Origin: a virus
Taxonomy: Duplodnaviria; Caudoviricetes
DNA: 64,000 nucleotides
Reading direction: 5' to 3' (one strand)
Virus record (IMG/VR): IMGVR_UViG_3300025251_000012
Span: 1-64,000 of that record
Part shown: positions 1 through 64,000 of the stretch, piece by piece
How positions within the stretch are numbered: the stretch's first letter is position 1
How the letters are laid out: each line of letters begins with the position of its first letter
Position numbers and translations under genes: made by a program
Notes under the pieces: generated by a model
The model's database searches: none
Seen by the model: the letters and a program-made list of their open reading frames with translations, nothing else
Told to the model about the DNA's origin: nothing

Positions 1-117
1 GGTCTAGACTATGAAGGGGGGAGGGGGGGACTCCGGGAGCACCTCGCACCTTGTGTAGTTACCTACCTCTCGCATTTTTATAATTTGTCAAGTCACCCTG
101 TAACGGTTTTGTAAGCT

Positions 118-1677
118 ATGAGTGGTACAAATGTGCAAAAACGCGCGCTGCGTGCGAGGGCCGAGGGTCTTCGCATAGAGTTAGCGCGTAGAGATCCAGA
201 CGTATTCATGTCTATGGTGCTCCGCGATGAGGAAACCAGCAAAACGGTTACCCAAGGCCCTTATCATTCCGAATGGCAGAAGCTTCTTACAGACCATAAA
301 CGTTTAATCATTTGGAGCCACGTCGAATCTGGCAAAACGCAGCAGCTTTCAATTGGTCGTGTCATATGGGAACTGGGTAGAGACCCCTCTTTGCGTGTAG
401 TGGTTGTATCGAACACGGGTATGCAGGCTCAGAAGCTTGTTAAGGCCGTAGGCACTTACATTGACGAGAATGAGGCCCTACATAAAATTTTTCCAGGCCT
501 TACGCGCGGTGGTACGTGGACAGGAGACAGTATTACCGTCAAAAGGGACACCCCTGCGAAGGATCCAAGTCTACAAGCGTTAGGTATGCACGGTAATATC
601 CTGGGTGCTCGTATAGATCTGCTGATATTGGACGATATTCTAGACTATGAGAACACTCGAACGGACTATCAACGCCGGGAAGCCCAGAGATGGGTAGAGT
701 CTACACTTTTTGGCCGTTTAACCCGTAGGGCTCGTTGCATTTTCGTAGGCAACGCGTGGCATCGTGAGGACATGATGCACAATTTAGCGGTTCGCCCGGG
801 TTGGAAGGGGTTCAAGTTCCCGGTTGAGACCGACGGCATACCGGTTTGGCCCGATAGATGGCCCGTTGACCGGCTAATAGACAAGCGTGAAGAGTTAGGA
901 CCATTAGAATTTGCACGACAGATGATGTGCGAGGCTCGTGCAGAGGGTCAGAGCCGGTTTAGGCTCGCAGATATAGACCTGTGCAAGATGAAAGGCCGTG
1001 GAAAGAAGCCTTTGCCCTTTCTTAGCGAGGTTCCGCCTGGGTGCTCAACGTTTACAGGCGTAGATTTGGCTATTAGCCGCAAGAAGGGCGCTTCTAAAAC
1101 AGTATTCTTTACATTGCTGATGCACTCCGATGGTACGCGCGAAGTTATAAACGTAGAAGCGGGGCGTTGGACGGCTTCTGAGATTTTAGCTCGTCTTGAG
1201 AATATTCATAAGAGATTTAAGTCTAGACTTGTGGTAGAAAATAACGCAGCACAAGATTTTTTAGTACAGCTTGCAACGGATAAACAGTTGCCCATAACGC
1301 CGCATACAACAGGCCGAAATAAGACACACCCTACCTATGGTGTGGAGTCTTTATCTGCGGAGATGTCGCGGGGGCAATGGATCATCCCGTGTGAGATTAC
1401 TGGCGAGTGCGAGAAAGAAATCCAGGAATGGATTGACCAGATGTTGTATTACGACCCCGCTAGTCACACAGGAGACCATTTAATGGCCTCTTGGATTGCC
1501 CGGGAAGGTAGTCGTAAAGGAACCTTCGCTCATAGAGTCGCGTTCGGCGGTGTTGGCACCCCCGGACCACTACCGGCAGAGGAAAAGCACGCTTATTTAC
1601 ATGCTGATAACCACCCTGATAGGGTTGCAGACAAACTTTGGGATGAACTTTATTCTACTCTAGATTTTGACGCATAA
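118..1677 (+). CDS. terL: Terminase large subunit
   Basis: Walker A HVESGKT, Walker B LLILDD, coupling motif VGNAW, RNase H-like nuclease FTGVDLA, VVENNAAQ and terminal GDHLMASW. Confidence 0.95.
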   Translation: MSGTNVQKRALRARAEGLRIELARRDPDVFMSMVLRDEETSKTVTQGPYHSEWQKLLTDHKRLIIWSHVESGKTQQLSIGRVIWELGRDPSLRVVVVSNTGMQAQKLVKAVGTYIDENEALHKIFPGLTRGGTWTGDSITVKRDTPAKDPSLQALGMHGNILGARIDLLILDDILDYENTRTDYQRREAQRWVESTLFGRLTRRARCIFVGNAWHREDMMHNLAVRPGWKGFKFPVETDGIPVWPDRWPVDRLIDKREELGPLEFARQMMCEARAEGQSRFRLADIDLCKMKGRGKKPLPFLSEVPPGCSTFTGVDLAISRKKGASKTVFFTLLMHSDGTREVINVEAGRWTASEILARLENIHKRFKSRLVVENNAAQDFLVQLATDKQLPITPHTTGRNKTHPTYGVESLSAEMSRGQWIIPCEITGECEKEIQEWIDQMLYYDPASHTGDHLMASWIAREGSRKGTFAHRVAFGGVGTPGPLPAEEKHAYLHADNHPDRVADKLWDELYSTLDFDA

Positions 1678-1753
1678 CTTATATGTTTCAAATACATTGT
1701 GCGCTACTATGCCTTTGACGTAGCGTCAGACACTCGTAGGGAGGTCCAATTAA

Positions 1754-2266
1754 ATGGCAATTTCAATATCGCACGGCACGAAAGGCCCGTTTTCACCGAC
1801 GTTATCGTCGGCAGGCGGGACTGGCACACTCTTACTAAATAGAGATCTGCTTAAACATAATCTTGAGACACCTTACACACGCCACGCCATCCAAATTTTT
1901 GGGTGGAACACGGACGCAGACGGGGCTGGCGGCGGCGATCTGCTTTGCGACGTCTTTGTTCTTGGGCCTGCGGGCGCAGTTCCCACAGGCGACGATGGGT
2001 TCCAGCAGATTGGCACGCTCAAATCTACGGCTGGGGACGAGGGTAGCCCTGTTAGCGGGTCTCATACGATTATTTTGGAGTCCGCTTCTCAAGGGCTCAT
2101 CATTGAATCTGTTGCAGGCGGCGGGTTTACTACGGTTCGATACCCAACCCCACAGATGAAGTTGGTGTTTAGACACGAAGGTGGGGCTTGGTCTGGGGTT
2201 ACCGCCGGTAACCAAGGGAATGTTGCCGTATACGTTAAGTCTATCCAAACGCTTGCGACACAGTAA
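1754..2266 (+). CDS. Hypothetical beta-rich protein, possibly virion structural
   Basis: 170 aa ORF with GGGAGG RBS; stop overlaps the next start (TAATG). Confidence 0.7.
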   Translation: MAISISHGTKGPFSPTLSSAGGTGTLLLNRDLLKHNLETPYTRHAIQIFGWNTDADGAGGGDLLCDVFVLGPAGAVPTGDDGFQQIGTLKSTAGDEGSPVSGSHTIILESASQGLIIESVAGGGFTTVRYPTPQMKLVFRHEGGAWSGVTAGNQGNVAVYVKSIQTLATQ

Positions 2267-3240
2267 TGCTTGAAGGTAGGAATAAAGAATCAGCTTCTAC
2301 GCTGGGCTGGCGTCCCGACTGGTTTGGACTTCCTGATAATGCTTGGGGCGTAGAGTTAACCTCCGCTATAAAGCAGTTTCAGAGGGAATGGTGTCTTGTT
2401 GATGACGGGTTTTGCGGGAGCATGACGTTCCTCCGACTGCTGCTCTTTCATGAAACCGATATTTGTGAAGACCAGCCGGTTCAACAGGACATCTTTCCCG
2501 ATGAATTAGAACAAGAGCCATCTGAGCACATCTTAGTTGGCGGTGAACGGGTTCCTATTAAATGGGCCACCGTTCTAACCCCAGATGAGCCGGGTGCCCT
2601 GAAACTTACAAAAGGCTTTTCTAAGCGTAAGCGAACTGGGAAGGGTGTCGTAGTACATTGGCCAGTTACGTATTCACCGCAGGCCACTATAAAAGTTTTA
2701 AACTCTCGTAAGGTGGGCACCCACTTTGAGATAGGGCCACCCATAGGCGAAGACGCTGTAGTTACCATCTACCAGTACTGCGACGTTTCTTATCGCGCAT
2801 ATCACGCTGTAAAGTGTAACGATTTCGTAGGCGTTGACATTTCTTCTCCTGTGTACGCTAAAAGCTCCGTACTAAACCGCCTTAAAAAGTTAGGACATTC
2901 AGACAGACCAACGTTGGCTGGGTATAAGATAAATGGTTGGACAGCGCCGGATATCGTTGGCTATCACGAGAATCAATTAAAGGCTCTTTATGCCCTTTTA
3001 GCTGCGTTGCACACACATGCTGGGATTGTACTTGAGGCCCCCGCCTACACAGGCGATCCAAAAAACATAAAACGTGCGCCAACGTGGGCTTTTATAAAAG
3101 ACAATCCCGGTGTATACCACCATGCAGAAGTAGACCTTCCACGACGTAGAAAAGACGGGAAGCTTAGAGCTTCCGGCAAGTGGGACACCGCTGGGGTAGA
3201 TTTAAAACTGGCTTGCGAAGAAGCGAAAACTCTTATTTAG
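2266..3240 (+). CDS. Endolysin: N-terminal peptidoglycan-binding domain plus Amidase_2-type N-acetylmuramoyl-L-alanine amidase
   Basis: AIKQFQ..W.LVDDGFCG..T PG-binding signature; VVVHW, GTHFEI, RAYHA, VYHHAEV and KWDTAG (candidate Zn ligands H/H/D). Confidence 0.82.
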   Translation: MLEGRNKESASTLGWRPDWFGLPDNAWGVELTSAIKQFQREWCLVDDGFCGSMTFLRLLLFHETDICEDQPVQQDIFPDELEQEPSEHILVGGERVPIKWATVLTPDEPGALKLTKGFSKRKRTGKGVVVHWPVTYSPQATIKVLNSRKVGTHFEIGPPIGEDAVVTIYQYCDVSYRAYHAVKCNDFVGVDISSPVYAKSSVLNRLKKLGHSDRPTLAGYKINGWTAPDIVGYHENQLKALYALLAALHTHAGIVLEAPAYTGDPKNIKRAPTWAFIKDNPGVYHHAEVDLPRRRKDGKLRASGKWDTAGVDLKLACEEAKTLI

Positions 3241-3251
3241 GGGTTAATTAT

Positions 3252-3521
3252 ATGGACTACTCCAGCCTTGTGTTTAACCTTGTTGCGTTGATTACGTCCA
3301 TTATGGCCGGTGTTTGGTTTTTAAGTACTCGTTTGGAGCGAGTTAGATTGCAGATTTTAGGACAGACACAAACTTTTACAGAAAAGTTTAAACATATAGA
3401 AACAGAAATAACCCGCTTACGTGAAGCCGTGGACGAAGAACGCGACCGGCGCGCAGAAATATGGCATGAAGTAAATTCATTACGTGAGCGCATTGTAAAA
3501 ATGGAAGTTAGGAGTTCTTAA
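3252..3521 (+). CDS. Small membrane protein (one TM helix plus coiled coil), holin/antiholin-like
   Basis: Start reassigned to ATG 3252 (MDYSSLVFNLVALITSIMAGVWFL); hydrophobic N-terminus then heptad-like region; lies next to the endolysin. Confidence 0.6.
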   Translation: MDYSSLVFNLVALITSIMAGVWFLSTRLERVRLQILGQTQTFTEKFKHIETEITRLREAVDEERDRRAEIWHEVNSLRERIVKMEVRSS

Positions 3522-3523
3522 TC

Positions 3524-3823
3524 ATGTTTGAATTACCAGAAAGTATTATGGAAGTGCCCGCATTGGGCAGTATTGTTATTATTGTGTGCGTTTGTGCACT
3601 TGCATCATACAGTTTGACTTGGTTATTGCGCGGTTTAGTCCCCTTCGCCAAACAGTGGCATTGGAAATTGCGCTTGGCCGCCGTGTTATCGGGAACATTA
3701 GTAGGCTTGATGGTTGCCGGTTACCCGTGGGGCATTGCTACAGGCCTTGCTTCGGGCGGGCTGACCACAAGTGTTGTAGCATTTGTTAAGAACAGACTTA
3801 AAAAGTCCTCGAAAGAGGGGTAG
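3524..3823 (+). CDS. Putative holin (about 3 TM segments, basic C-terminus)
   Basis: 99 aa, three hydrophobic stretches, C-terminal KNRLKKSSKEG; lysis-cassette context. Confidence 0.65.
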   Translation: MFELPESIMEVPALGSIVIIVCVCALASYSLTWLLRGLVPFAKQWHWKLRLAAVLSGTLVGLMVAGYPWGIATGLASGGLTTSVVAFVKNRLKKSSKEG

Positions 3824-3825
3824 TA

Positions 3826-4200
3826 ATGCTTGGCGAGCTTGGATTATCAGAGTGGGTTTTAGGCGGTGCCGGTATTCTTGCTATCATCGCTGCGGTGGCT
3901 ATTCGGGCGTTCAAATCTGAGCGCGCAAAGCGTAAAGTAGCCGAGAAAACCGCTCATATACAGGCTGGCAAAGCAGAGGTGGAGGCAGAGGCTTCTAAGG
4001 GGCGTATTGAAGTTCTAGACGCTAAGAATGCGGCTTTAGAGAAAGCCGAGGACGACGCCGATAAAAAGAAAGCCGAATTAAAAGAAGTTGAGCGTGGGAT
4101 AATTAACTCATCTTTAAAAGGACTTGCGGCTAAATGGAATAAGCACTTTAGCCGCAATAAGTCTGTCGAGGATTCTAATGATGAGGCATCTACTAATTAA
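3826..4200 (+). CDS. N-terminally anchored coiled-coil protein (i-spanin-like)
   Basis: TM WVLGGAGILAIIAAVAI followed by a charged coiled coil; follows the putative holin. Confidence 0.5.
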   Translation: MLGELGLSEWVLGGAGILAIIAAVAIRAFKSERAKRKVAEKTAHIQAGKAEVEAEASKGRIEVLDAKNAALEKAEDDADKKKAELKEVERGIINSSLKGLAAKWNKHFSRNKSVEDSNDEASTN

Positions 4201-4627
4201 AGCAGTTGCTTTTATGGTAGCAACGGCGCTCGTTCTAGGACCGCATATGGTCCTTGCTAACCCACCTTGTGAGGCTGCGTCCTCTTTACAAAAAGGCATG
4301 GAAGCTCCGTGCACGGGTCTTTTGCTGCCAGAGCCTCAAGCTCGCCAAGCGCTGCTTTGTTTAAGTGTAGACTTGCCGAAATTGCATATTGAGTTCGACA
4401 AGTTGAAATTAAAACTTTCTGTTGAAACACAGAGCTTTAAAGAGCTTGTTGCCGTTGAGCGTACTCGCGCAAATAAGCTACAGGCTCTTTTAGATGAAGC
4501 GATTACAATCCCTAAACTAGAAGTTGCGTGGTATGAAAGTCCATACTTTTGGGGCGTTGTGGGCGTTGTTGTTGGAAGCGCTTTAACGTTTGGCGCTGTA
4601 TATGCTGCTACGGAGTTAGGCAAATGA
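4178..4627 (+). CDS. Secreted coiled-coil protein with C-terminal TM helix (spanin-like partner)
   Basis: Start reassigned to ATG 4178 after GAGGA; signal peptide ending VLA-NPP, two Cys, coiled coil, C-terminal FWGVVGVVVGSALTFGAVY; no lipobox. Confidence 0.5.
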   Translation: MMRHLLIKAVAFMVATALVLGPHMVLANPPCEAASSLQKGMEAPCTGLLLPEPQARQALLCLSVDLPKLHIEFDKLKLKLSVETQSFKELVAVERTRANKLQALLDEAITIPKLEVAWYESPYFWGVVGVVVGSALTFGAVYAATELGK

Positions 4628-6324
4628 GTTGGTTACGTAAAATAATTGGCGCTCCGGCAAACACTTCTTCAGATTTAGAAAAATCGCACAAGGGTAAAAC
4701 GCCGCAACCCAAAAGCTGGCAGATTAATCCTGAAGATATCAACTACAGCGTACAGCCAGGATCCCCCGGTAGCCAGGTTCTCACAGAGACACATCCCGGT
4801 ACGATGGGCATGGACTACAGCGCGCTTATGGCGGTGTCGCGTGTTCCAGTTATCGGGGCTATTATACAAACACGTATTCAACAAGTAGCAGAGTTCTGTG
4901 TTCCGCAACCGGATAGATATTCTGTTGGCTATCGTATTAGACTGCGAGATCCAAAAAAGAAAATGACGCGTGCTGCTGAAAGAGAAGCGCACGACATATC
5001 ACGCATGATCGAAGAAGCTGGCGGCCATTTTGGTTACGGCGCTTTCGAGCCTACTATGCGGGCTTTAATGCGGGATTCGCTCGTTTATGATCAATGTAAC
5101 TTTGAAGTTATTCGAGAGCGCGGCGGCAAAGTATGGGGGTTTGTGCCTGTAGATGCCATGACAATACGTAGAGCCGTGCTTAACGACAAAGAGAAGGCAC
5201 AAGGGCGCATTGATTTTGACCACCCCCGGTATGTGCAAGTAGTAAATAACAAGGTTCAAAACGAGTACAAGCTAGATGAGATGGCTTGGGGCGTTAGGAG
5301 GCCAAGGACATGGCTAGGGGCTTCTGGCTACGGTTACCCAGAAATTGAGGAATTGGTTCGTGTCATAACAGACCTACTGAATGCCCAAACGTGGAATAGT
5401 GTAAACTTTACGAACGGTATAAATACCTCAACAATTTTAGCGCTCAAAAGTTCCATGACTGCCGATGTATTTAGAGCTTTTCAACGGCACGTAACATCTA
5501 TGATGGCTGGTGTTAGGAATAGAAGCCGTATTCCCATTGTGCAGTTGAATCCAGATCTTAACGAAGATATCCGCACAGTTGATTTGTCACAAAGCGCAAA
5601 AGACATGGAGTATATGCAGTGGATTGGGTTTTTAGTTAAGATTGTTTGCGCTGTATACCTAATGGACCCGGCCGAACTTGGCTTTGTGTTTGGTACGGAG
5701 GGGCAATCAAATAGCCTCGTAGCACAAGGCCCCACAGAGCGCATTATCGCTTCAAAAGAGCGCGGACTTAGGCCCTTACTACGCGCCGTTGAATCGTGGA
5801 TGAATCGCTATGTAATTTACGCGTACAACGACGATTTTTCGTTGGACTTCGTTGGTTTAGACACAATGACAGAGGAAAAGCGTACCCAGCTAGACCTTAC
5901 GTCTTTGCGCGGTTTTAGAACAGTCAATGAGGTGCGCACAGAGCACGATTTGCCTAAGTTAGACTCTCCTGTGGCGGACATGATTCTTGACCCCACATAT
6001 ATACAGCAAGTCACAGCCTTGTTGCAGCAAGAGCAGCAAGAAGAAATGGGCGGCATGCCTGGTGCCGAACCAGGGCAAGAAGAGGGCGGTGGCTTACCCG
6101 AAGGTATGGATGAAGCCCAAGAAGGGGATACCTATGCCGACTACCCTGGTATGGGCGAACCTATGTTTGGTAATAACATAGATGAAGTTACCCAAGCAGC
6201 AGCGGGGGCTACTGAAAAAGCCATTAAAGACGGCCGCATTTCTGTGGAAGGAACTCTTACAGGTAAGCGCAGGACAGTTTTTACTAAAGCTGGTGTACGG
6301 GCCTACATTATTGAGGTGGACTAG
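4624..6324 (+). CDS. Portal protein
   Basis: Start reassigned to ATG 4624 (ATGA overlap); DSLVYDQCNFE, GYGYPEIE, N.F.NG, SKERGLRPLL, TVNEVR motifs of SPO1/Twort-type portals; acidic C-terminal tail. Confidence 0.92.
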   Translation: MSWLRKIIGAPANTSSDLEKSHKGKTPQPKSWQINPEDINYSVQPGSPGSQVLTETHPGTMGMDYSALMAVSRVPVIGAIIQTRIQQVAEFCVPQPDRYSVGYRIRLRDPKKKMTRAAEREAHDISRMIEEAGGHFGYGAFEPTMRALMRDSLVYDQCNFEVIRERGGKVWGFVPVDAMTIRRAVLNDKEKAQGRIDFDHPRYVQVVNNKVQNEYKLDEMAWGVRRPRTWLGASGYGYPEIEELVRVITDLLNAQTWNSVNFTNGINTSTILALKSSMTADVFRAFQRHVTSMMAGVRNRSRIPIVQLNPDLNEDIRTVDLSQSAKDMEYMQWIGFLVKIVCAVYLMDPAELGFVFGTEGQSNSLVAQGPTERIIASKERGLRPLLRAVESWMNRYVIYAYNDDFSLDFVGLDTMTEEKRTQLDLTSLRGFRTVNEVRTEHDLPKLDSPVADMILDPTYIQQVTALLQQEQQEEMGGMPGAEPGQEEGGGLPEGMDEAQEGDTYADYPGMGEPMFGNNIDEVTQAAAGATEKAIKDGRISVEGTLTGKRRTVFTKAGVRAYIIEVD

Positions 6325-6584
6325 TGAAAATTGTAGTCCAAGAATCCCATTTAGGCGAGTTTGAAACCACCACGGAAGATGAGTTTGCTCGTAAACTTGA
6401 GCGCGGTATTGATGCTCTAAGGCATAGTTGCGGTTCCTCGTCTATTAGTAAAGCAACCCCGAAATTTTTTGGTGAAGTCGTGGTTATTGACAACCTGGCC
6501 CAAATTTTGGCGGGGGCATTTGAGGCCAGATTGACGGCCATGAAAAAAGATATAGTAAAAGCTGTAAAGGATGGCGGTATTTGA
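6324..6584 (+). CDS. Small head-region protein
   Basis: 86 aa ORF coupled to both neighbours; contains ISKA and IVKA motifs. Confidence 0.65.
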   Translation: MKIVVQESHLGEFETTTEDEFARKLERGIDALRHSCGSSSISKATPKFFGEVVVIDNLAQILAGAFEARLTAMKKDIVKAVKDGGI

Positions 6585-7705
6585 GCCTTTCAGACGCCAT
6601 AAACGCGGCTACACGCGCAGTTGCAGAAGCTTTAGAAGCTTTTGGGCATAAGTATTGGGATATTGTAGTTCCCAACATGCGCAACACTGTAGACCCGTAC
6701 TCTTTTGCAATGATCGTGTCTTCTATAATGTCAGAAGAAACAAACCCGGCCACTAGGGCCGCCATGCGAGATTACTCGTTTGATAAGTGGGTTGTTTTAG
6801 TAGATGACGCTGTAGATAGACGCCGTATAACACCAGAACCTGTACAACCTCCACACCCTCCGTCCATCAAAAAACCCACCCCACCTACTACTCGGTCTGG
6901 TGTAGTAGTTGGTGGTCCTACCCACACTACCGTAGGTGGACCCCCTATAGGGGGTCCACCTATACCCACGGCAGCTATAGGTAGTATTTCGCCCGGTGGA
7001 GCGGCTACGCCGCCAATACCCGCGCCGCCAACGTGGTTATTTACACGAGAACGGGAGGCTTGGATTCAAGCACGGGTTAGAGGTGCTGAATACGTGCGGG
7101 GATTAGGCAATTATTTAGACCATAGCGTCAAGAAATTAGTGACGGAATCTTGGAGTGGCGAGGACATAGTTGCCGAAGCCGACCAGGATTTGCGTTATGG
7201 CGCTAGAGAGTTGGTTCGCGTGGAAACAGCGGACGCTTTGGCACATGGCCGCAGTGCTAGGGAGTTAGCCCGTAAGCTTAGAAATGCCACGGAAGACTGG
7301 TCTAGGGACTGGGAACGCATAGCCAGGACAGAACTACAGGGGGCGTATAACGAGGGCCAGGTAATTACGGCCGTAAGAAACGATGGTGTTAAAGCCCGTA
7401 TAGCGCGCGTCCCAGAATCTGATGCTTGCATTCATTGTCAGCGCCTATTTTTAGATGCAGATGGACGTCCAAAGATATTTACTGCCGAGGCTTTGGCGAA
7501 TAACGGTACTAACGTGGGTAGAAAAGCATTTGCGTGGTTACCCACAGTATGGCCGGTGCATCCGAACTGCCGCTGTGATGTGCAGCATGTACCAGAAGGT
7601 TTAGACTTTGATAATAGGTGGCTTTTAACTACTGAGGCAGAGGCGGCCCGTTCGGTGGGCGCAGAGCCCGAAGGTTTGGACATTTTAGGCGTGGAGGTTG
7701 CGTAG
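6581..7705 (+). CDS. MuF / SPP1 gp7-like minor head protein with a Pro-rich linker
   Basis: RIARTE..GAYNEG, CxxC (ACIHC) and HPNCRC signature; directly downstream of portal. Confidence 0.88.
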   Translation: MSLSDAINAATRAVAEALEAFGHKYWDIVVPNMRNTVDPYSFAMIVSSIMSEETNPATRAAMRDYSFDKWVVLVDDAVDRRRITPEPVQPPHPPSIKKPTPPTTRSGVVVGGPTHTTVGGPPIGGPPIPTAAIGSISPGGAATPPIPAPPTWLFTREREAWIQARVRGAEYVRGLGNYLDHSVKKLVTESWSGEDIVAEADQDLRYGARELVRVETADALAHGRSARELARKLRNATEDWSRDWERIARTELQGAYNEGQVITAVRNDGVKARIARVPESDACIHCQRLFLDADGRPKIFTAEALANNGTNVGRKAFAWLPTVWPVHPNCRCDVQHVPEGLDFDNRWLLTTEAEAARSVGAEPEGLDILGVEVA

Positions 7706-7881
7706 TGGCTACTAAGAAGAAAGTTTCCGATGGGGCCAATATCGGCAAGGGTCTTACGACCCAGACAGTCATACCTATGTACTGGACTTTGACAAAAAGC
7801 CAAAAGGCCGATGTTGATAAGGCCATTGGGCGTTTTAGTAAGGCTATTAAAGAGGGCCGGGAGCCTAAGATCGATGAATAA
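7705..7881 (+). CDS. Small basic protein (58 aa, not in the ORF track)
   Basis: GTG overlaps the MuF stop (TAGTG); MATKKKVSDGANIGKGLTTQ...EPKIDE; its end overlaps the start of the helicase gene. Confidence 0.6.
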   Translation: MATKKKVSDGANIGKGLTTQTVIPMYWTLTKSQKADVDKAIGRFSKAIKEGREPKIDE

Positions 7882-10800
7882 GTCGATAGGCAGATTTAGC
7901 GCTTTAATGTCGGGGATTGCTGCGGCACCTAAGCCCGGATCTTTCACAGAGCTTGTAGAAAAAGCTGCTCGTGGCGAAATGCGCATGGGGCATAAGTATG
8001 AAATGCGCATTCCTATGGGCGTGGATGAAAACGGTAAGCCCAAATACAAATACATATACGCCAAACAACCACATTGGCGCGGCAAATTCATTCATGAAAT
8101 GCTTGAGGAAGGGTCTTCTGTAAGACTTCCAGAGCCGGATGGTGTTGTACACATTGTTGGTGAGGACGAGAAAGGTAATATTCGTCTTAAAAAAGAATCT
8201 ACAGGCGAAGAGATTACGGTAGATAAAGAAGAACTTTCAGGCCGTTTAAAGGCTATGCACGCAGAGAAAATTTCGCACACTCTTTCAATGCGCGAAAAAG
8301 AACTCAAAGCTGTTGTTAAATACGGCACATTAAAGCAGCGACAAATTGTGTTCGCAGAAGCCTCGTCGTTTGGTTTGGCCATACCACCGGGCTACCATTT
8401 GGATGGCACTGAAAAAGCAGAAGCCGAAGATGAGGCTGCTGATCCTAAAGAGTTGATGAATCATGCAATTACTTTACACGAAAAGGACGTACCAGAGGTA
8501 GATGTGACGCTTGTGCCGCCGCACGTTTCTACCTTTATAAATCCAGATGAAGAACGGGGTATTCGTGGGCTGTTTCAGCATCAACTTGAGGGCGTTGCGC
8601 GTATTATATCAAGTTGGCTTAAACGGGATGGTTTTCTTCTTCAGGATGACGCTGGATTGGGTAAGACCCTTACGTGTTTAGCCGCTATTCTCACCAACGC
8701 GGGTAGGCGGAATCTCATAGTTGTTCCTACACGAGGTAAGGACAATTTAAAGAACGAGGTGTGGAAACGCGACGGCCAGGTTTTGGGGTTGGACATAAAA
8801 GATGTCTCTGAGTCTTTTGATCCGGCCGATGAAAACAATGCCCGCCAGAATCACGACGGTAATTACATTTGCTCGTATGATGAATTATACGACAAGAAAG
8901 TCACGATAGACCCAGACACGGGTGAGGAAATTGAAACCTTTGAATTACGGCCAGAGTTTGCGAGCGGTAATTGGGACACTATTACATTTGATGAGTGCCA
9001 CAATATGGCTAACGCCGCTTCTCTTAGAACCCAAGCGGCGATGCTCGTGCAAGAGAATGCTAAGAAGGTTTTGTATTGCTCTGCCACCCCCTTCACAAAT
9101 ATATCTGACATGCACTACTTACGCCGTTTGTCGGGTAATAAACTGAAGAACGATCCCGGCTGGTTTAGTACTGGCGCAGAGTTTGTAAAGTGGGCAGTAA
9201 AAGCGGGTGCGCGTACTGCAAAGACGCTAACGCCCGTTGGTGACGTACCCCAAAAGATTGTTAATCCTAATACGCCTAAACCACTTGTGGTTGCCGCCGC
9301 ATTGATGCACGTCGGCGGCAGTAGTATTAAGCGCGTTCCGCAATTATCGAAGTCTTTAGATAGTCGGTTCCACCGTACTGAAACAGTCAGTTTAGCAGAC
9401 GATCATCAAACAGCGTTTAAAACCGCAGATAAAATCTTTGACATTGCGAAAGAAGCTGGCGTCGAAGCCCGTAGAATAGGAGCCTCTAAAGCCCTCTGGA
9501 ATCGCCAGATGTGGGAGATTAGCAAACTAGATGAAACCGTCGCCATGGCCGAAAAGTCGCTTAAAGAGAACCCAAATGGGCAAGTGGCAATATTTACGGC
9601 GCATGTAAAACACGACCACAATGTTCTTTATGGTTTAGAAGGTGCCATTAGAAAGCGTGTAGAGGACGGACACCTTTCCGCCGAAAAAGCCGAGGCGCAC
9701 ATTGCAGAGTTAAAACGTCATGCAGATAGCCTGCCTAAAGTTGACGTGCACCAAGAACTATTGAACCGCTTAGGTGGGCACGACAAAGTAGCCATGATTC
9801 ATGGCCGGTCTGATGAGCTAGGCGCTAAAACACACGACGTGGGTAAAGGGGCTACTTGGGAATCTGTTGCTAAGAAAAACAAAATGACAGTTGCCGAGCT
9901 TAGAAACTTAAATCGCGGCGTCGATATTAATAGTGCTAAAAGTCTAAAGGTTGCAAAAGCTCCCACATCAATAGAGGCCCAGAAAGCCTACCAAACCGGG
10001 CAGAAGCGTATAGTCATCGGCTCTATGGCCAAAGCAGGTACGGGGCTTTCGTTCCACGACGTGGTTGGTAATAGCCAACGCCACCAAATTAATATGAGCT
10101 TGCCCTATTCTGGCGTGGAATTTCAGCAAGTATTCGGCCGTAGCCACCGTCTTGGCTCTAAATCAAATACAACTATGACGTGGGTTAGGGGCGATTCTGA
10201 AACGGAAAACAGGGTATCTTCTATTGTCAGCACAAAGCTACAGTCTATGGGCGCGTTATCTACAGGGGATCCAGGTAAGTTAGTCTCTAAAGAACTACTA
10301 ATGAACTATGACCATAGTTCAAGTACCAACCCAAATCACTTTGCGGATTTGTTAGGCGCAAACCAAGACCCGGCACTAGAACGTGCTCGTGAACACGCCA
10401 AAGACACATGGGATTGGTCTACCGAGCGTATTAAAGCGGGTGGTGACCCACAAGCCGAGATGGGCCAACTAATTACTTCTGATTTAGATCGCGGTAAAGA
10501 GCAGCAAAGTCGCAGGGCGGTAGGCCAATTAATTCATTCAGGCTTCCATGTTCGAGTTACCGACGACAATAAGTTTGCTATTTCGGGTATGCCCCCAGGA
10601 TCAACTGGGCATAACTACTTCACAGGAGCCAAACGCAGCGCAAAGTATGACAACTCTTCAGGTGAGTGGACTGTTTCTAACCTTGATTCGTTTAGAGGCG
10701 TGGCTAGGCGCACAGGAGCCCATAAGAAAGAAGGTACGACTACTCCAGAAGCGATGACCAATGAGCATCTGGACGCAATACACGGCTCAGAGAAAGCGAA

Positions 10801-11599
10801 GAAGATGCGGCAGCGCTTGGCCAATAAAACAGGTACCCGCATTGGCGATACTGTGCCTGATAAAAGCGCTGACACAAGAGTTAAGCGGACGAAGAAGAGT
10901 AGGTTCGGGGATCTTGTAGAGAAAGCTGTAGGGTCCAAAAAAGAGGCCATATCCAAAAAGATTAAACTTCTTATGGAAGAAGGGTATCCTCAAAAGCAGG
11001 CTGTAGCCATCGCATTGCAAATGGACCGCGACGGCAAGTTGGCGTCGTTCACAGAGCTTGTTGATACTTATAAAGGGCGTATTTATCCACCCGGAACTAA
11101 GCGTGTGCGTAAAACAGGTGTTTGGGTTAAACAGGTAGACAACTCGTGGACGAAAGTTAAAGACGACAGTAAGACGCCTGCACCACCAGCCCCAGCCCCA
11201 GCTAGACGGGAAAAGCCCGAAGAGATTGAAGAAGTAAAAAACAAAAAACCGCGTAAAGGCGACGAGAAAAAATTTAAACTTAATAAGCCAACCGTTTTGG
11301 GCTTATCAGATTTTGCAGACTTTAAAAAACTAGCCGCCGCGTTAGCGGGTATGCTTGCTAAAAGATTGAAGTCTAAAGAGGCTTTAGTGTGTGTTTATAA
11401 TAAACACACTAAACACAAGATTGAAGAGTTGTCACTTGGTGAGAATTATGCCCTGGTATTTGTGTCTAAAATAACTCATATGTATGACGACGCCGATAAA
11501 TACCTTGTGGTTATAAAAGACAAAGAGACTGACGCAGTTTTGGCAGATAACCAAGGTGCAGACGGTAAAATTCGTGTTTTAGCGGGGGAGGGTAAGTAA
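7874..11599 (+). CDS. Large multidomain protein: Strawberry-notch-like SF2 helicase with inserted LysM domain and C-terminal small modules
   Basis: GFLLQDDAGLGKT (motif I), FDECH (II), SAT (III), AGTGLSFHD, LPYS.VEFQQVFGRSHR (VI); LysM-like HDVGKGATWESVAKKNKMTVAELRNLN; start reassigned to ATG 7874. Confidence 0.85.
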   Translation: MNKSIGRFSALMSGIAAAPKPGSFTELVEKAARGEMRMGHKYEMRIPMGVDENGKPKYKYIYAKQPHWRGKFIHEMLEEGSSVRLPEPDGVVHIVGEDEKGNIRLKKESTGEEITVDKEELSGRLKAMHAEKISHTLSMREKELKAVVKYGTLKQRQIVFAEASSFGLAIPPGYHLDGTEKAEAEDEAADPKELMNHAITLHEKDVPEVDVTLVPPHVSTFINPDEERGIRGLFQHQLEGVARIISSWLKRDGFLLQDDAGLGKTLTCLAAILTNAGRRNLIVVPTRGKDNLKNEVWKRDGQVLGLDIKDVSESFDPADENNARQNHDGNYICSYDELYDKKVTIDPDTGEEIETFELRPEFASGNWDTITFDECHNMANAASLRTQAAMLVQENAKKVLYCSATPFTNISDMHYLRRLSGNKLKNDPGWFSTGAEFVKWAVKAGARTAKTLTPVGDVPQKIVNPNTPKPLVVAAALMHVGGSSIKRVPQLSKSLDSRFHRTETVSLADDHQTAFKTADKIFDIAKEAGVEARRIGASKALWNRQMWEISKLDETVAMAEKSLKENPNGQVAIFTAHVKHDHNVLYGLEGAIRKRVEDGHLSAEKAEAHIAELKRHADSLPKVDVHQELLNRLGGHDKVAMIHGRSDELGAKTHDVGKGATWESVAKKNKMTVAELRNLNRGVDINSAKSLKVAKAPTSIEAQKAYQTGQKRIVIGSMAKAGTGLSFHDVVGNSQRHQINMSLPYSGVEFQQVFGRSHRLGSKSNTTMTWVRGDSETENRVSSIVSTKLQSMGALSTGDPGKLVSKELLMNYDHSSSTNPNHFADLLGANQDPALERAREHAKDTWDWSTERIKAGGDPQAEMGQLITSDLDRGKEQQSRRAVGQLIHSGFHVRVTDDNKFAISGMPPGSTGHNYFTGAKRSAKYDNSSGEWTVSNLDSFRGVARRTGAHKKEGTTTPEAMTNEHLDAIHGSEKAKKMRQRLANKTGTRIGDTVPDKSADTRVKRTKKSRFGDLVEKAVGSKKEAISKKIKLLMEEGYPQKQAVAIALQMDRDGKLASFTELVDTYKGRIYPPGTKRVRKTGVWVKQVDNSWTKVKDDSKTPAPPAPAPARREKPEEIEEVKNKKPRKGDEKKFKLNKPTVLGLSDFADFKKLAAALAGMLAKRLKSKEALVCVYNKHTKHKIEELSLGENYALVFVSKITHMYDDADKYLVVIKDKETDAVLADNQGADGKIRVLAGEGK

Positions 11600-11815
11600 A
11601 TGAGTCTTAAGGAAGTGCCTAAGACGCACCCACCGATTTGTTGTGATAATTGCGGGTTGCCATTAACTTCTCTCACTCGAAGTGGGCGTACTAAAGTATA
11701 TATTAAGTCTAGAGCCCTTGTTATTAGGGATGACGGCGGAATGGAAATCCCGTGTCATCATTGTAAACAATCAACTAATTTGCCTTTTTTAGCGCCTAAA
11801 GTGTTGACAAAGTAA
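11600..11815 (+). CDS. Small zinc-ribbon protein, Mu Com-like
   Basis: 71 aa with CDNC and CHHC pairs and EIPC (the Com family has EIKC). Confidence 0.6.
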   Translation: MSLKEVPKTHPPICCDNCGLPLTSLTRSGRTKVYIKSRALVIRDDGGMEIPCHHCKQSTNLPFLAPKVLTK

Positions 11816-11833
11816 ACGTCTAAACTTTAGAGT
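11804..11833 (+). promoter_or_regulatory. Sigma70-type promoter upstream of the head operon
   Basis: TTGACA (11804-11809), 18 bp spacer, TAGAGT (11828-11833). Confidence 0.55.
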
Positions 11834-11860
11834 GCTTGTAGGTCCGTGAGGCCCTTTAGG

Positions 11861-11904
11861 GGCGGTGGCGCAAGAACCTCTTGCAGCACCGCCTTTTTTT
11901 ATTT
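11861..11904 (+). terminator. Intrinsic terminator / possible attenuator before the prohead protease gene
   Basis: GGCGGTG-gc-GCAAGA-acc-TCTTGC-ag-CACCGCC followed by TTTTTTTATTT. Confidence 0.8.
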
Positions 11905-11916
11905 GGGGAGAGTCCG

Positions 11917-12681
11917 TTGACTAGCTCAGAACAAAACTCAGCATTTAGGCTCTGGTCGCCTTTTAATATTGTTGAGAAGGGCGATTCAGATACAACCCGT
12001 CGTGGTCGTATTGAAGGCATCGCTTCATCTGAAGCTATGGACGCGGATAAAGAGATCGTAGTCCAAAAAGGTTTAGACTGGACTTGGTTTCTTACCAAGG
12101 GCTTTGTTTCTTTAGAGCACCCACTTGGTGTTAATAATATCGTTGGTGAGCCGGTTGAGGTATCACCAATTACCCTCGATGGTGTTGAAGCCACTAAGCT
12201 AACTTGCGATTTGTTGCTTGATGATCCGGCAGCCAAGTCTATTTATGACAAGGCGCGGACCCTTAAGAAAGCAGATTCAAATCGTAGGCTTGGGTTTTCT
12301 ATCGAGGGCCGGGTTCTTGATCGAGATGGGGATACTATTAATAAGGCCGAAGTAGTCTCTGTGGCTATTAGCGCCGTACCTAAAAATCCCCTCACTTGGT
12401 TTGAACCTATTATGGCTTCTATGTTTTGGCGTAGCCTCGTAGGTTATCCTCAACATGGTATCCCGCATTCTGGCGAGTTTGCACCTTTGGCTACACAAAG
12501 TATGCAGGGCGTTCCGTCAATTGCTTCCTATGGGGCGGGCGAGAAGCAGTTTTCTTTGGTTGATTCTTTGACCAAAGAAGATCTTCTTACTGCCCGTCTT
12601 TTAAAGAAGTTGCCACAGATGAGTTGGTCTCAAGGGTTGGCGGCTATTGAAGAAATTCTTTCAAATAAGGAGAAAGGCTAA
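11917..12681 (+). CDS. Prohead maturation protease (HK97/S78-like fold)
   Basis: GIASSEAMDADKEIV..KGLD, VSLEH (His), GFSIEG (Ser), VAISAVPKNP; start reassigned to TTG 11917 after GGGGAG because the upstream TTG lies inside the terminator. Confidence 0.9.
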   Translation: MTSSEQNSAFRLWSPFNIVEKGDSDTTRRGRIEGIASSEAMDADKEIVVQKGLDWTWFLTKGFVSLEHPLGVNNIVGEPVEVSPITLDGVEATKLTCDLLLDDPAAKSIYDKARTLKKADSNRRLGFSIEGRVLDRDGDTINKAEVVSVAISAVPKNPLTWFEPIMASMFWRSLVGYPQHGIPHSGEFAPLATQSMQGVPSIASYGAGEKQFSLVDSLTKEDLLTARLLKKLPQMSWSQGLAAIEEILSNKEKG

Positions 12682-13472
12682 TGAGCACTGCTACTGCGAT
12701 GCTAACAAAACTTACTGAAGCTGGCCTTAGCGAGGATAAATCTCGTGCCATTATTAAGGCTGAAATCGCTTCGGGCAGTATTACTGCCGACGGTGACTTT
12801 GTTGTAGAAGAGGATGTTATTGGAAAAGCTGACGTGAAGGCTATTGAAGCCGCTGCTACAGCGATTTCCAAGGCAATGGAAGTTGGTAACAAAAAAGCCG
12901 ACACAATTGCTAAGGCAGATTCTGAAGAAAAAGAAGAGTACGACGAAGCCGAAAGTTCGGACGCTGGCGACGACGAAGAGGAAGAAGAGGCAGGCGCTGA
13001 GAAAAGTCTGAACTCTTCGGAGGACTACGACGTAGTTGCAATCCTCTCGAAAGGCGCAGATCAAATTCTTGATTCTGTGGAAACGCAGAACAAGACGCTT
13101 GCCAAAGGCTATCTGGCTATTCGGGACACGTTCTCGAACTTTGCCGACATCCTTAATAAGGCAAGTGAAAGAATCGCCACGTTGGAAGGTACTGTTGATT
13201 CATTGCATAAAGCTTTGGGCCAACCGGTTCCCCCACGGAGCGTATCTGGTGCGGTGGAAGCCGTTCCTAGTCCTGGTGAGGCGGCTATCGCCAAAGCCAA
13301 TATTGATAACTCCACATTCTCTACTCCAGAGTTGATGGCAAAGGCGAAGTCTATTATGGCTGACACCAAAGATTCAACCCGGTTGTATCAGCTTTCAATG
13401 GCAGTGGCAGAGTTGGAAAGTGGCGCGCAGCCCGAGTCAGTGGCCGTGCGTTACGGAATTGCAGTCCATTAA
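12681..13472 (+). CDS. Capsid scaffolding protein
   Basis: Between protease and capsid; acidic and helical; about ten [ILM]-x-K-[AG] motifs. Confidence 0.8.
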   Translation: MSTATAMLTKLTEAGLSEDKSRAIIKAEIASGSITADGDFVVEEDVIGKADVKAIEAAATAISKAMEVGNKKADTIAKADSEEKEEYDEAESSDAGDDEEEEEAGAEKSLNSSEDYDVVAILSKGADQILDSVETQNKTLAKGYLAIRDTFSNFADILNKASERIATLEGTVDSLHKALGQPVPPRSVSGAVEAVPSPGEAAIAKANIDNSTFSTPELMAKAKSIMADTKDSTRLYQLSMAVAELESGAQPESVAVRYGIAVH

Positions 13473-13493
13473 ATCAGGTAAGGAGAACCTTTC

Positions 13494-15038
13494 ATGAATC
13501 TCGATACGCTTACCAGTATGGCTGGACAGAGCATTGACGTTGCCCAACTTTCGGACCTCAACAAAGCTCTGCGTGCCTCTGGAAATACTCTTGCGAAAGC
13601 AAATGTCGGCACGGTACAACAAGGCCAAGCCTTTTCGTCCGTTGCTACGAGTGAACTTGCTCCGCTTGTTCCTCAATCTATTCAAAATACTCTAGACTCT
13701 GCGACATATACGGAGCAGGCGGTTAAGTTCTGGGCGGGTCTTGCTAAGACGGCTGTTTCCAGCACGCTGCATGAGTCCGTTGTCGTCAGTAACTACGGTT
13801 CCATGAATTTGGATCCGTGGATTCCTGAAGGTGGCGCAGGGGCAGAATCTAATGGTGACTATGCTCGCCAAGTGGTGCAGATTAAATTCTTGGCCGAACG
13901 TAGGGAAATTAGCGATGTGGCCACGATGGTCGGCATCGTTGGTTATCAAGGGGTTAGTCGTCAAGGTCTCGCACAGCAGACCATTGATGGAACCCGCGCC
14001 CTTATGGGTAAACTTGAGCGCTCTTTGTTCATGGCAGACTCTGATCTGACAAGCCTCGCGTTTGACGGTTTGTACAAACAAGTTTCAGGCCATGCGTTTC
14101 AGCAAACTACAACCGATGTTGCTGGTTCGGCTAATGCGCGCACGCAGTTGTCGGTTCCTGATCCGTCTAATAATAAAAACTATACGGATATGGCTGGAGC
14201 CGCTCTTACGGCCCAACGGCTTATCGAAGAAGTGTACACTATTTCTTCTGCACCGAACTTCGGTATGGTCAATACGATTCTGGTTGATCCCCGAGTGTAT
14301 TCGTCCTTGGTTGTTCAAGCAACGACTTCGTTTGCGTTGTTTGATCCTTCCCAGGCTGCTCGCGGACAACTGATCTTCGGTACCGAGGGACTTCACATCG
14401 CCGGTCCTGGTGGGATGATTCCCATCACATCTTGCCCGTTGATGATGCCGCCCCAGACGCTTCCGGGGGCAAGTGTTGGTGCTACTTCGGGCTCAGCGTT
14501 GCGCCCGGATGTTCCAGATCTTTTGGCAGCGAGTACTAATCGCGCAAAAGCTGGTGTTGAAAAGGGTTTCACTGCTAGTACGGCAGGAGCCTTCACTTAT
14601 AAAGTGGTCGGGGTTAACGCGAACGGCTTTGCTGTAAGCAGCGCTTCGGATCAAATTACTGTAGCTAGTGGCGACGTTGCTCAAATTGCAATTGACCCAG
14701 AGGCAACAACCGAGGCGGCTTATTACCGTTTGTATCGCACGCCGGATACAAAAACTGAAGATGCGGACATGCAGTATGTTTGGTCATACCCAAAATCAGC
14801 GGGCGGCGAAACTACCATCATTGATGATAATCGTCATGAGCCCGGAACGGCCCCAGTATTTTTCCTCCAGCAAACGCCGGATGTTATGTATTGGGCGCAG
14901 TTGCTTGATTTCTTGCGGCGGCCTTTGGCACAAGTCCAAACTTCTATCCCGTTTCTCTTGATGCTTTTTGGAGCACTTCATGTTAAAGTACCGACCAAAT
15001 GTTCAGTACTTGACAATGCTTCGCTAACAGCGGCGTAA
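13494..15038 (+). CDS. Major capsid protein (HK97 fold, SPO1/Twort type, with a beta-sandwich insertion)
   Basis: AGGAG RBS; LVPQSIQNTL..AT, EGG.G.ES...Y.R....IKFL, LERSLF.ADS....LAFDG, C-terminal Y.AQL....R.PLA.....IPFLLMLFGAL.V. Confidence 0.92.
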   Translation: MNLDTLTSMAGQSIDVAQLSDLNKALRASGNTLAKANVGTVQQGQAFSSVATSELAPLVPQSIQNTLDSATYTEQAVKFWAGLAKTAVSSTLHESVVVSNYGSMNLDPWIPEGGAGAESNGDYARQVVQIKFLAERREISDVATMVGIVGYQGVSRQGLAQQTIDGTRALMGKLERSLFMADSDLTSLAFDGLYKQVSGHAFQQTTTDVAGSANARTQLSVPDPSNNKNYTDMAGAALTAQRLIEEVYTISSAPNFGMVNTILVDPRVYSSLVVQATTSFALFDPSQAARGQLIFGTEGLHIAGPGGMIPITSCPLMMPPQTLPGASVGATSGSALRPDVPDLLAASTNRAKAGVEKGFTASTAGAFTYKVVGVNANGFAVSSASDQITVASGDVAQIAIDPEATTEAAYYRLYRTPDTKTEDADMQYVWSYPKSAGGETTIIDDNRHEPGTAPVFFLQQTPDVMYWAQLLDFLRRPLAQVQTSIPFLLMLFGALHVKVPTKCSVLDNASLTAA

Positions 15039-15058
15039 CCGAGGAAGAGGTGTAAATT

Positions 15059-15343
15059 ATGGCTGGCCAATGGCACCATAAGACTTTGCGAAATGTTCGA
15101 CTTAGCGTTAACGGATGCCACGTTGATATTGATGCCCATGGGAACCTTAATGGCGAGCTTAATGCTGCCGCCGTTAAAACCCTTGGATCTTTACCGGCGT
15201 TTACTTGTACCTCCGCAGAAAAACCTGCCGTGAAAGCAAGTGAGCCCGCTGAAGCAGCAAGTAAGCCTGCTGAAGCAGCACCCGCTAAGAAACCGGCTAA
15301 GGCGAGCGCTTCAAAAAAGAAGTCTTCACCTAAAAAGAAGTAG
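15059..15343 (+). CDS. Small protein with a Lys/Ala/Pro-rich, H1-like C-terminal tail
   Basis: GAGGAAGAGG RBS; C-terminus KPAVKASEPAEAASKPAEAAPAKKPAKASASKKKSSPKKK. Confidence 0.75.
   Translation: MAGQWHHKTLRNVRLSVNGCHVDIDAHGNLNGELNAAAVKTLGSLPAFTCTSAEKPAVKASEPAEAASKPAEAAPAKKPAKASASKKKSSPKKK
15236..15277 (+). repeat. Two-copy 21-bp tandem repeat within the 15059 gene
   Basis: GCAAGTGAGCCCGCTGAAGCA / GCAAGTAAGCCTGCTGAAGCA. Confidence 0.8.
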
Positions 15344-15348
15344 GTTCC

Positions 15349-15388
15349 AGTGTGGGGGGTCACAACGAGACCCCCCACACTTTATTTT
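15349..15388 (+). terminator. Intrinsic terminator after the capsid genes
   Basis: 12-bp stem AGTGTGGGGGGT / ACCCCCCACACT, 9-nt loop, then T-rich TTATTTT. Confidence 0.85.
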
Positions 15389-15455
15389 AGCCGCTGTGTC
15401 TGCTTAGTTTTCTTGGCAGGGCTAGGCGTGGGCACGGTATTTGGAGAGTCCACGC

Positions 15456-16217
15456 ATGGCGTTGCTTAAGAACATAGTTACAGGCCAGTGGCTAAAAGAC
15501 CGTTATTTGTTTGGTATTGACCTTACAGATGACGCGGGTATTGAATACCCAGACGCTTTATATGACCACTCAATTGCTGCTTCTATAGCAATTATTGAAG
15601 GCGAACTAGACTTAGTTCTTAATGGTCTAAACGAATATACAGAGCGCTACGATACGCATGACGCGCACCACGAAGCCTTTTTTCTAATTCATACTGACAA
15701 ACGCCCTCTGCGTGAGATTACAAAAGTAGAGGTTCAGTTTGGGTCATTTGACCCTACGACACTTCCGAAGTCTTGGATGCAGATAGCCTCTGAAAAAACT
15801 GGGCAGATGCAGATTATACCAGGACCGGAAGGTATTGGGTCCGTGCTGTTTGGTGGGCAAGCCCCGTTTCTTGGTTTATCAGGCCTCTTAGGGCGGCCCT
15901 ACACACCACTTTGGTTTAAGTTTAGTTATAAAGCTGGCTATGACGGCGAGAATTATGCAGTTCCTGACGACATTTTGGAACTTATAGGGCTGTTGTCTGC
16001 GCAATTGCCCTTAGATACGGCGGGCGATCTCATCGTTGGAGCCGGTATCGCCTCAAAAAGCATCTCCATGGATGGGCTCGCCACTTCGATTAATACGACT
16101 GCATCGAGTACAAATGCGGGTTTTGGCGCACGTATGCTGTCGATGCGCAGACGTTATGACAAGCTACTAAAAGAAGTTAAGCGCAAGTACAGAATTCCTA
16201 ATTTGATGGTGTTTTAG
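15456..16217 (+). CDS. Head-tail adaptor / neck protein
   Basis: Position after capsid; YLFGIDL, Y.AG, LDTAGD...GAGIAS.S.S.DG.S.S...T.S..N.GFGAR motif typical of this myovirus class; start reassigned to ATG 15456. Confidence 0.75.
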   Translation: MALLKNIVTGQWLKDRYLFGIDLTDDAGIEYPDALYDHSIAASIAIIEGELDLVLNGLNEYTERYDTHDAHHEAFFLIHTDKRPLREITKVEVQFGSFDPTTLPKSWMQIASEKTGQMQIIPGPEGIGSVLFGGQAPFLGLSGLLGRPYTPLWFKFSYKAGYDGENYAVPDDILELIGLLSAQLPLDTAGDLIVGAGIASKSISMDGLATSINTTASSTNAGFGARMLSMRRRYDKLLKEVKRKYRIPNLMVF

Positions 16218-17081
16218 ATGGCCAAGTTTATTGCTCTTAAACCAGCTAAACTAGGCCCTAGGACTGATTTCCCAACTAGAGACCTTCGACAGAATGTCTT
16301 TAAGTACGGTATGCGCGTACTTTGGGAGATGGTTACAGTCTGCCCTTGTGAAAGAAAAAGTATAGACGCTTTATCAATAGATTTTGGTACCCGCGAAAAG
16401 CCGATTGGATGTCCGCTAAAAGAATTTGATTCCGCTATTTGTGGTGGGAATGGTTACATATACCATAGTGGGCAAGAGATTCAGGCGCTTGTGCACGATG
16501 GGTCTAGAGACCCAGATCGTTGGAAAGTTTGGGGTGAGCACGCTGCGGGTAACGTGTCTATTACGACGCTTCCAGAGCACTTACCGTCGTTTCTAGACCG
16601 AATTACCCTCCTAGATACGGTTATGGTTTATCGTGAGCGTAAAAAGCGGACAGCAAATTCTGTCGAGGGCCTAAGATATCCAGTTGTAACGAGGTCTATG
16701 GTTCTGGGCACCGAAGAAGATCCTACTAAGTCAGTGGCTTCAGAGTTTGGAGTTTTATACGCTATAAAAGCGTCTGAGGATGGTAAGATTGTGCTGGGGG
16801 CGGATAACAAACCCTTAGAACTAAAGCAGGACGAGGATTTTATAGTCACCGCAGAAGGCAAAATAGATTGGAGCCAAGGTTTATCCAGCGGGCGCGCACC
16901 GAACCCAGGCGAATATTATTCTATGCAGTACTTTATACACCCAGTGTATGTAATTCGTTCAATGCCTTACCAGTTTCGTGATTCTGTACACAAAGTTAAA
17001 CAGGTTCAACAAGAGCTAACTAATCTACCGACAAAGGTTATGGCTTGGTTAGAATTTTTGGGGTCACCCGGTGGCGACTAA
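16218..17081 (+). CDS. Head-closure / neck protein
   Basis: W....CPC......C......C.G.GYIY motif; position in the neck module. Confidence 0.7.
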   Translation: MAKFIALKPAKLGPRTDFPTRDLRQNVFKYGMRVLWEMVTVCPCERKSIDALSIDFGTREKPIGCPLKEFDSAICGGNGYIYHSGQEIQALVHDGSRDPDRWKVWGEHAAGNVSITTLPEHLPSFLDRITLLDTVMVYRERKKRTANSVEGLRYPVVTRSMVLGTEEDPTKSVASEFGVLYAIKASEDGKIVLGADNKPLELKQDEDFIVTAEGKIDWSQGLSSGRAPNPGEYYSMQYFIHPVYVIRSMPYQFRDSVHKVKQVQQELTNLPTKVMAWLEFLGSPGGD

Positions 17082-17946
17082 ACGTCTAGACTTATACAAC
17101 GTTGTTCGGATTAAAAAATCCCACATGCGGCGGCGTATGACCGCCATGGCCCGCATCCTTGAAAATGAGTGGAAGCGTTTAGCGGCTAATGGCTTAAACA
17201 CTACCTCTGTTACTTACAGAAACAACATTGTTGTAGAGGATGTTGACGAAGATAAACTTGTGCTGGTTCTAAGAGGTACTGTACCTAATATGGTAGAGCA
17301 GGGTTTAGGTCCGAGCGGCGTGGGCTCCTTCGGCGCGTTTGATATAAGAACCTTCGTGTTAAGCGGCACAAGCCCGAACATACGTTCTTCGGGAGGGGGT
17401 TCTTATGTGAACGTACCCTTTAGATTTTCAACAGGTCAAATCAAAGACTTGTCTTATTCTATCCGAGGTATTAATGCTCCAGCAGCCGCGAAAACGCTGG
17501 CATCTTTAGCATCTGTAAAATCTAAGTCTGGTGAGTACACCGTATTTAATCCGGCCACGGGGATCGCCGGTTGGCCTCAAGGAACCCTTCAAGTTGGAGA
17601 TCCCCTAACGGGTAAAAAGCGCGCTGCTATGGATGCAGCAAGGGGCGGCCCCCCGGGTAGGTTAGGCGCGGGCTTTGCACCTAAAATGCGTTCAAAGCCA
17701 AACTTTTTAATGGATCCAATGTCTGGAAATGTGCGGGTTCAAGAACCGCATAGGAACGACCCTTTAGCGGGTCTTGTAAAATTTGGCAAAACATATGCCT
17801 CTACGACACAGAGCACCTATGGAACTTTTAGGCGTATGTCTAGTAAAGGAAAGCCCTGGATACACCCGGGAATTAAGCCTCGTAAATTTGCTGAAAAACT
17901 TGACCTGGGCAAAGCCATGTCACTGGCTTTTATGGACCTTGTATAA
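17071..17946 (+). CDS. Tail completion / neck protein (HK97 gp10-like position)
   Basis: NMVEQG, Y.NVPFR, Y.TFRRMS....WIHPG..P..F motif; position. Confidence 0.65.
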   Translation: MATKRLDLYNVVRIKKSHMRRRMTAMARILENEWKRLAANGLNTTSVTYRNNIVVEDVDEDKLVLVLRGTVPNMVEQGLGPSGVGSFGAFDIRTFVLSGTSPNIRSSGGGSYVNVPFRFSTGQIKDLSYSIRGINAPAAAKTLASLASVKSKSGEYTVFNPATGIAGWPQGTLQVGDPLTGKKRAAMDAARGGPPGRLGAGFAPKMRSKPNFLMDPMSGNVRVQEPHRNDPLAGLVKFGKTYASTTQSTYGTFRRMSSKGKPWIHPGIKPRKFAEKLDLGKAMSLAFMDLV

Positions 17947-18674
17947 TGGCTGGCGTATTCGATTTGCACATAATGTCGGCTATGCGCCACGGGTGGCGCA
18001 ATCTTGTAGCACCTACCGATGTTCTAACCGGCCATCGCGTGCCATCGTCTAAAAAGTTTAAAGCCTTATTTGAGGGTATATCCGATGATGTTTTGGAAGA
18101 ATGGTTCAAGGGGTTAGCCCCCGATGGCGACTTTACAAAGGTGGAGTTTAGACCGGCATATGTTCCAGAACAGACAAAGTTTCCGTGTGTTGTAGTTCAA
18201 TATGAAGATGAGCCCGAAGATGAAGCCCCAATGGGCTACTTAGGGGGGCACTTTAATTATGATGAAGCGGTTTATGATCCCATTACGGAGACTACAACAA
18301 ACACCACTTTTATTGGTGAACGCACGACAGCTTTATTGCTTAAGCAAACAGCTAGAGTGCACATCCTCACTACGCACCCGGAATTAACACGTGCATTGCA
18401 TATTAGTTTAATTGCTTGCGCGATGGGCAGTAGAAAATCTTTTTATGACTTGGGGTACAGAGACCTTGAATATTTAGGGGCGGCGGATTTAAGTATAGAA
18501 GAGGGCCTTATGCCGGAAGACTTGGGCGTGTACGTCCGGGTTCAACGATATATGGCTAGGTCACATTTTGAAATTGCTGATATCAGCGAATTTACTAGTG
18601 GTGACGTGCTTATACATGCTTCCGACATCTTTTATGACGGTATTCAGGGTGGTATGGACCCAACGAAAACATGA
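17946..18674 (+). CDS. Tail terminator-like protein
   Basis: Acidic 242 aa ORF directly before the sheath; FPCVVVQYEDE. Confidence 0.6.
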   Translation: MAGVFDLHIMSAMRHGWRNLVAPTDVLTGHRVPSSKKFKALFEGISDDVLEEWFKGLAPDGDFTKVEFRPAYVPEQTKFPCVVVQYEDEPEDEAPMGYLGGHFNYDEAVYDPITETTTNTTFIGERTTALLLKQTARVHILTTHPELTRALHISLIACAMGSRKSFYDLGYRDLEYLGAADLSIEEGLMPEDLGVYVRVQRYMARSHFEIADISEFTSGDVLIHASDIFYDGIQGGMDPTKT

Positions 18675-18738
18675 AAATTATAGCAGAATTAAAAATTAGA
18701 ACTTTTGCCCTAAGTCATTACAGGTTAGTACCAAGTAG

Positions 18739-18747
18739 TGCTATAGT
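18739..18747 (+). promoter_or_regulatory. Extended -10 promoter candidate for the tail operon
   Basis: TG-C-TATAGT in the AT-rich gap before the sheath gene. Confidence 0.4.
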
Positions 18748-18778
18748 TTGGGGCGTTAAGCTAATGGAGAACTGAGCC

Positions 18779-20830
18779 ATGCCACAGTCGATTACATTTA
18801 ATGGGATTCAAACGCTAAAGCCGGGTGTTTATGCAGAGATAGATACTTCTGCATTGTCCGGTTCTGTTACCGATATTAATCGCGTAGCCGTTGTAGGTGA
18901 TTTTCCCTTTTTGGCCTCAAACACGCCAACAACAGTGACATCTGCCGCGTCGTTGGTGGGTCTTGAGTTTTCTGACTATACGTTAAAACTTTTGACCAAG
19001 TTGCTTTACAACGGATCCGGTGACGCCGCAGTAGCGGGCGGCCCAAGTGCCGTTACGCTTGTTAACGCTAACCAGACCGTGGTTGCCGCTAGTAAGACTT
19101 TGACAGACGCTAGTGACAAGGATTCGTTAGTACTAACGTCTTCGTGGACTGGTAAAATTGGTAACAAAACCGTCGTCAATTATCTTGTGAACCCTGACAC
19201 AGCGACTTTGACAGACTTTGTTATCTCTAGGGATGGGGTGTCAGATACATTTTCCGCTGGTGGTAGTCGTGCAGACATGACCATTGCTCATTCTACCGCT
19301 GGTATGGACGCCGATGTGACTCTTGTAAGTCAGACCCTCACATACGGCCCAACGACTGGTATCAAGGTCGCGCAGTCCTTCTCAGTTAACAAAGCTGACA
19401 CATTTACGACAGAAGGCTTGGCGTTTGACGGCACTATTACAGCAACTGCCAACATGCAGCCAGGTGCTGACGGCTCAAACGCTATCGGCATTACTATTAA
19501 CGGAACTACTTCTGCGGGCGTGGTTCTTAGCGAAATACTTACTCCGGTAATCGACGCGGACACTACCACGACAACAAGTTCAAACTCGTGGAAAGCTGTC
19601 ACTAGCATTATTGTTGAAGACCCCACTGCGACAATCCCCGCAGACTCTGTTGTCATCACCTTCACTAATGACGCCTTCGCTATCACACCTACTGACGCCG
19701 CTAACCAGGGCGCTGCTGCTGATATCATTAACGCGGATTCCACCAATGGGTTCACGGCCACACTTTCTACCGCCAAAGCCGGTAAGTTTGCACTTAGTAC
19801 ACTTGACGAGGCTTCTCTTGGTGACATCAAAGGTTCCAGTGGAATTCTTCATAGTTTTCTACAGAGTGTGATTGACGACATTAATACGAACTCCGCTCTT
19901 GTGATTGCAACCCGCGCCACAATCAGCGAAAGTTCTGATACTGGCGTCCTCCGTCCCAAGGACAGTGCAGAAGTCACTACAATGCTTGTAGGCGGTTCTC
20001 AAGCAGCTTCGGTTAACTCCGCAGCTTATAAAACGGCTATCGACACCCTAGACAAGAGCCGAAATATTCAAATTATTGTGACTTTGGATGACGGCGACAT
20101 TGAGGTTGCAAAGCACGTTAGAAATCATTGCGTGCACATGGCAGGAAAGGGTGAGTCGGAAGTCTGCGGTTTTTGGGGAGCGGCGTCTAATTCTAGTTTA
20201 GCAACGCTTCAAGCCAATGCTAATGCCCTAAACACCCGCCACGTAGCCCAGGCAGGCCAAGACCTTACTTTGGTAGACCATCTAGGAAATACCGTTGCGG
20301 CAACCCCACAATGGGGGGCTGTAATCCTTACAGGGATCATGGCCGGTACCGCAATAGCAACGCCGCTTACTAGAAAACGTTTAGACATTTTGAAGACTCA
20401 CGAGAATGGGTGGAGCGCCGCAAACGATCTTGAGGCAGCCATTGATTCTGGGTTTGTCCTAATTTCAAAAGATAGAATCGGCTTTTTTGTTGAGCGCAGT
20501 GTGACTACGTGGGTAGAGGACGACAACCCGATTTTTAGTGAAGTTAGTGCCAATGAATCTGTTAATACTTGTATTAGAGATTTGCGTAATTATGTGGACA
20601 GCCGAATTGGGGACGCGAATGACGCTGGCTTGGCAGAGATTGTTAAGCAGATTTGCATGACACGGCTAAAGCAACAGGTTTTGGACAGTATTATTAAAGC
20701 GTTCAACAAGGACACCCTTACTGTGGTGGATCTTGGCGATAGGTTGCGTGTTGACGTGCGTATTGCCGCTGTTGAGCCTTTGAACTTTATTCTTATTCAC
20801 GCTGAAGTTGTTCGCAATGTTAACAGCTAG
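18779..20830 (+). CDS. Tail sheath protein
   Basis: PGVYAEIDTS N-terminus, TPLTRK, V....VTT....NPIF.E.S..E..., D.L.V.V....VEPLNFILI C-terminus. Confidence 0.93.
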   Translation: MPQSITFNGIQTLKPGVYAEIDTSALSGSVTDINRVAVVGDFPFLASNTPTTVTSAASLVGLEFSDYTLKLLTKLLYNGSGDAAVAGGPSAVTLVNANQTVVAASKTLTDASDKDSLVLTSSWTGKIGNKTVVNYLVNPDTATLTDFVISRDGVSDTFSAGGSRADMTIAHSTAGMDADVTLVSQTLTYGPTTGIKVAQSFSVNKADTFTTEGLAFDGTITATANMQPGADGSNAIGITINGTTSAGVVLSEILTPVIDADTTTTTSSNSWKAVTSIIVEDPTATIPADSVVITFTNDAFAITPTDAANQGAAADIINADSTNGFTATLSTAKAGKFALSTLDEASLGDIKGSSGILHSFLQSVIDDINTNSALVIATRATISESSDTGVLRPKDSAEVTTMLVGGSQAASVNSAAYKTAIDTLDKSRNIQIIVTLDDGDIEVAKHVRNHCVHMAGKGESEVCGFWGAASNSSLATLQANANALNTRHVAQAGQDLTLVDHLGNTVAATPQWGAVILTGIMAGTAIATPLTRKRLDILKTHENGWSAANDLEAAIDSGFVLISKDRIGFFVERSVTTWVEDDNPIFSEVSANESVNTCIRDLRNYVDSRIGDANDAGLAEIVKQICMTRLKQQVLDSIIKAFNKDTLTVVDLGDRLRVDVRIAAVEPLNFILIHAEVVRNVNS

Positions 20831-20840
20831 GAGGCTTTAA

Positions 20841-21269
20841 ATGGCAACGGGTAAAGCAATTTCAGGCGCGGCAGCGCTACTTTACTTAGGTGACTCTGGT
20901 AAGCCTATTGGCTGGGCTACGGGTGTTACCGCACAAGAAACAATTGAATACATCCCCATTGACCCCGTAGGCATGATTGATGTTGCTGGTCATGAGCCCG
21001 TTAGACGTACTGTCAGTATGTCTGCATCTTTTGTTCGTATTAAGAATGAATCTCTTGCTACGCAGCAAGTTTGGTCTAAAGGCGACACATTAGAAGTTAT
21101 TGAATTTGAGGCCATGAACGCAATTCTGATCGATCAGACTACAGGATCGGCGGTCTTTAAACTCGAAGGCGTGTATCCCCAGACACGATCTTGGCAAGTT
21201 CAAAAAGGAAGTATTGTCACCGTTAATGCTACGTTCTATGCTAGGACTATGACTGATGAACAAGGCTAG
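20841..21269 (+). CDS. Tail tube protein
   Basis: 142 aa after sheath, GGAGG RBS; IG.ATG...QE......PI..VG pattern. Confidence 0.85.
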   Translation: MATGKAISGAAALLYLGDSGKPIGWATGVTAQETIEYIPIDPVGMIDVAGHEPVRRTVSMSASFVRIKNESLATQQVWSKGDTLEVIEFEAMNAILIDQTTGSAVFKLEGVYPQTRSWQVQKGSIVTVNATFYARTMTDEQG

Positions 21270-21284
21270 TAATAGGAGCAAAGC

Positions 21285-21839
21285 ATGGGGAACAAACTTC
21301 CAAGTGATAACCTTGGGTCGATTGATTTACGGCAGTTAAAAGACACCGTAGATGAGGTCGCCACGCCAGAAGTACCTGAAGAAGACACACCCGTAATTCT
21401 TGTGCCACGACGGCTGGAGATAGAAATTATCTATGTAACTCCAGAAGGGAATCGTTTGCACGGAATCGGGTACAGTCAGATAAAAACAGGGAAGGACCGG
21501 CTAGATGTGGCTAAATTGGCTACACAGCTTGGGGGTGGTACTCCTTGGAGTGTAATGCCAGCATTAGCCCAAGGACGCATTTGGGGATTATCGACACTTA
21601 CGATCCAACTACAGGATGGGCCGGAGTGGGTTTATAAATGGGTACAAGAAGACGACGACTTATTAGCAGCTATCGTGGGTGAGTTGGAGGCCCACGAAGA
21701 CCGTTACTTTCGCAGATACCCTAGCGAGGGTAGCAGCGATGCGCAGAAGCCGAAATTGGTGGTACGTCCAGCTAACCCTTCCACCTATCCAACCGAGTCC
21801 GATTTATCCGACCCAACCAGACTTGTGCCCAGCGGATAG
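21285..21839 (+). CDS. Tail assembly chaperone
   Basis: Position between tube and tape measure; acidic; AGGAG RBS. Confidence 0.65.
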   Translation: MGNKLPSDNLGSIDLRQLKDTVDEVATPEVPEEDTPVILVPRRLEIEIIYVTPEGNRLHGIGYSQIKTGKDRLDVAKLATQLGGGTPWSVMPALAQGRIWGLSTLTIQLQDGPEWVYKWVQEDDDLLAAIVGELEAHEDRYFRRYPSEGSSDAQKPKLVVRPANPSTYPTESDLSDPTRLVPSG

Positions 21840-22020
21840 GTATGAAGCGGGTTTGATGCGGTTAGGGGATGAACAATTTTCCGACGCTATTAGTGGCGTA
21901 CTGCCGCAGCTAGAGGGGCCAGCCGTCAAAAGCGGTGTTGTAGAAATTGACGCTCTAGAAGAAGAATTCTGGTCAGAAGTAGAAGGACTAACGGACTCTG
22001 TTAGTATAGACTTTGACTGA
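21739..22020 (+). CDS. Second tail assembly chaperone segment (own start or frameshift product)
   Basis: +1 frame ORF overlapping the previous gene by about 100 nt; WWY.QL.LPP motif and acidic tail; GAGGGT precedes ATG 21739. Confidence 0.55.
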   Translation: MRRSRNWWYVQLTLPPIQPSPIYPTQPDLCPADRYEAGLMRLGDEQFSDAISGVLPQLEGPAVKSGVVEIDALEEEFWSEVEGLTDSVSIDFD

Positions 22021-22035
22021 TAGGAGAATGTGCTT

Positions 22036-24015
22036 ATGGCCAGCAATCGCCACACAACTACAGTTGAAGTAAATGCGGACATTTCTCAAGCCGAATCTGG
22101 TCTGCAAAGACTCTCTGCTCTCCTTGATCAAATAAATCAGAAAGCCGGAAATCTGTCCCTAGGCATAGGCGGCGGCGGTGGCGGTGGTGTAGGCGGCGGT
22201 ACGTCTGGTACAGCGTTGCCCCAGGCCCCCGCTACCGCAACAGGCTCTGGCGGCGGTACGGGGCCTGCGCCTCAGACCGGCGGCGGGGGCCAGTCCCTTA
22301 GTAATAGGGGCGCGCGCGGGCAAGCTGGTCAGGACACCGGAATGCTGGGCAGTGCCTTTGGGTGGGCCACAATGGGCGGCGGCGGAGGTGGCATAGGTGC
22401 GCTGTCTGGTGCGCTCGGTTTGGGCGGCGGGATGAGCTATCTTGCAGCAAGCCAGCGGAGGATTCTTTCTGCACAAAGAGGCGGCACATTCTGGGGAGCA
22501 AGAGAGGCCCAATTAGAGGGGCAAAAAAATAGGGACATTGTTTACGGCGCGGCCGCAGGCGCTGGCGTTGCGGGCACCCTTGGTCTGATGGGGGGCTTGT
22601 CTGCGGCAGGCCCTCCGGGGTGGGTTGCTGCCGGTATTGTTGGGCTTGGTGCGCTCGGCGGGTGGGCGCTAGGTGAATCAGAGCGCGCTGAATTTGAAGC
22701 GGATAAACCAGGCATGTCCTCGCTCATGGAGGGAGGCCCACAAGTAGCAGAAAGGACAAACAGGCTGCGCCGCCTAGAGCAGATGGGTGGCCGTAGAGCA
22801 GGGTCCAAGATGTTTCGTGGTGGCCGCAGTACATCGTATGGCCCCGGCGGTTATATGACTGGCAGGAGTGCGGGCCATGGCGAATATTGGCTTAGGGGCC
22901 GTAAAAGGTCCGGCGGCGGCGGCCTGGGCATGTGGGAACACTTTGGGCAGGAACTTGGTCTATCTGCTGAGCAGGCTATAGGGGGGTTTGAAAACTACCT
23001 AGGCGGCTTTGATGTGACGCCGGATTATGGCGGGGCAGCGGGGATACCGCATGGTGCGGATCCCATGATGGACGTAAATAGATTGTCAGTACTGACGGGA
23101 GTAGATCCTGGAGCACTCGGTAAATATACAAGCATGGCCCAAGAAGTTGGTCGTTCGGGTCGTGGGGGGTTTCCCGCGTCCCCAATGGGCGCACTGCTTG
23201 GCGGTCAGCATGAAGCCGCCATTGGAACTATGCAGGGACTTGGACTAACCCCACAAGGGGTTAGTAAATATTTAGAACGGATTGCTAATGCCACCGGAGC
23301 AATGGCAAATAAGGGCGTAAAAGTCGATTCTCAGGACATGCTTCAGATGTACCGTGAGATTGGAGGGCAGCTAATAGGTAGTGCAGACCCCGGTGTCAAA
23401 AGCCGCTGGGGGCCGCAAAGAGCAATGCAAGCCACCGGTATTACCCAAGGATGGGGTCAAGGCCCCATGCAAAAGCTAATGCAACCGTTTGGCCAAATAG
23501 CCGATTGGAAGGCTTTTTCTGCTGCCCAGACAAAGGCCGGTCCAGGAGCCACACTTTCCGGCATAATAAAGGCCGGTCAAGCTATGCAGGGGCGGCCCAC
23601 CGAAATGTTGGGCGCGATGCAGGGCCTGATGGGTAAGGAAGAGTTTGCATTAGCGTATGGTGCCAAAGGTTTAAACGTTGAGCTTGGCGAAGATTTGTAC
23701 GGGCTGGCCCCCGGGAGGGGTACGGCTATGCCAGGGTTTAGTGGGCTTAAAACGACTCCGGTGACGGAGTATCAAAAAGCAATGGCTAAGGCCGCAAATA
23801 AAGCGGCGGACCAGCTAGACAGAATTCACACCATACTAATGAATGTCGGACGATTGTGGCAGAAACAAATACGAAGGATGATGGAATCTGGTGTTAGTGG
23901 TGCCGAGGAAGTATTTGGGGATGAGCCTGGTGTCCATCAGAGAGATCTGCACTATAACCGTAACAACGTAGAATCCACCGGAACATGGAACTGGAATCAA
24001 AAGAGTGAATACTAA
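22036..24015 (+). CDS. Tape measure protein (Gly-rich)
   Basis: Follows the chaperones; N-terminal VEVNADISQAESGL, hydrophobic Gly/Ala segment, helical Met/Gly-rich repeats. Confidence 0.75.
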   Translation: MASNRHTTTVEVNADISQAESGLQRLSALLDQINQKAGNLSLGIGGGGGGGVGGGTSGTALPQAPATATGSGGGTGPAPQTGGGGQSLSNRGARGQAGQDTGMLGSAFGWATMGGGGGGIGALSGALGLGGGMSYLAASQRRILSAQRGGTFWGAREAQLEGQKNRDIVYGAAAGAGVAGTLGLMGGLSAAGPPGWVAAGIVGLGALGGWALGESERAEFEADKPGMSSLMEGGPQVAERTNRLRRLEQMGGRRAGSKMFRGGRSTSYGPGGYMTGRSAGHGEYWLRGRKRSGGGGLGMWEHFGQELGLSAEQAIGGFENYLGGFDVTPDYGGAAGIPHGADPMMDVNRLSVLTGVDPGALGKYTSMAQEVGRSGRGGFPASPMGALLGGQHEAAIGTMQGLGLTPQGVSKYLERIANATGAMANKGVKVDSQDMLQMYREIGGQLIGSADPGVKSRWGPQRAMQATGITQGWGQGPMQKLMQPFGQIADWKAFSAAQTKAGPGATLSGIIKAGQAMQGRPTEMLGAMQGLMGKEEFALAYGAKGLNVELGEDLYGLAPGRGTAMPGFSGLKTTPVTEYQKAMAKAANKAADQLDRIHTILMNVGRLWQKQIRRMMESGVSGAEEVFGDEPGVHQRDLHYNRNNVESTGTWNWNQKSEY

Positions 24016-24044
24016 TAGCTATTAAAGGGTAGTGGCGGAACATA

Positions 24045-26030
24045 ATGGGCGTTTCAGCGTACAGAAAAAGACGAAAGTTTAACCAAAACGAAGTAGAGCG
24101 TTATGGCGTCCGCGTACTTTTGTACTATTTCAGAGATATGTCCGTAAAGCTTGAGCGCGCGTTAGCGCTGGATATTGCGGGGGGTGCTGGCGAAAGAAAC
24201 ACAGATAAGCTTATCTCAAAAGGTTTGTTGTGGGACATTATTGATGTCACAAAGTTCGTTACATCTGTGCAGTGGTCAGAATCAATACACCAACCTTACG
24301 GCACTATCACCTGTAATCTGGCCGAAGAGTTGTACAACTTATTGGACGTATTAAACGACAAGCTTGGGCCAGCCTGGATTTCTGTACAGGCGAAGGAGAC
24401 TAGTTCAACCGGCAACAAGGGCAAGCGGCTGAAAAAGCTAAAAAAGCAAGGGTACGTAGTCCTTCAAGCAGGATATGTAGTTAAATTTTACGCCCGGAAG
24501 GATGTGCGCGCTGACGGGTCTATAACTGAGACTCAAACTGTAGAAGCTGTGTCGTATCTTGATTTTTGTGCTCAATTTAGTCTTAACATTTGTACAATCA
24601 CAAGCGACGATGAAGGTCAGCGCCGTAAATTAAGGCGGCTACTAAACGGAACTTTTTTTAGTGTCGAGGACTGGACCGAGAAGGCTAGTTCGATAATAAA
24701 GGAGTTGCCCGGTAATGATGTTGGTGTGGCCTTTAAGCTGGCATGGTCGCACTTTGCGCGTGTTCATGTGCCAATCGGGGCGTTTATTGGGGGCTGGCAT
24801 CACGGCTCAATAATGCTTAAAGATTTGGTTACCGTGCTAACAAGCGGTGCTAAGACATCCTCTAATAACCATGTTGCTGGCGAACGCACGTGGGATAGGC
24901 ACGGCAAGTGGGAAGCCCCATTAATACCAGGATTTTCTATAAGCGCATTATCAAATGCCATGAGTTTTGGCGGGTCATTCCTGGGATTTTTGCAGTCATC
25001 ATTCGTGGCAGATCCGGGTATGGTAGAACTGTTCCCCGTATTAGCGAATAACAAAGTTTATCTTATCTTCAGACTAGCACCCTTCCGCGTTTTGAAATCT
25101 AGTGTTTGGGCAGACTTTGTATACAACCAAGATAACAAAGATTTTGTGGCAACCCTGCCGATGCGCACCATGGCCAAGGAAGGTGCCGTAGATCCTATGA
25201 CTAAGATGTCGGTAATGAAAGATGCCAAAATTACAGGCGGTGCGGGGCCACAGATGGTGGAGTCTGAAAAGCTTGTGAAATTTAACTCTGAAGATGCGGA
25301 TAAATTTTTTGGTAAGCCCACGTGGAAGAGATCGCACGCAGATCATTTACATCTTGATGATTGCAGGACTGTGCAAATGGTTTATCAAGATGCCCAAAGG
25401 GTATCTACTGCGATAACGGCAACGTGGCCTACAATGCCTGACTCGTTAGCCTTTATATGTGGCCAGACAGGGCTTCCAGTGGTTGATGATGCGGGCTTAT
25501 TAACGCAAGGTTGCCGCGTATACAGACCGTCATGGCCCTTCATACCGAATGTCGATGCGGCAACAGCTACCCCAGCGGATTGGAGGGCTCAATTGGCGGA
25601 GTTCTCTGTTTTTATTAGGGCTATAGCGCTTGAAGCTGCGCAGTATCGCATGAACTTACACTTTATGTGGAAGCTTAACATTGGAGCTATATATAGCCCA
25701 CAGCTTAGAGTAGGTAGGCCATTCGCGTTTCATAAAGAACCGGGGTCAGCCCTTCTACTGGAAAATACAGGCGTAAACCCGCAGCGTGATGCGACTACAC
25801 ACAGGACTAAGAAGCTAAAGACTTTGGTCGAGTATGGATATACTGAAACAGTATCTCACACAATATCAATGCAGGGGGATTCATTCATAGGAACTTCGCA
25901 AATTGATGTAGACAGGTTCCTTAGTAAAAAATATGAGCATATTAGGTATTCGCCCATTAGCGTAGATATGACATTCCGGCTTAGATTTGGGCACATATTA
26001 CCATCTCCACCAAGAAAAACTGGGAAATAG
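24045..26030 (+). CDS. Baseplate hub-like protein
   Basis: Position after TMP; DVTKFVTSVQWSESIHQPYGTITCNL hub-like beta motif. Confidence 0.5.
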   Translation: MGVSAYRKRRKFNQNEVERYGVRVLLYYFRDMSVKLERALALDIAGGAGERNTDKLISKGLLWDIIDVTKFVTSVQWSESIHQPYGTITCNLAEELYNLLDVLNDKLGPAWISVQAKETSSTGNKGKRLKKLKKQGYVVLQAGYVVKFYARKDVRADGSITETQTVEAVSYLDFCAQFSLNICTITSDDEGQRRKLRRLLNGTFFSVEDWTEKASSIIKELPGNDVGVAFKLAWSHFARVHVPIGAFIGGWHHGSIMLKDLVTVLTSGAKTSSNNHVAGERTWDRHGKWEAPLIPGFSISALSNAMSFGGSFLGFLQSSFVADPGMVELFPVLANNKVYLIFRLAPFRVLKSSVWADFVYNQDNKDFVATLPMRTMAKEGAVDPMTKMSVMKDAKITGGAGPQMVESEKLVKFNSEDADKFFGKPTWKRSHADHLHLDDCRTVQMVYQDAQRVSTAITATWPTMPDSLAFICGQTGLPVVDDAGLLTQGCRVYRPSWPFIPNVDAATATPADWRAQLAEFSVFIRAIALEAAQYRMNLHFMWKLNIGAIYSPQLRVGRPFAFHKEPGSALLLENTGVNPQRDATTHRTKKLKTLVEYGYTETVSHTISMQGDSFIGTSQIDVDRFLSKKYEHIRYSPISVDMTFRLRFGHILPSPPRKTGK

Positions 26031-26041
26031 GAGTATAAACT

Positions 26042-27457
26042 ATGGGTGGCCGTAGAGGCGGTTTTGAGATGGCGGCCTGGAAAGAGAGCCAGTCAGGGGC
26101 TCATACAGACTCCTATATTATATATGATACGCGGATAAAATATGGGCGGGTATACCTGGATATAATTCACCCAATTAACGCTAAACAGTTTCAAAACGTA
26201 TGTTTTATCAACGCCATTAAAAGGCCTGTATTACATACAGTTGGCCTTGAGGCGTGTCTAGCAAAGCTGGGCGACGGCAGTATGGGCAGTATCGGCCTAA
26301 CAACAGCAGTTACGATTACAAGGCCTGGAATATGTGAACCATATGTTATGGGCATTGTAAATCAGGCCGACGCCGGAGATCGTCGTGGTGCTGTCACTCC
26401 GTCAGCAGAGGCGTTGGAGCGCGAAATAAGCATATCAGGAGAGTGTCCAAACTTTTTTATGTTTGGTAATGAAGGGACAGACACCGAACATTTCGTTGCG
26501 CACAATGGCGAGTTCCCCTCTGGTTATGACGCAGATGCGTATGCGGGGATTGTTGCCCGGGCAGACGGGATGGCTAAACTTACTGCCCGTAATCTGCAAG
26601 CACCCGACATGGTTAAAATTTTACTAGAGTTGGATTCTAGTATGGGGAATATTGAGCTTATACGTAGACCGGACCCCAAAAAAGAGCAGCCTGGTGTTGT
26701 AGTACCGACAGGCCTTGAGGCGCAATGCAACCCGCTGGAAAATGCCGCCTATGGTGGAAGGCTGATCGAATTTTTATCTAAAATGCTCATGGACCTTGAT
26801 GAGTACATAGCGTGTGTTGGGGCTATAGCTATTCAGCAGGGAAATCCCTTGTCATCATTTACGGCGCTTGTCGCCGCGAAGAGCCTCGAAGCCGCATTTG
26901 ATCCAGATATTGGGGGGCCTAATCCCGCGAAGGGTCCGTCGAAGGTTGAGATAAAGCTGGCTGCGGTAGAGAACAAACTCGCTTATACGACAGTGTTTCC
27001 CTCTGCGGAAGTAGCCGCATTAGATCCCGTTTTAGGGGCAACGGCGCTTCATCGTGCCGTAGACGGCAAACCTCCGTACACAGAAGTTTTTGCCGGGGAG
27101 AGAGTTTGGGCTAATTTAGGTTTCGAGGATGCCCTCTTCACTGAATTACAGGAAGCAGGCGGCTATTATGAAACATTTAGACAAAAAATATTGAAATATG
27201 CAACAGAGGATAACGGCACAACAACATTTGTTGAGACAAACGCATTGGGAGTGGCAGAAAAGGGGTTTTATACCCCTGGCGGCACCGACTTGCGGGTACC
27301 TTTTGTGCGTATTTCAAAAGAGAATTCTCTCACGAGTGAGGAAAAACCTGGAGGCGTAGAAGCCTCAAAGTATATTGCTAGTGCTGATATTGATGGGGTA
27401 CCCATCGACGAGAAGCCTAAGAATCTAAGTACACACGACGAATCTGAGCTTGTATAG
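26042..27457 (+). CDS. Putative baseplate spike/hub-associated protein
   Basis: Position; beta-rich N-terminus consistent with an OB fold; no stronger motif. Confidence 0.4.
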   Translation: MGGRRGGFEMAAWKESQSGAHTDSYIIYDTRIKYGRVYLDIIHPINAKQFQNVCFINAIKRPVLHTVGLEACLAKLGDGSMGSIGLTTAVTITRPGICEPYVMGIVNQADAGDRRGAVTPSAEALEREISISGECPNFFMFGNEGTDTEHFVAHNGEFPSGYDADAYAGIVARADGMAKLTARNLQAPDMVKILLELDSSMGNIELIRRPDPKKEQPGVVVPTGLEAQCNPLENAAYGGRLIEFLSKMLMDLDEYIACVGAIAIQQGNPLSSFTALVAAKSLEAAFDPDIGGPNPAKGPSKVEIKLAAVENKLAYTTVFPSAEVAALDPVLGATALHRAVDGKPPYTEVFAGERVWANLGFEDALFTELQEAGGYYETFRQKILKYATEDNGTTTFVETNALGVAEKGFYTPGGTDLRVPFVRISKENSLTSEEKPGGVEASKYIASADIDGVPIDEKPKNLSTHDESELV

Positions 27458-27466
27458 GGGGCCGCT

Positions 27467-29353
27467 ATGAAATCCGGCTTTAATTTTAACCAGTTTGGCA
27501 GTAAAAAGCTTAGTGCGGCAGACCAGGAGAGGCTTGATGATAAACGCGCCAGACTCCCCTTACACCCACCAATTGATAATTGGTACGCTAAAGCAACAGG
27601 TAGAGGGCGTCCAGGAGGTGGTAGGTCTACCCTTTATTATTTAACAACCCGCCCGGTTTATTGGAGGCTTAAGAAGGGCGTACCAATGCTTCTACCCGGA
27701 TGGAAAAAGGGGTCAGGCCCTTATAGGCCTGACCCACAGATTCTGCCTTTTGTAAGTTCAGTAAGTTATACAAAACGCCCGCAAATAACACCTGTGATGA
27801 CGTTTGGTACCGTTCCAGCACGACAAGTTCGTTACAGAATGCTTTATGACATTAGCATATCGGGAATGGCTCCTACGATGGACCACCCAGGAATTAATAT
27901 CATGCCGAGTGGTGGCGGTAAGGCTAAAAAGGTATCTGGTCCGCAGACGGGCGTAGAGATTCTTGATTCTCTGATTGAGTTTGTTGACAACTATACAAGG
28001 GCTCTAGGCCGAATGGGTAAGGGTACAAAACGTTACTACAGATCAACTAACACAGAATTAATGATTTTCCACGCGCCCTATGAAAATCTGAATCTTTTTG
28101 TAGAGCCATTAAGTTTAAACTATTCGAGGAGTAAAAGCGGCTCTCATTTTGGGTATACCTATGACATTAATTTTATGGCTTGGGGCGAAGGTCTTTGGGC
28201 TTCGCCCGAGTACGCGCTTGATATTGAGCAGCAAGAGCTATCTTTTTTGGAGACCATGCAACAGGCCATAGCTCAAGGCGCTGATATTGCGAACCGGGCC
28301 GAGAGCATGGTTGTCGGAAATCTTATGCAGGCGCAGCACATTTATATGAACGCGGTAGTTGGTTCAACACAAGCGCTTTCAACCGCTGTGACTGATCTTA
28401 CCAGCGGCGTTGTTGGCGCTGTGACTGGGATAATAGGAAGTTTAGACGTTGCGTGTAAGAACTTTAAAACAGCATTTGGCAATCTTGTGCCACAAGTGGC
28501 CTACGCCTACGGAATCCCCACTTGGTGGAACAATCCAATTCTAGACAAAGCAGAACGATCCTATAGAGAAGGTACAGAGGGTTATCGAGCAGTTCAAACG
28601 TCACAACAGTTGGTGTACCAAAAAGCCAGCCAAAGCCCCACCCTTACAAAAAATTATAAGGATTTTGTGGATAAAATTCCGTACCCGTTTTGGACCACAC
28701 AGGCGTTGGATTTTAATTTCGGCTCTATGCCCGGTTATGTGCCGCCACCAGATGCTGAAACTGAGCCCACAGAAGTTTACGTGGCTAAAGATGGAGACAC
28801 ATTTCAGTCTATAGCATTAGAGCAGTTAGGGTCTGTGGATATGTGGCCAGTTTTAATGCTACTTAATGGCGGCACCGAGGCCGATTTCTTAGCAGGACAT
28901 AAGCCTCTGCACATGGGTGCAAAAGTTATTGTGCCTACTTCAAACTTTAGTGCCGCACTAGGATCTTCGCCCACAGACGACCCATATTTAACGGATTATT
29001 TGCTGGCTGACGACGGAGATTTAGTCGCTGTTAATGACGAGTTTAACGACGTAAAGATTGTAACTGGTCCGTTGTGCCTTAAACAGGGTCTTCAGCATAG
29101 ACTTTCTATGCGCACAGGCGACTCCTTAGTATTTCCAGATAATGGGCTGGCGTTTGGTGCGGGAGACAACATCTCTATGGAGACTAGTGTGTTTATTTCT
29201 GAAGATGTGAAGAATCAAATTCTTAGCGATCCAAGGATTATAGAGTATAAACTATTAGAACTCATAGACGTAGGGCACGCAATCGAAGTAAACTCCCAGG
29301 CGACGGCGATTTCTGGGGCTTCTATTTCTTTAACGGTGCCAGTAAATTCATAG
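27467..29353 (+). CDS. Tail tube initiator-like + LysM + gp25-like wedge fusion
   Basis: YVAKDGDTFQSIALEQLGSVDMWPVLMLLN (LysM); DGDL....D..IVTG..CLKQGL.HRL..R.GD...FPDNG and ILSDPRI (gp25-like). Confidence 0.7.
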   Translation: MKSGFNFNQFGSKKLSAADQERLDDKRARLPLHPPIDNWYAKATGRGRPGGGRSTLYYLTTRPVYWRLKKGVPMLLPGWKKGSGPYRPDPQILPFVSSVSYTKRPQITPVMTFGTVPARQVRYRMLYDISISGMAPTMDHPGINIMPSGGGKAKKVSGPQTGVEILDSLIEFVDNYTRALGRMGKGTKRYYRSTNTELMIFHAPYENLNLFVEPLSLNYSRSKSGSHFGYTYDINFMAWGEGLWASPEYALDIEQQELSFLETMQQAIAQGADIANRAESMVVGNLMQAQHIYMNAVVGSTQALSTAVTDLTSGVVGAVTGIIGSLDVACKNFKTAFGNLVPQVAYAYGIPTWWNNPILDKAERSYREGTEGYRAVQTSQQLVYQKASQSPTLTKNYKDFVDKIPYPFWTTQALDFNFGSMPGYVPPPDAETEPTEVYVAKDGDTFQSIALEQLGSVDMWPVLMLLNGGTEADFLAGHKPLHMGAKVIVPTSNFSAALGSSPTDDPYLTDYLLADDGDLVAVNDEFNDVKIVTGPLCLKQGLQHRLSMRTGDSLVFPDNGLAFGAGDNISMETSVFISEDVKNQILSDPRIIEYKLLELIDVGHAIEVNSQATAISGASISLTVPVNS

Positions 29354-29368
29354 GCGAGGAAAACAGGC

Positions 29369-31006
29369 GTGCCTTACGTACCTAGATTATATGATGAGCT
29401 TTTCCAGTCATTACTGGCGCGGGTGGTCACACAGTCTAAACTTACGGACGTAAGCCCAGGCTCTGTGCTGACGCATTTATTGGGCACTGTTGCTCAAGAG
29501 ATAGAACTGGCAGAATATCGGCTAGAGCAAATCCGCGATTCTTTTGATTTTGATAATGCTAGTGGTTCAGACCTTGATCTAAGGATTCAAGACCTACCTT
29601 TGGCCCAAATTTGGCGCAAAGAAGCTTCAAAGGCTTCTGGCGAGGTTATGCGGCTAACATTAGTACGTCTTGAAACTTCTCCAGACGAACTAGAAATACC
29701 GGCGGGCTTGATCTACAAACGTTCTGATAACGAGGATGTGTCTTATATACAAACAGCTACTGTTTTTGTAGATATGACCGTCGCTCCATCTGGCGGCCCA
29801 TGGGTTGTTGATGCTACGCACGAATACCCAGATCCCAATAACCCGCTAGTTGCCGGTATTAGGGTGCTTTCTACTGCCGCTGGGACCATTGGTAATGCCA
29901 GTAAGGATATTATTGACCTCTCCCCAGTAGGCGCTCCAGACGAAATAGTCGCCTCTACAAATGTGTTCCCCTGCATTGGGGGCACTGATGGTGAAAGTGA
30001 CGCTGCTTTAAAAGCCCGGGCCAGAAATTATTTGGGGGCCTTAAGTCGAATAACATCTGCTGCATTGATGTATATAGCCAAGACGTTTTCTTCGACGGAT
30101 GGCACTACTTTTAAGCACGTAAGCGTGTATGAGCCCGTCGAGGTTAAAGGGTACACAGAACTTCTTGTAGATCCAGGCTCCGCTAACCTCTCTACTGGGG
30201 CTACACTGGCTCAAAACTATTCCAAATCTAGTGCAAAAACAATCTATAGTTGGCCTTATGATAGTGATCCGCCGCCATATTTTACGCACGAAGCCCCTTC
30301 CGTGGAAGATCTTACAGATGACAACGTTCTTTTAGGTGGTTTTTGGGAAGGCTGGGCTGGCCCAGAAGACTGGGAATCCTCTCTTGTTTATTACCCATTG
30401 TCGCACCCCAAGGTGCGGCAAATGTTCGGCATACCAGACGGCGAAAAGTTTGTACTATCTATTGGCGAGCGGGGTATCTTGTATTTAAACACGGACTACA
30501 AAATTAAGTGGTCCGATGTCTCAGCAGATACGCAAATAGCGGTCTGGGGGCAAAGCATTAACTTTGCAACCTATGGCCATTTACTTTCTATTGGAAGCGA
30601 CGAAAATCCCGTTAGAGTTTACATAGGGGCACTTGCAGAATTTCAAGCAATAATAGAGGGAGATCCTAGTGATCCTGTGGCTATGCCCGGGTATCGCCCT
30701 GCCGGTACGCGAGTAAGAGTAGTATTACCTACGACACAGTTTGTTACTGGCGGCGTCAGCCTTGATATTACGTATGCAGTAGGCGCTGATATTGAAGCGG
30801 CTGGACCCGAGGTTCTGAATAGGGTTCTTTACTATGCGGCGGAATTAGGCCCCGGAGATCCCCTATTGGTGGCTGAACTGTATTCAACTATCATGGCTAT
30901 TGACGGTATTATAAACGTCCATGTAAAAAAACCGCTAAATGACGTGTGGCCCATCGACGCACGGCATTCTTTAAGAATAGATCCTGACGAGATTGATCTT
31001 TTCTAG
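29369..31006 (+). CDS. Baseplate J-like wedge protein
   Basis: KLTDVSPGSVL..LL..VA.E, A.G..LD, AGTIGN, GGTDGESDAALKAR, terminal LGPGDPL......IMAIDGI.NV. Confidence 0.88.
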   Translation: MPYVPRLYDELFQSLLARVVTQSKLTDVSPGSVLTHLLGTVAQEIELAEYRLEQIRDSFDFDNASGSDLDLRIQDLPLAQIWRKEASKASGEVMRLTLVRLETSPDELEIPAGLIYKRSDNEDVSYIQTATVFVDMTVAPSGGPWVVDATHEYPDPNNPLVAGIRVLSTAAGTIGNASKDIIDLSPVGAPDEIVASTNVFPCIGGTDGESDAALKARARNYLGALSRITSAALMYIAKTFSSTDGTTFKHVSVYEPVEVKGYTELLVDPGSANLSTGATLAQNYSKSSAKTIYSWPYDSDPPPYFTHEAPSVEDLTDDNVLLGGFWEGWAGPEDWESSLVYYPLSHPKVRQMFGIPDGEKFVLSIGERGILYLNTDYKIKWSDVSADTQIAVWGQSINFATYGHLLSIGSDENPVRVYIGALAEFQAIIEGDPSDPVAMPGYRPAGTRVRVVLPTTQFVTGGVSLDITYAVGADIEAAGPEVLNRVLYYAAELGPGDPLLVAELYSTIMAIDGIINVHVKKPLNDVWPIDARHSLRIDPDEIDLF

Positions 31007-31017
31007 GGAGATTTTGA

Positions 31018-34000
31018 ATGAAAAAGGTCAAGTTTTACGAAAACGAACGTTTAGACATTGTAGACGCTGCGGCACTTGCAGAGCTTCCGTATGGCTATAT
31101 GCAGCAGGTAACGCATGCCATGGGGCTAGGGTATGCAAACGGCATTATCCCCGATGTAATACATTCTGGGCAAGGGCGTCTAGTCCCAGGTAAAACCAGA
31201 TATTACGACGAAGAAGAACAAGTCTGGAAAACGGAAGAAAAGAGCTTCGGCTCTTTTGTCCCCACAGATAACTTTCAATCTGAAGATAAACGCCCTGTTG
31301 TAGATAATAGTGCTTTTACCCTAGGCAGGATTGAAGTTTCAGGACGCTTTTATGTTTACCGGTCTAACCAAGGTATGTGGGATTATACTGATGACGTTGA
31401 TGGTGGTAAGCCGGATCAGTATTGGGCTAATAAAAGCGGCGGGACAGGTGTTATAACTTGTTTTGATGGCGCAAACCCAGACCAACCGACCACTATAACA
31501 GTCGGCGTGACTGAATTACTTGAGGACGTTAACTCGCGCGGCGAAAGTGCTGCAAAAGAGTGGTCTATTTGGGCGCGTAGGCTAGAGCACCCTGTTGCGA
31601 ATGAAAGCCGCCGCTTTTGGAGCGTGGCAGCTTCGCAAGAAGTACTTCAAGCCGTCCATACGAGAGTAGAGGGTCTTGTTGAGTTTGCCTGTGCCCCGAC
31701 ATTGGATTCTGAGGGCAAAATGCGGGCAGCCGGTTGGGTACGCGCATTTGATGGCGTCGGTATGTATAAAGGGCCTTTAACCGCAGACGGTTCTGATGCT
31801 CGATACGCTTCAGGCCCCGTTTGGCGGCCGGTGCTCGCGTTTGACTATTGGAGGCAATGGGCTGGGAACGCTAAAAATGTAGCTATGAGCCCGAACGATT
31901 CATACGCTAGTCGAGCGTCTTTTCCATATTGGCCCGGGTCAAAATCCGGGGGTACCGGAGGGAACCCAATAGAACCCATTATTGGCAATATTCATAATAG
32001 GTTTGATCATTTAGATCTACTTCAGGTTAAAAATACAAGCCAGGTTAGTGGGTACTATAGATGGCTAACTTCTATCACGGATACAGTGAAAAAACGTATT
32101 CGCCCTTCTGGCCCAGATAATCATGGACCTTCAAAATGTAGTAACTTTGATGCTGGGCTAGAGTCTAATTACGAAGAGTTCCCGATCGGGTACCCACATG
32201 GCATTGACCATTTGTCAGGGGATCTTTATCACATAATGCCAGGAACATCGACCCTTGTAACTGGTGATTCCAGCGCCGCAGATGCGGACATTGGCTTTGT
32301 GGGCAATCATACGTCAGCGCAGTCTTTTCTTTTTGATTCTAACGGTCAACCGGGCAGGGCGTTTGATCTGTACGATTGCTTGATGAATAGTGATGATCCC
32401 ATTTTTGGTCAGAATTGCACTTCTTTAGGTGAATTGGTTTTTAGGCTTGCACGTGCTGTTAGCCAGCTTCGATCGGGGACAGATTTAGACCCCTATTTGT
32501 TTCGGCGGACGTATGAGCGCCAAGCTAAAACAGCTTGGGCAGGAGGGCCTAGAAAAGGCACACTAAACGAGCCCCAAACGCAGACTGATCTACAATTCGG
32601 TACAGGTACTGCACCAACGGATTCGTGGTTTCAGCACCAAGTTAATGCTGCCCCGACGCAGAATCGTCAGGGCAGCTTTATATTTGATGGTCATAATACA
32701 GACACCGTTAGACCGCTTTCTCATTTAGAAGAATTTTATGACAACTATGCTTTCGCACACCCGCACATTCTTTACCAAGGGTCGTGGTATTGGAGCGCTA
32801 ATACCGCTAGGGTATTACCTACAGCCCTTGGCGAACCAGAAGATGCCCAGCAAGTGAATCACCTTAGTGGGGGTCACGGAATCGGCCTGTTTGCGGGCTC
32901 TAAGCCCAGTGAAACGGTCAGTAACGGCTGGCTCCCCGTTGGAAGGCAGTTTAACCCTCATAAGTGCTCTATAGCTAAAAATGGTGGGTATGGGGCCTTT
33001 CGCTCCGTTGCTCCGAGGACATACTCGCGTAAAAGCCAGATGGACGACGGCTCTCCCGCAGTGGACTACGGCAGTGGGGATCATTATGCCGCCGCTTCGT
33101 CGGATTTGGCCCTGCCCAACCCCCAGGTAGCGGACGCGGCAAGTATGCTTACTCGGGGATTTTCCCCCAACGGCATCGCGGGTTATCCGAGACTTGTTGG
33201 CCCAGGTAATGGGTGGGGCGATGGGACGTTAATCCCTTTTGAAGGCGGATTTGAGTTTTGTTTGATGGTTCCGTGTGAGTTTCAAATTACCGCCGTTCAT
33301 GTGCAACCCCTATCTACGTGGGGTGCGAGCAACGCCGGAGGATCAGGAGACCATCTCAACGATCTTCGGTACGAGTGGGTCGCCCAAAACGAGCACCAAC
33401 CTGAGTCTTCCCAGGTACACTATAACGATACTTTGTATCGAAATACGGCGCTTGCGGTAAATGCCAGCAATACGCTAGGGATTGTGGGCTCTAACTCTGT
33501 TCATGGAGAGCAGATCCACAAAAGAATACTAGTTCATGTAAATAACCCAACTGAGGGCATCGCCACGCATCCGCCTAAGAATTTCAATATCACTGTATAC
33601 GGCAATTACTTTAGACATACTGGGGACTTTGTATACCGTAATGAGGGCGGTACTAACTCTGGGGATAGAACAGCCGCGCATAATTTGGGCAACGCGGGAT
33701 GGGCGGACCAGCACATGAAACAACTCTGGCGAACGCCGAGGTCGCTAACGAGGGTTTCGGCAATGGATCAGCACATGAGCGGCTATGGCGACACGCTGGC
33801 ATATGGGAGAGTCCAAAATTCGTATACACCGAAGCCATCGGAGGCCCCAGGATATTTAGACGATTCTACTGCTTACGAGGGCGGGCCTACTACGTATGGA
33901 TACCAATATGGTAAGCGGCGAAGATACGACAACGTAGTAGGCTTTGGTCAGCACAATCAGAGTGTAGAGCAACAGCATCCGTGGCCAGTTTCAAATTTAG

Positions 34001-34308
34001 GTGGCCCCAACACGTCTGAAGGGATAGCTAACACAGGCGATATTGTCGTTGAGGGGGATTCGTATATACCATTATCGGCGCAATCACCAGCCGCGCCCCC
34101 CGGCTGTAATGATGCACATAATATGAATTATCTTGCTGTTGATATGGGCGGGGAACCAAACCCATATTTGGAAGTCTCTGGCATTGGCGCTGAAGCCGGG
34201 TTGGCGGTTGAAGCAGACATAGGTAAGGTAAACCCGCCAAATATATTCCCCAGCATTGATTGGTGGTCAGGGTATCCGGGTCAGCGCGGCGTAATAGGGG
34301 GTTGGTAA
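31018..34308 (+). CDS. Large baseplate/tail-associated protein
   Basis: 1096 aa ORF directly after the J-like gene; MKKVKFYENERLDIVD N-terminus; aromatic/Gly-rich. Confidence 0.6.
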   Translation: MKKVKFYENERLDIVDAAALAELPYGYMQQVTHAMGLGYANGIIPDVIHSGQGRLVPGKTRYYDEEEQVWKTEEKSFGSFVPTDNFQSEDKRPVVDNSAFTLGRIEVSGRFYVYRSNQGMWDYTDDVDGGKPDQYWANKSGGTGVITCFDGANPDQPTTITVGVTELLEDVNSRGESAAKEWSIWARRLEHPVANESRRFWSVAASQEVLQAVHTRVEGLVEFACAPTLDSEGKMRAAGWVRAFDGVGMYKGPLTADGSDARYASGPVWRPVLAFDYWRQWAGNAKNVAMSPNDSYASRASFPYWPGSKSGGTGGNPIEPIIGNIHNRFDHLDLLQVKNTSQVSGYYRWLTSITDTVKKRIRPSGPDNHGPSKCSNFDAGLESNYEEFPIGYPHGIDHLSGDLYHIMPGTSTLVTGDSSAADADIGFVGNHTSAQSFLFDSNGQPGRAFDLYDCLMNSDDPIFGQNCTSLGELVFRLARAVSQLRSGTDLDPYLFRRTYERQAKTAWAGGPRKGTLNEPQTQTDLQFGTGTAPTDSWFQHQVNAAPTQNRQGSFIFDGHNTDTVRPLSHLEEFYDNYAFAHPHILYQGSWYWSANTARVLPTALGEPEDAQQVNHLSGGHGIGLFAGSKPSETVSNGWLPVGRQFNPHKCSIAKNGGYGAFRSVAPRTYSRKSQMDDGSPAVDYGSGDHYAAASSDLALPNPQVADAASMLTRGFSPNGIAGYPRLVGPGNGWGDGTLIPFEGGFEFCLMVPCEFQITAVHVQPLSTWGASNAGGSGDHLNDLRYEWVAQNEHQPESSQVHYNDTLYRNTALAVNASNTLGIVGSNSVHGEQIHKRILVHVNNPTEGIATHPPKNFNITVYGNYFRHTGDFVYRNEGGTNSGDRTAAHNLGNAGWADQHMKQLWRTPRSLTRVSAMDQHMSGYGDTLAYGRVQNSYTPKPSEAPGYLDDSTAYEGGPTTYGYQYGKRRRYDNVVGFGQHNQSVEQQHPWPVSNLGGPNTSEGIANTGDIVVEGDSYIPLSAQSPAAPPGCNDAHNMNYLAVDMGGEPNPYLEVSGIGAEAGLAVEADIGKVNPPNIFPSIDWWSGYPGQRGVIGGW

Positions 34309-36480
34309 ATGTCTAAACCAACGGCAATTACTAATGTAGATGTTTTAATAAATCAGAGTGCGATTGGCACAAGCCTAACGCAAGCTCTTGGTACGGCAAC
34401 GGGAGTGGATTCACAGGGTGGTAGGAACATACAAACGTTTACGTGGGTTTTATTGTCTAAACCAGAGGGGTCTTCTGCGGTTATTACGAGCCCAAGCACC
34501 TCTAGCCCAACACTAGCCTCTATAGACACGTGGGGAAATTACCTTGTATTTTTACGTGTAACGGACATTTATGGGTCCGTTAGTGAAGCAGATCCTACCA
34601 GAGCACCCAGCACAGCTTTGCAAACAATCCGCGTTCAGTCGGCAGGGCTTAGTCTAGAAAAACCGGCAGCGGGCGAGCGGGCATGGACGACCTCTGTGCA
34701 CAAAGTTATCGACGCCGTAGAAAGTTTAAACACTTCTTACACGGCCGTGGCCCCTGTTAAGCGTTTGGCCGGTACACAGGCTAGTGCACAGGAGTTAGAT
34801 CGTCTTGTAGCCGAAGAAGTGCTTACAGGCATGCACACGCATAAAGGCTCTGACGTTACGCAAGCTTCTATGGCGAATCGTGGTGCCGTGTCCTTGGCTT
34901 ATGAGCCTTTATCTGTTTCTGCCCCAAAGGTAGCTAATCAGGTTCGCGGTGCTTGGCACACACGCTGGGAACATCTTACGGGATTAGGCCCGCTTGGAAG
35001 CCAAGCGACCATTACATTTACTGGTAATCCAGCGACAGATTCGTCTGAAACATTAACGCTGATATCTACCGATGGAACCGTTGTTGTTTACACGGCGGCT
35101 CTGGCCTCAGACTATACACGGGGGAACAATGATTTTCAGGCCGATGAGTCTGTTGCGAACATCGCCGCAAAGTTAAAACTAGCAATTGACAACGAAGGGG
35201 GTCACGGCGGGAAACTTACTGTTGCGGACGATAGCGCCGGAACTTTGACCATAACCCAAACCGTTCCCGGCGCTGCCGGTAACACGTACTTGTTTAGCAC
35301 GTTATCTAATACCACTATCGTCGGGTTTGATAACGGTGGCCGCAGTAATATTTTGCAGGGCGGCGGGCTTGAAGAAGAGATTTTAGCCTCTTTCACGGTC
35401 GCAGATACTAATCTAACTGTGAATTCAATCGGTGTTTCCGCTTTACAGGCTAGAGGGTCAACAAATCCTACTGTAGTACAGTTTAGACTATTAACTGCCA
35501 GTGAGTTTAAGGGCTTGAACACGCCCCATGTTGAGTCTGGTACCGCCCTTTCTACCACCGGAACTCTTTTAGGGGACGTAACTCTTACGCATACAAATAT
35601 TTCTGACGTAGGAAAACCCTTATCTGCTTATGCCGATCTTGGGGCCGTGTCTTGTGCGCAAGGCTCTGTAATTGTTGCGAGACCAACCGCTTTACTTGAG
35701 GCAACAAGGCCCTACATAGATTTGATAGTAACGGACTATACGGCCATTACTAGCGGAGATACGGTAACGCTTAATACGAGGGATGAGACAACAGCCTATG
35801 TGTTTGCGTCTACAGTTAATACTACATGGCACGCGGCAACGAGTAATAACACCACAGCAACAAATATTGCCGCGTGGATTAATAACACGGCATCTACTTA
35901 TCCAGGAACAGAGTTTGTGTGTAGCGCCCCCACGCTTGACACAAGTGTGCAAAATGCGGCTACAGCAACCGTAACTGTCACTGATTTTACCGAACTCAAC
36001 TCTACGGATTCGATTGAACTTGTGTCCACCTCTGGCGTGCGCGCCACTTTCTCGGAGACCTCAGAATGGGAAGCTACAGTAAGTAATAATCAAACGGCCG
36101 CTAATATAGCAACGGCTATAAATGCCAACGCGAATTTCACAGCAAGCGCTGTGAGCACCAATGTGGTGACTATAACGCAGTCAACAGTCGGGTCTTCTGG
36201 GAACACAACTATCACCTTGGTAGATACCGGTAGCGCCGGGATGTCAAAAACAGACTTTACGGGCGGCGTTAGCGCTACGGCTACTGTACGCGTAACAGTT
36301 TTAAATGATTATGGGGCACGCTATGGGGATGCGACTGTAACTATGGCCACGGGCGGGGGCATTACTTTGGGTACAAGCGGTAGCGCCACAACGTCTACAT
36401 TTAGTGGTGGCGGACATGCGGGCGACGATTTCACAGCTAACGCGCTTGATATCATTGTTAACTGGAAGAAGAGGTACTAA
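34309..36480 (+). CDS. Tail fibre/structural protein with an N-terminal PKD-like domain and internal repeats
   Basis: TFTWVLLSKPEGSSA......PTL..D..GNY...L.VTD; three related Thr/Asn-rich units containing A.NIA..I.N. Confidence 0.6.
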   Translation: MSKPTAITNVDVLINQSAIGTSLTQALGTATGVDSQGGRNIQTFTWVLLSKPEGSSAVITSPSTSSPTLASIDTWGNYLVFLRVTDIYGSVSEADPTRAPSTALQTIRVQSAGLSLEKPAAGERAWTTSVHKVIDAVESLNTSYTAVAPVKRLAGTQASAQELDRLVAEEVLTGMHTHKGSDVTQASMANRGAVSLAYEPLSVSAPKVANQVRGAWHTRWEHLTGLGPLGSQATITFTGNPATDSSETLTLISTDGTVVVYTAALASDYTRGNNDFQADESVANIAAKLKLAIDNEGGHGGKLTVADDSAGTLTITQTVPGAAGNTYLFSTLSNTTIVGFDNGGRSNILQGGGLEEEILASFTVADTNLTVNSIGVSALQARGSTNPTVVQFRLLTASEFKGLNTPHVESGTALSTTGTLLGDVTLTHTNISDVGKPLSAYADLGAVSCAQGSVIVARPTALLEATRPYIDLIVTDYTAITSGDTVTLNTRDETTAYVFASTVNTTWHAATSNNTTATNIAAWINNTASTYPGTEFVCSAPTLDTSVQNAATATVTVTDFTELNSTDSIELVSTSGVRATFSETSEWEATVSNNQTAANIATAINANANFTASAVSTNVVTITQSTVGSSGNTTITLVDTGSAGMSKTDFTGGVSATATVRVTVLNDYGARYGDATVTMATGGGITLGTSGSATTSTFSGGGHAGDDFTANALDIIVNWKKRY

Positions 36481-36482
36481 TT

Positions 36483-37193
36483 GTGGGCTGGGGCTTTGGC
36501 AACGATTTTGATCCGGCTCCCAATGAGGCTCCGCCAGGTGCTTTCGATCCCGAACCGCTTCCTGGGGTTCCTGGGGTTCCCCCCGTCGTTCCCCAGCCAT
36601 ACGAATATGGGGGTGACGGCTCTGATGCGTCCCCAAATCAGGGTTTTGGGGACGATACCCCTAGTTTAACCCCAGGAGACCCAGATGCCGGTTTTGGCGA
36701 CGAAGCTGACAAGGCCCCACCAATCGTACTTGATATGGATGGGAAGGGTCTCGTTTTTTCAGATGAAGGCGGCGATATAGTCACTATAGCCGGGACATTA
36801 CCCATAAATTTGGCTAAGGCGGGCACCAATTTCAAGTTTGTTAGGTATAAGTTTAGAGTTGCGCACGTGGGCACAGGCGAGCTTTTTCCAAAGGTCGGTT
36901 TTTGCTACGCCGCTATTCAGGGAAACATAGACGTTTGCCCCGTTGTACAACTCGGTTTGGTGCAGTTTGCTTTACCCCCGTGCTATGTGGGCGATTATCA
37001 CATACACGTGTATACGTGCTACGTACCAGACACCGCTAATGCTCAATACGCGGTTACGCTTCCTTACGCCATAAATGTTGACAGACGGGTAAGAGATTTC
37101 CCAACATATCGGGTACGCAAAAGCCTTCCACCGAACTATTTAACCGGACCAATACGTGTAGATGACGAAGGTCTGTACCCGGCGGAGGCTTAA
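36483..37193 (+). CDS. Structural protein with an acidic Pro/Gly N-terminus (GFGD repeats)
   Basis: ORF coupled to its neighbours; GFGND, GFGDD, GFGDE. Confidence 0.55.
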   Translation: MGWGFGNDFDPAPNEAPPGAFDPEPLPGVPGVPPVVPQPYEYGGDGSDASPNQGFGDDTPSLTPGDPDAGFGDEADKAPPIVLDMDGKGLVFSDEGGDIVTIAGTLPINLAKAGTNFKFVRYKFRVAHVGTGELFPKVGFCYAAIQGNIDVCPVVQLGLVQFALPPCYVGDYHIHVYTCYVPDTANAQYAVTLPYAINVDRRVRDFPTYRVRKSLPPNYLTGPIRVDDEGLYPAEA

Positions 37194-40100
37194 TGTCGAA
37201 CTTAACAGGCGTAGAAGGCCACGCAACTTTAATATCTGGGCAAACCGCCACCATTTATCTGCGCGGAGGGTACTCTAGTGTTCGTTGGTCTAACGCCTAT
37301 CCGCCCAATCTAGCCGCAGTAGATACTTGGGGTACCCCGCTAATAACGCCTGGGAACTATACGTACAACATTACAGTAAAGGTTTTGGACGATAAGTTTC
37401 TTTTTAAAAATGACCCGCTTTCTGGGGACGGATACGAGGGCGGGTTTACCTTACACGAAGCGAACACATATGTATTTGATGTAAGCGACACTACCAATAG
37501 CGGCAACGTGTTAAAGTTTTCGGAAAAACCCCCCAGTTTCGGATGGAATGACCAGCTATATTCTCTGTACACCACTGGTGTTAGTTCCTCTGGAACACCA
37601 GGTAATCCTAGCGCCACAGTAACTATTACAGTTGCTTCAGATATGCCCACGCTATATCCGGTGTGTGGCAACCATTTTAATATGGGAGGTAATACCCGTT
37701 TTATTCGCGGGGCCGATGATGGTGCTCATTCCAGAAGCTTTTCCGCGCCATACGGGCGCACAACGTATTATTTCGCTGGCGTAGATAGTTCAGACAAATT
37801 ACAGGGTGGAATTTATGCCGTAACGGCGAGCACTAGAAAAGGTCTTAAAGATTATGTGCTCGAAAGCCACGATGGGACCGGCAATGTAACTAAAGGGCTG
37901 ATTTCGCCTTATTATGCGGCTTCTAATGGGGACGCAAGGCTTCTAAGCCCGTTAAACGGGAGTAACGTTGGCCTATGGTCTAGTGCTAAAGAGCATGTTT
38001 CTGAGTCAGTATCCCTAGGGTTTAAATTTCCGATGGGTGAAAATTCTTACACGAGTGCAAGCGCTTCTATAAATGGCTGGGTTTTACTTTCTGGGAACAT
38101 TACTCAAGATGCCGGAAACCCAATGCACTCACCCGCGAATAACGCCTATGCCGGGGGGATGTCCAATGTTCTAATATTTCCGTGGTGGACGCCGCAGAAA
38201 CCGGCGGGTTCAAGAACACAGCGTGCAGCGGTAAATAGCTACGGCGAAACATACGTTGATGGTGGGCTCTATTTTAGGCGCGAATCTTCCCCAGAGAGGG
38301 CGATTTTTACTTGGATTACTTATAGCCATCCCGCACATACGGCTTCTGATCATAGGCTACTTGAGTACCAGGCGGTCCTTTATCCTAATGGGCAACTTGA
38401 ATATAGGCATGAGGCTGTATCAGAATCTGGGTCACCAGCATCGGCGGACAGGTCTTCTGCCGCAAAGGGCGCACGCTTAGACACGACAAATACCACAACG
38501 TGGACAGACGGCAGTAGTGCCGAACATACCGGCGCTCCCGATATTGGTGAGTACTACGACTTCTTCTCTTCGGACGGGTTCCCTCAAGATGACGCGCCCG
38601 GAACAGCCCCAACAATTACTGCCACGGAGGCGTCGAATTGGTCTACAAACACAACCTATTTCGCTAGAGATGCTTCTGGTGGGAAAACGGTGATCATTCC
38701 TAATGATACTTTTAGTTTAGACGGTTTGCCCCATTCTGGAGTGTCCTCTGTGGATCCCATATTCACTAATTGGCTAGAAAACCCAGAAGAACAGTTCGAT
38801 GTTACTATTGAGGATCCTGCGCCTGGGGGGTCTAGATCTGCGTACACAGCATCGCCCGTAGGCGAGTTGAACGCTTTGTATAACCCAGATGGAAGCGCTC
38901 TCGGGACATTTAGAGCTAATTTAGTACTTATGTTTAATGGAGCCTCGCAAACAACTATAGATATAATTCGTGGGCGAACATATGTTTTTGACCAGAGCGC
39001 TAGTTCCAATAAAGGGTACCCGCTTGAATTTTCACATGGCCCTGATGGCACTAATAATAATTTCACTAAATTTTATTATCGTGTCACGTACTTTATTGAT
39101 GATGTAGAGGTCGCTTTTAGTAAGTACAAAACAGAGCTAAATCGGGGTACTAGTACTTCTGCAAGAGTTCGCCTAGCCGTATCGAGATTAGCCCTAGATA
39201 AATATAGTACTCCTAGCGAACTCTACCCATTTGTCGCTGATAAAGTTATGTGCGGCGACGGCACGAAGTTTTCTATAGCTGAGACCAGTCCGTTATTGCC
39301 GCTTTCTTCGGTAAGGCCCCTTTCTGTGATTTTTGTCGCAGACGAAAACTTTGACGGCGAACGGGTTACTGAAAATAGGTATTCACACAGGGAATGGTTT
39401 AATAAAACAATTGCTAAACCTATAAATGGTTTAAACTATTTTAATGTTTTTTATCACCAAGGCCTGATCCACCTTAGAGCACGGCACGAGGCCCACCATT
39501 GGAACTGGTCTACTAGTGCTATGACAACTACAAATGGTGTTTTAAGTGGAACCTCTGTTCCTTCAGGAAACAAGGCCGCTCATGTGATAACAACCGGCGG
39601 CCATTATACGTTTTATGCCCAAGCGGTAGATTACAATGGTGGTCCCGTTGGCGACACATATGTAGCCTCTATTGAAATAACTCCGGCAAGTTTTGTTGAT
39701 GATAGCGGTTGCCCGGAAGATCCGGTCTTTGATCTTGAAAGGCGTATTGGATCCCCAGCCACCGCAAATATTAAGGCTAGGCCTAAACATAGTTTAGACA
39801 CCAGTGTCGATACGAAGCCAATCATTGACGTTATATCACTAACGTTTGCCAGACCTTATAGGCTTACTGACGGCCTCGTTAATGTGGACCTTAGTAATGC
39901 TTCGGTGCATGTAATAATTTGGGCCTACGATATTACTTGGTGGTCATATTGGGTTGATGGCGATACCAACAACATAACGCACGTGCATAACTCCCCACAG
40001 GCAACATTTTTAATGCCCCGTACATCGTCCACAACAGAACTTCATGTGCTAAATGTTTGTGGCTATGATCGTTATGGTACTAAGGTAGCTGAAAATGTTA

Positions 40101-40435
40101 GAACTTTTGAGTTTAGGCCGGAGCCGATGCCAAATATGCTAGACCCAACATATCCTGTGTCGCTATCATTATCCCAACCTGTAGATCAGCGGGACAGGGA
40201 CTGGGCAGCGGCCACTAGCGCTAGTCACGCCCCTATAGTTACAAGAGCTTGGGATGATAGATCGCTTGGGAATTTTGAGGTATCTGTAGCCGATGCCCGT
40301 CTAGGCTGGATAAATTGGCCTAGGTTCAATAAAACCGAAACCGCGACAAACAGCGGTTCTACCGCCAGTACTTCCAGCCCCACCCCTTATGTTTCAAGTA
40401 GTTCTGGTACGGGCGGTTCTGATAGTGGATATTAA
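37193..40435 (+). CDS. Large tail fibre/adhesin: two cupredoxin-like modules and a NIDO-like domain
   Basis: YVFDVSDTTNSG.VL.FS...LYPVCGNHFNMGG; RGRTYVFDQSASSNKGYPLEFS; LGFKFP.....Y.......NGWV..S...LIFPWW...YQAVLYPNG. Confidence 0.55.
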   Translation: MSNLTGVEGHATLISGQTATIYLRGGYSSVRWSNAYPPNLAAVDTWGTPLITPGNYTYNITVKVLDDKFLFKNDPLSGDGYEGGFTLHEANTYVFDVSDTTNSGNVLKFSEKPPSFGWNDQLYSLYTTGVSSSGTPGNPSATVTITVASDMPTLYPVCGNHFNMGGNTRFIRGADDGAHSRSFSAPYGRTTYYFAGVDSSDKLQGGIYAVTASTRKGLKDYVLESHDGTGNVTKGLISPYYAASNGDARLLSPLNGSNVGLWSSAKEHVSESVSLGFKFPMGENSYTSASASINGWVLLSGNITQDAGNPMHSPANNAYAGGMSNVLIFPWWTPQKPAGSRTQRAAVNSYGETYVDGGLYFRRESSPERAIFTWITYSHPAHTASDHRLLEYQAVLYPNGQLEYRHEAVSESGSPASADRSSAAKGARLDTTNTTTWTDGSSAEHTGAPDIGEYYDFFSSDGFPQDDAPGTAPTITATEASNWSTNTTYFARDASGGKTVIIPNDTFSLDGLPHSGVSSVDPIFTNWLENPEEQFDVTIEDPAPGGSRSAYTASPVGELNALYNPDGSALGTFRANLVLMFNGASQTTIDIIRGRTYVFDQSASSNKGYPLEFSHGPDGTNNNFTKFYYRVTYFIDDVEVAFSKYKTELNRGTSTSARVRLAVSRLALDKYSTPSELYPFVADKVMCGDGTKFSIAETSPLLPLSSVRPLSVIFVADENFDGERVTENRYSHREWFNKTIAKPINGLNYFNVFYHQGLIHLRARHEAHHWNWSTSAMTTTNGVLSGTSVPSGNKAAHVITTGGHYTFYAQAVDYNGGPVGDTYVASIEITPASFVDDSGCPEDPVFDLERRIGSPATANIKARPKHSLDTSVDTKPIIDVISLTFARPYRLTDGLVNVDLSNASVHVIIWAYDITWWSYWVDGDTNNITHVHNSPQATFLMPRTSSTTELHVLNVCGYDRYGTKVAENVRTFEFRPEPMPNMLDPTYPVSLSLSQPVDQRDRDWAAATSASHAPIVTRAWDDRSLGNFEVSVADARLGWINWPRFNKTETATNSGSTASTSSPTPYVSSSSGTGGSDSGY

Positions 40436-40457
40436 GTATACTTAGGAGACTCCAATT

Positions 40458-41396
40458 ATGGCTGAATTTCATCAAAAAATACCGCTGCCCGACCACAACA
40501 GCGATGGTACCGTAGATGTTGGCGATCTCATGTTCGCTATTTACGAATCAATTACGCATAGCTCTCAGTCTACACTGCAATTTGCGGTACACGACAGCAA
40601 CACGGCAGTTTACGTTGACTCCACCGGAAACGGCACAGCCGACTCTTTTGCCACCCCTTCAAACGGCCTAGCCTTTGTTGCCGGTAATGGCACCCCGTAT
40701 ATGGTTATTGAACCTAAAGCGGAGTACCCGGGCGGTGGTAAGTGGCAGCTTAAATTGTCTAGGCAAAGCGGTGGCCTATTCTATGAACTAGACCAGGCAG
40801 GCACGTGGTCTAGTTCCAACGGTAACTTTAGCGGATCTGTGGCTACAACCGGCAATATTTCCCTGGTTACCGGAGGCGTAGCCGCCACTAATATTACTGG
40901 GACACACCTGTATTTCAGTTCTGGCACAGAAACTTATAACGTTAACAACTCCTATTCTTACCTACGCCTAATCTTGCGCAATGGGGCTAGTAATTCAGAT
41001 TGGGCGCTGTACTGCGGGGGTTACATCCCATTTTCGCCTACAGCAGACACAAAACCAGTTGTACTTTTAGCTGGCACCCCCCAGACAAGCAGCGGGTGGT
41101 CCGAGGCCGGTTCTGGCGGCTTAAATAGGACACACCAAAGCTATGCCCACACAGCAGCGCCCACAACGAAAGCCTACGTAGCCTCAATCACGTCTATCGT
41201 TGGCGGTAATGGGCACGACTACGGGAGTAATTACATAGCCCCAAGCGCTTATTTACTCACTACATCGGGCGAAACATTAGGCATTTTTGGGCCTACAACT
41301 TTTAGAGGGTTTGATTCTACGGTGCCAGATTGGACAGTAGATGCGTCTGGGGCCTACATAAAAGCTGGTGGCTGGTTGCATAGATTTGTCGGTTAA
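40458..41396 (+). CDS. Putative virion structural protein
   Basis: 312 aa Ser/Gly/Thr-rich ORF with AGGAG RBS, within the fibre cluster. Confidence 0.55.
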   Translation: MAEFHQKIPLPDHNSDGTVDVGDLMFAIYESITHSSQSTLQFAVHDSNTAVYVDSTGNGTADSFATPSNGLAFVAGNGTPYMVIEPKAEYPGGGKWQLKLSRQSGGLFYELDQAGTWSSSNGNFSGSVATTGNISLVTGGVAATNITGTHLYFSSGTETYNVNNSYSYLRLILRNGASNSDWALYCGGYIPFSPTADTKPVVLLAGTPQTSSGWSEAGSGGLNRTHQSYAHTAAPTTKAYVASITSIVGGNGHDYGSNYIAPSAYLLTTSGETLGIFGPTTFRGFDSTVPDWTVDASGAYIKAGGWLHRFVG

Positions 41397-41407
41397 GGAG
41401 TACTTGA

Positions 41408-42925
41408 GTGTCCGTTACAGTACTACTTCCAGATGATGGTCCCGCTTTCACAGGCCTTTCTGATGTTAGCTTGTCTGTACACATTACTAACACTAATGTG
41501 TTTGCCCCGGACGCTACGTTTGCACGACCGCGAATTCAGCCAAATTTTGTTTTAGCAGCATCTACGGGCGTGCGCGCAGTCACAGATTTTAAGAAGGCTG
41601 AATATCCGCAGGCACCTAGAGTAACAAGTGCAGAGTTTGAACTTTTAGCCTCTAAATTGGGGGCTAACCAAATAGTAATCGAGTTTGAAACGGGCGACAT
41701 TCCTTCCGAACCCTGGCGGTACCAAATATATAGCCGTGCTACAGGGGCTAGTCATGCGCATGTGATAGCGGTATCAATATTTTCTGAGACAAGGCTTGCT
41801 GTTGCCACAATTGAGGGGTCTTTAAGGAAAAATGTTGGCTATAGGCTTTTTGTGCTTATCCCATCTAGATTGTTGGCCGACGGCAGCATTTCAAATGCAA
41901 CTACCGTCGAGGAAATGCAAGTTTTAGAGACTGGTGGGGATAGTCCACTGGGCGCAGATATGGTGCCCTATACACCTAATAATCCAGAGGAAGCCGATTC
42001 TTTAAACATTATCAATTTTCCAACATCTAGTAAGGTAGCGAAGTATTTGGATACTTCTATGTACCCAAGCGTGGTGAAGGCCGGGGACGAGCTTTGGGCT
42101 AGTCATAATGAAAATAATTTAGCTGCCCGCACAGGGCTAATATATGAGCGGCCCTTTTTTGTTAATTCTAAAGACAGGCTATTTGATGACAATGTAGAAA
42201 TGCCACGCCAGTACGGGTCAAAACATAAAACCTCCGGCAGAAACCCAGATCACGGGTCTAAATTTGCGCGAGAAGATCTTGTTACTAAGTACCGCGATAA
42301 TGCTTCAAAAACGCGCTTTAGAAATGTCGCGGGTGCTAGGGAAGAAACGGCAGCAGAGGTTTTAGCCCGTGGCGGAGACAGGCCTAGACTACTAGACATT
42401 AATAAACCTGATCCAGAAGAAGAGGTCTACTTTCTTGTTGGGGCCTCCGGTGGCGACGTTGAGTTTCCAGCCTATAAGTCATTTCAAGCGGCGTTTATTT
42501 CTGGCGTAGAAATTATAGTTGAAGAGGCTGTAGAACTAGATGTATGTGGCGGCGAAAGTTTAAACAAAATACTACCCGCTTTATTAAGAGCTTTTGGGTC
42601 GAACTTAGCAGAACTGCGCGGAGAACCGGTCACTAGAACCCTTAATCAGATAACAGCATCGGCACAAGAAAAAGTGCCCAAAGGCTATTTGCTCGGTAAA
42701 ATCAGAGTTGAGACAACCTTAGCTTTTCCGAAAGACTTGCAGTTTGGCCCCTATAAAGTTTGGATTAATGGGTTTGAATTTGAGTATTCCCACGCAACTT
42801 CTGGGTGTAACGCCTATTTAGTGGATGTTGTTAGTAAAGACTATTTACAGGACAGCATCCCCGCAAATGCCCAGGTTGTTTTAGACGTGCCGTCGCTTCC
42901 TCCAGAGATCATAGGGTTAGGCTAA
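41408..42925 (+). CDS. Putative baseplate protein
   Basis: 505 aa, AGGAG RBS; C-terminal LLRAFGSNLAEL and IRVETTLAFP; coupled to the next gene. Confidence 0.5.
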   Translation: MSVTVLLPDDGPAFTGLSDVSLSVHITNTNVFAPDATFARPRIQPNFVLAASTGVRAVTDFKKAEYPQAPRVTSAEFELLASKLGANQIVIEFETGDIPSEPWRYQIYSRATGASHAHVIAVSIFSETRLAVATIEGSLRKNVGYRLFVLIPSRLLADGSISNATTVEEMQVLETGGDSPLGADMVPYTPNNPEEADSLNIINFPTSSKVAKYLDTSMYPSVVKAGDELWASHNENNLAARTGLIYERPFFVNSKDRLFDDNVEMPRQYGSKHKTSGRNPDHGSKFAREDLVTKYRDNASKTRFRNVAGAREETAAEVLARGGDRPRLLDINKPDPEEEVYFLVGASGGDVEFPAYKSFQAAFISGVEIIVEEAVELDVCGGESLNKILPALLRAFGSNLAELRGEPVTRTLNQITASAQEKVPKGYLLGKIRVETTLAFPKDLQFGPYKVWINGFEFEYSHATSGCNAYLVDVVSKDYLQDSIPANAQVVLDVPSLPPEIIGLG

Positions 42926-44451
42926 TGCTTACAGCGTTTTCAAAAACGGAAATGGCTTTTAGGGACACTCTTTTGATGAAGAGTGACGCGAAGTCTTTTG
43001 ATGCCCTGGCTGGGCAGTATGGCTTCCCAAGACCGCATTGGATTCCAGTTGAAAACTGGCGCAGAGCTTTACAGTGTGTGCTCCATGGGCCTAGGGGCAC
43101 TTTGCATACATTAAGAGCTTTTTTACACCATGCTTTAATGCCATGGACGATTCCGTACACTTGGACGGCCGGTGCGGCCGTCCAGCAGTGGCACGTAGAT
43201 CCGTTGTCCGGTAGTGTTGTAGCTAGGCCTGCAAAACAACCGTTTGTCTTTGCTTCGACTTATGTACCCGCCGGGTCTAAAACAGGCGTCCCGGTTATGA
43301 GTGAAATCGACCTGTCTTTTAGAGAAACTTGGCTAAGGCCTATTCAAGAGGCGTATGCGGAGAGCGTAGTCACAACTCCCGCAGTTTTTGATGATGATGG
43401 GAATCTTGTTTCTGGGGCCGAAGAGGTGCCCGGTGGCGAATGGACATTTAAGCCCTCTTTTGTAGACGCCAACGGCGACTGGATAGACCAAACTTTTATG
43501 GGGTATCCAAAGCACCCGTGGAAGTTTCATCATATAGCGAGCACTTCAAAGGCAAACACATTCGTAAGTTTGTTGGGGTTCGATACTGGGTATCATGCTG
43601 GAAGCCTAAAATTAATTACAGACGACCCAAACCCAACGGATAAAGTTTCCGCAGAGTACAAGGCCTTGTACACCATGAAGGATGAAGGGGAAGGCTTTAT
43701 CTCACCGTATGTGATTTCAGAGCGTAGCGGTGGGTTTGGTAACGTTGGTACAAGTTTGCTTACTAAAGAGCACTATGGCGGGGAAGCCGCCCACGTGCGC
43801 ATACACTTATTTTTACATGAAGTGCCCGTATTTGTTTTTGAAGAGGGCATGGGCACTTATCTTATTTGTGGGGTTCCGCAGTTTCAACCGCCCGCACCGT
43901 TGGGGCCGCAGCAGCCCGTAGACCCATTGGTCACGGGAGAGCAGGCAGCGGCAAACCCGCTGATGCAGTATCCGAGTGGTGGCGAACGTTTAGAAGGCCA
44001 ACCTTGGGGTGGGCACATGCAAATAAGTGAATTGCACCCGTTCGGCCCAGCATTGTTTTTTCCCGGTGGAATGGACAGATGGCCGCCCTATTTAACGGGT
44101 ACAGGTGATAACCCAGAAGCAAACAAATATGAGGCTGGGTTCAAAAATTCGCTTGAAGAAGCGATACAAAAACTGATTCCGGTTGGTATATCGTGGGAGA
44201 TTATTAAAGGTTGGGGTGATGGCCTGCCCTCATCCTATGCCCCAAACGCATCTACTGGCACAATTGTACGTAGCTTTCCGTGGCCAGCAAAGGGATACCC
44301 ATCAAACGCAAATTGGGAAAATGTCGGTGCGGGAGCGGCAGAAGGTTCCATTGGGTATATACCCCCGTTCATTATTAAACCCATACTTCCCCCTCCTGAC
44401 CCGGACCCGATCCCACCGCCCCCTGACCCAGACCCACTACCAGATATATAA
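42925..44451 (+). CDS. Baseplate wedge (P2 gpI-like N-terminus) with a PPPDPDP C-terminal repeat
   Basis: FDALAGQYGFPRP......WRRAL......PRGTLHTL..FL; terminal L..LIPVGISWEI. Confidence 0.6.
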   Translation: MLTAFSKTEMAFRDTLLMKSDAKSFDALAGQYGFPRPHWIPVENWRRALQCVLHGPRGTLHTLRAFLHHALMPWTIPYTWTAGAAVQQWHVDPLSGSVVARPAKQPFVFASTYVPAGSKTGVPVMSEIDLSFRETWLRPIQEAYAESVVTTPAVFDDDGNLVSGAEEVPGGEWTFKPSFVDANGDWIDQTFMGYPKHPWKFHHIASTSKANTFVSLLGFDTGYHAGSLKLITDDPNPTDKVSAEYKALYTMKDEGEGFISPYVISERSGGFGNVGTSLLTKEHYGGEAAHVRIHLFLHEVPVFVFEEGMGTYLICGVPQFQPPAPLGPQQPVDPLVTGEQAAANPLMQYPSGGERLEGQPWGGHMQISELHPFGPALFFPGGMDRWPPYLTGTGDNPEANKYEAGFKNSLEEAIQKLIPVGISWEIIKGWGDGLPSSYAPNASTGTIVRSFPWPAKGYPSNANWENVGAGAAEGSIGYIPPFIIKPILPPPDPDPIPPPPDPDPLPDI

Positions 44452-44463
44452 AGGAGCCTATAA

Positions 44464-46659
44464 GTGTCTTATAAACCTCTGTTTCCTATTGATAGTGACG
44501 AGGCCGAAGAACGGCCTACAGAGCTAACTATAGGTGACTTCTCCACTACAAGGTTTGTAAGTCTTCTTAAGAAGCTTGGTATTAAGGGCAGCATAAAAGT
44601 GGGTAAACCAGGGAAAATATCTGTGTACCCATTTAATCTAACGCCGCGACTTGGCCGCCTGTACCAAGAACAGAAAAAGAGTTTGAACTTTTGTGACCTA
44701 GTTAAGGCTGCTAACTTTGTGGCTCCACCAAAAGCGAACGCGGAAGCCGCTGCGGAAGCACCGGTTGGCACGGTTCATTATTGGAAAACAGGGCCGCATA
44801 AGAAAGTTGCGCCGGGGAAGTGGGTGCCAGTTACAGAAGAACACGCTAAAAAGTTAATGGAAACGAAGCAAAGACCTCCGCAAAGGGTTAACGACCCAGA
44901 CAAGGAATGGGGCAATGATCTCGATAAGAAAAATGATGATGGCACGGTCACGCTTTACCACCGGACTAGCGCTGAAGGAGCGCAGGGTATTACAGAAAGC
45001 GGTACGTTCTATTCAAAAGAATACGATGGTTCGGCGTATTTCTCTACACGTGATCATGGGGCGGCTTCCAGTTACGGCGACCACCTTATCGCGGTAGACA
45101 TTGATCCGGGTTACGTCCATTTAAATGATGAGTTTTCTGATGGGGAAGTGCATGTACGTGTAACCCCCGAAAACCACCAGAAGATGCGGAACTTGCAGGT
45201 TTTAGAGGGCGGTGCATTTGAGGACGTTGTAGAAGGGTTTGAGTACGCAGACAAGCTGGCGATGTGGGTAGAAGACCAGGGTATTGAAGACGCAGCCACT
45301 TTTGCCGCAGCAGATCTAGGGGGCACTGGCGCTAAGGATACTAACGAGGTCACGACGCACATAGAGAATAATACAAGTGGGCAAATAGACAGGGCCGGTG
45401 CAAGGGCTGAACTTTCCAAAACAGGCGACTGGCATTACCTCCATAAAGTTTCGGTAGACGCTGTAGACACAAAGACGCACGGGGACGTTGAGCCTAGTGG
45501 TGAAGAAGACCTTGATGTGCCGATTGTGATCAACGCCAAGGGCGAAGTTATTGATGGCCGTCACCGGGTAGAGTTAGCGCGAAAGCGGGGTATCAAAGAG
45601 TTACCAGCTTACATGCCAGCATCAAAGTACTGGGAAGATAACTTAGAGGTAGATGAACCCGACCGGGGCGTATTTTTCGGTGACGAAAAGAAGCCACCCC
45701 CCGAAGGGTGGACGATGGAGGACGGGCTTAAAAAGCTTTCTGAAACGCCGTCCGACGACTTCATGGAATCGGGTTATGGCACAGAACCGGCCGATTATTG
45801 GCTTCATATTGAAGACGCTATTGAAAACGTGTTCGATGGCGCAAAATTACCGGGTGGCTACAAAGCGCGGGATTATAATGTAACCCCGTTTCAAGTTAGC
45901 GAGGATGATTACACGTATCGTGGTGTAGGGTCTGAAAAATACACTCAGGGGGTTGAGGTAAGTGGCGATATAGATGTAGTTGACACTAAAACCGGGGTGA
46001 CACTAGATACGATTGGTACGTATCACCGCGAGTTCACAATTAATTCCGAAGGCGACTTGGAAGTGCACCATGGGTCGCTATTTCTTAATGCTCACGTCCA
46101 AGGCGAAGGAATCGGATCCGCCTTTATAGCTCATAGCCTCGAATCCTATGGCCCATTAGGAGTAAAGAAAATAACCATAGAGCCCGCAGAGGTTGGTGCT
46201 TATGTTTGGGCACGCCTCGGGTTTAGTTGGGGAAGCCCCGACAAAGCCGAGCGGAATCTTATCCCCTTTGTGGCCCGGGAAATTGCGGAAGAAGTTAATA
46301 GGGTGAACCGGGGCACAGAGGGGTATGTTGACATGACATACGACGAAGCTGTGAAGATAGCGAGGAAGCATAAAGAACCTCATGATCTAGCCAGACTTCA
46401 TGTTGGCGAGTTACACCTAGGGAAAGAGCTTCTGATGCACAATTCGCGCTTGTGGAAGAAAATGGGTGGTGCCGCAATGGATATCCCAAGTAAAGAACAT
46501 ACCCGCCTTACAGAACATTTGAGTAAAAAGACAGCGGGGCGGCTGCAAAAAGCGGGCAAAAAAGGCGGCAAAAAGAAACAGATCTCACTTGGCGAAGATA
46601 TGTTAAATGATGCAGATGCCTTTGGAGAGGCTATAAACCTGTCCAGAGAGGCGGAGTAG
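44464..46659 (+). CDS. Polyvalent protein: ADP-ribosyltransferase-like + ParB/Srx-like + GNAT acetyltransferase domains
   Basis: TLYHRTS...I.ESG.F....AYFST...A..YG..LI.VDI (ART-like); PIVIN.KGEVIDGRHRVELARKRGIKELPAY (ParB-like); QGEGIGS.......GVKKITI....VGAYVWARLGF (GNAT). Confidence 0.75.
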   Translation: MSYKPLFPIDSDEAEERPTELTIGDFSTTRFVSLLKKLGIKGSIKVGKPGKISVYPFNLTPRLGRLYQEQKKSLNFCDLVKAANFVAPPKANAEAAAEAPVGTVHYWKTGPHKKVAPGKWVPVTEEHAKKLMETKQRPPQRVNDPDKEWGNDLDKKNDDGTVTLYHRTSAEGAQGITESGTFYSKEYDGSAYFSTRDHGAASSYGDHLIAVDIDPGYVHLNDEFSDGEVHVRVTPENHQKMRNLQVLEGGAFEDVVEGFEYADKLAMWVEDQGIEDAATFAAADLGGTGAKDTNEVTTHIENNTSGQIDRAGARAELSKTGDWHYLHKVSVDAVDTKTHGDVEPSGEEDLDVPIVINAKGEVIDGRHRVELARKRGIKELPAYMPASKYWEDNLEVDEPDRGVFFGDEKKPPPEGWTMEDGLKKLSETPSDDFMESGYGTEPADYWLHIEDAIENVFDGAKLPGGYKARDYNVTPFQVSEDDYTYRGVGSEKYTQGVEVSGDIDVVDTKTGVTLDTIGTYHREFTINSEGDLEVHHGSLFLNAHVQGEGIGSAFIAHSLESYGPLGVKKITIEPAEVGAYVWARLGFSWGSPDKAERNLIPFVAREIAEEVNRVNRGTEGYVDMTYDEAVKIARKHKEPHDLARLHVGELHLGKELLMHNSRLWKKMGGAAMDIPSKEHTRLTEHLSKKTAGRLQKAGKKGGKKKQISLGEDMLNDADAFGEAINLSREAE

Positions 46660-46665
46660 GTGCAT

Positions 46666-46824
46666 ATGAGCGGTAACGATATCGGTCATCGTGACTGGCG
46701 AATGCGTCTGCGCGAACAAGAAAGAATGTATATAAACGCCGCAGTATATCATGGTGATAAATACTTTGTGCGGCTGCGGACCAAAAGGTATAGACGTGTA
46801 GCCAGTACTTCTGGCACATGCTGA
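46666..46824 (+). CDS. Small basic protein (52 aa, not in the ORF track)
   Basis: MSGNDIGHRDWRMRLREQERMYINAAVYHGDKYFVRLRTKRYRRVASTSGTC; fills the gap, with GGAGTAGGTG upstream. Confidence 0.5.
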   Translation: MSGNDIGHRDWRMRLREQERMYINAAVYHGDKYFVRLRTKRYRRVASTSGTC

Positions 46825-46837
46825 TTAGGAGGCTTTC

Positions 46838-47335
46838 ATGGCGACTACGATTACCCCGGCGGCTTTGACCGTCACTATTAAAGAGAGCATTACACTTAAT
46901 GGTCTCCAACGAGGCAACGAGCAGAAGCTTACCATTACTGGTGTTTCGGCGTTTGATAGCCGGATTCTTACGGTTACTTCAGGTACTCATAAAAAACTCG
47001 CTTCTTTTGGAAGCGGTACAGAAAGTGCTGGTAACTACGACTCCACAGCGGTTGTTTATGTACGCGTTACCAATTTGGATGCCGTAAATAGTGTAGACCT
47101 TATTTTGGAAGAGGCGGACGCCGAGGGCATTGTCGGGAATACTTCCCCAAGTGCCGCCTACTTTGTATTGGGTCCGGGCAAGTCTTTTTTGGTTGGCACA
47201 GCTTCTTTAAACACAGAAGCCGGGTTTGGCGCTGGTGCGCCTCCTAGTAGTATAGCTACGGCACCAACACTTTCTGGTATTTACGCGCAGTCTGACGCTA
47301 ACGTGGATCTGGAACTGGTTATAGCCAGTACATAG
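46838..47335 (+). CDS. Small beta-rich structural protein
   Basis: AGGAGG RBS; MATTITPAALTVTIKESITLNG N-terminus resembles marine-phage virion proteins. Confidence 0.6.
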   Translation: MATTITPAALTVTIKESITLNGLQRGNEQKLTITGVSAFDSRILTVTSGTHKKLASFGSGTESAGNYDSTAVVYVRVTNLDAVNSVDLILEEADAEGIVGNTSPSAAYFVLGPGKSFLVGTASLNTEAGFGAGAPPSSIATAPTLSGIYAQSDANVDLELVIAST

Positions 47336-47343
47336 AGCCTAGT

Positions 47344-47703
47344 ATGTTTAAAAAGTTAAAACCTAAGTTCTTTTGGGGCAGCCGCGTTCCTGGGTGGCTT
47401 GGAAAAATACTACCCTTTAAGCCAGACGCGGTTAGCTTCTTATGCTTTGTTTGGGTTAGATATCCGCACAAAGATAGGCGCTTACAGGATCACGAAACGA
47501 TCCATTTTCAGCAACAATTAGAGTTGTTATTTGTTCTACAGTGGTTGTTGTACAGTCTTTTCTATCTAAAAAGACTGTACGACTACAGGAATGTTTACCA
47601 AGCATATTTGCAAAATCCTTTTGAAAGGGAAGCCTATTCAAATGAAGGAAATAGACAATATCTAGAGCACCGCCCTAGGTTTGCGTGGTATAAATATATT
47701 TGA
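47344..47703 (+). CDS. Small zincin-like protein (HExxH)
   Basis: HETIHFQQQLE and NPFEREAY motifs with a hydrophobic segment between them. Confidence 0.65.
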   Translation: MFKKLKPKFFWGSRVPGWLGKILPFKPDAVSFLCFVWVRYPHKDRRLQDHETIHFQQQLELLFVLQWLLYSLFYLKRLYDYRNVYQAYLQNPFEREAYSNEGNRQYLEHRPRFAWYKYI

Positions 47704-47762
47704 TGCTAGAAGTATAGACTAAAAGGTGTTGGTACAGTAATCTGGATGCGCCGAGGGGAATT

Positions 47763-48122
47763 ATGCTAGAACGCTTTAAACAAAACACATACGCTGTAGG
47801 GCACCAGTCCTCATCGAACGTTTGGACTATTACCGCTCAAAATTTAGGTTACGACCCTACCGGGTCTTTTTCTGAACACCAAGTTCAAGTAGCAGGCATC
47901 GACGGCCCGGGTGCTGATGAAGCTGGCCTTTGGAAAGTCGAAACTCGCCCCGATCATGGCACAAGCACTGTTCTTACAGAACAAGCTATAAATATGGGCA
48001 CAGAAGACACGGTACTTTTTGACGCTTTGTTCGCAAAAACCATTGTAGTTACGGTAGCCCCGCATTCTAATCACACGTCTGGGGATGTCAGGCTTGTTAT
48101 TACCAGCCGTAGGAGACGCTAG
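47763..48122 (+). CDS. Hypothetical beta-rich protein
   Basis: 119 aa, GAGGGG RBS, adjacent to the next gene. Confidence 0.6.
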   Translation: MLERFKQNTYAVGHQSSSNVWTITAQNLGYDPTGSFSEHQVQVAGIDGPGADEAGLWKVETRPDHGTSTVLTEQAINMGTEDTVLFDALFAKTIVVTVAPHSNHTSGDVRLVITSRRRR

Positions 48123-49961
48123 ATGAGTACTTTTAAAGACGGCCAATTAATTTCTCGAATTATCGGCACTGGCGAACTCGGTGTTGGCCGCACCATTGAC
48201 GGTGTTGACATTTCTGCCCATGCTAATGCGACAAATAACCCTCATTCGGTCACTGCGGACCAAGCAAGTACGTCTACTATTAAGCTGGACTCCACTGGTA
48301 CGGGTAAAATCGGGGTAGGGACTACTAGCCCTGTTCAAGCGCTCCATCTTAAAGGCAGTAACGCTTTTATTAAGCTCGAAGGCTCGGACGCGGCTAACGT
48401 CGAGTGGACCGTAGGCGTCGAAGGCGAAGACAATTTTATTATTCGCGACGACACGGGCGATAACAAGCGGCTTGTCATTGATAGTTCCGGTAACGTCGGA
48501 ATTGGCACCAGCACCCCGGGCGCTAAACTGTCCATTCCTTGTCCTAGTGGTACCGTCCTTGAGTTTGGTGCCGCACAAAACCAAATTATGAAAGTTGTGG
48601 GTGTTTCGGGCACAGACACGGCCGGTAAAACACTATCCATTGCGGCGGGTGCGGGTACAGGTACTGGCGTTAGTGGGAATTTGATTTTTTATGTTGCTAA
48701 TGCGGCCACAAGTACTGGAACAAGTGTCAACGGGCTCACAACGGCTTTGACCCTAACCGCGCAAAGCGCTGCTGCTGTTAGTGCAGGCCAAACCGGCCCG
48801 ACAGCCACGTTTGCCGGTAACATCGAGTTGGGCGACCAACAAAGTATTCTGTTCGGTTCCGCAACGACAAGTGGGCAGAACAACGGCGATGTGGGTCTCA
48901 GTTGGAGCACGGATGGCACCCACGCTCTACAGTTCAATTTTACAGGCGCTGACGAAGACGACTCAGGTGCTGGTGGTATTCGGATTGGCAGCGGGGCAAA
49001 CCCGAAAGAGCAAATTGGTGCTTGCTTTGATGCCCAGATTCGACGGGGGCACGCGACAACCGCGTGTTCGGGTTTCAAAGCTACTATGGATAACTCGTCT
49101 GGAGCACACGCGGCCGGTGCTGGCGCGGTCATGTTTGGTTTTCAGGCGGCAATGACGTGCGATGGCTCAGACAACGCAGGCTCTAACTATATCGGGTTTG
49201 ATGTTGGAATTGATGGTCTAGACAGTAACGGATCGCCACCTCAATTCACTGGGTACAACGTAACGCATGCGTCCGGTAAAGTGTTGGATACAGCTTTTGG
49301 GATTGGTGATAATGCTGGGAACTCTTATTTCCGCATTGCACATACCGGAGATTCGGGCGCGGGTGCGGGCGACGGAACGATTAACAACGTAGCTGGTTCG
49401 CTTCAGATTCAATCCGCAGAAGACATTATCTTCAAAAGCAACAGCGTTGAATGTGGGCGTGTACATGATGTGACCGGCCCGCCTGCAAATTCATCGGCAA
49501 CAGCCGGGGGGCTTGGATTCCGTAGACGCGTTTTGACAATTGATGCGGGAGGCGGCAACGCGTCAGTAACGCTAACAGCAGCGGATTCAGGTTCAATGGT
49601 GGTTTGCGCTCCGGGGTCAAACTGGATTGCGATTACACTACCCGCTATTACGGCAGGCCTTGAGGGTGTTTTCTTTGAGTTTGTTCTCGCGGAAGGCGAT
49701 ACCGTTCAAACCGGCAAATACGTTTCGATTGAGTGTGCTGGTGCTGACGGCAATGACGATCTTATGGGACAATTGACCTTAATTGATCGAAGTTCAGGCG
49801 CACCCGTAACCATTAGCGATATTGACGGCGATAAATTCATATGGCCCGAAGATGTCGAGGGCGGATCTTCCGCTAAGTTTACGGCGGTAGCAGGCGGGGC
49901 CAACGAGTCATGGCTCGTACAAGCGACTCAGAGCGGTGCGCAAGCAACGATTACTGACTAG
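48123..49961 (+). CDS. Tail fibre-like protein
   Basis: TIDGVDISAH, GKIGVGTTSP and GNVGIGTSTP beta-fibre repeats; C-terminal LTAADSG......ITLPA domain. Confidence 0.7.
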   Translation: MSTFKDGQLISRIIGTGELGVGRTIDGVDISAHANATNNPHSVTADQASTSTIKLDSTGTGKIGVGTTSPVQALHLKGSNAFIKLEGSDAANVEWTVGVEGEDNFIIRDDTGDNKRLVIDSSGNVGIGTSTPGAKLSIPCPSGTVLEFGAAQNQIMKVVGVSGTDTAGKTLSIAAGAGTGTGVSGNLIFYVANAATSTGTSVNGLTTALTLTAQSAAAVSAGQTGPTATFAGNIELGDQQSILFGSATTSGQNNGDVGLSWSTDGTHALQFNFTGADEDDSGAGGIRIGSGANPKEQIGACFDAQIRRGHATTACSGFKATMDNSSGAHAAGAGAVMFGFQAAMTCDGSDNAGSNYIGFDVGIDGLDSNGSPPQFTGYNVTHASGKVLDTAFGIGDNAGNSYFRIAHTGDSGAGAGDGTINNVAGSLQIQSAEDIIFKSNSVECGRVHDVTGPPANSSATAGGLGFRRRVLTIDAGGGNASVTLTAADSGSMVVCAPGSNWIAITLPAITAGLEGVFFEFVLAEGDTVQTGKYVSIECAGADGNDDLMGQLTLIDRSSGAPVTISDIDGDKFIWPEDVEGGSSAKFTAVAGGANESWLVQATQSGAQATITD

Positions 49962-50137
49962 CCCTGTCTATAGGGGTCTTTACCCCGCGCCCGTAATAAA
50001 GCCCTACACAAAAGCTTTATAATGTGTGTCCGATCATCGTAAATATTCAGTTCTAGGCGCGAAGCTTTCCTAAGTAAATCCCTAACCTTTCTGTCAGTAA
50101 GGTCGGACTCTTTTAATGGTTTTTTTGGGGCAGGCAT
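49958..50137 (-). CDS. Small basic protein (59 aa, not in the ORF track)
   Basis: MPAPKKPLKESDLTDRKVRDLLRKASRLELNIYDDRTHIIKLLCRALLRARGKDPYRQG; stop shares CTAG with the convergent fibre gene. Confidence 0.5.
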   Translation of the reverse strand: MPAPKKPLKESDLTDRKVRDLLRKASRLELNIYDDRTHIIKLLCRALLRARGKDPYRQG

Positions 50138-50322
50138 TAGTTTGAACTGTTTAAAATTGGCTTGGTGTGACCACGCGAATCGGCGCTATTTTGCGCGCGA
50201 CTTCGCGCGGCCCTAAAATCGCTCTTGTAACTCATTGTAATAATTACCAAATAATAAACGTTCAAAATGCTCATTTTTGAGCATTTAAAAACAATGGTTT
50301 AAAAAGTTCTAACCTTTAGAAA

Positions 50323-50490
50323 TTATTTTCTAGTGGAGGCCAGAAACGCGGTGACCTCATCTTCTATTTTCATAAGGATAAAACGCGGATTCTCTTTGTT
50401 GCGACGGTCGCAAAGACCTTGTACTCGCAGTAATAGCGCCCGGGCACGCTTGTACTCGTTGTCCATTAGAGCCTTGAATATATCAGACAT
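50323..50490 (-). CDS. Small helical protein (55 aa, not in the ORF track)
   Basis: MSDIFKALMDNEYKRARALLLRVQGLCDRRNKENPRFILMKIEDEVTAFLASTRK; TAATG coupling to the upstream gene. Confidence 0.55.
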   Translation of the reverse strand: MSDIFKALMDNEYKRARALLLRVQGLCDRRNKENPRFILMKIEDEVTAFLASTRK

Positions 50491-51827
50491 TAAAACCACT
50501 CGTATCCGGTGCCTTTTCGTATCTCTGCAATACGGCTATCACCACGATAAACTGCCCCACCAATTACACAGCGCCCATCTTTAATTGGTATCACTTCGCA
50601 CAAAGCGGTGGGTTTTCTTGAGGCAGTTGCCGGTAGTAGATTAATTATGCCAAGCCCTTGCTGCCAATTGCTGCGGTGCGTGGACCCAGGAATAACCCCA
50701 TCTAGTCTACAGAGGCATCCAGGAGACATTGCGAACAATGTTTCTTGCCCATCGGCCTTTGTGATGGTTTTTGAGCAAAGCTCAAGTCGGTGAATATGGC
50801 CGAACACGACAGATGAGTTGGCTTCCTTTATAAGGCTGGCTGTAGTAGCACCACTCCCAGACCTAACCCTATCGCCATGGTAAACCCTAACCTTGTCCCA
50901 AAGCCAAAGCTCCGCCGCCGGGTACCCCTCTAAGTACTCAATGTCTAAACTATCTAGAGCTAATAACCTTTTAACAGAGAGCGCAGCCGGTCCACCTGGG
51001 TCATTCACGGGCCTTAGATCTACAGCTTCTGATAGTTGCCCAATTAGCTGTTTCTGTAAGCGCTTTTCGTGGTTGCCCTCTAGGTAATATATTTTAGCTG
51101 TTGGGGCGGCCAACCGAAGTTGCGCGCACCACCAATGCAGTTCTAGAAGTGTCGGCATAGTGGTAAAGGCAAGGTTGGGTTCTGTTAGGTAAGTACCAAA
51201 GGGGCCTAAATCCAGCATGTCCCCCAATAAAACTATGATTTCTGGCTGAAGCGTTTGCGCGGCTTGTATGGCTATGTCCCAAGCGAGGCGGTCATGCAGG
51301 GGCTTGTGCTCGTTTGTTTTCCTTTCTATGCGGTACCCGTTCTGTGAATCTGGGATTATAAGCGCACGTAGCAGCCCTTGAGCATTTCCCCTGCCGGGGC
51401 GTCGGCTGATGTTTTTGACTGGCTCTAGGACAAACCGGGCAAAGTCTGGGATACGCTCTAAGTAGGCTTTGACTTGCCACATGGCGACGGTATCGCCGCC
51501 CTTAGTCATGGCGTCCCATTTGTTTGCCGTCCATTTAGACACCCGCCATTCGTTAGTGTCTATTTGAGCTTCTTTTAGAAGGCCATAGAGAGTTTTAACT
51601 CTGCCTTTAGCATTTAGTACAAGGCTTTCGCCGTCGCGCTCTATTGCAATACTATCTGGAACGGCGGCCGGTTTTATATCCCCAAGATCGACTTTGTTAC
51701 GTTTAAGAACCCTATAAATACGGGTTCTATTCGTACCAAGCTTCTTAGCGATTTGTGTTATCGGAACACCCGTCTGTATTAGGGGTGTTATCTTGTCTAG
51801 TAACTCTACATCTTTAGATGACGGCAT
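50490..51827 (-). CDS. HTH-fused calcineurin-like metallophosphoesterase
   Basis: N-terminal PITQIAKKLGTNRTRIYRVL (HTH); IIPDSQ, LGDMLD, YLEGNHE, YHG, FGHIHR; start reassigned to ATG 51827. Confidence 0.85.
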   Translation of the reverse strand: MPSSKDVELLDKITPLIQTGVPITQIAKKLGTNRTRIYRVLKRNKVDLGDIKPAAVPDSIAIERDGESLVLNAKGRVKTLYGLLKEAQIDTNEWRVSKWTANKWDAMTKGGDTVAMWQVKAYLERIPDFARFVLEPVKNISRRPGRGNAQGLLRALIIPDSQNGYRIERKTNEHKPLHDRLAWDIAIQAAQTLQPEIIVLLGDMLDLGPFGTYLTEPNLAFTTMPTLLELHWWCAQLRLAAPTAKIYYLEGNHEKRLQKQLIGQLSEAVDLRPVNDPGGPAALSVKRLLALDSLDIEYLEGYPAAELWLWDKVRVYHGDRVRSGSGATTASLIKEANSSVVFGHIHRLELCSKTITKADGQETLFAMSPGCLCRLDGVIPGSTHRSNWQQGLGIINLLPATASRKPTALCEVIPIKDGRCVIGGAVYRGDSRIAEIRKGTGYEWF

Positions 51828-51885
51828 AGACGCTCCTAGCGCAGTTGGCGCTATCATCTAACGATACGGTAATTTTTTGGAGTAC

Positions 51886-52170
51886 TTAGGCCACAATGAT
51901 GGCAGCGGCGGTTATGATAAACCACGTTTTTAACGCCGCAGTAACTTCGGGGTATCCAAGGGCGGAAACGACTAATGAAATGGCGTAAAGGCACCACACA
52001 ATCCCAGTTAGGTACCCAGCCGTCTTTAGTAACTTATTACCTAGAACATCTATAGATTCCGCTCTCGTTAGTACTATATGCCGTGCATCTTCGTCCTGGA
52101 TGTTCATGCCCCGGGCATACATTTTTGCTGCGATAATAAGCATTAATATAGCGATCATTATTGCACCCAT
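51886..52170 (-). CDS. Small membrane protein
   Basis: About three hydrophobic segments; start reassigned to ATG 52170. Confidence 0.55.
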   Translation of the reverse strand: MGAIMIAILMLIIAAKMYARGMNIQDEDARHIVLTRAESIDVLGNKLLKTAGYLTGIVWCLYAISLVVSALGYPEVTAALKTWFIITAAAIIVA

Positions 52171-52373
52171 TCGGATGTCGGAGCTATGGCGAAACCGCCG
52201 CAAAGCCAGGTTTCCGCCCGGGTATATGCGTCTTGAATTTCTATTGCTGGCGTGTCGTCACCATATTTCTCTAGTAGCATTTGCATGCCAAGGGGACTAA
52301 ACATCGCGCTGATTGCATCATCAATAGAAATAAGCGGGTTTGACAACGGCTCTTGTTGACAAGGTTTTTCCAT
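52158..52373 (-). CDS. Hypothetical protein
   Basis: MEKPCQQEPL... ORF fills the gap between co-oriented genes. Confidence 0.5.
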   Translation of the reverse strand: MEKPCQQEPLSNPLISIDDAISAMFSPLGMQMLLEKYGDDTPAIEIQDAYTRAETWLCGGFAIAPTSEWVQ

Positions 52374-52389
52374 CCAACCCCCAGAAAAG

Positions 52390-52815
52390 TTAGGACTTCG
52401 CATCGTCCGACGCTTCGGCTTCGGCTTCAGCTTCATTGGAGGCTTTTGCGACGGCAATGTCCATAACTTGGGGATCTTCGGACAGCTTTTTTAGGAACCC
52501 CTGAAACTCTTCCACCCATTCACGTCTGTTCATAGCCCAGACACAGAAGGATACAAGAAATCCACCCAGGTTAAGGTCAGCGTGGTTATCCGGCCCAAGA
52601 TGCAGGACATACTCACCATTTTCTCGAAACAATAGGAAAGACTCCGCAGAATTTACGTCTAGTGTTGGCGGCGCGTCACTAGAAGCGGCGCTTTCGCCAG
52701 GAGAAGCGGGCACAGCATCCTCTAGTAGTGCCTGCTCTAAGTAACTAGGTTGTTCGTGAGCAGCCTGTCCCACTGGATTTCCATTAACATCTACTAAATC
52801 GCTTTTAGCGGCCAT
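52390..52815 (-). CDS. Acidic hypothetical protein
   Basis: 141 aa, GGAG RBS. Confidence 0.65.
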   Translation of the reverse strand: MAAKSDLVDVNGNPVGQAAHEQPSYLEQALLEDAVPASPGESAASSDAPPTLDVNSAESFLLFRENGEYVLHLGPDNHADLNLGGFLVSFCVWAMNRREWVEEFQGFLKKLSEDPQVMDIAVAKASNEAEAEAEASDDAKS

Positions 52816-52819
52816 AACA

Positions 52820-53317
52820 TTACTCCTTTTCCGGTGACCACGCTTTAATTACGGGCCGTCTTTTGTCTTCGCTAAACACCAGTACGCAAGAAGGCGCTGG
52901 TGAGGCGTTGGTTGTTTTCAAATCTCCGCGCATGAAATGGATTCTACCTTTAATCATTCTTATTTCTGAGGCCTTTAGTGCCCAATCGTGCCACCATTTC
53001 GTATCCGACCTTACATAAGTTAGAACTATTACGGTACAACCTTTAAGGGATTCCTTGTAGGCCTTTTCAATCCACTTACCAATGCCGCGCCCGTATGGGG
53101 GGTTTACCCACACAATGTTTGCAGCGGCTGACCAGTCTTTAAGAAGTGCATTATCCTTCTTAGTAAAGTACGCGTCACACTTTGCAGAGTCTTCTGTAGC
53201 ACAGGCATCTAGCTCAAATTCAAACTCATCGTCTAACGGATCAAATATATATGAAGGCGTGTACCATTCATTGCTATTGGATGAGTAAAGTTGTTCGGCG
53301 TTCCAGGGCGATGTCAT
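52820..53317 (-). CDS. Phage N6-adenine DNA methyltransferase (Dam_phage type)
   Basis: EWYTP, FELDACA, WVNPPYG, WIEKAY.E, TKWWH, IKGRIHF, SPAPS motifs. Confidence 0.9.
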   Translation of the reverse strand: MTSPWNAEQLYSSNSNEWYTPSYIFDPLDDEFEFELDACATEDSAKCDAYFTKKDNALLKDWSAAANIVWVNPPYGRGIGKWIEKAYKESLKGCTVIVLTYVRSDTKWWHDWALKASEIRMIKGRIHFMRGDLKTTNASPAPSCVLVFSEDKRRPVIKAWSPEKE

Positions 53318-53676
53318 GGGCGTTGTTGCTGTGCGCGGTCAAACGGCGGCATTTTTTTACGCAGTCGTCGTGGGCGCTTAATCTTTAGTGGGTCATCATC
53401 ACCGCTAGTAGGTGCAGTGACCTTTGATGTTTTAATTCGACGTAGGCACTGCCTAAGTATTTTGCGCTCAATATCATCTAGGTGTGTTTCCATAGCGTCT
53501 AAGTCGTCAACCAGGGTATCAAAATTCTGCTTAGTGACTTCATAGGTAGCTTCTGCGACGGGCTCGGCGGGGCTCATTCGGTTTATAAATGCCGTAGTGA
53601 CGCCAGCTATACCAGTTATAAGCGCTATAAGCACCGCTATAGTTTCCTTCTTTAGCATTTGCCATCCTCTTTGCAC
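53314..53676 (-). CDS. N-terminally anchored coiled-coil membrane protein
   Basis: TM IAVLIALITGIAGVTTAFI then heptads; basic C-terminus. Confidence 0.6.
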   Translation of the reverse strand: MQRGWQMLKKETIAVLIALITGIAGVTTAFINRMSPAEPVAEATYEVTKQNFDTLVDDLDAMETHLDDIERKILRQCLRRIKTSKVTAPTSGDDDPLKIKRPRRLRKKMPPFDRAQQQRP

Positions 53677-53885
53677 GGTGGTTCAAAGACTTCTTTCCAG
53701 GGGCCGTATAGATTGTTCTCATTAACAGGGACGAAGACACAGCATTGAGGGCAGCGTTCACAACTAGAGTCTATAAAGTTGTCCCGCCATTCTCGCTGGT
53801 TAGCGGCCTCTGGCGGCGCAGCGCAGCACACAATGATAAAAGCCGCAGCGACTATGACTAAGATACTATTCATCACCAGCGTCAT
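53652..53885 (-). CDS. Small Cys-rich putative lipoprotein
   Basis: Hydrophobic N-terminus ending IVCC; CERCPQCC and two further Cys. Confidence 0.5.
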   Translation of the reverse strand: MTLVMNSILVIVAAAFIIVCCAAPPEAANQREWRDNFIDSSCERCPQCCVFVPVNENNLYGPWKEVFEPPCKEDGKC

Positions 53886-54249
53886 CCTTTGGTTGATATG
53901 GGATCGTGTAGTCGAAAGGGCTTATTTTGTCTTTAACAGCAGTTGCCACAGTTTCTAGTGCGTTGACTACGCGGTCTGTAATAGTAGGCGAGGCTTCGGC
54001 GTCTTTTGGCAGATGCTCTAGCGCAGCCCGTATTTCTTTAATGCGTTTCCACATAATGAACGACCAACCGGCAACGTCTAAAAGTTCTTCTTCAATTTCA
54101 TCTAGTAGTACGTCTGGACTTTTAGAGAAGGAGCGGCCCTCATATTCAGCCTCGCCCTTATCAAGGCGCACCACTATTTTGGACATAAAAGCGAGCCAAT
54201 CATCTTTAAAGCCTGGGTCCATCTGAAAGTTGTACCTTGTACTACACAT
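53866..54249 (-). CDS. Putative all-alpha NTP pyrophosphohydrolase (MazG-like)
   Basis: R..KG...Y......EIEEELLDVAGW resembles the ExxE/EExxD metal-binding helices. Confidence 0.5.
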   Translation of the reverse strand: MCSTRYNFQMDPGFKDDWLAFMSKIVVRLDKGEAEYEGRSFSKSPDVLLDEIEEELLDVAGWSFIMWKRIKEIRAALEHLPKDAEASPTITDRVVNALETVATAVKDKISPFDYTIPYQPKDDAGDE

Positions 54250-54254
54250 TTTTG

Positions 54255-55745
54255 CTACTCCATACTTTCCGCGTCATCCAACATATCAGCAGCGGCCGAT
54301 ACGACATAGGTACGCTTTTCTATTTGGTCGTCGCTATCGGGATTAATTTCGGTCATATCGACCCATAGTAATTTAGAGTCCTGCAAATGCAGCGGAATCT
54401 TCGTACCGTCTTCGTATAGGCGGGGGCCTACATGGTATGTGTGCCAGTGCGCTTTTCTAAAATGACCACTAACCGCTTTACCGGTTGTCATAGTATTGCG
54501 GGTGGCGCGTGCTTCGTATGAGTTTCCGACCATAATAATAGAGCACTTCGTGGCTTTTAAAATTTTAGGCCCTAAGCGTTTGGCCCGAGAGAGTTTAGAC
54601 TTTCTGAGCTTCTTTTTGAGGCTTCGTACATGCTTGCTGTTTGTGGCGTTAGACCGCGTGAAATCTGGGTTAGTGCTATTAGCATAAAGAATCAAGTTTA
54701 CCAGGAGCTTAACGCAGTGGTGTAAGGAGGCTTTCATACGAGCATACTGGTACGAGGATGTAGGCGCGTAAGGGATACCAGCGTCGTTCGCCTGATTATC
54801 GTGACTACTCAAAACCCATTCAACATAGTCAGTAATAGCATTAGGGGTTCCCCATTTTATATGTTTAAGGCACAGGGTTAGCTGTGTTGTAGGAACGTCA
54901 GATTCATTAACGGACTTTTCGTTCGGCCTACCAACAATGAGTAAGGACAGGAAGTCGCCGTGTTCTGTGACAAAAAACCCACCAAGCTTATGATATCCAG
55001 TATCTTCGGGCTGGAAAATACCAGTGCCTAAGCGCTTTTCTGGGTCGGTAGTCGGTAGCGCTCCGATTGCTGAATTTCTTCCCGTATCTCCGTGCCCATA
55101 TAAAAGATGCTCGTCGGCCGCGATACTTTGTGTGTCTGGAAGTGCCACATAAAAAGCCCTGTATGGCAGTCTAAAGTATTTTTCTGGGACGTTTGATATG
55201 GGCGTTTCTGAAAGCGCCTTTTCCATAAAGCTATCTATAACAAAGCATTCTTGGCGATAGTGCCTGTACATAAGCAGGGACGTTAAAAGGATTTGCTGTA
55301 CAGGTAGGACTTCGGGGTCGTTCGTTGGTTCAAGTAGTTCGCCTGTTGCAGGATCTCTTCCAAAATCTTTCTCGTACCAAATTCTGAAATTTGTGCACGT
55401 AGCTTCTGAAACCGTTATTTGTATTAGAAAGCGGCCCTTTTCTTTTGAGTCGTGTACGCCGTTTACATACACCAAGCCCTCAAAACCCGGTTTTCCAAAG
55501 CCCGGGCGGACGGCTAATATGGATACAATGTCGCCCAGTGAGGTCCCATCATGTGGGACAGTTCCGAAAGCTTCATCGCCTTCTGGATTCCCGCGAGCCG
55601 CTAATATGGCTTCATAGTAATTATAAAAGTCAGCTTTCATATGGTCCCTCGTTCCAGCGGTAAATATGTGCAGTGTGGGGAAGTTTCCATGACCCCATAG
55701 GGGCATCGCCTTTACAACATGCCGATCAACCGCAGTCTGACGCAT
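54255..55745 (-). CDS. Hypothetical 496 aa early protein
   Basis: GGAGGT RBS; first gene after a consensus promoter; C-terminal HFRKAHWHTYHVGP motif. Confidence 0.75.
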   Translation of the reverse strand: MRQTAVDRHVVKAMPLWGHGNFPTLHIFTAGTRDHMKADFYNYYEAILAARGNPEGDEAFGTVPHDGTSLGDIVSILAVRPGFGKPGFEGLVYVNGVHDSKEKGRFLIQITVSEATCTNFRIWYEKDFGRDPATGELLEPTNDPEVLPVQQILLTSLLMYRHYRQECFVIDSFMEKALSETPISNVPEKYFRLPYRAFYVALPDTQSIAADEHLLYGHGDTGRNSAIGALPTTDPEKRLGTGIFQPEDTGYHKLGGFFVTEHGDFLSLLIVGRPNEKSVNESDVPTTQLTLCLKHIKWGTPNAITDYVEWVLSSHDNQANDAGIPYAPTSSYQYARMKASLHHCVKLLVNLILYANSTNPDFTRSNATNSKHVRSLKKKLRKSKLSRAKRLGPKILKATKCSIIMVGNSYEARATRNTMTTGKAVSGHFRKAHWHTYHVGPRLYEDGTKIPLHLQDSKLLWVDMTEINPDSDDQIEKRTYVVSAAADMLDDAESME

Positions 55746-55903
55746 TTACCTCCGCCCTAACCCACTAACGACCCTACACGGCCGACCCCATGGCTAATGC
55801 CTTTCCGAGGTCCGGTGCCGGAGTTTTCTGGCAACTAAACCAGTTAATTCATCGGGCCATGGCAATACCCGACTATCCGCTAGTTAACGCGGCACATACT
55901 CAC

Positions 55904-55932
55904 ACAATAAGACTACATGCTGTAACTGTCAA
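55904..55932 (-). promoter_or_regulatory. Near-consensus sigma70 promoter (leftward early)
   Basis: On the - strand TTGACA (55932-55927), 17 bp spacer, TATTGT (55909-55904); AT-rich upstream. Confidence 0.75.
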
Positions 55933-55987
55933 ATGGTTATTTATAAATAATCTATAAAAACGCTACTTTTGTAGTGATTCAAAGAAC

Positions 55988-56017
55988 TTGCGTGGTGTAT
56001 AAAACACCTAATATAGT
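55988..56017 (+). promoter_or_regulatory. Rightward sigma70-type promoter with an inverted repeat in the spacer
   Basis: TTGCGT, 18 bp spacer, TATAGT; spacer contains GGTGT-ATAAA-ACACC. Confidence 0.55.
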
Positions 56018-56026
56018 GATCTCGGC

Positions 56027-56407
56027 ATGGTTTTGCGCTTACATAAATGGCCACAAGGTTTAGACTCTTGTCTTAATTGCACCTCGACTCCGGTGGAGGC
56101 GAGTTATGCCAGTCGCGGCCTTTGTACACGTTGCTACGATAAACATCGTCGCCACGGCACACTAAAGAAGTACGAATTTTTAGGCGCTAGTTGGAAATCT
56201 ACAGCAAAAAACCCAACGTTAAGAGCCGTCCGTAAAATAGGCATCACTATAACCGCTATGTTGGTTGGCGAAGACCCCGGTGTAATCAGGGTCTGGTGTA
56301 AAGAAGGCACCCCTAAAAACATGCAGGCGATTATGGACGAAGCCCTTCTAATTATAAACTCGAAGAACCCCGACCACAGGGCATTGCTTTTCCCAGACGA
56401 CCACTAG
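56027..56407 (+). CDS. Zinc-finger protein, possible transcriptional regulator
   Basis: CLNC...SRGLCTRCY; C-terminal helical segment (ITAMLVGEDPGVIRVW) resembling an HTH. Confidence 0.6.
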   Translation: MVLRLHKWPQGLDSCLNCTSTPVEASYASRGLCTRCYDKHRRHGTLKKYEFLGASWKSTAKNPTLRAVRKIGITITAMLVGEDPGVIRVWCKEGTPKNMQAIMDEALLIINSKNPDHRALLFPDDH

Positions 56408-56449
56408 CTGTAGTTGTGTTAGCTCCGGGTTGGGCAGTCGCGCAAGTGT

Positions 56450-58525
56450 GTGGCACTCGGAGATACTTTGCGAGCCAGGTTAGTCACAACAACCTTAGTT
56501 TTAGTACTGGCAAGCAGTTGTAGCAAGAGCAGCGGCGATGGGTTTTCGCCCAATGAACTGGACGCGGTGGATACCCTTAGCTTTGTAGACGCCGATACTT
56601 ACGACCCCCATACCGGGGATACCTACGAATACGAAAAGCGTTGTTACCAAGACCAATATTGGTACTGCCCGCCCCTATCTGCTGTGTGGCGCAAAGTGGT
56701 TACAGTAGATATATGCGACGAAAACGGCGACCCGTGCACAGCCTCCGAGTGTCAGTGGTCTATCGTAACTATGGGTGACTGCGAAGAAATCTTTGAATGC
56801 GACCCTACGGGGCCGACCAATCTCGGTGAAATTGTGTGCGAGGTTGATGGGCTTTTAGGAGTTCAAACTAAATACTGTGACAAAGGCTTCTTTTCATACA
56901 GCCCATGTGACCCTTGTACAGATGAGATTTGTGACAGCATAGACAACGATTGCGATGGGACAACAGATGAGGGTTTGTACCCATGCTCCACTGATTGCGG
57001 CGATGGTGAGGGTGCCTGCATAAATGGCAAGGTAACGCTGTGTTCCGCGCCCGAGCCCACGGAAGAGGTCTGCAACTACGTTGATGACGACTGCGACGGT
57101 CTTACTGATGAGGGTCAAACAAACATTTGTAATCTATGCGGCGATGTTCCGAGCGAAGATTGCGATAGTTTTGACAATGACTGCGATGGGCTGATTGATG
57201 AGGATTTGCTAGATGGCTGTAGTACGGCCTGTGGCGATGGCTATAAAACGTGTGTTTCCGGTATGTGGACCCTGTGCTCCGCGCAAGAGCCTCAAGACGA
57301 GGTGTGTAATGGGTTGGATGACGACTGCAATGGTTATATAGACGACGGGATTAGCTGCGGCTGCCCCCCGGAAGATGTTGGGGCAATATTCCCCTGCCTT
57401 GAGCCGCCGCTCGTATGCGGCCAAGGCTACAAACAATGCGCATGTGTGGACGTGGGTTGTGCAGAGACCGCGATGACGGAGTGCCACGCCCCCTGCCATT
57501 TCTTCCCGATACCCGGCCAGACGTGTGATGACACTCTTGGAGTTCCATACCCAGAGGTCTGCAATAACCACGACGACGATTGCGACACCTTGATAGACGA
57601 AGATCTTGTCAAGGGATGTTACACCGGGCCTCCAGCAACAGAGGGCGTTGGCGAGTGCATCCCCGGCGAGATGACGTGTCTCGCGGGCAAGTGGGGCGGT
57701 AAAGTTAAAACTTCTAATACCCCAGAGACATTTGTGGAAGGCCTCTGCGTTGGTGAAGTAACGCCCATGTCCGAAGATCTCTGCGGCGGGGCAGACAATG
57801 ATTGCAATGGTCAGGTTGAAAAAGAGCTAGAGGATACAGACATCCTTTTCATCATTGACGCTTCAGGGTCCATGTACGAAGAAATTGGGGCAGTGGCGCA
57901 AGCAATGACCACATTTGCGGCAAGCTACTCCGGCTCCACCGCAATTCATTGGGGGCTGGTTACCGGACCTACGGCAGTTGGTTCTGGGTTGTCTGAGAAG
58001 CTATATCTCAACCAAAATCTTACTGAGTTCTCTACCTTTGTACCCGCGCTTTCCGCAATGGCTACGTCGTATCTTGGCGGGGCCAATGAGATGTTATATG
58101 ACGCCCTCTATTTAGCAGCGCACAACCTTGTAGATCCTCAAACGCTACCGCACCAAATATCAGATCTTGCGTGGGGGCCGGGAGCCAACCCGTCAGTTCC
58201 TAGCATCCAAGGTTTCAAGATTAATTGGCGGGAAAACGCTCACCACGTGATTATCGTGTTCTCGGACGAAATGGGTCAGAGCTATCTCAAGCCTATGTTG
58301 TCCCAGCAGAACCTAGTAGACGTTCTAAGCCATGCGGACGACCTATCTGTTTATACTTTTAGTACCGGGTTCACAAAAGACGTAACCGACTGGCTGGGCA
58401 ACAAAGTCGGCTGGGAATCGGTTTCTGTTGGCGGCTCTTGGAACGAACTGAGCACAGACCCAACAAAAATGTTTGGTGCATTGATGGACATTTTGGATGA
58501 AACCGCCTGCGGAGGTGCCCCATGA
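56450..58525 (+). CDS. Lipoprotein with MopE-like Cys/Asp metal-binding repeats and a C-terminal vWA domain
   Basis: Lipobox LASSC; six ExC...D.DC[DN]G..D[ED]-like repeats; MIDAS motif DILFIIDASGSM; VIIVFSDE. Confidence 0.85.
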   Translation: MALGDTLRARLVTTTLVLVLASSCSKSSGDGFSPNELDAVDTLSFVDADTYDPHTGDTYEYEKRCYQDQYWYCPPLSAVWRKVVTVDICDENGDPCTASECQWSIVTMGDCEEIFECDPTGPTNLGEIVCEVDGLLGVQTKYCDKGFFSYSPCDPCTDEICDSIDNDCDGTTDEGLYPCSTDCGDGEGACINGKVTLCSAPEPTEEVCNYVDDDCDGLTDEGQTNICNLCGDVPSEDCDSFDNDCDGLIDEDLLDGCSTACGDGYKTCVSGMWTLCSAQEPQDEVCNGLDDDCNGYIDDGISCGCPPEDVGAIFPCLEPPLVCGQGYKQCACVDVGCAETAMTECHAPCHFFPIPGQTCDDTLGVPYPEVCNNHDDDCDTLIDEDLVKGCYTGPPATEGVGECIPGEMTCLAGKWGGKVKTSNTPETFVEGLCVGEVTPMSEDLCGGADNDCNGQVEKELEDTDILFIIDASGSMYEEIGAVAQAMTTFAASYSGSTAIHWGLVTGPTAVGSGLSEKLYLNQNLTEFSTFVPALSAMATSYLGGANEMLYDALYLAAHNLVDPQTLPHQISDLAWGPGANPSVPSIQGFKINWRENAHHVIIVFSDEMGQSYLKPMLSQQNLVDVLSHADDLSVYTFSTGFTKDVTDWLGNKVGWESVSVGGSWNELSTDPTKMFGALMDILDETACGGAP
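56916..57826 (+). repeat. Six protein-level MopE-like repeats
   Basis: EICDSIDNDCDGTTDE, EVCNYVDDDCDGLTDE, EDCDSFDNDCDGLIDE, EVCNGLDDDCNGYIDD, EVCNNHDDDCDTLIDE, DLCGGADNDCNGQVEK. Confidence 0.88.
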
Positions 58526-58683
58526 GCCTACTTCGGGACATTTTACTTACAGGCATTGGCCTAAATTGTGGGCTTTTGCTTTTCAGCCTTGCAAACGGCG
58601 AGTCAACAGGGGTTTTTGTTGCGCTTATTAGCGGGATATTTTGTGCAGCAGGGGCGGGGTATGTGCGTGCGAAAATGGGCTAA
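58522..58683 (+). CDS. Small two-TM membrane protein (53 aa, not in the ORF track)
   Basis: GGAGG RBS, ATGA overlap; MSLLRDILLTGIGLNCGLLLFSLANGESTGVFVALISGIFCAAGAGYVRAKMG. Confidence 0.6.
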   Translation: MSLLRDILLTGIGLNCGLLLFSLANGESTGVFVALISGIFCAAGAGYVRAKMG

Positions 58684-58822
58684 ATCAACAGTCAGGCAGT
58701 TGGCCGGTTCGCTGATATTTGTGCTGGTGTGTTTTGCAACAGCGGCGGTATTTGCGCCAACGGCCGAAGATATTGGTGACCGAAAATGGCAGACGGGCAG
58801 TGGAGCTTTAGAAGAGGCGTGA
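58661..58822 (+). CDS. Small single-TM protein
   Basis: MCVRKWAKSTVRQLAGSLIFVLVCFATAAVFAP...; stop overlaps the next GTG (GTGA). Confidence 0.5.
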   Translation: MCVRKWAKSTVRQLAGSLIFVLVCFATAAVFAPTAEDIGDRKWQTGSGALEEA

Positions 58823-59085
58823 ATAGGGCACTTGGCAGGGGGACAAGGGTAGAGGTTAAAAGGCCTATTGAGGTCACTTGCCCAACTAAAGATAAGACTA
58901 TCCAAATAGTCGTTGCCCAAGGCACTACCGGAACCATCTTAGAAATCATACCGAACCTTCGTGTTCGACTTGACGATGTGTACGAGGGGAAAATCCGGGA
59001 AATACGGTGGCATTCAAGCGCAAAGATTAACGACGACTTGGTTTCTATTGATGACGAAGAGAGGCGATTGTGGGTGGTCAAATAG
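58819..59085 (+). CDS. Small beta-barrel (SH3/KOW-like) protein
   Basis: GRGTRVEVKRP...GTTGTILEI...RVRLD pattern; GTG start after GAAGAGG. Confidence 0.5.
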   Translation: MNRALGRGTRVEVKRPIEVTCPTKDKTIQIVVAQGTTGTILEIIPNLRVRLDDVYEGKIREIRWHSSAKINDDLVSIDDEERRLWVVK

Positions 59086-59954
59086 TAAGATTATTTTTGG
59101 CGTTCTTAGTAGTGATAGCGCTTTCTTGTGCGGGCACAACCGGTGGGTCTACAGCAGTTACACAGCCTAAACTGCCCAGGGCCTCATTCGTTTTCTTGAC
59201 GCACACATATTCAGAAAACCTTTGCCACAAAGACCAATGTATACCGGCAAGTAGGGTTAAATTTGTTGGGTCAGGGTTTTCCATAGCAACAGATAAAACC
59301 GGATCGCTAATTATGACGGCTGGGCACCTTTGTAAGCGTCCGGTCCCTAAGTACACAGGCGGCTTTAGGATGTCTACTGAATCTAGTATGACAGCGGCAA
59401 CCCCAGGCGGGGGGAAATACCCTGCAAAGGTGCTTGCGGTATACACGGGAATTGACGCGTGTGTGTTGAGGATCGACGGTGTGCACATAACCCCTGTTAA
59501 ATTTGCAACCGAGGCACCAAAATATGGGGAGCGTGTTTATGCACTTGCGGCCCCGCTTGGGTTGTACTCGTCCGAGATGTTACCGAAATTCGAGGGCTTC
59601 TACTCTGGCAGCGCTTATAAGGTCGCAAAACCTTCCCCATGGACAGGCTCTTTTGATGAACTAACTATTTACACAATACCCACAAGAGGTGGCAGCAGCG
59701 GTGCCCCGGTATTCAATTCAAAGGGCGAGGTCATTGGAATTATAATCATGGCCGCTATTAGCCTAGAAAACTTGTGCTGGTCCCCAACATTTGAAGCCCT
59801 ACAACAGATTTGGTTAGCTTTAGAGCGAGAGGCATATGGGAAAAAGAAAGAAGAAGGCAAAAACAGTTGGGAAAGAGGCGCAAGCGCGCCCAACAATGAA
59901 AATTTCACACCGGAATATGTTAAGTGTTTCCTCACAAAAGAAGAAGCGAAATAA
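59070..59954 (+). CDS. Trypsin-like (S1) serine protease, lipoprotein
   Basis: Lipobox ALSC; GSGF, MTAGHLC (His), IDACVL (Asp), GGSSGAPVFN (Ser). Confidence 0.9.
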   Translation: MGGQIVRLFLAFLVVIALSCAGTTGGSTAVTQPKLPRASFVFLTHTYSENLCHKDQCIPASRVKFVGSGFSIATDKTGSLIMTAGHLCKRPVPKYTGGFRMSTESSMTAATPGGGKYPAKVLAVYTGIDACVLRIDGVHITPVKFATEAPKYGERVYALAAPLGLYSSEMLPKFEGFYSGSAYKVAKPSPWTGSFDELTIYTIPTRGGSSGAPVFNSKGEVIGIIIMAAISLENLCWSPTFEALQQIWLALEREAYGKKKEEGKNSWERGASAPNNENFTPEYVKCFLTKEEAK

Positions 59955-60119
59955 GCGTACAAAAAAATGACCCCTATAAGTTGTGGTGTGTTCTTCCAAA
60001 CCCACAAGTTGTTGGGTACTTTAAATAGCTACTACTACTAAAAGTTATGACTATTTGCAGCTTTCTCGCGCGTAAGACGTGGGTGGCCCGCAATATCTGA
60101 CAGGATTTCTGAAAGTTTT

Positions 60120-60722
60120 TTATCTTTTTCTGTGAATGGAGTCCGAGCCCTCGGTTTCCATTTCATTTAAAGGCAGCCTGTTAAAGATCTGGTTGTCATA
60201 CATTTCAAGCAGGCGTTTCATGCTTCTTACTCTTCTAGCGTAACCCTTTGACCTTTTATTACACACGCGCCCAGCATTGTAATGACACTGGTAACTGTCG
60301 CCGTAGGCATTTTTAAACTTTTTTACTGCCTTTAGACCCGCAGCTATGACATCGCAGCCACGTGCACGCCGTTTGGGGCAGAAGTACCTAGGCAAAATTT
60401 GTAGTGGCCCTATGGCCCCAGCAGATGACACAGCAGTCATAGAGAATTTGCTTTCGTAATAACCAATGGCGACGACCTCTGGGATAGAGAGTCCGTAGTC
60501 TTCGGCCTTACTAGCCAAGGTGACGCACGTCTTCATGCGCGGCGGAAGGTTTTTAGCTAGTTTATTTCTGTAACTTTTAGACCCCACGTTATGAAATAGC
60601 GTAGACAGGGCAAGAGCACAGTGTACCTCTGCTCTTAAAGAGGGCGTGTCCTGGTTTTTTGCGAACGCAAGATCTGTGATTCCAATATGGAAGATGACGG
60701 CCAGCGCTATAATCAAGTTCAT
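60120..60722 (-). CDS. Secreted lytic transglycosylase (SLT / lysozyme-like)
   Basis: Signal peptide; YYESKF...AVSSAGAIGPLQI and HYNAG......YARRV motifs. Confidence 0.82.
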   Translation of the reverse strand: MNLIIALAVIFHIGITDLAFAKNQDTPSLRAEVHCALALSTLFHNVGSKSYRNKLAKNLPPRMKTCVTLASKAEDYGLSIPEVVAIGYYESKFSMTAVSSAGAIGPLQILPRYFCPKRRARGCDVIAAGLKAVKKFKNAYGDSYQCHYNAGRVCNKRSKGYARRVRSMKRLLEMYDNQIFNRLPLNEMETEGSDSIHRKR

Positions 60723-60744
60723 TTTTAATCCAATGTCCTAACGT

Positions 60745-62379
60745 TTAGAACGGCGTAGTTATGTTTAAAACAGCCGGTATCGCATTAGCAAGCTCATCGT
60801 TATGCGTAACAACAAATACCAATCTGTCTGTGCTTATCTCAGACAGAACATCGACGATAGCAGCCACGCCGTCCGAATCTAGTGCGTCAAACACCTCATC
60901 AAACATCATGGCTCCCGAGTAGCCGGAAGCGGCTTCAGCTATAGCCCCCAACCCCAACATTAGCGCTACGTCCACCCGCCTACGTTGGCCGCTGGATAGC
61001 GCTTTATACCCATTACCGCCCCCGCCACCGTGGATGTGGAGGCTTATTGTGTCCACGACCTTCCCGCTGGCTTGCACAGTTTCGCCGCTTAATTCTATGC
61101 TAAGGTCCGTACATAAGCGCGATAGCCACGAATTAGCCGATGCTTGGAGCCCGTTTAGTGCGTTTGTAACCACTTGGGCACGGACACCTCTTGTGTTCAG
61201 AACTGTGGCAACGTGGCCTAAGACATCAACCTTGTCCTGTAGTTCAGACTTTTCATCGCCAAGCGACACCGCCTCTTCTTCGTGGGCGGCTTTAGAAGCA
61301 AGAAGCTGCTTCTTACTACTCTCAGCTTCTTTGGCAAAGGTTGTACTCTGGATTACAGAACGCATTTTGGTGTCTAGGTGATAAGACGCCTCGGATAGCA
61401 AATCGCAATCTCCGGTCAGTTCTTCTAGGTTGACAGTTAACGCAGATAGGGAAGCCCTCTTAGTTTTATGCTCTGCGGTTAGGGCCGCTGTAGTTTCATC
61501 TATCACAGCGCGAACGTTGTCCCGGTATTCTGCGCGTATGTCTTGGAAGCATGTAGGACACTTAGCATCTTTAATATTTTCAACCTTCTCTGCTTCAAAG
61601 CTAAGTTTTGATTCAATAGTTATTACGTCTTTACGACAGCTTCTTACTTCAGCGCTAACTTCAGAAACCTCACTTTGTGCCTGTTTATATTGTTCCTCAA
61701 GTTTAGACAGTTTGTCTTCAAGGACTTTTAAGTCGTCTGTAGGCCCTAGATTCTTCTCATATTTTTCGTAATCAGAAATTCGATCTTTAAGGCTTTTAAT
61801 GCGCTCTTGTAAAATTTCACTGCCCTGCTCTAATTTCACAAGATTCCCTTTACCGGTATTCAAATCAGTCCGACACAGCATGTGAGCACTGTCGAAACGA
61901 TCTACGCCTAACACCTCTTCGAGCAACCTTTTTCGTTCTTTGTCCGAAGCCATAGAAAAGTACACGGCATCAGAAGATGAAAAGACCCTGCTACGAACCC
62001 AAAGGCCGAAGTCCCCAACGATTGACTCTAAAGCCTCTTGCGCAGCGCTCATGGTGGGAAACTCTGCGGGATCTTCAAAGGTGCCGTCATGGTTGTATTT
62101 CCAACCCATTTGGGTGCGCCCATTTTCCCGCCGCCTAATAATGTAAACTTCATCAGTTGTGAGTCCCACCTCACAAGCGACTTCATCGTCCCCACCTGGG
62201 ATAGTTCCGCGAAGTGTTTTGCCCCAAACAGCCCAGCAAATAGCTTCAATAATCGTGCTTTTACCGGTGCCGTTAGCCCCAGTTATGACCACGGCACCCT
62301 TCTTAGGGAATGTTAGTGTGAAGCCATTCAACCCGTGAAAGCCCGTGACCTCTATGTGCAGAATATTCATGCTAGGCAT
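60745..62379 (-). CDS. SbcC/Rad50/T4 gp46-like ATPase
   Basis: Walker A GANGTGKS, coiled coil with CPTC zinc hook, LSSGQ signature, MMFDEVFDALD, VVTH. Confidence 0.93.
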   Translation of the reverse strand: MPSMNILHIEVTGFHGLNGFTLTFPKKGAVVITGANGTGKSTIIEAICWAVWGKTLRGTIPGGDDEVACEVGLTTDEVYIIRRRENGRTQMGWKYNHDGTFEDPAEFPTMSAAQEALESIVGDFGLWVRSRVFSSSDAVYFSMASDKERKRLLEEVLGVDRFDSAHMLCRTDLNTGKGNLVKLEQGSEILQERIKSLKDRISDYEKYEKNLGPTDDLKVLEDKLSKLEEQYKQAQSEVSEVSAEVRSCRKDVITIESKLSFEAEKVENIKDAKCPTCFQDIRAEYRDNVRAVIDETTAALTAEHKTKRASLSALTVNLEELTGDCDLLSEASYHLDTKMRSVIQSTTFAKEAESSKKQLLASKAAHEEEAVSLGDEKSELQDKVDVLGHVATVLNTRGVRAQVVTNALNGLQASANSWLSRLCTDLSIELSGETVQASGKVVDTISLHIHGGGGGNGYKALSSGQRRRVDVALMLGLGAIAEAASGYSGAMMFDEVFDALDSDGVAAIVDVLSEISTDRLVFVVTHNDELANAIPAVLNITTPF

Positions 62380-63451
62380 CTCCCCGTTTCAAATAAGCAA
62401 GGGTTGTATCTAAAACCGCTTCCTTTGTGGCATCGGGTATATCCATACCAGCAATGTAAGTAGACGCCAGTTCTTCTATAGAATTAGTGCCACTTTTAAC
62501 CGCTTCTACAGCATTCTTAGCCGATTCGCGGCAAGCAGAGACCGAAACATCGTGGATGATATCTAGAATACGAGCGTCTTTTTCTAGCTCCTGGATATAA
62601 TCCGCTGGCAAAAGTTCAGACTTTATTTTGAAGCGTGCAAAGTTTTTTGCATTGAGCTTTCTCAGGACATCTTCCGCTTCGGTGGGCGTGTCTATATTAA
62701 AGTAGCGTGGGCCAGGTACTTGCACGCTTTTAATATCGCCCGCATTGTACGTAGTAACATGCCCATAATTATGTCCCAGGTTGTCCCATCCCGTAGGGAC
62801 TAGGGCTCCGACTTGTACAATCGGTTGCTTATTAGGCCCAGCCCATTGCTTACGATCATGCCAATCCCCCACAAACACGCCGCCAAGCTTATATTTATCG
62901 CACCAGCTACGCACCGTATGGATAGAAACAGACGACTCTGTATTAACAAGCCACTCCGGGGTGTTGGTGTCACTAATACCAAAATGGGCAGCTAGGATAG
63001 TTCCTTCTGGAAAGTCTGCATCTTCTAGAACACCGCGCACGTTGTCTGCCATATTGCCCGGAATGAACGGCACAGCTAGTACAGAAGTACCGTTAAAACT
63101 TTCATGTGTTAGTAGGGTAGGGCTTGTTACGCAGTGAACGTGTGGAAGCCAGTCGAGAACAGAGATAGCAGAATCCCCTTCATGCGAAGATGCAATGTCG
63201 TGATTTCCTGCAAGAACAAACGTGGGCGTTTTGGGGTAAAGCGCATCGCCAGTTGCCTTCAGTATCGCTGGGTGCGGGTTATGCCTATCAAATAAATCGC
63301 CCAGAATAATTAGGGAGCCGTCAGCCGCTACGCCACTAGCAGTGCCAAAAGAAGTTATAACTTCTCGACACCTAGTGTTGATGTGCCCCACTAGCTCCCC
63401 GCCACACTTCTTATGGTTTCCTACGTGTACGTCGGCTATAAAACTAATCAT
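62372..63451 (-). CDS. SbcD/Mre11/T4 gp47-like nuclease
   Basis: IADVH, LGDLFD, LAGNHD, AAHFG, VGDWH; coupled to the SbcC-like gene. Confidence 0.9.
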   Translation of the reverse strand: MISFIADVHVGNHKKCGGELVGHINTRCREVITSFGTASGVAADGSLIILGDLFDRHNPHPAILKATGDALYPKTPTFVLAGNHDIASSHEGDSAISVLDWLPHVHCVTSPTLLTHESFNGTSVLAVPFIPGNMADNVRGVLEDADFPEGTILAAHFGISDTNTPEWLVNTESSVSIHTVRSWCDKYKLGGVFVGDWHDRKQWAGPNKQPIVQVGALVPTGWDNLGHNYGHVTTYNAGDIKSVQVPGPRYFNIDTPTEAEDVLRKLNAKNFARFKIKSELLPADYIQELEKDARILDIIHDVSVSACRESAKNAVEAVKSGTNSIEELASTYIAGMDIPDATKEAVLDTTLAYLKRGDA

Positions 63452-64000
63452 CGGTTGGCTCCTTATCAGACCCTAACAAGCCCCACTCCCCGTTTTCACA
63501 GATTTCCAAAAGGGTGGGGTTGTCAAAAGAAAGCCGTTCCACCTGTATTTGAACGGCGTCATTGTTGTTGTCGATCAAAACATAACTGCGGTCATTACGT
63601 GCAGCGACCTCACCTAGGGTGCCGCTACCACTAAAGCAATCCAAACAACGGTCCCCCTGATTAGAATGGACCTTTATAATGCGCTCTAAAATACCCGCTG
63701 GTTTTTGCGTAGGGTAGCCTGTGCGTTCTTTGCCGTTAGTGGGTACAATTGTGTGCCACCAAACGTCGGTAGGTGTCTTGCCTTTAGCAGCCTTCTCCTT
63801 CCCCACCAATCCTGGTGCCATATAGGGAATGCGGTCCATGACGTCGTAATTGAAGGTATAGTTCTGCGGGTCCTTCGCGTACCACAGGATAGTGTCATGC
63901 TTGGTGGGCCACCGTTTCTTACTACGAGCCCCATAATCATAGGCCCATATGATTTCATTCATAAACGAATCGCGCCCAAAAATGTCGTCCAGCATCACCT
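63444..64000 (-). CDS. DNA N6-A/N4-C methyltransferase (beta class), N-terminus outside the window
   Basis: NEIIWAY, KHDTILWY, DVW, YPTQKP..ILERII, LDCFSGSGT. Confidence 0.9.
   Translation of the reverse strand, partial: VMLDDIFGRDSFMNEIIWAYDYGARSKKRWPTKHDTILWYAKDPQNYTFNYDVMDRIPYMAPGLVGKEKAAKGKTPTDVWWHTIVPTNGKERTGYPTQKPAGILERIIKVHSNQGDRCLDCFSGSGTLGEVAARNDRSYVLIDNNNDAVQIQVERLSFDNPTLLEICENGEWGLLGSDKEPTDD

Follow-up and report, generated by a model that had tools for sequence, protein, structure and literature searches.

The window analysed here is a stretch of 64,000 nucleotides from an uncultured phage of 78 kb that has no close isolate. Its head block comprises, in order, the genes of the portal, an 86-aa ORF, a MuF-like protein, a 58-aa ORF, a large ATPase, a zinc-ribbon-like ORF, the prohead protease, the scaffold and the major capsid protein (MCP) (Table 1). 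At the junctions that involve the small ORFs, starts and stops overlap or abut; for example, the stop of the 58-aa ORF overlaps the start codon of the ATPase gene in another frame. A terminator scan found no strong plus-strand terminator-like site in the block before position 15349. An earlier note on this DNA had placed the ATPase gene between the MuF and prohead protease genes. Both neighbours are indeed present, but the 58-aa and zinc-ribbon ORFs, which it did not mention, also intervene.

At least five other phage types, with helicases at 30–37% identity, show the same head gene order, which BLASTP/tblastn confirmed in L004, L005, L006/L007, L013, L014 and L015/L016. Two other loci (L003 and L012) carry the ATPase gene within the head block as well, between portal and protease or between portal and MuF, and in L001 and the ERZ27254861 contig it adjoins terminase or portal genes. 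The neighbours are conserved too: the portal is 56% identical to that of L004, the protease 51% identical to its L006 homologue, and the scaffold, in its C-terminal half, 49% identical to that of L006. The MuF-like protein, whose gene matches several PHROG head-morphogenesis families, shares 38–51% identity with the proteins encoded upstream of the helicase in L004, L005 and L006. The zinc-ribbon-like ORF shares 51% and 40% identity with the ORFs found at the same position in L007 and L016, respectively, and ORFs of 54–57 aa, whose likeness was judged by eye, occupy the position of the 58-aa ORF in L004 and L006. This recurrence across the phage clade bears out the assignment of the gene to the head operon made in the earlier note, and the comparisons support a view of the gene as a constant part of the head-morphogenesis operon throughout the clade.

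Table 1. Features of the head block, of the ATPase gene and of a distant gene sharing one of its modules (positions in the window)
Feature	Positions	Strand	Support or remark
Portal gene, opening the head block	4549–6324	+	Pfam Phage_portal 2.7e-16; phrog_12 8e-41
MuF-like minor head protein gene	6581–7705	+	Pfam Phage_Mu_F 1.1e-4 (below cut-off); HPNCRC motif
Conserved 58-aa ORF between MuF and ATPase	7705–7881	+	Read from sequence
Strawberry-notch-type ATPase gene	7874–11599	+	Pfam AAA_34 and Helicase_C_4 above cut-offs
N-terminal leader, 23 aa before first motif copy	7874–7942	+	Low-confidence, unstructured in AF2 model
Motif copy 1, FTELVEKA, predicted short helix ending in K-A	7943–7966	+	Modelled helix 24–32
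Basic beta-hairpin, type A (GHKY..R.P....KYKYIY)	7988–8059	+	Model strands 42–50 and 56–62
Small beta-barrel (Tudor/SH3-like) of N-terminal module	8099–8248	+	AF2 pLDDT 80–92
ATPase lobe 1: Q-like motif, I (DDAGLGKT), Ia, II (FDECH), III (SATP)	8570–9100	+	
ATPase lobe 2: motifs IV to VI	9584–10156	+	Pfam Helicase_C_4, residues 649–831 of 1262-aa frame
LysM-like insert within lobe 2	9833–9964	+	Lineage-specific
Conserved post-ATPase region: long helices, then small alpha/beta domain	10157–10903	+	
Motif copy 2, FGDLVEKA, C-terminal boundary of conserved unit	10904–10927	+	
Short helical segment	10934–11023	+	phrog_2423 (function unknown) at 4.4e-8
Motif copy 3, FTELVDTY, without K-A, then type B basic hairpin PPGTKRVRKTGVWVKQVDNSWTKV	11048–11158	+	
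Pro/Ala linker and C-terminal domain of about 110 aa, fold unknown	11174–11596	+	
71-aa zinc-ribbon-like ORF, beginning right after ATPase stop	11600–11815	+	CxxC...CxxC read from sequence
Prohead protease gene	11881–12681	+	phrog_1028 at 2e-32
Scaffold protein gene, acidic stretch, enriched in [LIVM]-x-K-[AS]	12681–13472	+	
Major capsid protein gene	13494–15038	+	phrog_752 at 4.5e-48
Sole strong terminator-like hairpin of the block on this strand, 3' of MCP gene	15349–15381	+	Terminator scan
Second tag-bearing protein: FCDLVKAA at 44689, type B hairpin 44761–44832	44464–46659	+	

The long frame of the ATPase gene covers positions 7811–11599 (1262 aa). Its likely start is the ATG at 7874, which has a GGAG 10 nt upstream and gives a protein of 1241 aa; the database version begins at the same start. 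The membership in the Strawberry-notch branch of SF2 that had been proposed is confirmed by comparison of HMMs, as the two models of this family (Helicase_C_4, 1.4e-15, 58.2 bits; AAA_34, 1.2e-14, 54.4 bits) outscore the generic SNF2 (SNF2-rel_dom, 1.5e-9) and Helicase_C models. Helicase_C_4 is matched over profile positions 5–163 of 271 only; therefore, the Sno-specific C-terminal part is not seen, nor did the protein show the winged-helix domain that PMC5512222 names at the Sno C terminus. The SF2 motifs are intact, including motifs I (8645–8668), II (FDECHN, 8987–9004), III, V (KAGTGLSFHD) and VI (QQVFGRSHRLG, 10124–10156), and the K, DE.H and SAT columns of lobe 1 are invariant in two alignments (A1 and A3). 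The AF2 model (pLDDT 82) folds like RapA, CSB and Chd1 (Foldseek E about 1e-15), with Mot1 also among the best fold matches. Since the Strawberry-notch models score best, the ATPase motifs are intact and the predicted fold is that of RapA, CSB and Chd1, the protein can be considered a SWI2/SNF2 ATP-driven double-strand DNA translocase of Strawberry-notch type. Judged by the modelled fold, the name 'helicase' used previously is probably a misnomer.

Several regions flank or interrupt this core. The N-terminal beta-barrel, which is followed by long helices up to about 8380, weakly resembles the N-terminal domain of CarD (Z 4.7, rmsd 1.8 over 49 residues) and the C-terminal Tudor domain of UvrD (Z 3.8–3.9); a Foldseek search with the barrel gave no match at E<=0.001, and its Tudor-like assignment, made from the model, is weak. 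The insert of lobe 2 is modelled as beta-alpha-alpha-beta (residues 444–486; pLDDT 77–91 by 10-residue blocks) and its Pfam LysM score is marginal (21.3 bits against a cut-off of 20.9, for a 67-aa piece scanned alone). It is missing from P0003–P0006 and, by inspection, from P0007–P0012. The post-ATPase region can be aligned across nine homologues and is modelled with a pLDDT of 82–90 up to residue 740. Pfam has no match (E<=1) to the C-terminal linker and domain, and Atlas yielded no usable hit. Finally, the Pfam search found no methylase domain in the protein, in agreement with the claim that it lacks the methylase of DarB.

The earlier note had also described FTELVEKA and FGDLVEKA as putative cleavage motifs bracketing the core, and FTELVD as a third copy. 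All three lie exactly where it had placed them, and the exact 14-bp repeat at 7943 and 11048 was found again. In all six frames of the 64 kb, F-x-[DE]-L-V-[DEK] has four matches, three in the ATPase and one in another multidomain candidate cargo protein (44464–46659); judging by these counts, its occurrence exceeds chance. In diverged homologues, the motif reappears at the same two unit boundaries. The first copy, modelled within a helix at low confidence (AF2), is conserved before the HKY hairpin in P0007–P0014. In this type A hairpin, the Y, P, G and Y.Y columns are invariant (alignment A2), and it is also found in giant proteins encoded nearby in L001 and L003. Eight of the nine closest homologues have an equivalent of the second copy; three homologues, the shortest, stop there. 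The unit formed by the helix of the third copy and its type B hairpin also occurs in P0009 and in the 44464 protein, residues 72–140 of the latter being 43% identical to residues 908–974 of the former. Furthermore, the helix-plus-hairpin heads a GNAT-like protein, a SAM-lyase-like protein and two further head-block proteins in L004, and the LPD1 and ddrB-ParB giants in L001 and L003. Rather than cleavage motifs, these sequences are best regarded as belonging to a conserved tag or junction module made of a helix and a hairpin. This module has no match in Pfam, which holds many LPD models of PMC5512222, and term searches of that paper gave nothing resembling the tag or the HKY/Tudor-like module.

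Cutting at L-V-E-K|A is nevertheless a plausible, if tentative, proposal: the scaffold shows a sevenfold enrichment of [LIVM]-x-K-[AS] (8 sites versus 1.14 expected; none of 500 shuffles reaches 8), a pattern that motif copies 1 and 2 fit and that also occurs in the N-terminal region of the MCP. This pattern is short, and its enrichment could mirror the coiled-coil periodicity of a helical scaffold; the whole ATPase is not enriched (6 versus 4.0 expected). A docking or targeting element would suit the motif at least as well as a cut site, since the shortest homologues end right at the C-terminal copy. Alternatively, the motif may carry no signal and be the first helix of a duplicated module located at domain boundaries, without any role in cleavage or targeting. 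Such a role-free helix would agree with its modelled continuity with the N-terminal module, with the same syntax at internal junctions of giant proteins and with the lack of K-A in the third copy. However, the module is confined to candidate cargo proteins and heads otherwise unrelated small enzymes, the scaffold and the N-terminal region of the MCP have the K-[AS] pattern too, and motif copies are more alike within than between proteins (34% versus 23% identity, permutation p about 0.02, for hand-picked 8-mers), all of which makes the absence of a signal rather unlikely.

Members of the helicase subfamily are fused to a MuF-like N terminus (P0045), LPD1 (P0015), ddrB-ParB (P0019 and P0021) or Zeta toxin (P0019), and such fusions are a published signature of capsid-delivered effectors (PMC5512222). 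Because these fusions occur in giant polyvalent proteins and because the leader tag is common to other candidate cargo proteins, the ATPase is probably packed in the capsid and injected like DarB, a proposal that the genomic context supports well. As a whole, it appears moderately likely that this Strawberry-notch SWI2/SNF2 motor is made late, packaged, ejected and active on the incoming genome. The protein would be synthesised alongside the head proteins and brought into the procapsid by its N-terminal leader or tag. The prohead protease might then trim it after L-V-E-K (K|A site of copies 1 and 2), which would remove a 30-aa leader and free a C-terminal piece of about 225 aa. Stored beside the DNA in the capsid, the ATPase would be ejected into the next host, where it would translocate on the incoming genome and displace or remodel the host proteins bound to it, the candidate targets being restriction or other defence complexes, nucleoid proteins and RNA polymerase. 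The LysM insert would suit passage through the cell wall, or anchoring at it, during ejection.

Gene position by itself can mislead, as a late enzyme could work in the producer cell. The ATPase might thus stay there, unpackaged, and free the phage DNA, once replicated, of RNA polymerase, nucleoid proteins and further obstacles ahead of the terminase, or aid head filling. Snf2-type motors do strip proteins off DNA, the best folds being RapA, CSB and Mot1, and the gene has the same orientation as the packaging and head genes, with which it is coupled. However, the domains fused to the subfamily (MuF, ddrB-ParB, LPD1 and Zeta toxin) are those that delivered proteins typically have, the leader tag is shared with small GNAT- and SAM-lyase-like proteins without obvious packaging role, and the portal-to-protease interval is where P1 keeps darB (PMC9024508); a function restricted to the producer cell is therefore clearly unlikely.

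The ejected protein could also act as a motor of genome entry, anchored at the envelope by LysM and pulling the phage DNA in, rather than in counter-defence. A double-strand DNA translocase fold and the LysM-like insert would fit this role, as would the topoisomerase IB that is fused to the helicase in P0009 or encoded separately between portal and MuF in L006, and which would ease torsion. Both the motor and this use of the topoisomerase are nonetheless improbable. The homologues inspected have no LysM insert, which therefore cannot be the core mechanism, and ATP is available only in the cytoplasm. Furthermore, the presence of baseplate genes and of a capsid protein of Herelle- and Felix-O1-like type suggests a contractile tail, and contractile-tailed phages are not known to need an internal motor. 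Finally, the idea of an ordinary replication or recombination helicase placed by chance in the late region, which would suit the PHROG label 'DNA helicase' of the best-matching families, is very improbable: an opposite-strand replication arm contains a DnaB-like gene and a second SF2 helicase gene (70.7–73.1 kb of the record) along with SbcCD-like genes, the head-module position is kept across phages at 30–37% identity, and the fold is that of a Snf2 translocase, not of an unwinding helicase.

The preferred reading, a packaged and injected motor, can be compared with several known systems. The protein matches both Pfam models of the eukaryotic and bacterial Strawberry notch proteins, whereas its N-terminal module, LysM insert and C-terminal tail do not belong to that family. 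In structure, its core is best matched by Escherichia coli RapA (8spg, Foldseek E 1.9e-15), at about 14% identity. RapA has Tudor-like N-terminal domains; the likeness of the N module to the RNAP-binding Tudor domains of CarD/UvrD is at noise level (Z 4.7), and no RapA-specific domain was matched in the ATPase.

Among phage cargo proteins, the T4 internal proteins carry a short N-terminal leader that directs them to the prohead and that is removed by the prohead protease (PMC9024508, PMC9026906). The leader of the ATPase (23–30 aa) likewise ends in a candidate site for the protease, which is classed as far as phrog_1028 only; no homology is claimed and, unlike that of T4, the tag includes a folded basic hairpin also found internally and C-terminally.

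P1 DarB, of about 250 kDa, serves in defence against restriction. It is packaged in the head and believed to be delivered to the cell, it has a capsid-targeting signal within its first 30 residues, and its gene adjoins portal and protease genes (prt, pro) (PMC9024508). The ATPase and DarB are both large SF2-type ATPases encoded next to portal and prohead protease genes, and the 23-aa leader sits in a place analogous to the DarB signal. Among 50,697 phage records, tblastn (E<=1e-5) retrieved a Gordonia phage helicase as its sole match, and none from P1. DarB serves as the archetype for the methylase-helicase dyad found among polyvalent proteins (PMC5512222), whereas the ATPase belongs to the Strawberry-notch branch, carries a Tudor-like N module and a LysM insert, and has no methyltransferase domain, topoisomerase IB being attached instead in some relatives; no EcoKI/TaqI-type N6_Mtase was found in the phage.

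Strawberry-notch-like SWI2/SNF2 ATPases were reported in 'a few instances' among polyvalent proteins (Iyer, Burroughs, Anand, de Souza and Aravind 2017; PMC5512222). The ATPase resembles these proteins by its head-module context, by portal-terminase packaging and by the LPD1, ddrB-ParB, Zeta toxin and MuF fusions of its subfamily, but it is a Sno-type ATPase without enzymatic partner domain and, in its clade, occupies the head operon as a constant single gene. It would fall under the known polyvalent/DarB-type cargo theme, as a variation rather than a separate category.

Within the long open frame called on the plus strand, ATG 7874 is almost certainly the true start of the ATPase gene, because a GGAG lies 10 nt upstream, the stop of the preceding 58-aa ORF, which is in another frame, overlaps it and the database copy of the protein (1241 aa) starts there. 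All coordinates that the earlier note gave for this gene are exact, and its assignment of the product to the Strawberry-notch family was borne out by a comparison of Pfam models. Indeed, AAA_34 matches the N-terminal lobe (residues 263-441) with 54.4 bits (cut-off 27; E 1.2e-14) and Helicase_C_4 matches the C-terminal lobe with 58.2 bits (cut-off 30.5; E 1.4e-15), the latter over profile positions 5-163 of 271 only. Both lie far over their cut-offs and above SNF2-rel_dom (37.8 bits) and the generic Helicase_C model (13.8 bits), and the pair outscores the generic SNF2, ResIII and DEAD models. Motifs I (DDAGLGKT), II (FDECH), III (SATP), V and VI (QQVFGRSHRLG) are intact and unchanged across the aligned relatives. 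The distal part of Helicase_C_4 is unmatched, and the region that follows the ATPase is modelled as long helices and a small beta-beta-helix-beta-beta-helix domain. The gene has no megablast match among 50,697 phage records and the protein no phmmer match to PDB sequences at E<=0.01; the NCBIfam scan returned nothing but matches to DrmD and ZorD far under their cut-offs.

The AlphaFold2 model of residues 209-1019 (window 8498-10930; 25-row alignment, pLDDT 82, pTM 0.77), together with the alignments, displays two RecA-like lobes of Snf2-type fold with intact motifs I, II (DExH), III and VI. In Foldseek searches, this core matches RapA, CSB, Chd1, Ino80, ISWI, Rad54, Mot1 and ZorD with E values of 1e-15 to 1e-11. 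Therefore, the protein is predicted to be a double-strand DNA translocase of the SWI2/SNF2 type and not a classical unwinding helicase.

This ATPase is the one clear enzymatic domain of a protein that also comprises an N-terminal barrel module, a LysM-like insert and a C-terminal domain. The N-terminal module is modelled (7-row alignment, pLDDT 72) as a motif helix, a basic hairpin of type A, a small beta-barrel and long helices, and it recurs up to three times inside some giant homologues. Foldseek finds no match for it at E<=0.001; by VIA-align the barrel weakly resembles Tudor/SH3 folds, the top matches being the N-terminal RNA-polymerase-interacting domain of CarD (Z 4.7) and the C-terminal Tudor domain of UvrD, all with Z<5, and this weakly Tudor-like character is a lead rather than a result. 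The LysM-like insert, of about 45 aa, lies within RecA lobe 2 and is marginal in Pfam (21.3 bits for a cut-off of 20.9, reached only when the piece is scanned alone); it is modelled as beta-alpha-alpha-beta (model residues 444-486, with pLDDT of 77-91 in blocks of 10 residues). It is lineage-specific; since the homologues inspected lack it, it is a recent acquisition. Downstream of the ATPase, the second copy of the motif described below is followed by a phrog_2423-like helix, the third copy with a type B hairpin, a Pro/Ala linker and, last, a domain about 110 aa long, for which neither Pfam (E<=1) nor the ESM Atlas gave a usable relative. Pfam at E<=1 has no match for the N-terminal 228 aa, the 200 aa that follow the ATPase or the C-terminal 239 aa.

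The source record is an IMG/VR virus contig of 78,443 bp rated 100% complete. Cultured phages include no close relative: the capsid proteins of Herelle-, Felix-O1- and Thermus-type myoviruses share 22-26% identity with that of this phage. In its head block, the sole strong terminator-like hairpin on the plus strand lies at 15349, 3' of the capsid gene. The prohead protease has no match in Pfam (E<=1) or NCBIfam and nothing usable in the PDB. Two relatives (contigs L004 and L006) carry ORFs of 54-57 aa at the position of the 58-aa ORF, with a similar T.IP.Y..L....D.A pattern. The zinc-ribbon-like ORF that follows the ATPase gene is also kept in place, in L007 (51% identity) and L015/L016 (40%), and its product may act with either the ATPase or the protease.

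Features of the head operon and of the remainder of the phage genome (positions of the window, or of the 78-kb record where stated)
Feature	Coordinates	Strand	Remarks
Terminase large subunit	118-1677
Portal	4549-6324		followed by an 86-aa ORF that precedes MuF
MuF-like protein	6581-7705
58-aa ORF between MuF and ATPase	7705-7881	+	start overlaps MuF stop, stop overlaps ATPase start; below default ORF-list threshold
ATPase, long open frame	7811-11599	+	ORF call
LysM-like insert in RecA lobe 2	9833-9964	+	Pfam and model
71-aa zinc-ribbon-like ORF (CxxC...CxxC)	11600-11815	+	begins at the first base after the ATPase stop
Prohead protease	11881-12681		followed by scaffold, then major capsid protein
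Scaffold (263 aa)	12681-13472	+
44464 protein (731 aa), second tag carrier	44464-46659	+	among baseplate and fibre genes; tag at 44689-44832
Dam methylase	record 52820-53317	-
SbcC/SbcD-like pair	record 60745-63451	-
N6_N4 methylase	record 63546-64265	-
DnaB-like helicase	record 70766-71467	-
Second SF2 helicase	record 72827-73120	-

Homologues were sought exhaustively with HMMER among 1.84 billion cluster representatives; 46 reach E<=1e-30, and all the contigs that could be read are phage-like. The order portal, small ORF, MuF, small ORF, ATPase, zinc ribbon, protease, scaffold, capsid is repeated in L004, L005, L006/L007, L013, L014 and L015/L016, with identities of 56-61% for the portal, 38-51% for MuF, 46-51% for the protease, 44-49% for the capsid protein and merely 30-37% for the ATPase. 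Variants of this arrangement include L003, where portal and ATPase are followed by an LPD1 giant, a ddrB-ParB giant and the protease, and L012, where the ATPase lies between portal and MuF. The latter is the single ATPase locus found in one genome each of 185,579 prokaryote species, so that the family seems confined to phages not found as prophages. It belongs to a 72.5-kb contig (CAYHCW010000001.1) binned as an uncultured Gemmatimonas sp. This contig shares its portal (42% identity), MuF (52%) and ATPase genes with the window and looks like phage DNA caught in a MAG bin; as a hint to the host it is faint at best.

Homologues with E<1e-50 bear LPD1, ddrB-ParB, Zeta toxin, topoisomerase I or MuF-like domains in the same chain. 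LPD1 is found in P0015, a ddrB-like ParB in P0019 and P0021, and a Zeta toxin in P0019, whereas P0045 carries on its ATPase a MuF-like N terminus that matches the MuF of the window (BLASTP 4e-5), HPNCR motif included. In P0009 (L005:1067-5161), the ATPase continues at its C terminus into a topoisomerase IB domain (PF01028); the same domain also lies, with DUF2924, within a 1718-aa protein encoded between portal and MuF (L006:1318-6474). Judging from these genes, the link between motor and topoisomerase is recurrent inside head modules. In two other homologues (P0029 and P0041), intein-like inserts of several hundred residues, recognized by eye, split motif I of the ATPase (GLGK / TN), and the tblastn alignment of L017 has a matching gap.

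The ATPase carries three copies of a short motif: FTELVEKA (copy 1, 7943-7966), FGDLVEKA (copy 2, 10904-10927) and FTELVD (copy 3, 11048). In the six frames of the window, F-x-[DE]-L-V-[DEK] has four matches, these three and FCDLVKAA (44689) in the 44464 protein, which has no Pfam domain at E<=1 and, over its residues 72-140, shares 43% identity with the C-terminal junction of P0009. Behind each copy comes a basic beta-hairpin, either of type A (GHKY..R.P....Y[RK]Y.Y) or of type B (P.GT.[HR].W..G...K....G.W..V). In the closest homologues, an [FYW]-x-x-L-[LIV]-x-K-A element occurs directly before the N-terminal hairpin and a second time some 270-300 residues past motif VI, where the shortest three of these homologues (P0007, P0008 and P0011) terminate. 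The identity of copies 1 and 3 over 14 bp was considered as a trace of recent duplication or conversion and set aside as weak, since it spans five codons of identical peptide.

This helix-plus-hairpin tag is also present in other proteins of related phages. In the closest relative, L004 (1352-5510 and 9942-10748), it begins or sits in a 300-aa protein, a GNAT-like and a SAM-lyase-like protein (both labels being weak Pfam matches) and the protein that follows the ATPase, and takes in the head block the form of a K-[AG]-K-G helix with a P.GT...W..G...K...G.W..V hairpin. In L001 and L003, it heads, or is repeated within, the giant LPD1 and ddrB-ParB proteins. By this distribution, the unit is a module that moves between proteins and is confined to candidate cargo, which goes beyond the earlier note. 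Motif copies are 34% alike within one protein versus 23% between proteins (permutation p ~0.02), which is weak evidence as the 8-mers were picked by hand. The tag quite likely serves as some sort of cargo signal; that the motif is merely structural, a reading independent of the function of the motor, is judged unlikely.

Whether the tag also includes a cleavage site is less clear, the balance leaning slightly against it. The scaffold contains eight [LIVM]-x-K-[AS] sites for 1.14 expected, and none of 500 shuffles reaches eight. It also has a long acidic stretch. On visual inspection, the scaffold of L006 is alike in both respects, with about six sites and an acidic stretch of its own. The capsid protein has two sites within its N-terminal 40 residues, and motif copies 1 and 2 (L-V-E-K-A) conform to the same pattern, which fits a protease that would digest the scaffold, trim the capsid protein and cut cargo after K. 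In the ATPase, such cuts would take off the first 30 aa as a leader and detach about 225 aa from the C-terminal end. In layout alone, the 23-aa leader, the motif and the candidate site between K and A are arranged as in a T4-type capsid targeting sequence. However, the pattern comprises few residues and could be enriched through helical periodicity, the complete ATPase shows no excess (6 sites for 4.0 expected), copy 3 lacks K-A and the proteins that terminate at the motif have nothing to release. A T4-like L-x-E site, to which L-V-E of copies 1 and 2 corresponds, was rejected as a general rule, as the homologues retain K-A and not E.

The scaffold also has one L-M-A-K-A-K-S element, similar to the cargo motif of the relatives (L-L-A-K-A-K-K-G, L-L-L-K-A-K-G). 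The helix (F-x-[DE]-L-[LIV]-x-K-A) and basic hairpin might thus form a portable tag that both recruits proteins into the procapsid and carries a prohead-protease site, a combined reading that is rather doubtful; recruitment would perhaps proceed by mimicry of the scaffold L-[MI]-A-K-A-K-S element or by binding of its acidic stretch. A complex prediction with the N-terminal 75 aa of the ATPase, the capsid protein and the scaffold scored 0.00, which speaks neither for nor against binding. If the tag is indeed portable, the set of injected effectors of the clade could be read from sequence, and would include the Snf2 motor, a putative ART/ParB/GNAT-type protein, a GNAT, a SAM-lyase-like protein and the LPD1 and ddrB-ParB giants.

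Globally, the ATPase is probably a Snf2 motor made late, packed in the capsid and injected, that would act on the entering genome by clearing or remodelling host proteins. A bolder extension of the portable-tag reading would make it, through its Tudor-like N-terminal module, a RapA-like factor that is injected and remodels the RNA polymerase of the host. A gene between MuF and the protease could also encode a helper that stays out of the capsid and clears DNA for packaging; this is rather improbable, the tag being shared with other candidate cargo proteins. The LysM-like insert raises the idea of a packaged genome-entry motor anchored through it, which is more improbable still, the inspected homologues having no such insert. 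A misplaced replication helicase is scarcely credible, since a DnaB-like helicase and a second SF2 helicase are encoded in the opposite-strand replication arm and the ATPase is therefore not the replicative helicase of the phage.

Head-packed proteins injected with the DNA act prior to phage gene expression, which makes them the earliest means of countering restriction and other defences. To our knowledge, few are known beyond P1, T4, N4 and giant phages. An injected Snf2 motor would add to them a methylase-less protein fixed in the head operon across a clade of environmental phages, and its links to topoisomerase IB or to a putatively cell-wall-binding LysM insert hint at its job on or around the incoming DNA. 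The finding would gain value should capsid targeting and processing turn out to be readable from the tag: cargo would then be predictable from genomes and foreign proteins could be loaded into capsids.

A close parallel is DarB of P1, a head protein whose gene directly adjoins portal and protease genes and whose first 30 residues are enough to direct a reporter into the capsid (PMC9024508). DarB carries an EcoKI/TaqI-like adenine methyltransferase N-terminal to its helicase, whereas Pfam detects no methylase domain in the ATPase, in agreement with the earlier note, which had proposed a DarB-like helicase deprived of its methylase. PF02384 has no match anywhere in the 78-kb record, and the Dam and N6_N4 methylase genes lie in the replication arm, so that no methylase is coupled to the ATPase. 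The role would thus be the helicase half of the DarB idea minus methylation, coupled in some relatives to topoisomerase IB. The two helicases display no sequence relationship at E<=1e-5 by tblastn, the ATPase matching one of 50,697 phage records, a Gordonia phage helicase, and no P1-like record.

The concept of capsid delivery is already published and the ATPase is not a new category; the polyvalent proteins proposed by Iyer and colleagues to be capsid-packed and injected include Strawberry-notch-like ATPases in a few instances (PMC5512222). What appears new is that a methylase-less Strawberry-notch-type ATPase is a constant member of the head operon in a clade, and likewise the helix-hairpin tag common to several proteins, together with its Tudor-like module, and the LysM insert; text searches of PMC5512222 and literature searches found neither the fixed head-operon ATPase, nor the tag, nor the insert. 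The likeness to polyvalent proteins is twofold: the ATPase of the window adjoins portal-terminase packaging and head genes, and its homologues are fused to the very partner domains that define these proteins, namely LPD1, ddrB-ParB, Zeta toxin and MuF-like domains.

Follow-up and report, generated by a model that had tools for sequence, protein, structure and literature searches.

The window, a 64,000-nucleotide stretch of a complete 78-kb phage genome, holds a head module in which genes for a portal protein (4549..6324; PHROG 12 at 8e-41, Pfam Phage_portal 2.7e-16), a MuF-like minor head protein (6581..7705; PHROG head morphogenesis and minor head protein families, with Pfam Phage_Mu_F at 1.1e-4, under its cut-off), a helicase-like ATPase, a prohead maturation protease (11881..12681; PHROG 1028 at 2e-32) and the major capsid protein (13494..15038; PHROG 752 at 4.5e-48) lie in that order on the plus strand. 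The ATPase gene, with the MuF-like gene directly upstream, is of the Strawberry-notch/SWI2-SNF2-like type (7874..11599, plus strand), as judged from the list of open reading frames, the translation, Pfam, PHROG and Foldseek. Public gene calls begin at M22 (position 7874) and give a protein of 1241 amino acids; the longest open reading frame, 7811-11599, encodes 1262, and it is this reading (P0002) whose residue numbers we use throughout. The protein was found identical on at least 23 contigs. The order of portal, MuF-like, helicase, protease and capsid genes is repeated in a relative from another sample (L003), and in a further relative, L008, also from another sample, a portal gene lies upstream of the helicase, the L008 sequence stopping just past the helicase.

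The core of the protein is that of an SNF2-type motor. Pfam matches to AAA_34 (1.2e-14; 54.4 bits against a cut-off of 27) and Helicase_C_4 (1.4e-15; 58.2 bits against a cut-off of 30.5) are both above threshold and are joined by SNF2-rel_dom at 1.5e-9, and the best PHROG match is PHROG 62, 'DNA helicase', at 1.5e-31 (profile of 1881 positions). The AlphaFold model (pLDDT 83.7, pTM 0.77) has the two-lobed SNF2 fold, its core resembling CSB, CHD4, Chd1, Ino80, ISWI, Rad54, RapA and ZorD at Foldseek E-values of 1e-12 to 1e-14. The first RecA-like domain, lobe 1 (8597..9133, plus strand; AAA_34 at residues 263-441), contains the Walker A sequence DAGLGKT and the DExH box FDECH, with G282, G284, K285, T286, D394 and E395 invariant or nearly so across 25 homologues. 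Lobe 2, the second RecA-like domain (9755..10303, plus strand; delimited by Helicase_C_4 at 649-831 and by model secondary structure), is split by an insert, despite which both motif V (AGTGLSFHD) and motif VI (QQVFGRSHRLGS) are preserved whole; G743, G745, H749, D750, Q773, R777 and R780 are invariant in the same 25 homologues. All of the motifs GLGKT, FDECH, SATP (motif III), AGTGLSFHD and GRSHRLGS were found, in columns that are invariant or almost so among these homologues. The Helicase_C_4 match spans only profile positions 5-163 of 271, and we looked for the Sno-specific C-terminal winged-helix domain (Iyer et al. 2017); run as separate pieces, the N- and C-terminal regions, including the C-terminal 400 residues, gave no Pfam match. 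No methyltransferase domain appeared in the Pfam search. The polypeptide contains the ATPase and a LysM fold, flanked by N- and C-terminal regions that match nothing in Pfam. Among phage GenBank records, the one tblastn match to the ATPase was weak, confined to lobe 1 and came from a Gordonia phage.

Homologues of the ATPase are fused to InPase, topoisomerase IB, ParB and DUF6582. InPase and DdrB-type ParB are among the domains of virion-delivered polyvalent proteins, in which Strawberry-notch-like ATPases also occur (PMC5512222). Because the family sits between MuF-like and protease genes and its members carry polyvalent-protein domains, the ATPase is probably virion cargo that acts on incoming DNA; we infer both packaging and ejection solely from gene position and analogy.

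The insert in lobe 2 runs from D668 to S720 (9812..9970, plus strand), is lineage-specific, and comprises ~53 amino acids made up of a short linker, a LysM fold and a second short linker. Its LysM core, K673-V714 (9827..9952, plus strand), is delineated by Pfam LysM, AlphaFold, Foldseek and VIA-align, and in the AlphaFold model consists of strand 1 (673-677), helix 1 (683-689), helix 2 (694-700) and strand 2 (711-715). The translation of 9827-9952 on the plus strand is exactly the 42-residue peptide quoted in an earlier, sequence-only reading of this DNA, and it is in frame with the 7811-11599 open reading frame. That reading had placed a LysM between the AMIHGR and AQKAYQTG segments, nested within the second RecA-like lobe and not at a terminus, and homologue alignment and model both bear it out: the insert interrupts lobe 2 after strand VAMIHG and ahead of helix IEAQKAYQ, and the Helicase_C match picks up again at residue 722, profile position 56, just past it. 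The insertion loop is the counterpart of the 'LDGsT...R' / 'hGdlsQxxR' segment found elsewhere among SF2 enzymes, an assignment that draws on the Helicase_C register, the model secondary structure and general knowledge, since a profile made from the family alignment, when searched against the PDB, aligned lobe 1 and nothing beyond. In other SF2 enzymes the equivalent loop faces nucleic acid.

We are confident that the insert is a true LysM fold and that lobe 2 encloses it. The match to the Pfam profile PF01476 (LysM, CBM50) is borderline, because its scores of 22.9 bits for the 42-residue piece, 20.8 for an 82-residue piece and 15.9 for the whole protein lie around the gathering cut-off of 20.9; when all 78 kb of the genome were searched in six frames, the insert was nonetheless the sole real LysM match (E 3.5e-5, 20.8 bits). 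When the 82-residue piece was compared by phmmer with 1.84 billion representatives, 156 matches at E<=1e-3 were returned, all confined to the insert, and all nine that we checked are multi-LysM wall proteins with 2-12 LysM repeats each (1e-30 to 1e-159), bearing source names such as 'LysM peptidoglycan-binding', LytF and MltD. The phmmer E-values, as low as 1e-19, reflect summing over repeats, single repeats reaching 26 bits. Insert and single repeats share residue runs (for example SIAKKNKMTVAQLKKLN against SVAKKNKMTVAELRNLN), and the LysM core residues H675, V677, G680, T682, V686, A687, L697, L700 and N701 are all kept, N701 being the counterpart of the buried Asn and standing at a G-to-N spacing of 21 that is the same in 325 of 331 repeats. 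A PDB sequence search with the insert returned LysM proteins only, none significant by itself.

Structure prediction agrees. AlphaFold gives the insert a beta-alpha-alpha-beta fold, as expected of LysM domains, which have 43-50 residues and a two-stranded antiparallel sheet, both in the context of the whole protein, at pLDDT ~66-83 and without alignment depth there, and as a lone single sequence, at a core pLDDT of 82-86; an alignment-fed prediction was dropped, and the insert folded as a single sequence, because MAFFT, given short LysM proteins, divided the insert over two of their repeats. Foldseek with the insert model puts LysM domains at the top with probability ~1, the closest at 1.5-2 A rmsd over 42-47 columns, and VIA-align gives Z 6.4 with 46 residues aligned at 1.7 A to a chitinase LysM, 27 of its top 28 rows being LysM or LysM-like. 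The earlier identification as LysM is thus upheld by reverse phmmer, predicted fold and structure searches, with the Pfam score at its cut-off. That the segment is instead a short helical hairpin resembling the LysM consensus by chance would fit a Pfam score at or under the cut-off in two of three contexts, weak Foldseek E-values (0.025-1) and a modest Z-score, though these last are normal for any 45-residue domain, but we consider it scarcely credible given the significant phmmer matches with a LysM protein in every one checked, the shared runs, the conserved spacing with its core H/Y, V, G, T, A, L and buried N, and two independent structure searches that return LysM domains almost exclusively.

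Judged by its residues, the glycan-groove signature of the insert is degenerate, this signature being a trait of the closest repeats and not a formal criterion of the LysM family. Ala681 stands in place of the acid of the G[DE]T motif, a position at which 391 related repeats show D or E in 98% of cases and never Ala; A709 and K710 occur where repeats have GQ ahead of strand 2 (G in 88%, Q in 71%); and the alpha2-beta2 segment, from the Asn to the strand-2 Leu, has 10 residues as against 12-14 in 97% of repeats. T682 is retained, and a tryptophan, W683, occupies the position of Leu-14 in AtlA. Affinity of the AtlA LysM is governed chiefly by the alpha2-beta2 loop and by the counterpart of W683; it is lowered 80-fold by L14A and I39A, 12-fold by D37A and L38A and 6-fold by D12A, and T13, the equivalent of T682, is important (PMC4083421). 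LysM modules bind weakly when single and more modules add binding, the apparent KD for peptidoglycan being millimolar or above (PMC4083421). Since LysM-glycan contacts are chiefly main-chain and LysM tolerates much sequence divergence (PMC4083421), the worn signature is no proof that sugar binding has been lost. At +5, the insert has a net charge that is unremarkable among LysM repeats (mean +3.4, with 35% at +5 or above) and so gives no special signal of DNA binding.

A comparison of orthologues, suggested with the sequence-only reading, finds the insert missing in 24 homologues of 27-42% identity, which have only ~3-4 residues at that point, and present in the L010 lineage (84% protein identity) with the same length and the same deviant residues. 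On this distribution, the insert was gained in one sub-lineage. One homologue, P0015, has a different insert, of ~15 residues, at the same point, and GC content along the ATPase gene shows no anomaly at the LysM insert. Between the present protein and that of L010, the insert shows a pN/pS of 0.16 and its flanks one of 0.15, with synonymous sites saturated; by this estimate, which comes from one pair of sequences, the insert is under purifying selection equal to that on the helicase core. None of the 10 substitutions between the two insert lineages falls in the 23 groove-equivalent positions (P ~0.0015), and on this count the canonical face of the insert is still constrained.

Further carriers were sought in JGI metagenome contigs, by scanning both for the family and for GATWESVAKK as a degenerate DNA pattern, in 185,579 prokaryote genomes, in 5.8 billion proteins by an insert-region word search, and among ESM Atlas look-alikes, none of which gave any beyond L009 and L010. 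In literature searches of incomplete coverage, combining LysM with helicase and Strawberry notch with virion, the architecture is nowhere described. The sequence-only reading was aware of no described helicase with this architecture, and our searches produced no other except the close relative L010.

The ATPase resembles the Strawberry-notch-like SWI2/SNF2 ATPases of polyvalent proteins from phages and conjugative elements (Iyer et al. 2017, PMC5512222) in its AAA_34 plus Helicase_C_4 core with an SNF2 fold, in its place among virion genes beside MuF and in the fusion of its homologues to InPase, ParB and topoisomerase IB. It differs from them in that it has no methylase partner and no MPTase, that MuF is a separate gene and that a LysM fold is nested in lobe 2; in the survey of these proteins LysM has 0 occurrences (PMC5512222). 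Phage P1 DarB is a packaged antirestriction protein (PMC5512222). Like DarB, the present protein is a large phage SF2 ATPase thought to ride in the head and to act on entering DNA; by contrast, no methyltransferase domain was detected here, and packaging is only putative. DarB joins a methylase to a helicase and shields the entering DNA in cis, and it is not known to carry a LysM. T7 gp16, an ejected head protein with a transglycosylase domain and a role in genome entry, is a precedent for a head-packaged protein joining a wall-directed domain to DNA entry, but its wall domain is separate, catalytic and N-terminal, it is not an SF2 ATPase, and T7 is a podovirus.

For the LysM fold itself, the closest sequence relatives are the CBM50 repeats of wall hydrolases such as AtlA, NlpC/P60 (4uz2/4xcm) and MltD (1e0g), which have the same fold, core residues and spacing. 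Those repeats belong to secreted proteins, whereas the insert is single and nested in a motor domain of cytoplasmic type, has neither the acid of G[DE]T nor the GQ, is shorter by two loop residues, and has Trp at the Leu-14 position. Structural matches to the insert also include the baseplates of pyocin R2, Mu, phi812, Milano, A-1(L) and PVC, P2 gpX and a trypanosome mitoribosome factor (Z 2.5-5.7 for P2 gpX, pyocin R2, Mu, phi812, Milano, PVC and the mitoribosome factor). The insert differs from these in being nested in an ATPase and in having a sequence nearer to classical wall-binding repeats; they show that the LysM fold can serve protein or RNP contacts, in phage particles among other settings.

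What might a wall-binding fold do inside a DNA motor? Our leading reading, to which we give a probability of about 45%, is that the insert is a repurposed contact or gating module with a decayed glycan signature and a putative DNA or protein partner. A phage SWI2/SNF2 (Strawberry-notch-like) dsDNA translocase captured a bacterial-type LysM repeat, which entered a surface loop of its second lobe in frame; as a LysM has its N and C termini next to each other, it plugs into the loop with the host fold unbroken and all ATPase motifs intact. Having arisen in one sub-lineage, the insert has been retained by purifying selection. On our reading its glycan-binding signature has decayed, and the LysM would now offer an extra contact or gating surface, to DNA or to a protein, next to that loop of lobe 2 which faces nucleic acid. 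It may tune the time or place at which the translocase engages, and the repurposed contact may be made through the very face with which classical LysM domains bind sugars. The sequence-only reading had raised both wall docking and repurposing for protein or nucleic-acid binding, and we judge repurposing at least as likely, although the conserved canonical face and groove Trp would suit a sugar ligand too.

We regard it as unlikely, though a serious alternative, that the insert is a working module for peptidoglycan or GlcNAc glycans, holding the ATPase at the wall after ejection or letting GlcNAc-containing glycans or fragments localise or regulate it. The insert descends from bacterial wall-binding LysM repeats, it retains T682, whose AtlA equivalent matters for binding (PMC4083421), its groove-equivalent segments are invariant between the two insert lineages, and injected polyvalent proteins often join nucleic-acid enzymes, SWI2/SNF2 ATPases included, to wall-attacking domains such as lysozyme (PMC5512222); against this stand a loop shorter by two residues, the loss of both GQ and the G[DE]T acid, and the presence of one module only, in a family whose single modules bind weakly (PMC4083421). 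Wall docking by a working ATPase is also topologically awkward. Peptidoglycan lies outside the cytoplasmic membrane, where ATP is absent, and the LysM, being built into the motor lobe, cannot be cleaved off, so that wall binding and motor activity, we infer, cannot coincide. The phage encodes a complex baseplate, so that its tail is probably contractile, and the cargo of contractile tails is thought to be delivered straight into the cytoplasm, which again counts against retention at the wall. The earlier idea of cell-wall docking by an ejected ATPase is, with the groove signature worn and no ATP at the peptidoglycan, unsupported, though not refuted.

Less likely still is a tolerated passenger, a LysM-coding piece that came to lie in a permissive loop and has no role of its own, being at most a harmless stable bulge. 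The loop is indeed permissive, as the different insert of P0015 at the same point illustrates, the LysM insert is restricted to one narrow lineage, and we count on the same side the lack of any compositional anomaly pointing to very recent arrival. A passenger would sit poorly, though, with a pN/pS of 0.16 that equals that of the ATPase core across lineages with saturated synonymous sites, with the preservation of insert length and unusual residues, and with substitutions that avoid the groove-equivalent segments; mere avoidance of misfolding would constrain the core and not exposed groove residues, so that constraint on the groove speaks against this explanation. We hold it improbable that an injected SNF2-type translocase uses the captured wall-binding module as an anchor at the entry site from which it reels the genome in, or as an allosteric motor switch worked by GlcNAc glycans or wall fragments.

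Nested domains reveal how new functions become wired into molecular motors, and here a module of secreted wall-binding proteins has, by our estimate, been kept by selection in a loop of an SNF2-type ATPase. If the insert still binds sugars, wall recognition would be coupled to a DNA motor, a coupling not described before, and a captured module that anchors to the wall or senses it would tie cell-wall recognition directly, in a mechanical or a regulatory way, to the ATP-driven handling of DNA. If it no longer binds sugars, it would be a dated, clean case of the LysM fold turned to another partner. Both the 'before' state, in 24 homologues, and the 'after' state, in two lineages, are open to comparison. 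The insert also marks a little-studied family, the head-encoded SNF2 ATPases of uncultured phages, which are probably injected counter-defence or genome-entry factors.

The LysM-like peptide quoted by the sequence-only reading is the exact translation of window positions 9827-9952 on the plus strand, in frame within ORF 7811-11599, which encodes a 1262-residue protein (P0002, whose residue numbers we use; public gene calls start it at M22, window 7874, giving 1241 residues). The ORF listing holds no second ORF of at least 60 residues over the insert site on either strand. Pfam assigns residues 263-441 to AAA_34 (1.2e-14) and 649-831 to Helicase_C_4 (1.4e-15), which together make up a Strawberry-notch-type SWI2/SNF2 ATPase, with weaker matches to SNF2-rel_dom, ResIII and DEAD; the top PHROG match is phrog_62, a large 'DNA helicase' family. 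The core of an AlphaFold model of residues 240-860, made with an alignment of 24 homologues (pLDDT 83.7, pTM 0.77), matches CSB, CHD4, Chd1, Ino80, ISWI, Rad54, RapA and ZorD with Foldseek E-values of 1e-12 to 1e-14. Residues of Walker A, the DExH box, the SAT-like motif and motifs V and VI are all kept, at invariant or near-invariant columns of the family alignment, and judged by these motifs the ATPase looks enzymatically active. A C-terminal module at residues 1041-1073 (window 10931-11029; motif EGYPQKQAVAIALQM) has a PHROG match (PHROG 2423, function unknown, 4e-8) and none in Pfam. Short, recurring peptide motifs of the type FTELVEKA, FGDLVEKA and FTELVD, seen in translation, flank the ATPase core on both sides (window 7943-7966, 10904-10927 and about 11048-11065).

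The insert does lie within the helicase fold, in the second RecA-like lobe, where it splits a strand-to-helix loop. In the 24 homologues (27-42% identity overall), a linker of about 3-4 residues (consensus x-T-x-K-K) joins the strand that ends in IHG to the helix EQxxYQxG, whereas P0002 carries about 53 residues, D668-S720, between the two. The insert is absent from all 24 and present in L010, an IMG/VR contig from a second lineage. In one homologue, P0015, exactly the same loop carries a different insert, about 15 residues long and unrelated to the LysM, so this loop is permissive to insertions. The Helicase_C match picks up again at residue 722, profile position 56, so that the insert falls in the lobe-2 segment 'hG-x-[ST]...R/Q', which faces nucleic acid in other SF2 enzymes. 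A PDB profile search aligned lobe 1 alone.

How secure is the identification as LysM? A Pfam match exists, but its score sits only at the 20.9-bit cut-off (22.9, 20.8 or 15.9 bits, depending on sequence context); at E 3.5e-5 it is the sole real LysM match in the genome. Another LysM-like stretch, weakly matched at 10.8 bits (E 0.05), lies at 28778-28840 in ORF 27467-29353, whose 628-residue product matches a PHROG 'baseplate protein' at its C-terminus; this stretch could represent the kind of LysM-like module that contractile-tail baseplates usually contain. The reverse search is clearer than the Pfam score: phmmer with an 82-residue piece, run on 1.84 billion representative proteins, yielded 156 matches at E<=1e-3, all aligning to the insert alone. 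Each of the nine matches checked has between 2 and 12 LysM repeats, in some cases together with NlpC/P60 domains, and sources name these proteins as LysM peptidoglycan-binding, LytF or MltD; the best E-values are sums over many repeats, and taken singly the repeats score up to 26 bits, with long stretches in common with the insert. AlphaFold predicts the beta-alpha-alpha-beta order (strand 673-677, helices 683-689 and 694-700, strand 711-715) inside the ATPase model, where alignment depth at the insert is zero, and the identical topology for a 58-residue piece folded alone without an alignment (core pLDDT 82-86). Foldseek against the PDB returned almost only LysM domains (CERK6, chitinase LysMs, 4uz2, MltD, Ecp6) at probability about 1, the closest at 1.5-2 Å rmsd over 42-47 columns, with weak E-values, in keeping with the shortness of the query. 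VIA-align, which is independent of Foldseek and covered 48,161 chains, placed a chitinase LysM first (Z 6.4, rmsd 1.7 Å, 46 aligned residues), and LysM or LysM-like domains fill 27 of its 28 best rows. At the level of prediction, a LysM fold is established.

At least 23 contigs, drawn from several samples, encode the identical ATPase protein, which rules out an assembly artefact as the source of the insert. L010 is 84% identical over 292 residues, and its insert is equal in length and shares the unusual residues. A comparison of the two lineages, whose synonymous sites are saturated, gives pN/pS of 0.16 for the insert and 0.15 for the flanking ATPase; purifying selection acts on the insert as it does on the ATPase core. 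Further scans found no carrier beyond the known lineages, and the simplest history is one gain in the ancestor of both. The impression that no described helicase has a LysM nested in a motor lobe held in every other protein searched beyond the L010 relative.

CheckV rates as complete the 78,443-bp IMG/VR virus record to which the window belongs, and the ATPase gene sits in the head module of this phage: large terminase (118-1677), portal (4549-6324), MuF-like protein (6581-7705), ATPase, prohead protease (11881-12681), a probable scaffold of 263 residues, and major capsid protein (13494-15038). The relative L003, from a Tara sample, keeps the order portal, MuF-like, small ORF, ATPase, protease, capsid; L008, which stops shortly past the ATPase gene, has a portal upstream and, directly before the ATPase, a gene of roughly 380 residues and a small ORF, paired as in the window. 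ATPase homologues (P0008, P0005, P0027, P0020) are fused to InPase, eukaryotic-type topoisomerase IB, ParB N-terminal plus HTH, or DUF6582 domains, a mix typical of 'polyvalent' proteins. These are multidomain proteins encoded among virion genes, often MuF-linked, and predicted to be packaged and injected together with the DNA; Strawberry-notch-like ATPases are noted among them, InPase and a DdrB-type ParB are listed as domains that they contain, and P1 DarB is cited as a packaged precedent (Iyer et al., PMC5512222). From the synteny, the fusions and these parallels, the ATPase can reasonably be inferred to be virion cargo. The topoisomerase domain has its own gene in L003 (1438-4728, 1096 residues, a weak topoisomerase I match directly upstream of the portal) but is fused to the ATPase in P0005. 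Between the portal and MuF-like genes of L008 (3955-5510), weak precomputed Pfam matches mark GNAT acetyltransferase and SAM-lyase-like genes, which may serve counter-defence within the head module. Elsewhere in the window, a 691-residue protein (56450-58525) combines MopE-type Cys-rich metal-binding repeats (1.2e-13) with a VWA domain, which is unusual among phages and might point to the lineage of the host; an SbcC-like (AAA_23/SMC_N) and SbcD-like (Metallophos) gene pair on the minus strand (60745-63451) adjoins a 200-residue SLT transglycosylase gene (60120-60722).

Why nest a LysM in a motor lobe? Our leading reading, at a rough probability of 0.45, is that the insert would act as a repurposed contact or gating surface adjoining the DNA-facing loop of lobe 2. 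LysM folds do act as protein or RNP contacts elsewhere, and contractile-tail baseplate LysMs and a trypanosome mitoribosome factor are among the structural matches of the insert. Repurposing for nucleic-acid or protein binding had been the fallback of the sequence-only reading; it now leads, although the net charge of the insert offers no further sign that it binds DNA. Against 391 LysM repeats drawn from its own phmmer matches, the insert retains the structural core, the fixed G-to-N spacing, the buried Asn and T682, and deviates in the most conserved surface features: the G[DE]T acid (D or E in 98% of repeats, Ala in none) is Ala, Trp replaces the Leu after Thr, A-K stands in place of G-Q ahead of strand 2, and the alpha2-beta2 segment has 10 residues versus 12-14 in 97% of repeats. 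Exactly these segments form the sugar groove of the E. faecalis AtlA LysM, where L14A and I39A cost 80-fold in affinity, T13A 60-fold, D37A and L38A about 12-fold and D12A 6-fold (PMC4083421). None of the ten between-lineage substitutions falls in the groove-equivalent segments 679-689 and 696-707 (P about 0.0015, for segments picked post hoc that include core residues); the canonical face is in use for something.

Retained glycan binding is unlikely: sugar contacts are largely main-chain (PMC4083421) and T682 is kept, but the signature is worn and the module single. Single LysM modules bind weakly and additively over repeats (PMC4083421), so that one worn module would make a poor wall anchor. 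This disfavours the earlier proposal that the ejected ATPase docks on the cell wall, as do three points that we infer against a motor working while docked: peptidoglycan lies beyond the membrane, in a place without ATP; cleaving off the LysM would destroy lobe 2; and the cargo of contractile tails, which this phage probably has since genome analysis shows a complex baseplate, is thought to enter the cytoplasm directly. A tolerated passenger in the permissive loop is more doubtful still, given selection on the insert, and that it is no LysM at all is very improbable. The survey of polyvalent proteins (PMC5512222) makes no mention of LysM. Both the family of the ATPase and its place in the head module agree with the already known theme of polyvalent, injected phage proteins, and the LysM nested in the motor lobe is an odd, real and selected architecture.
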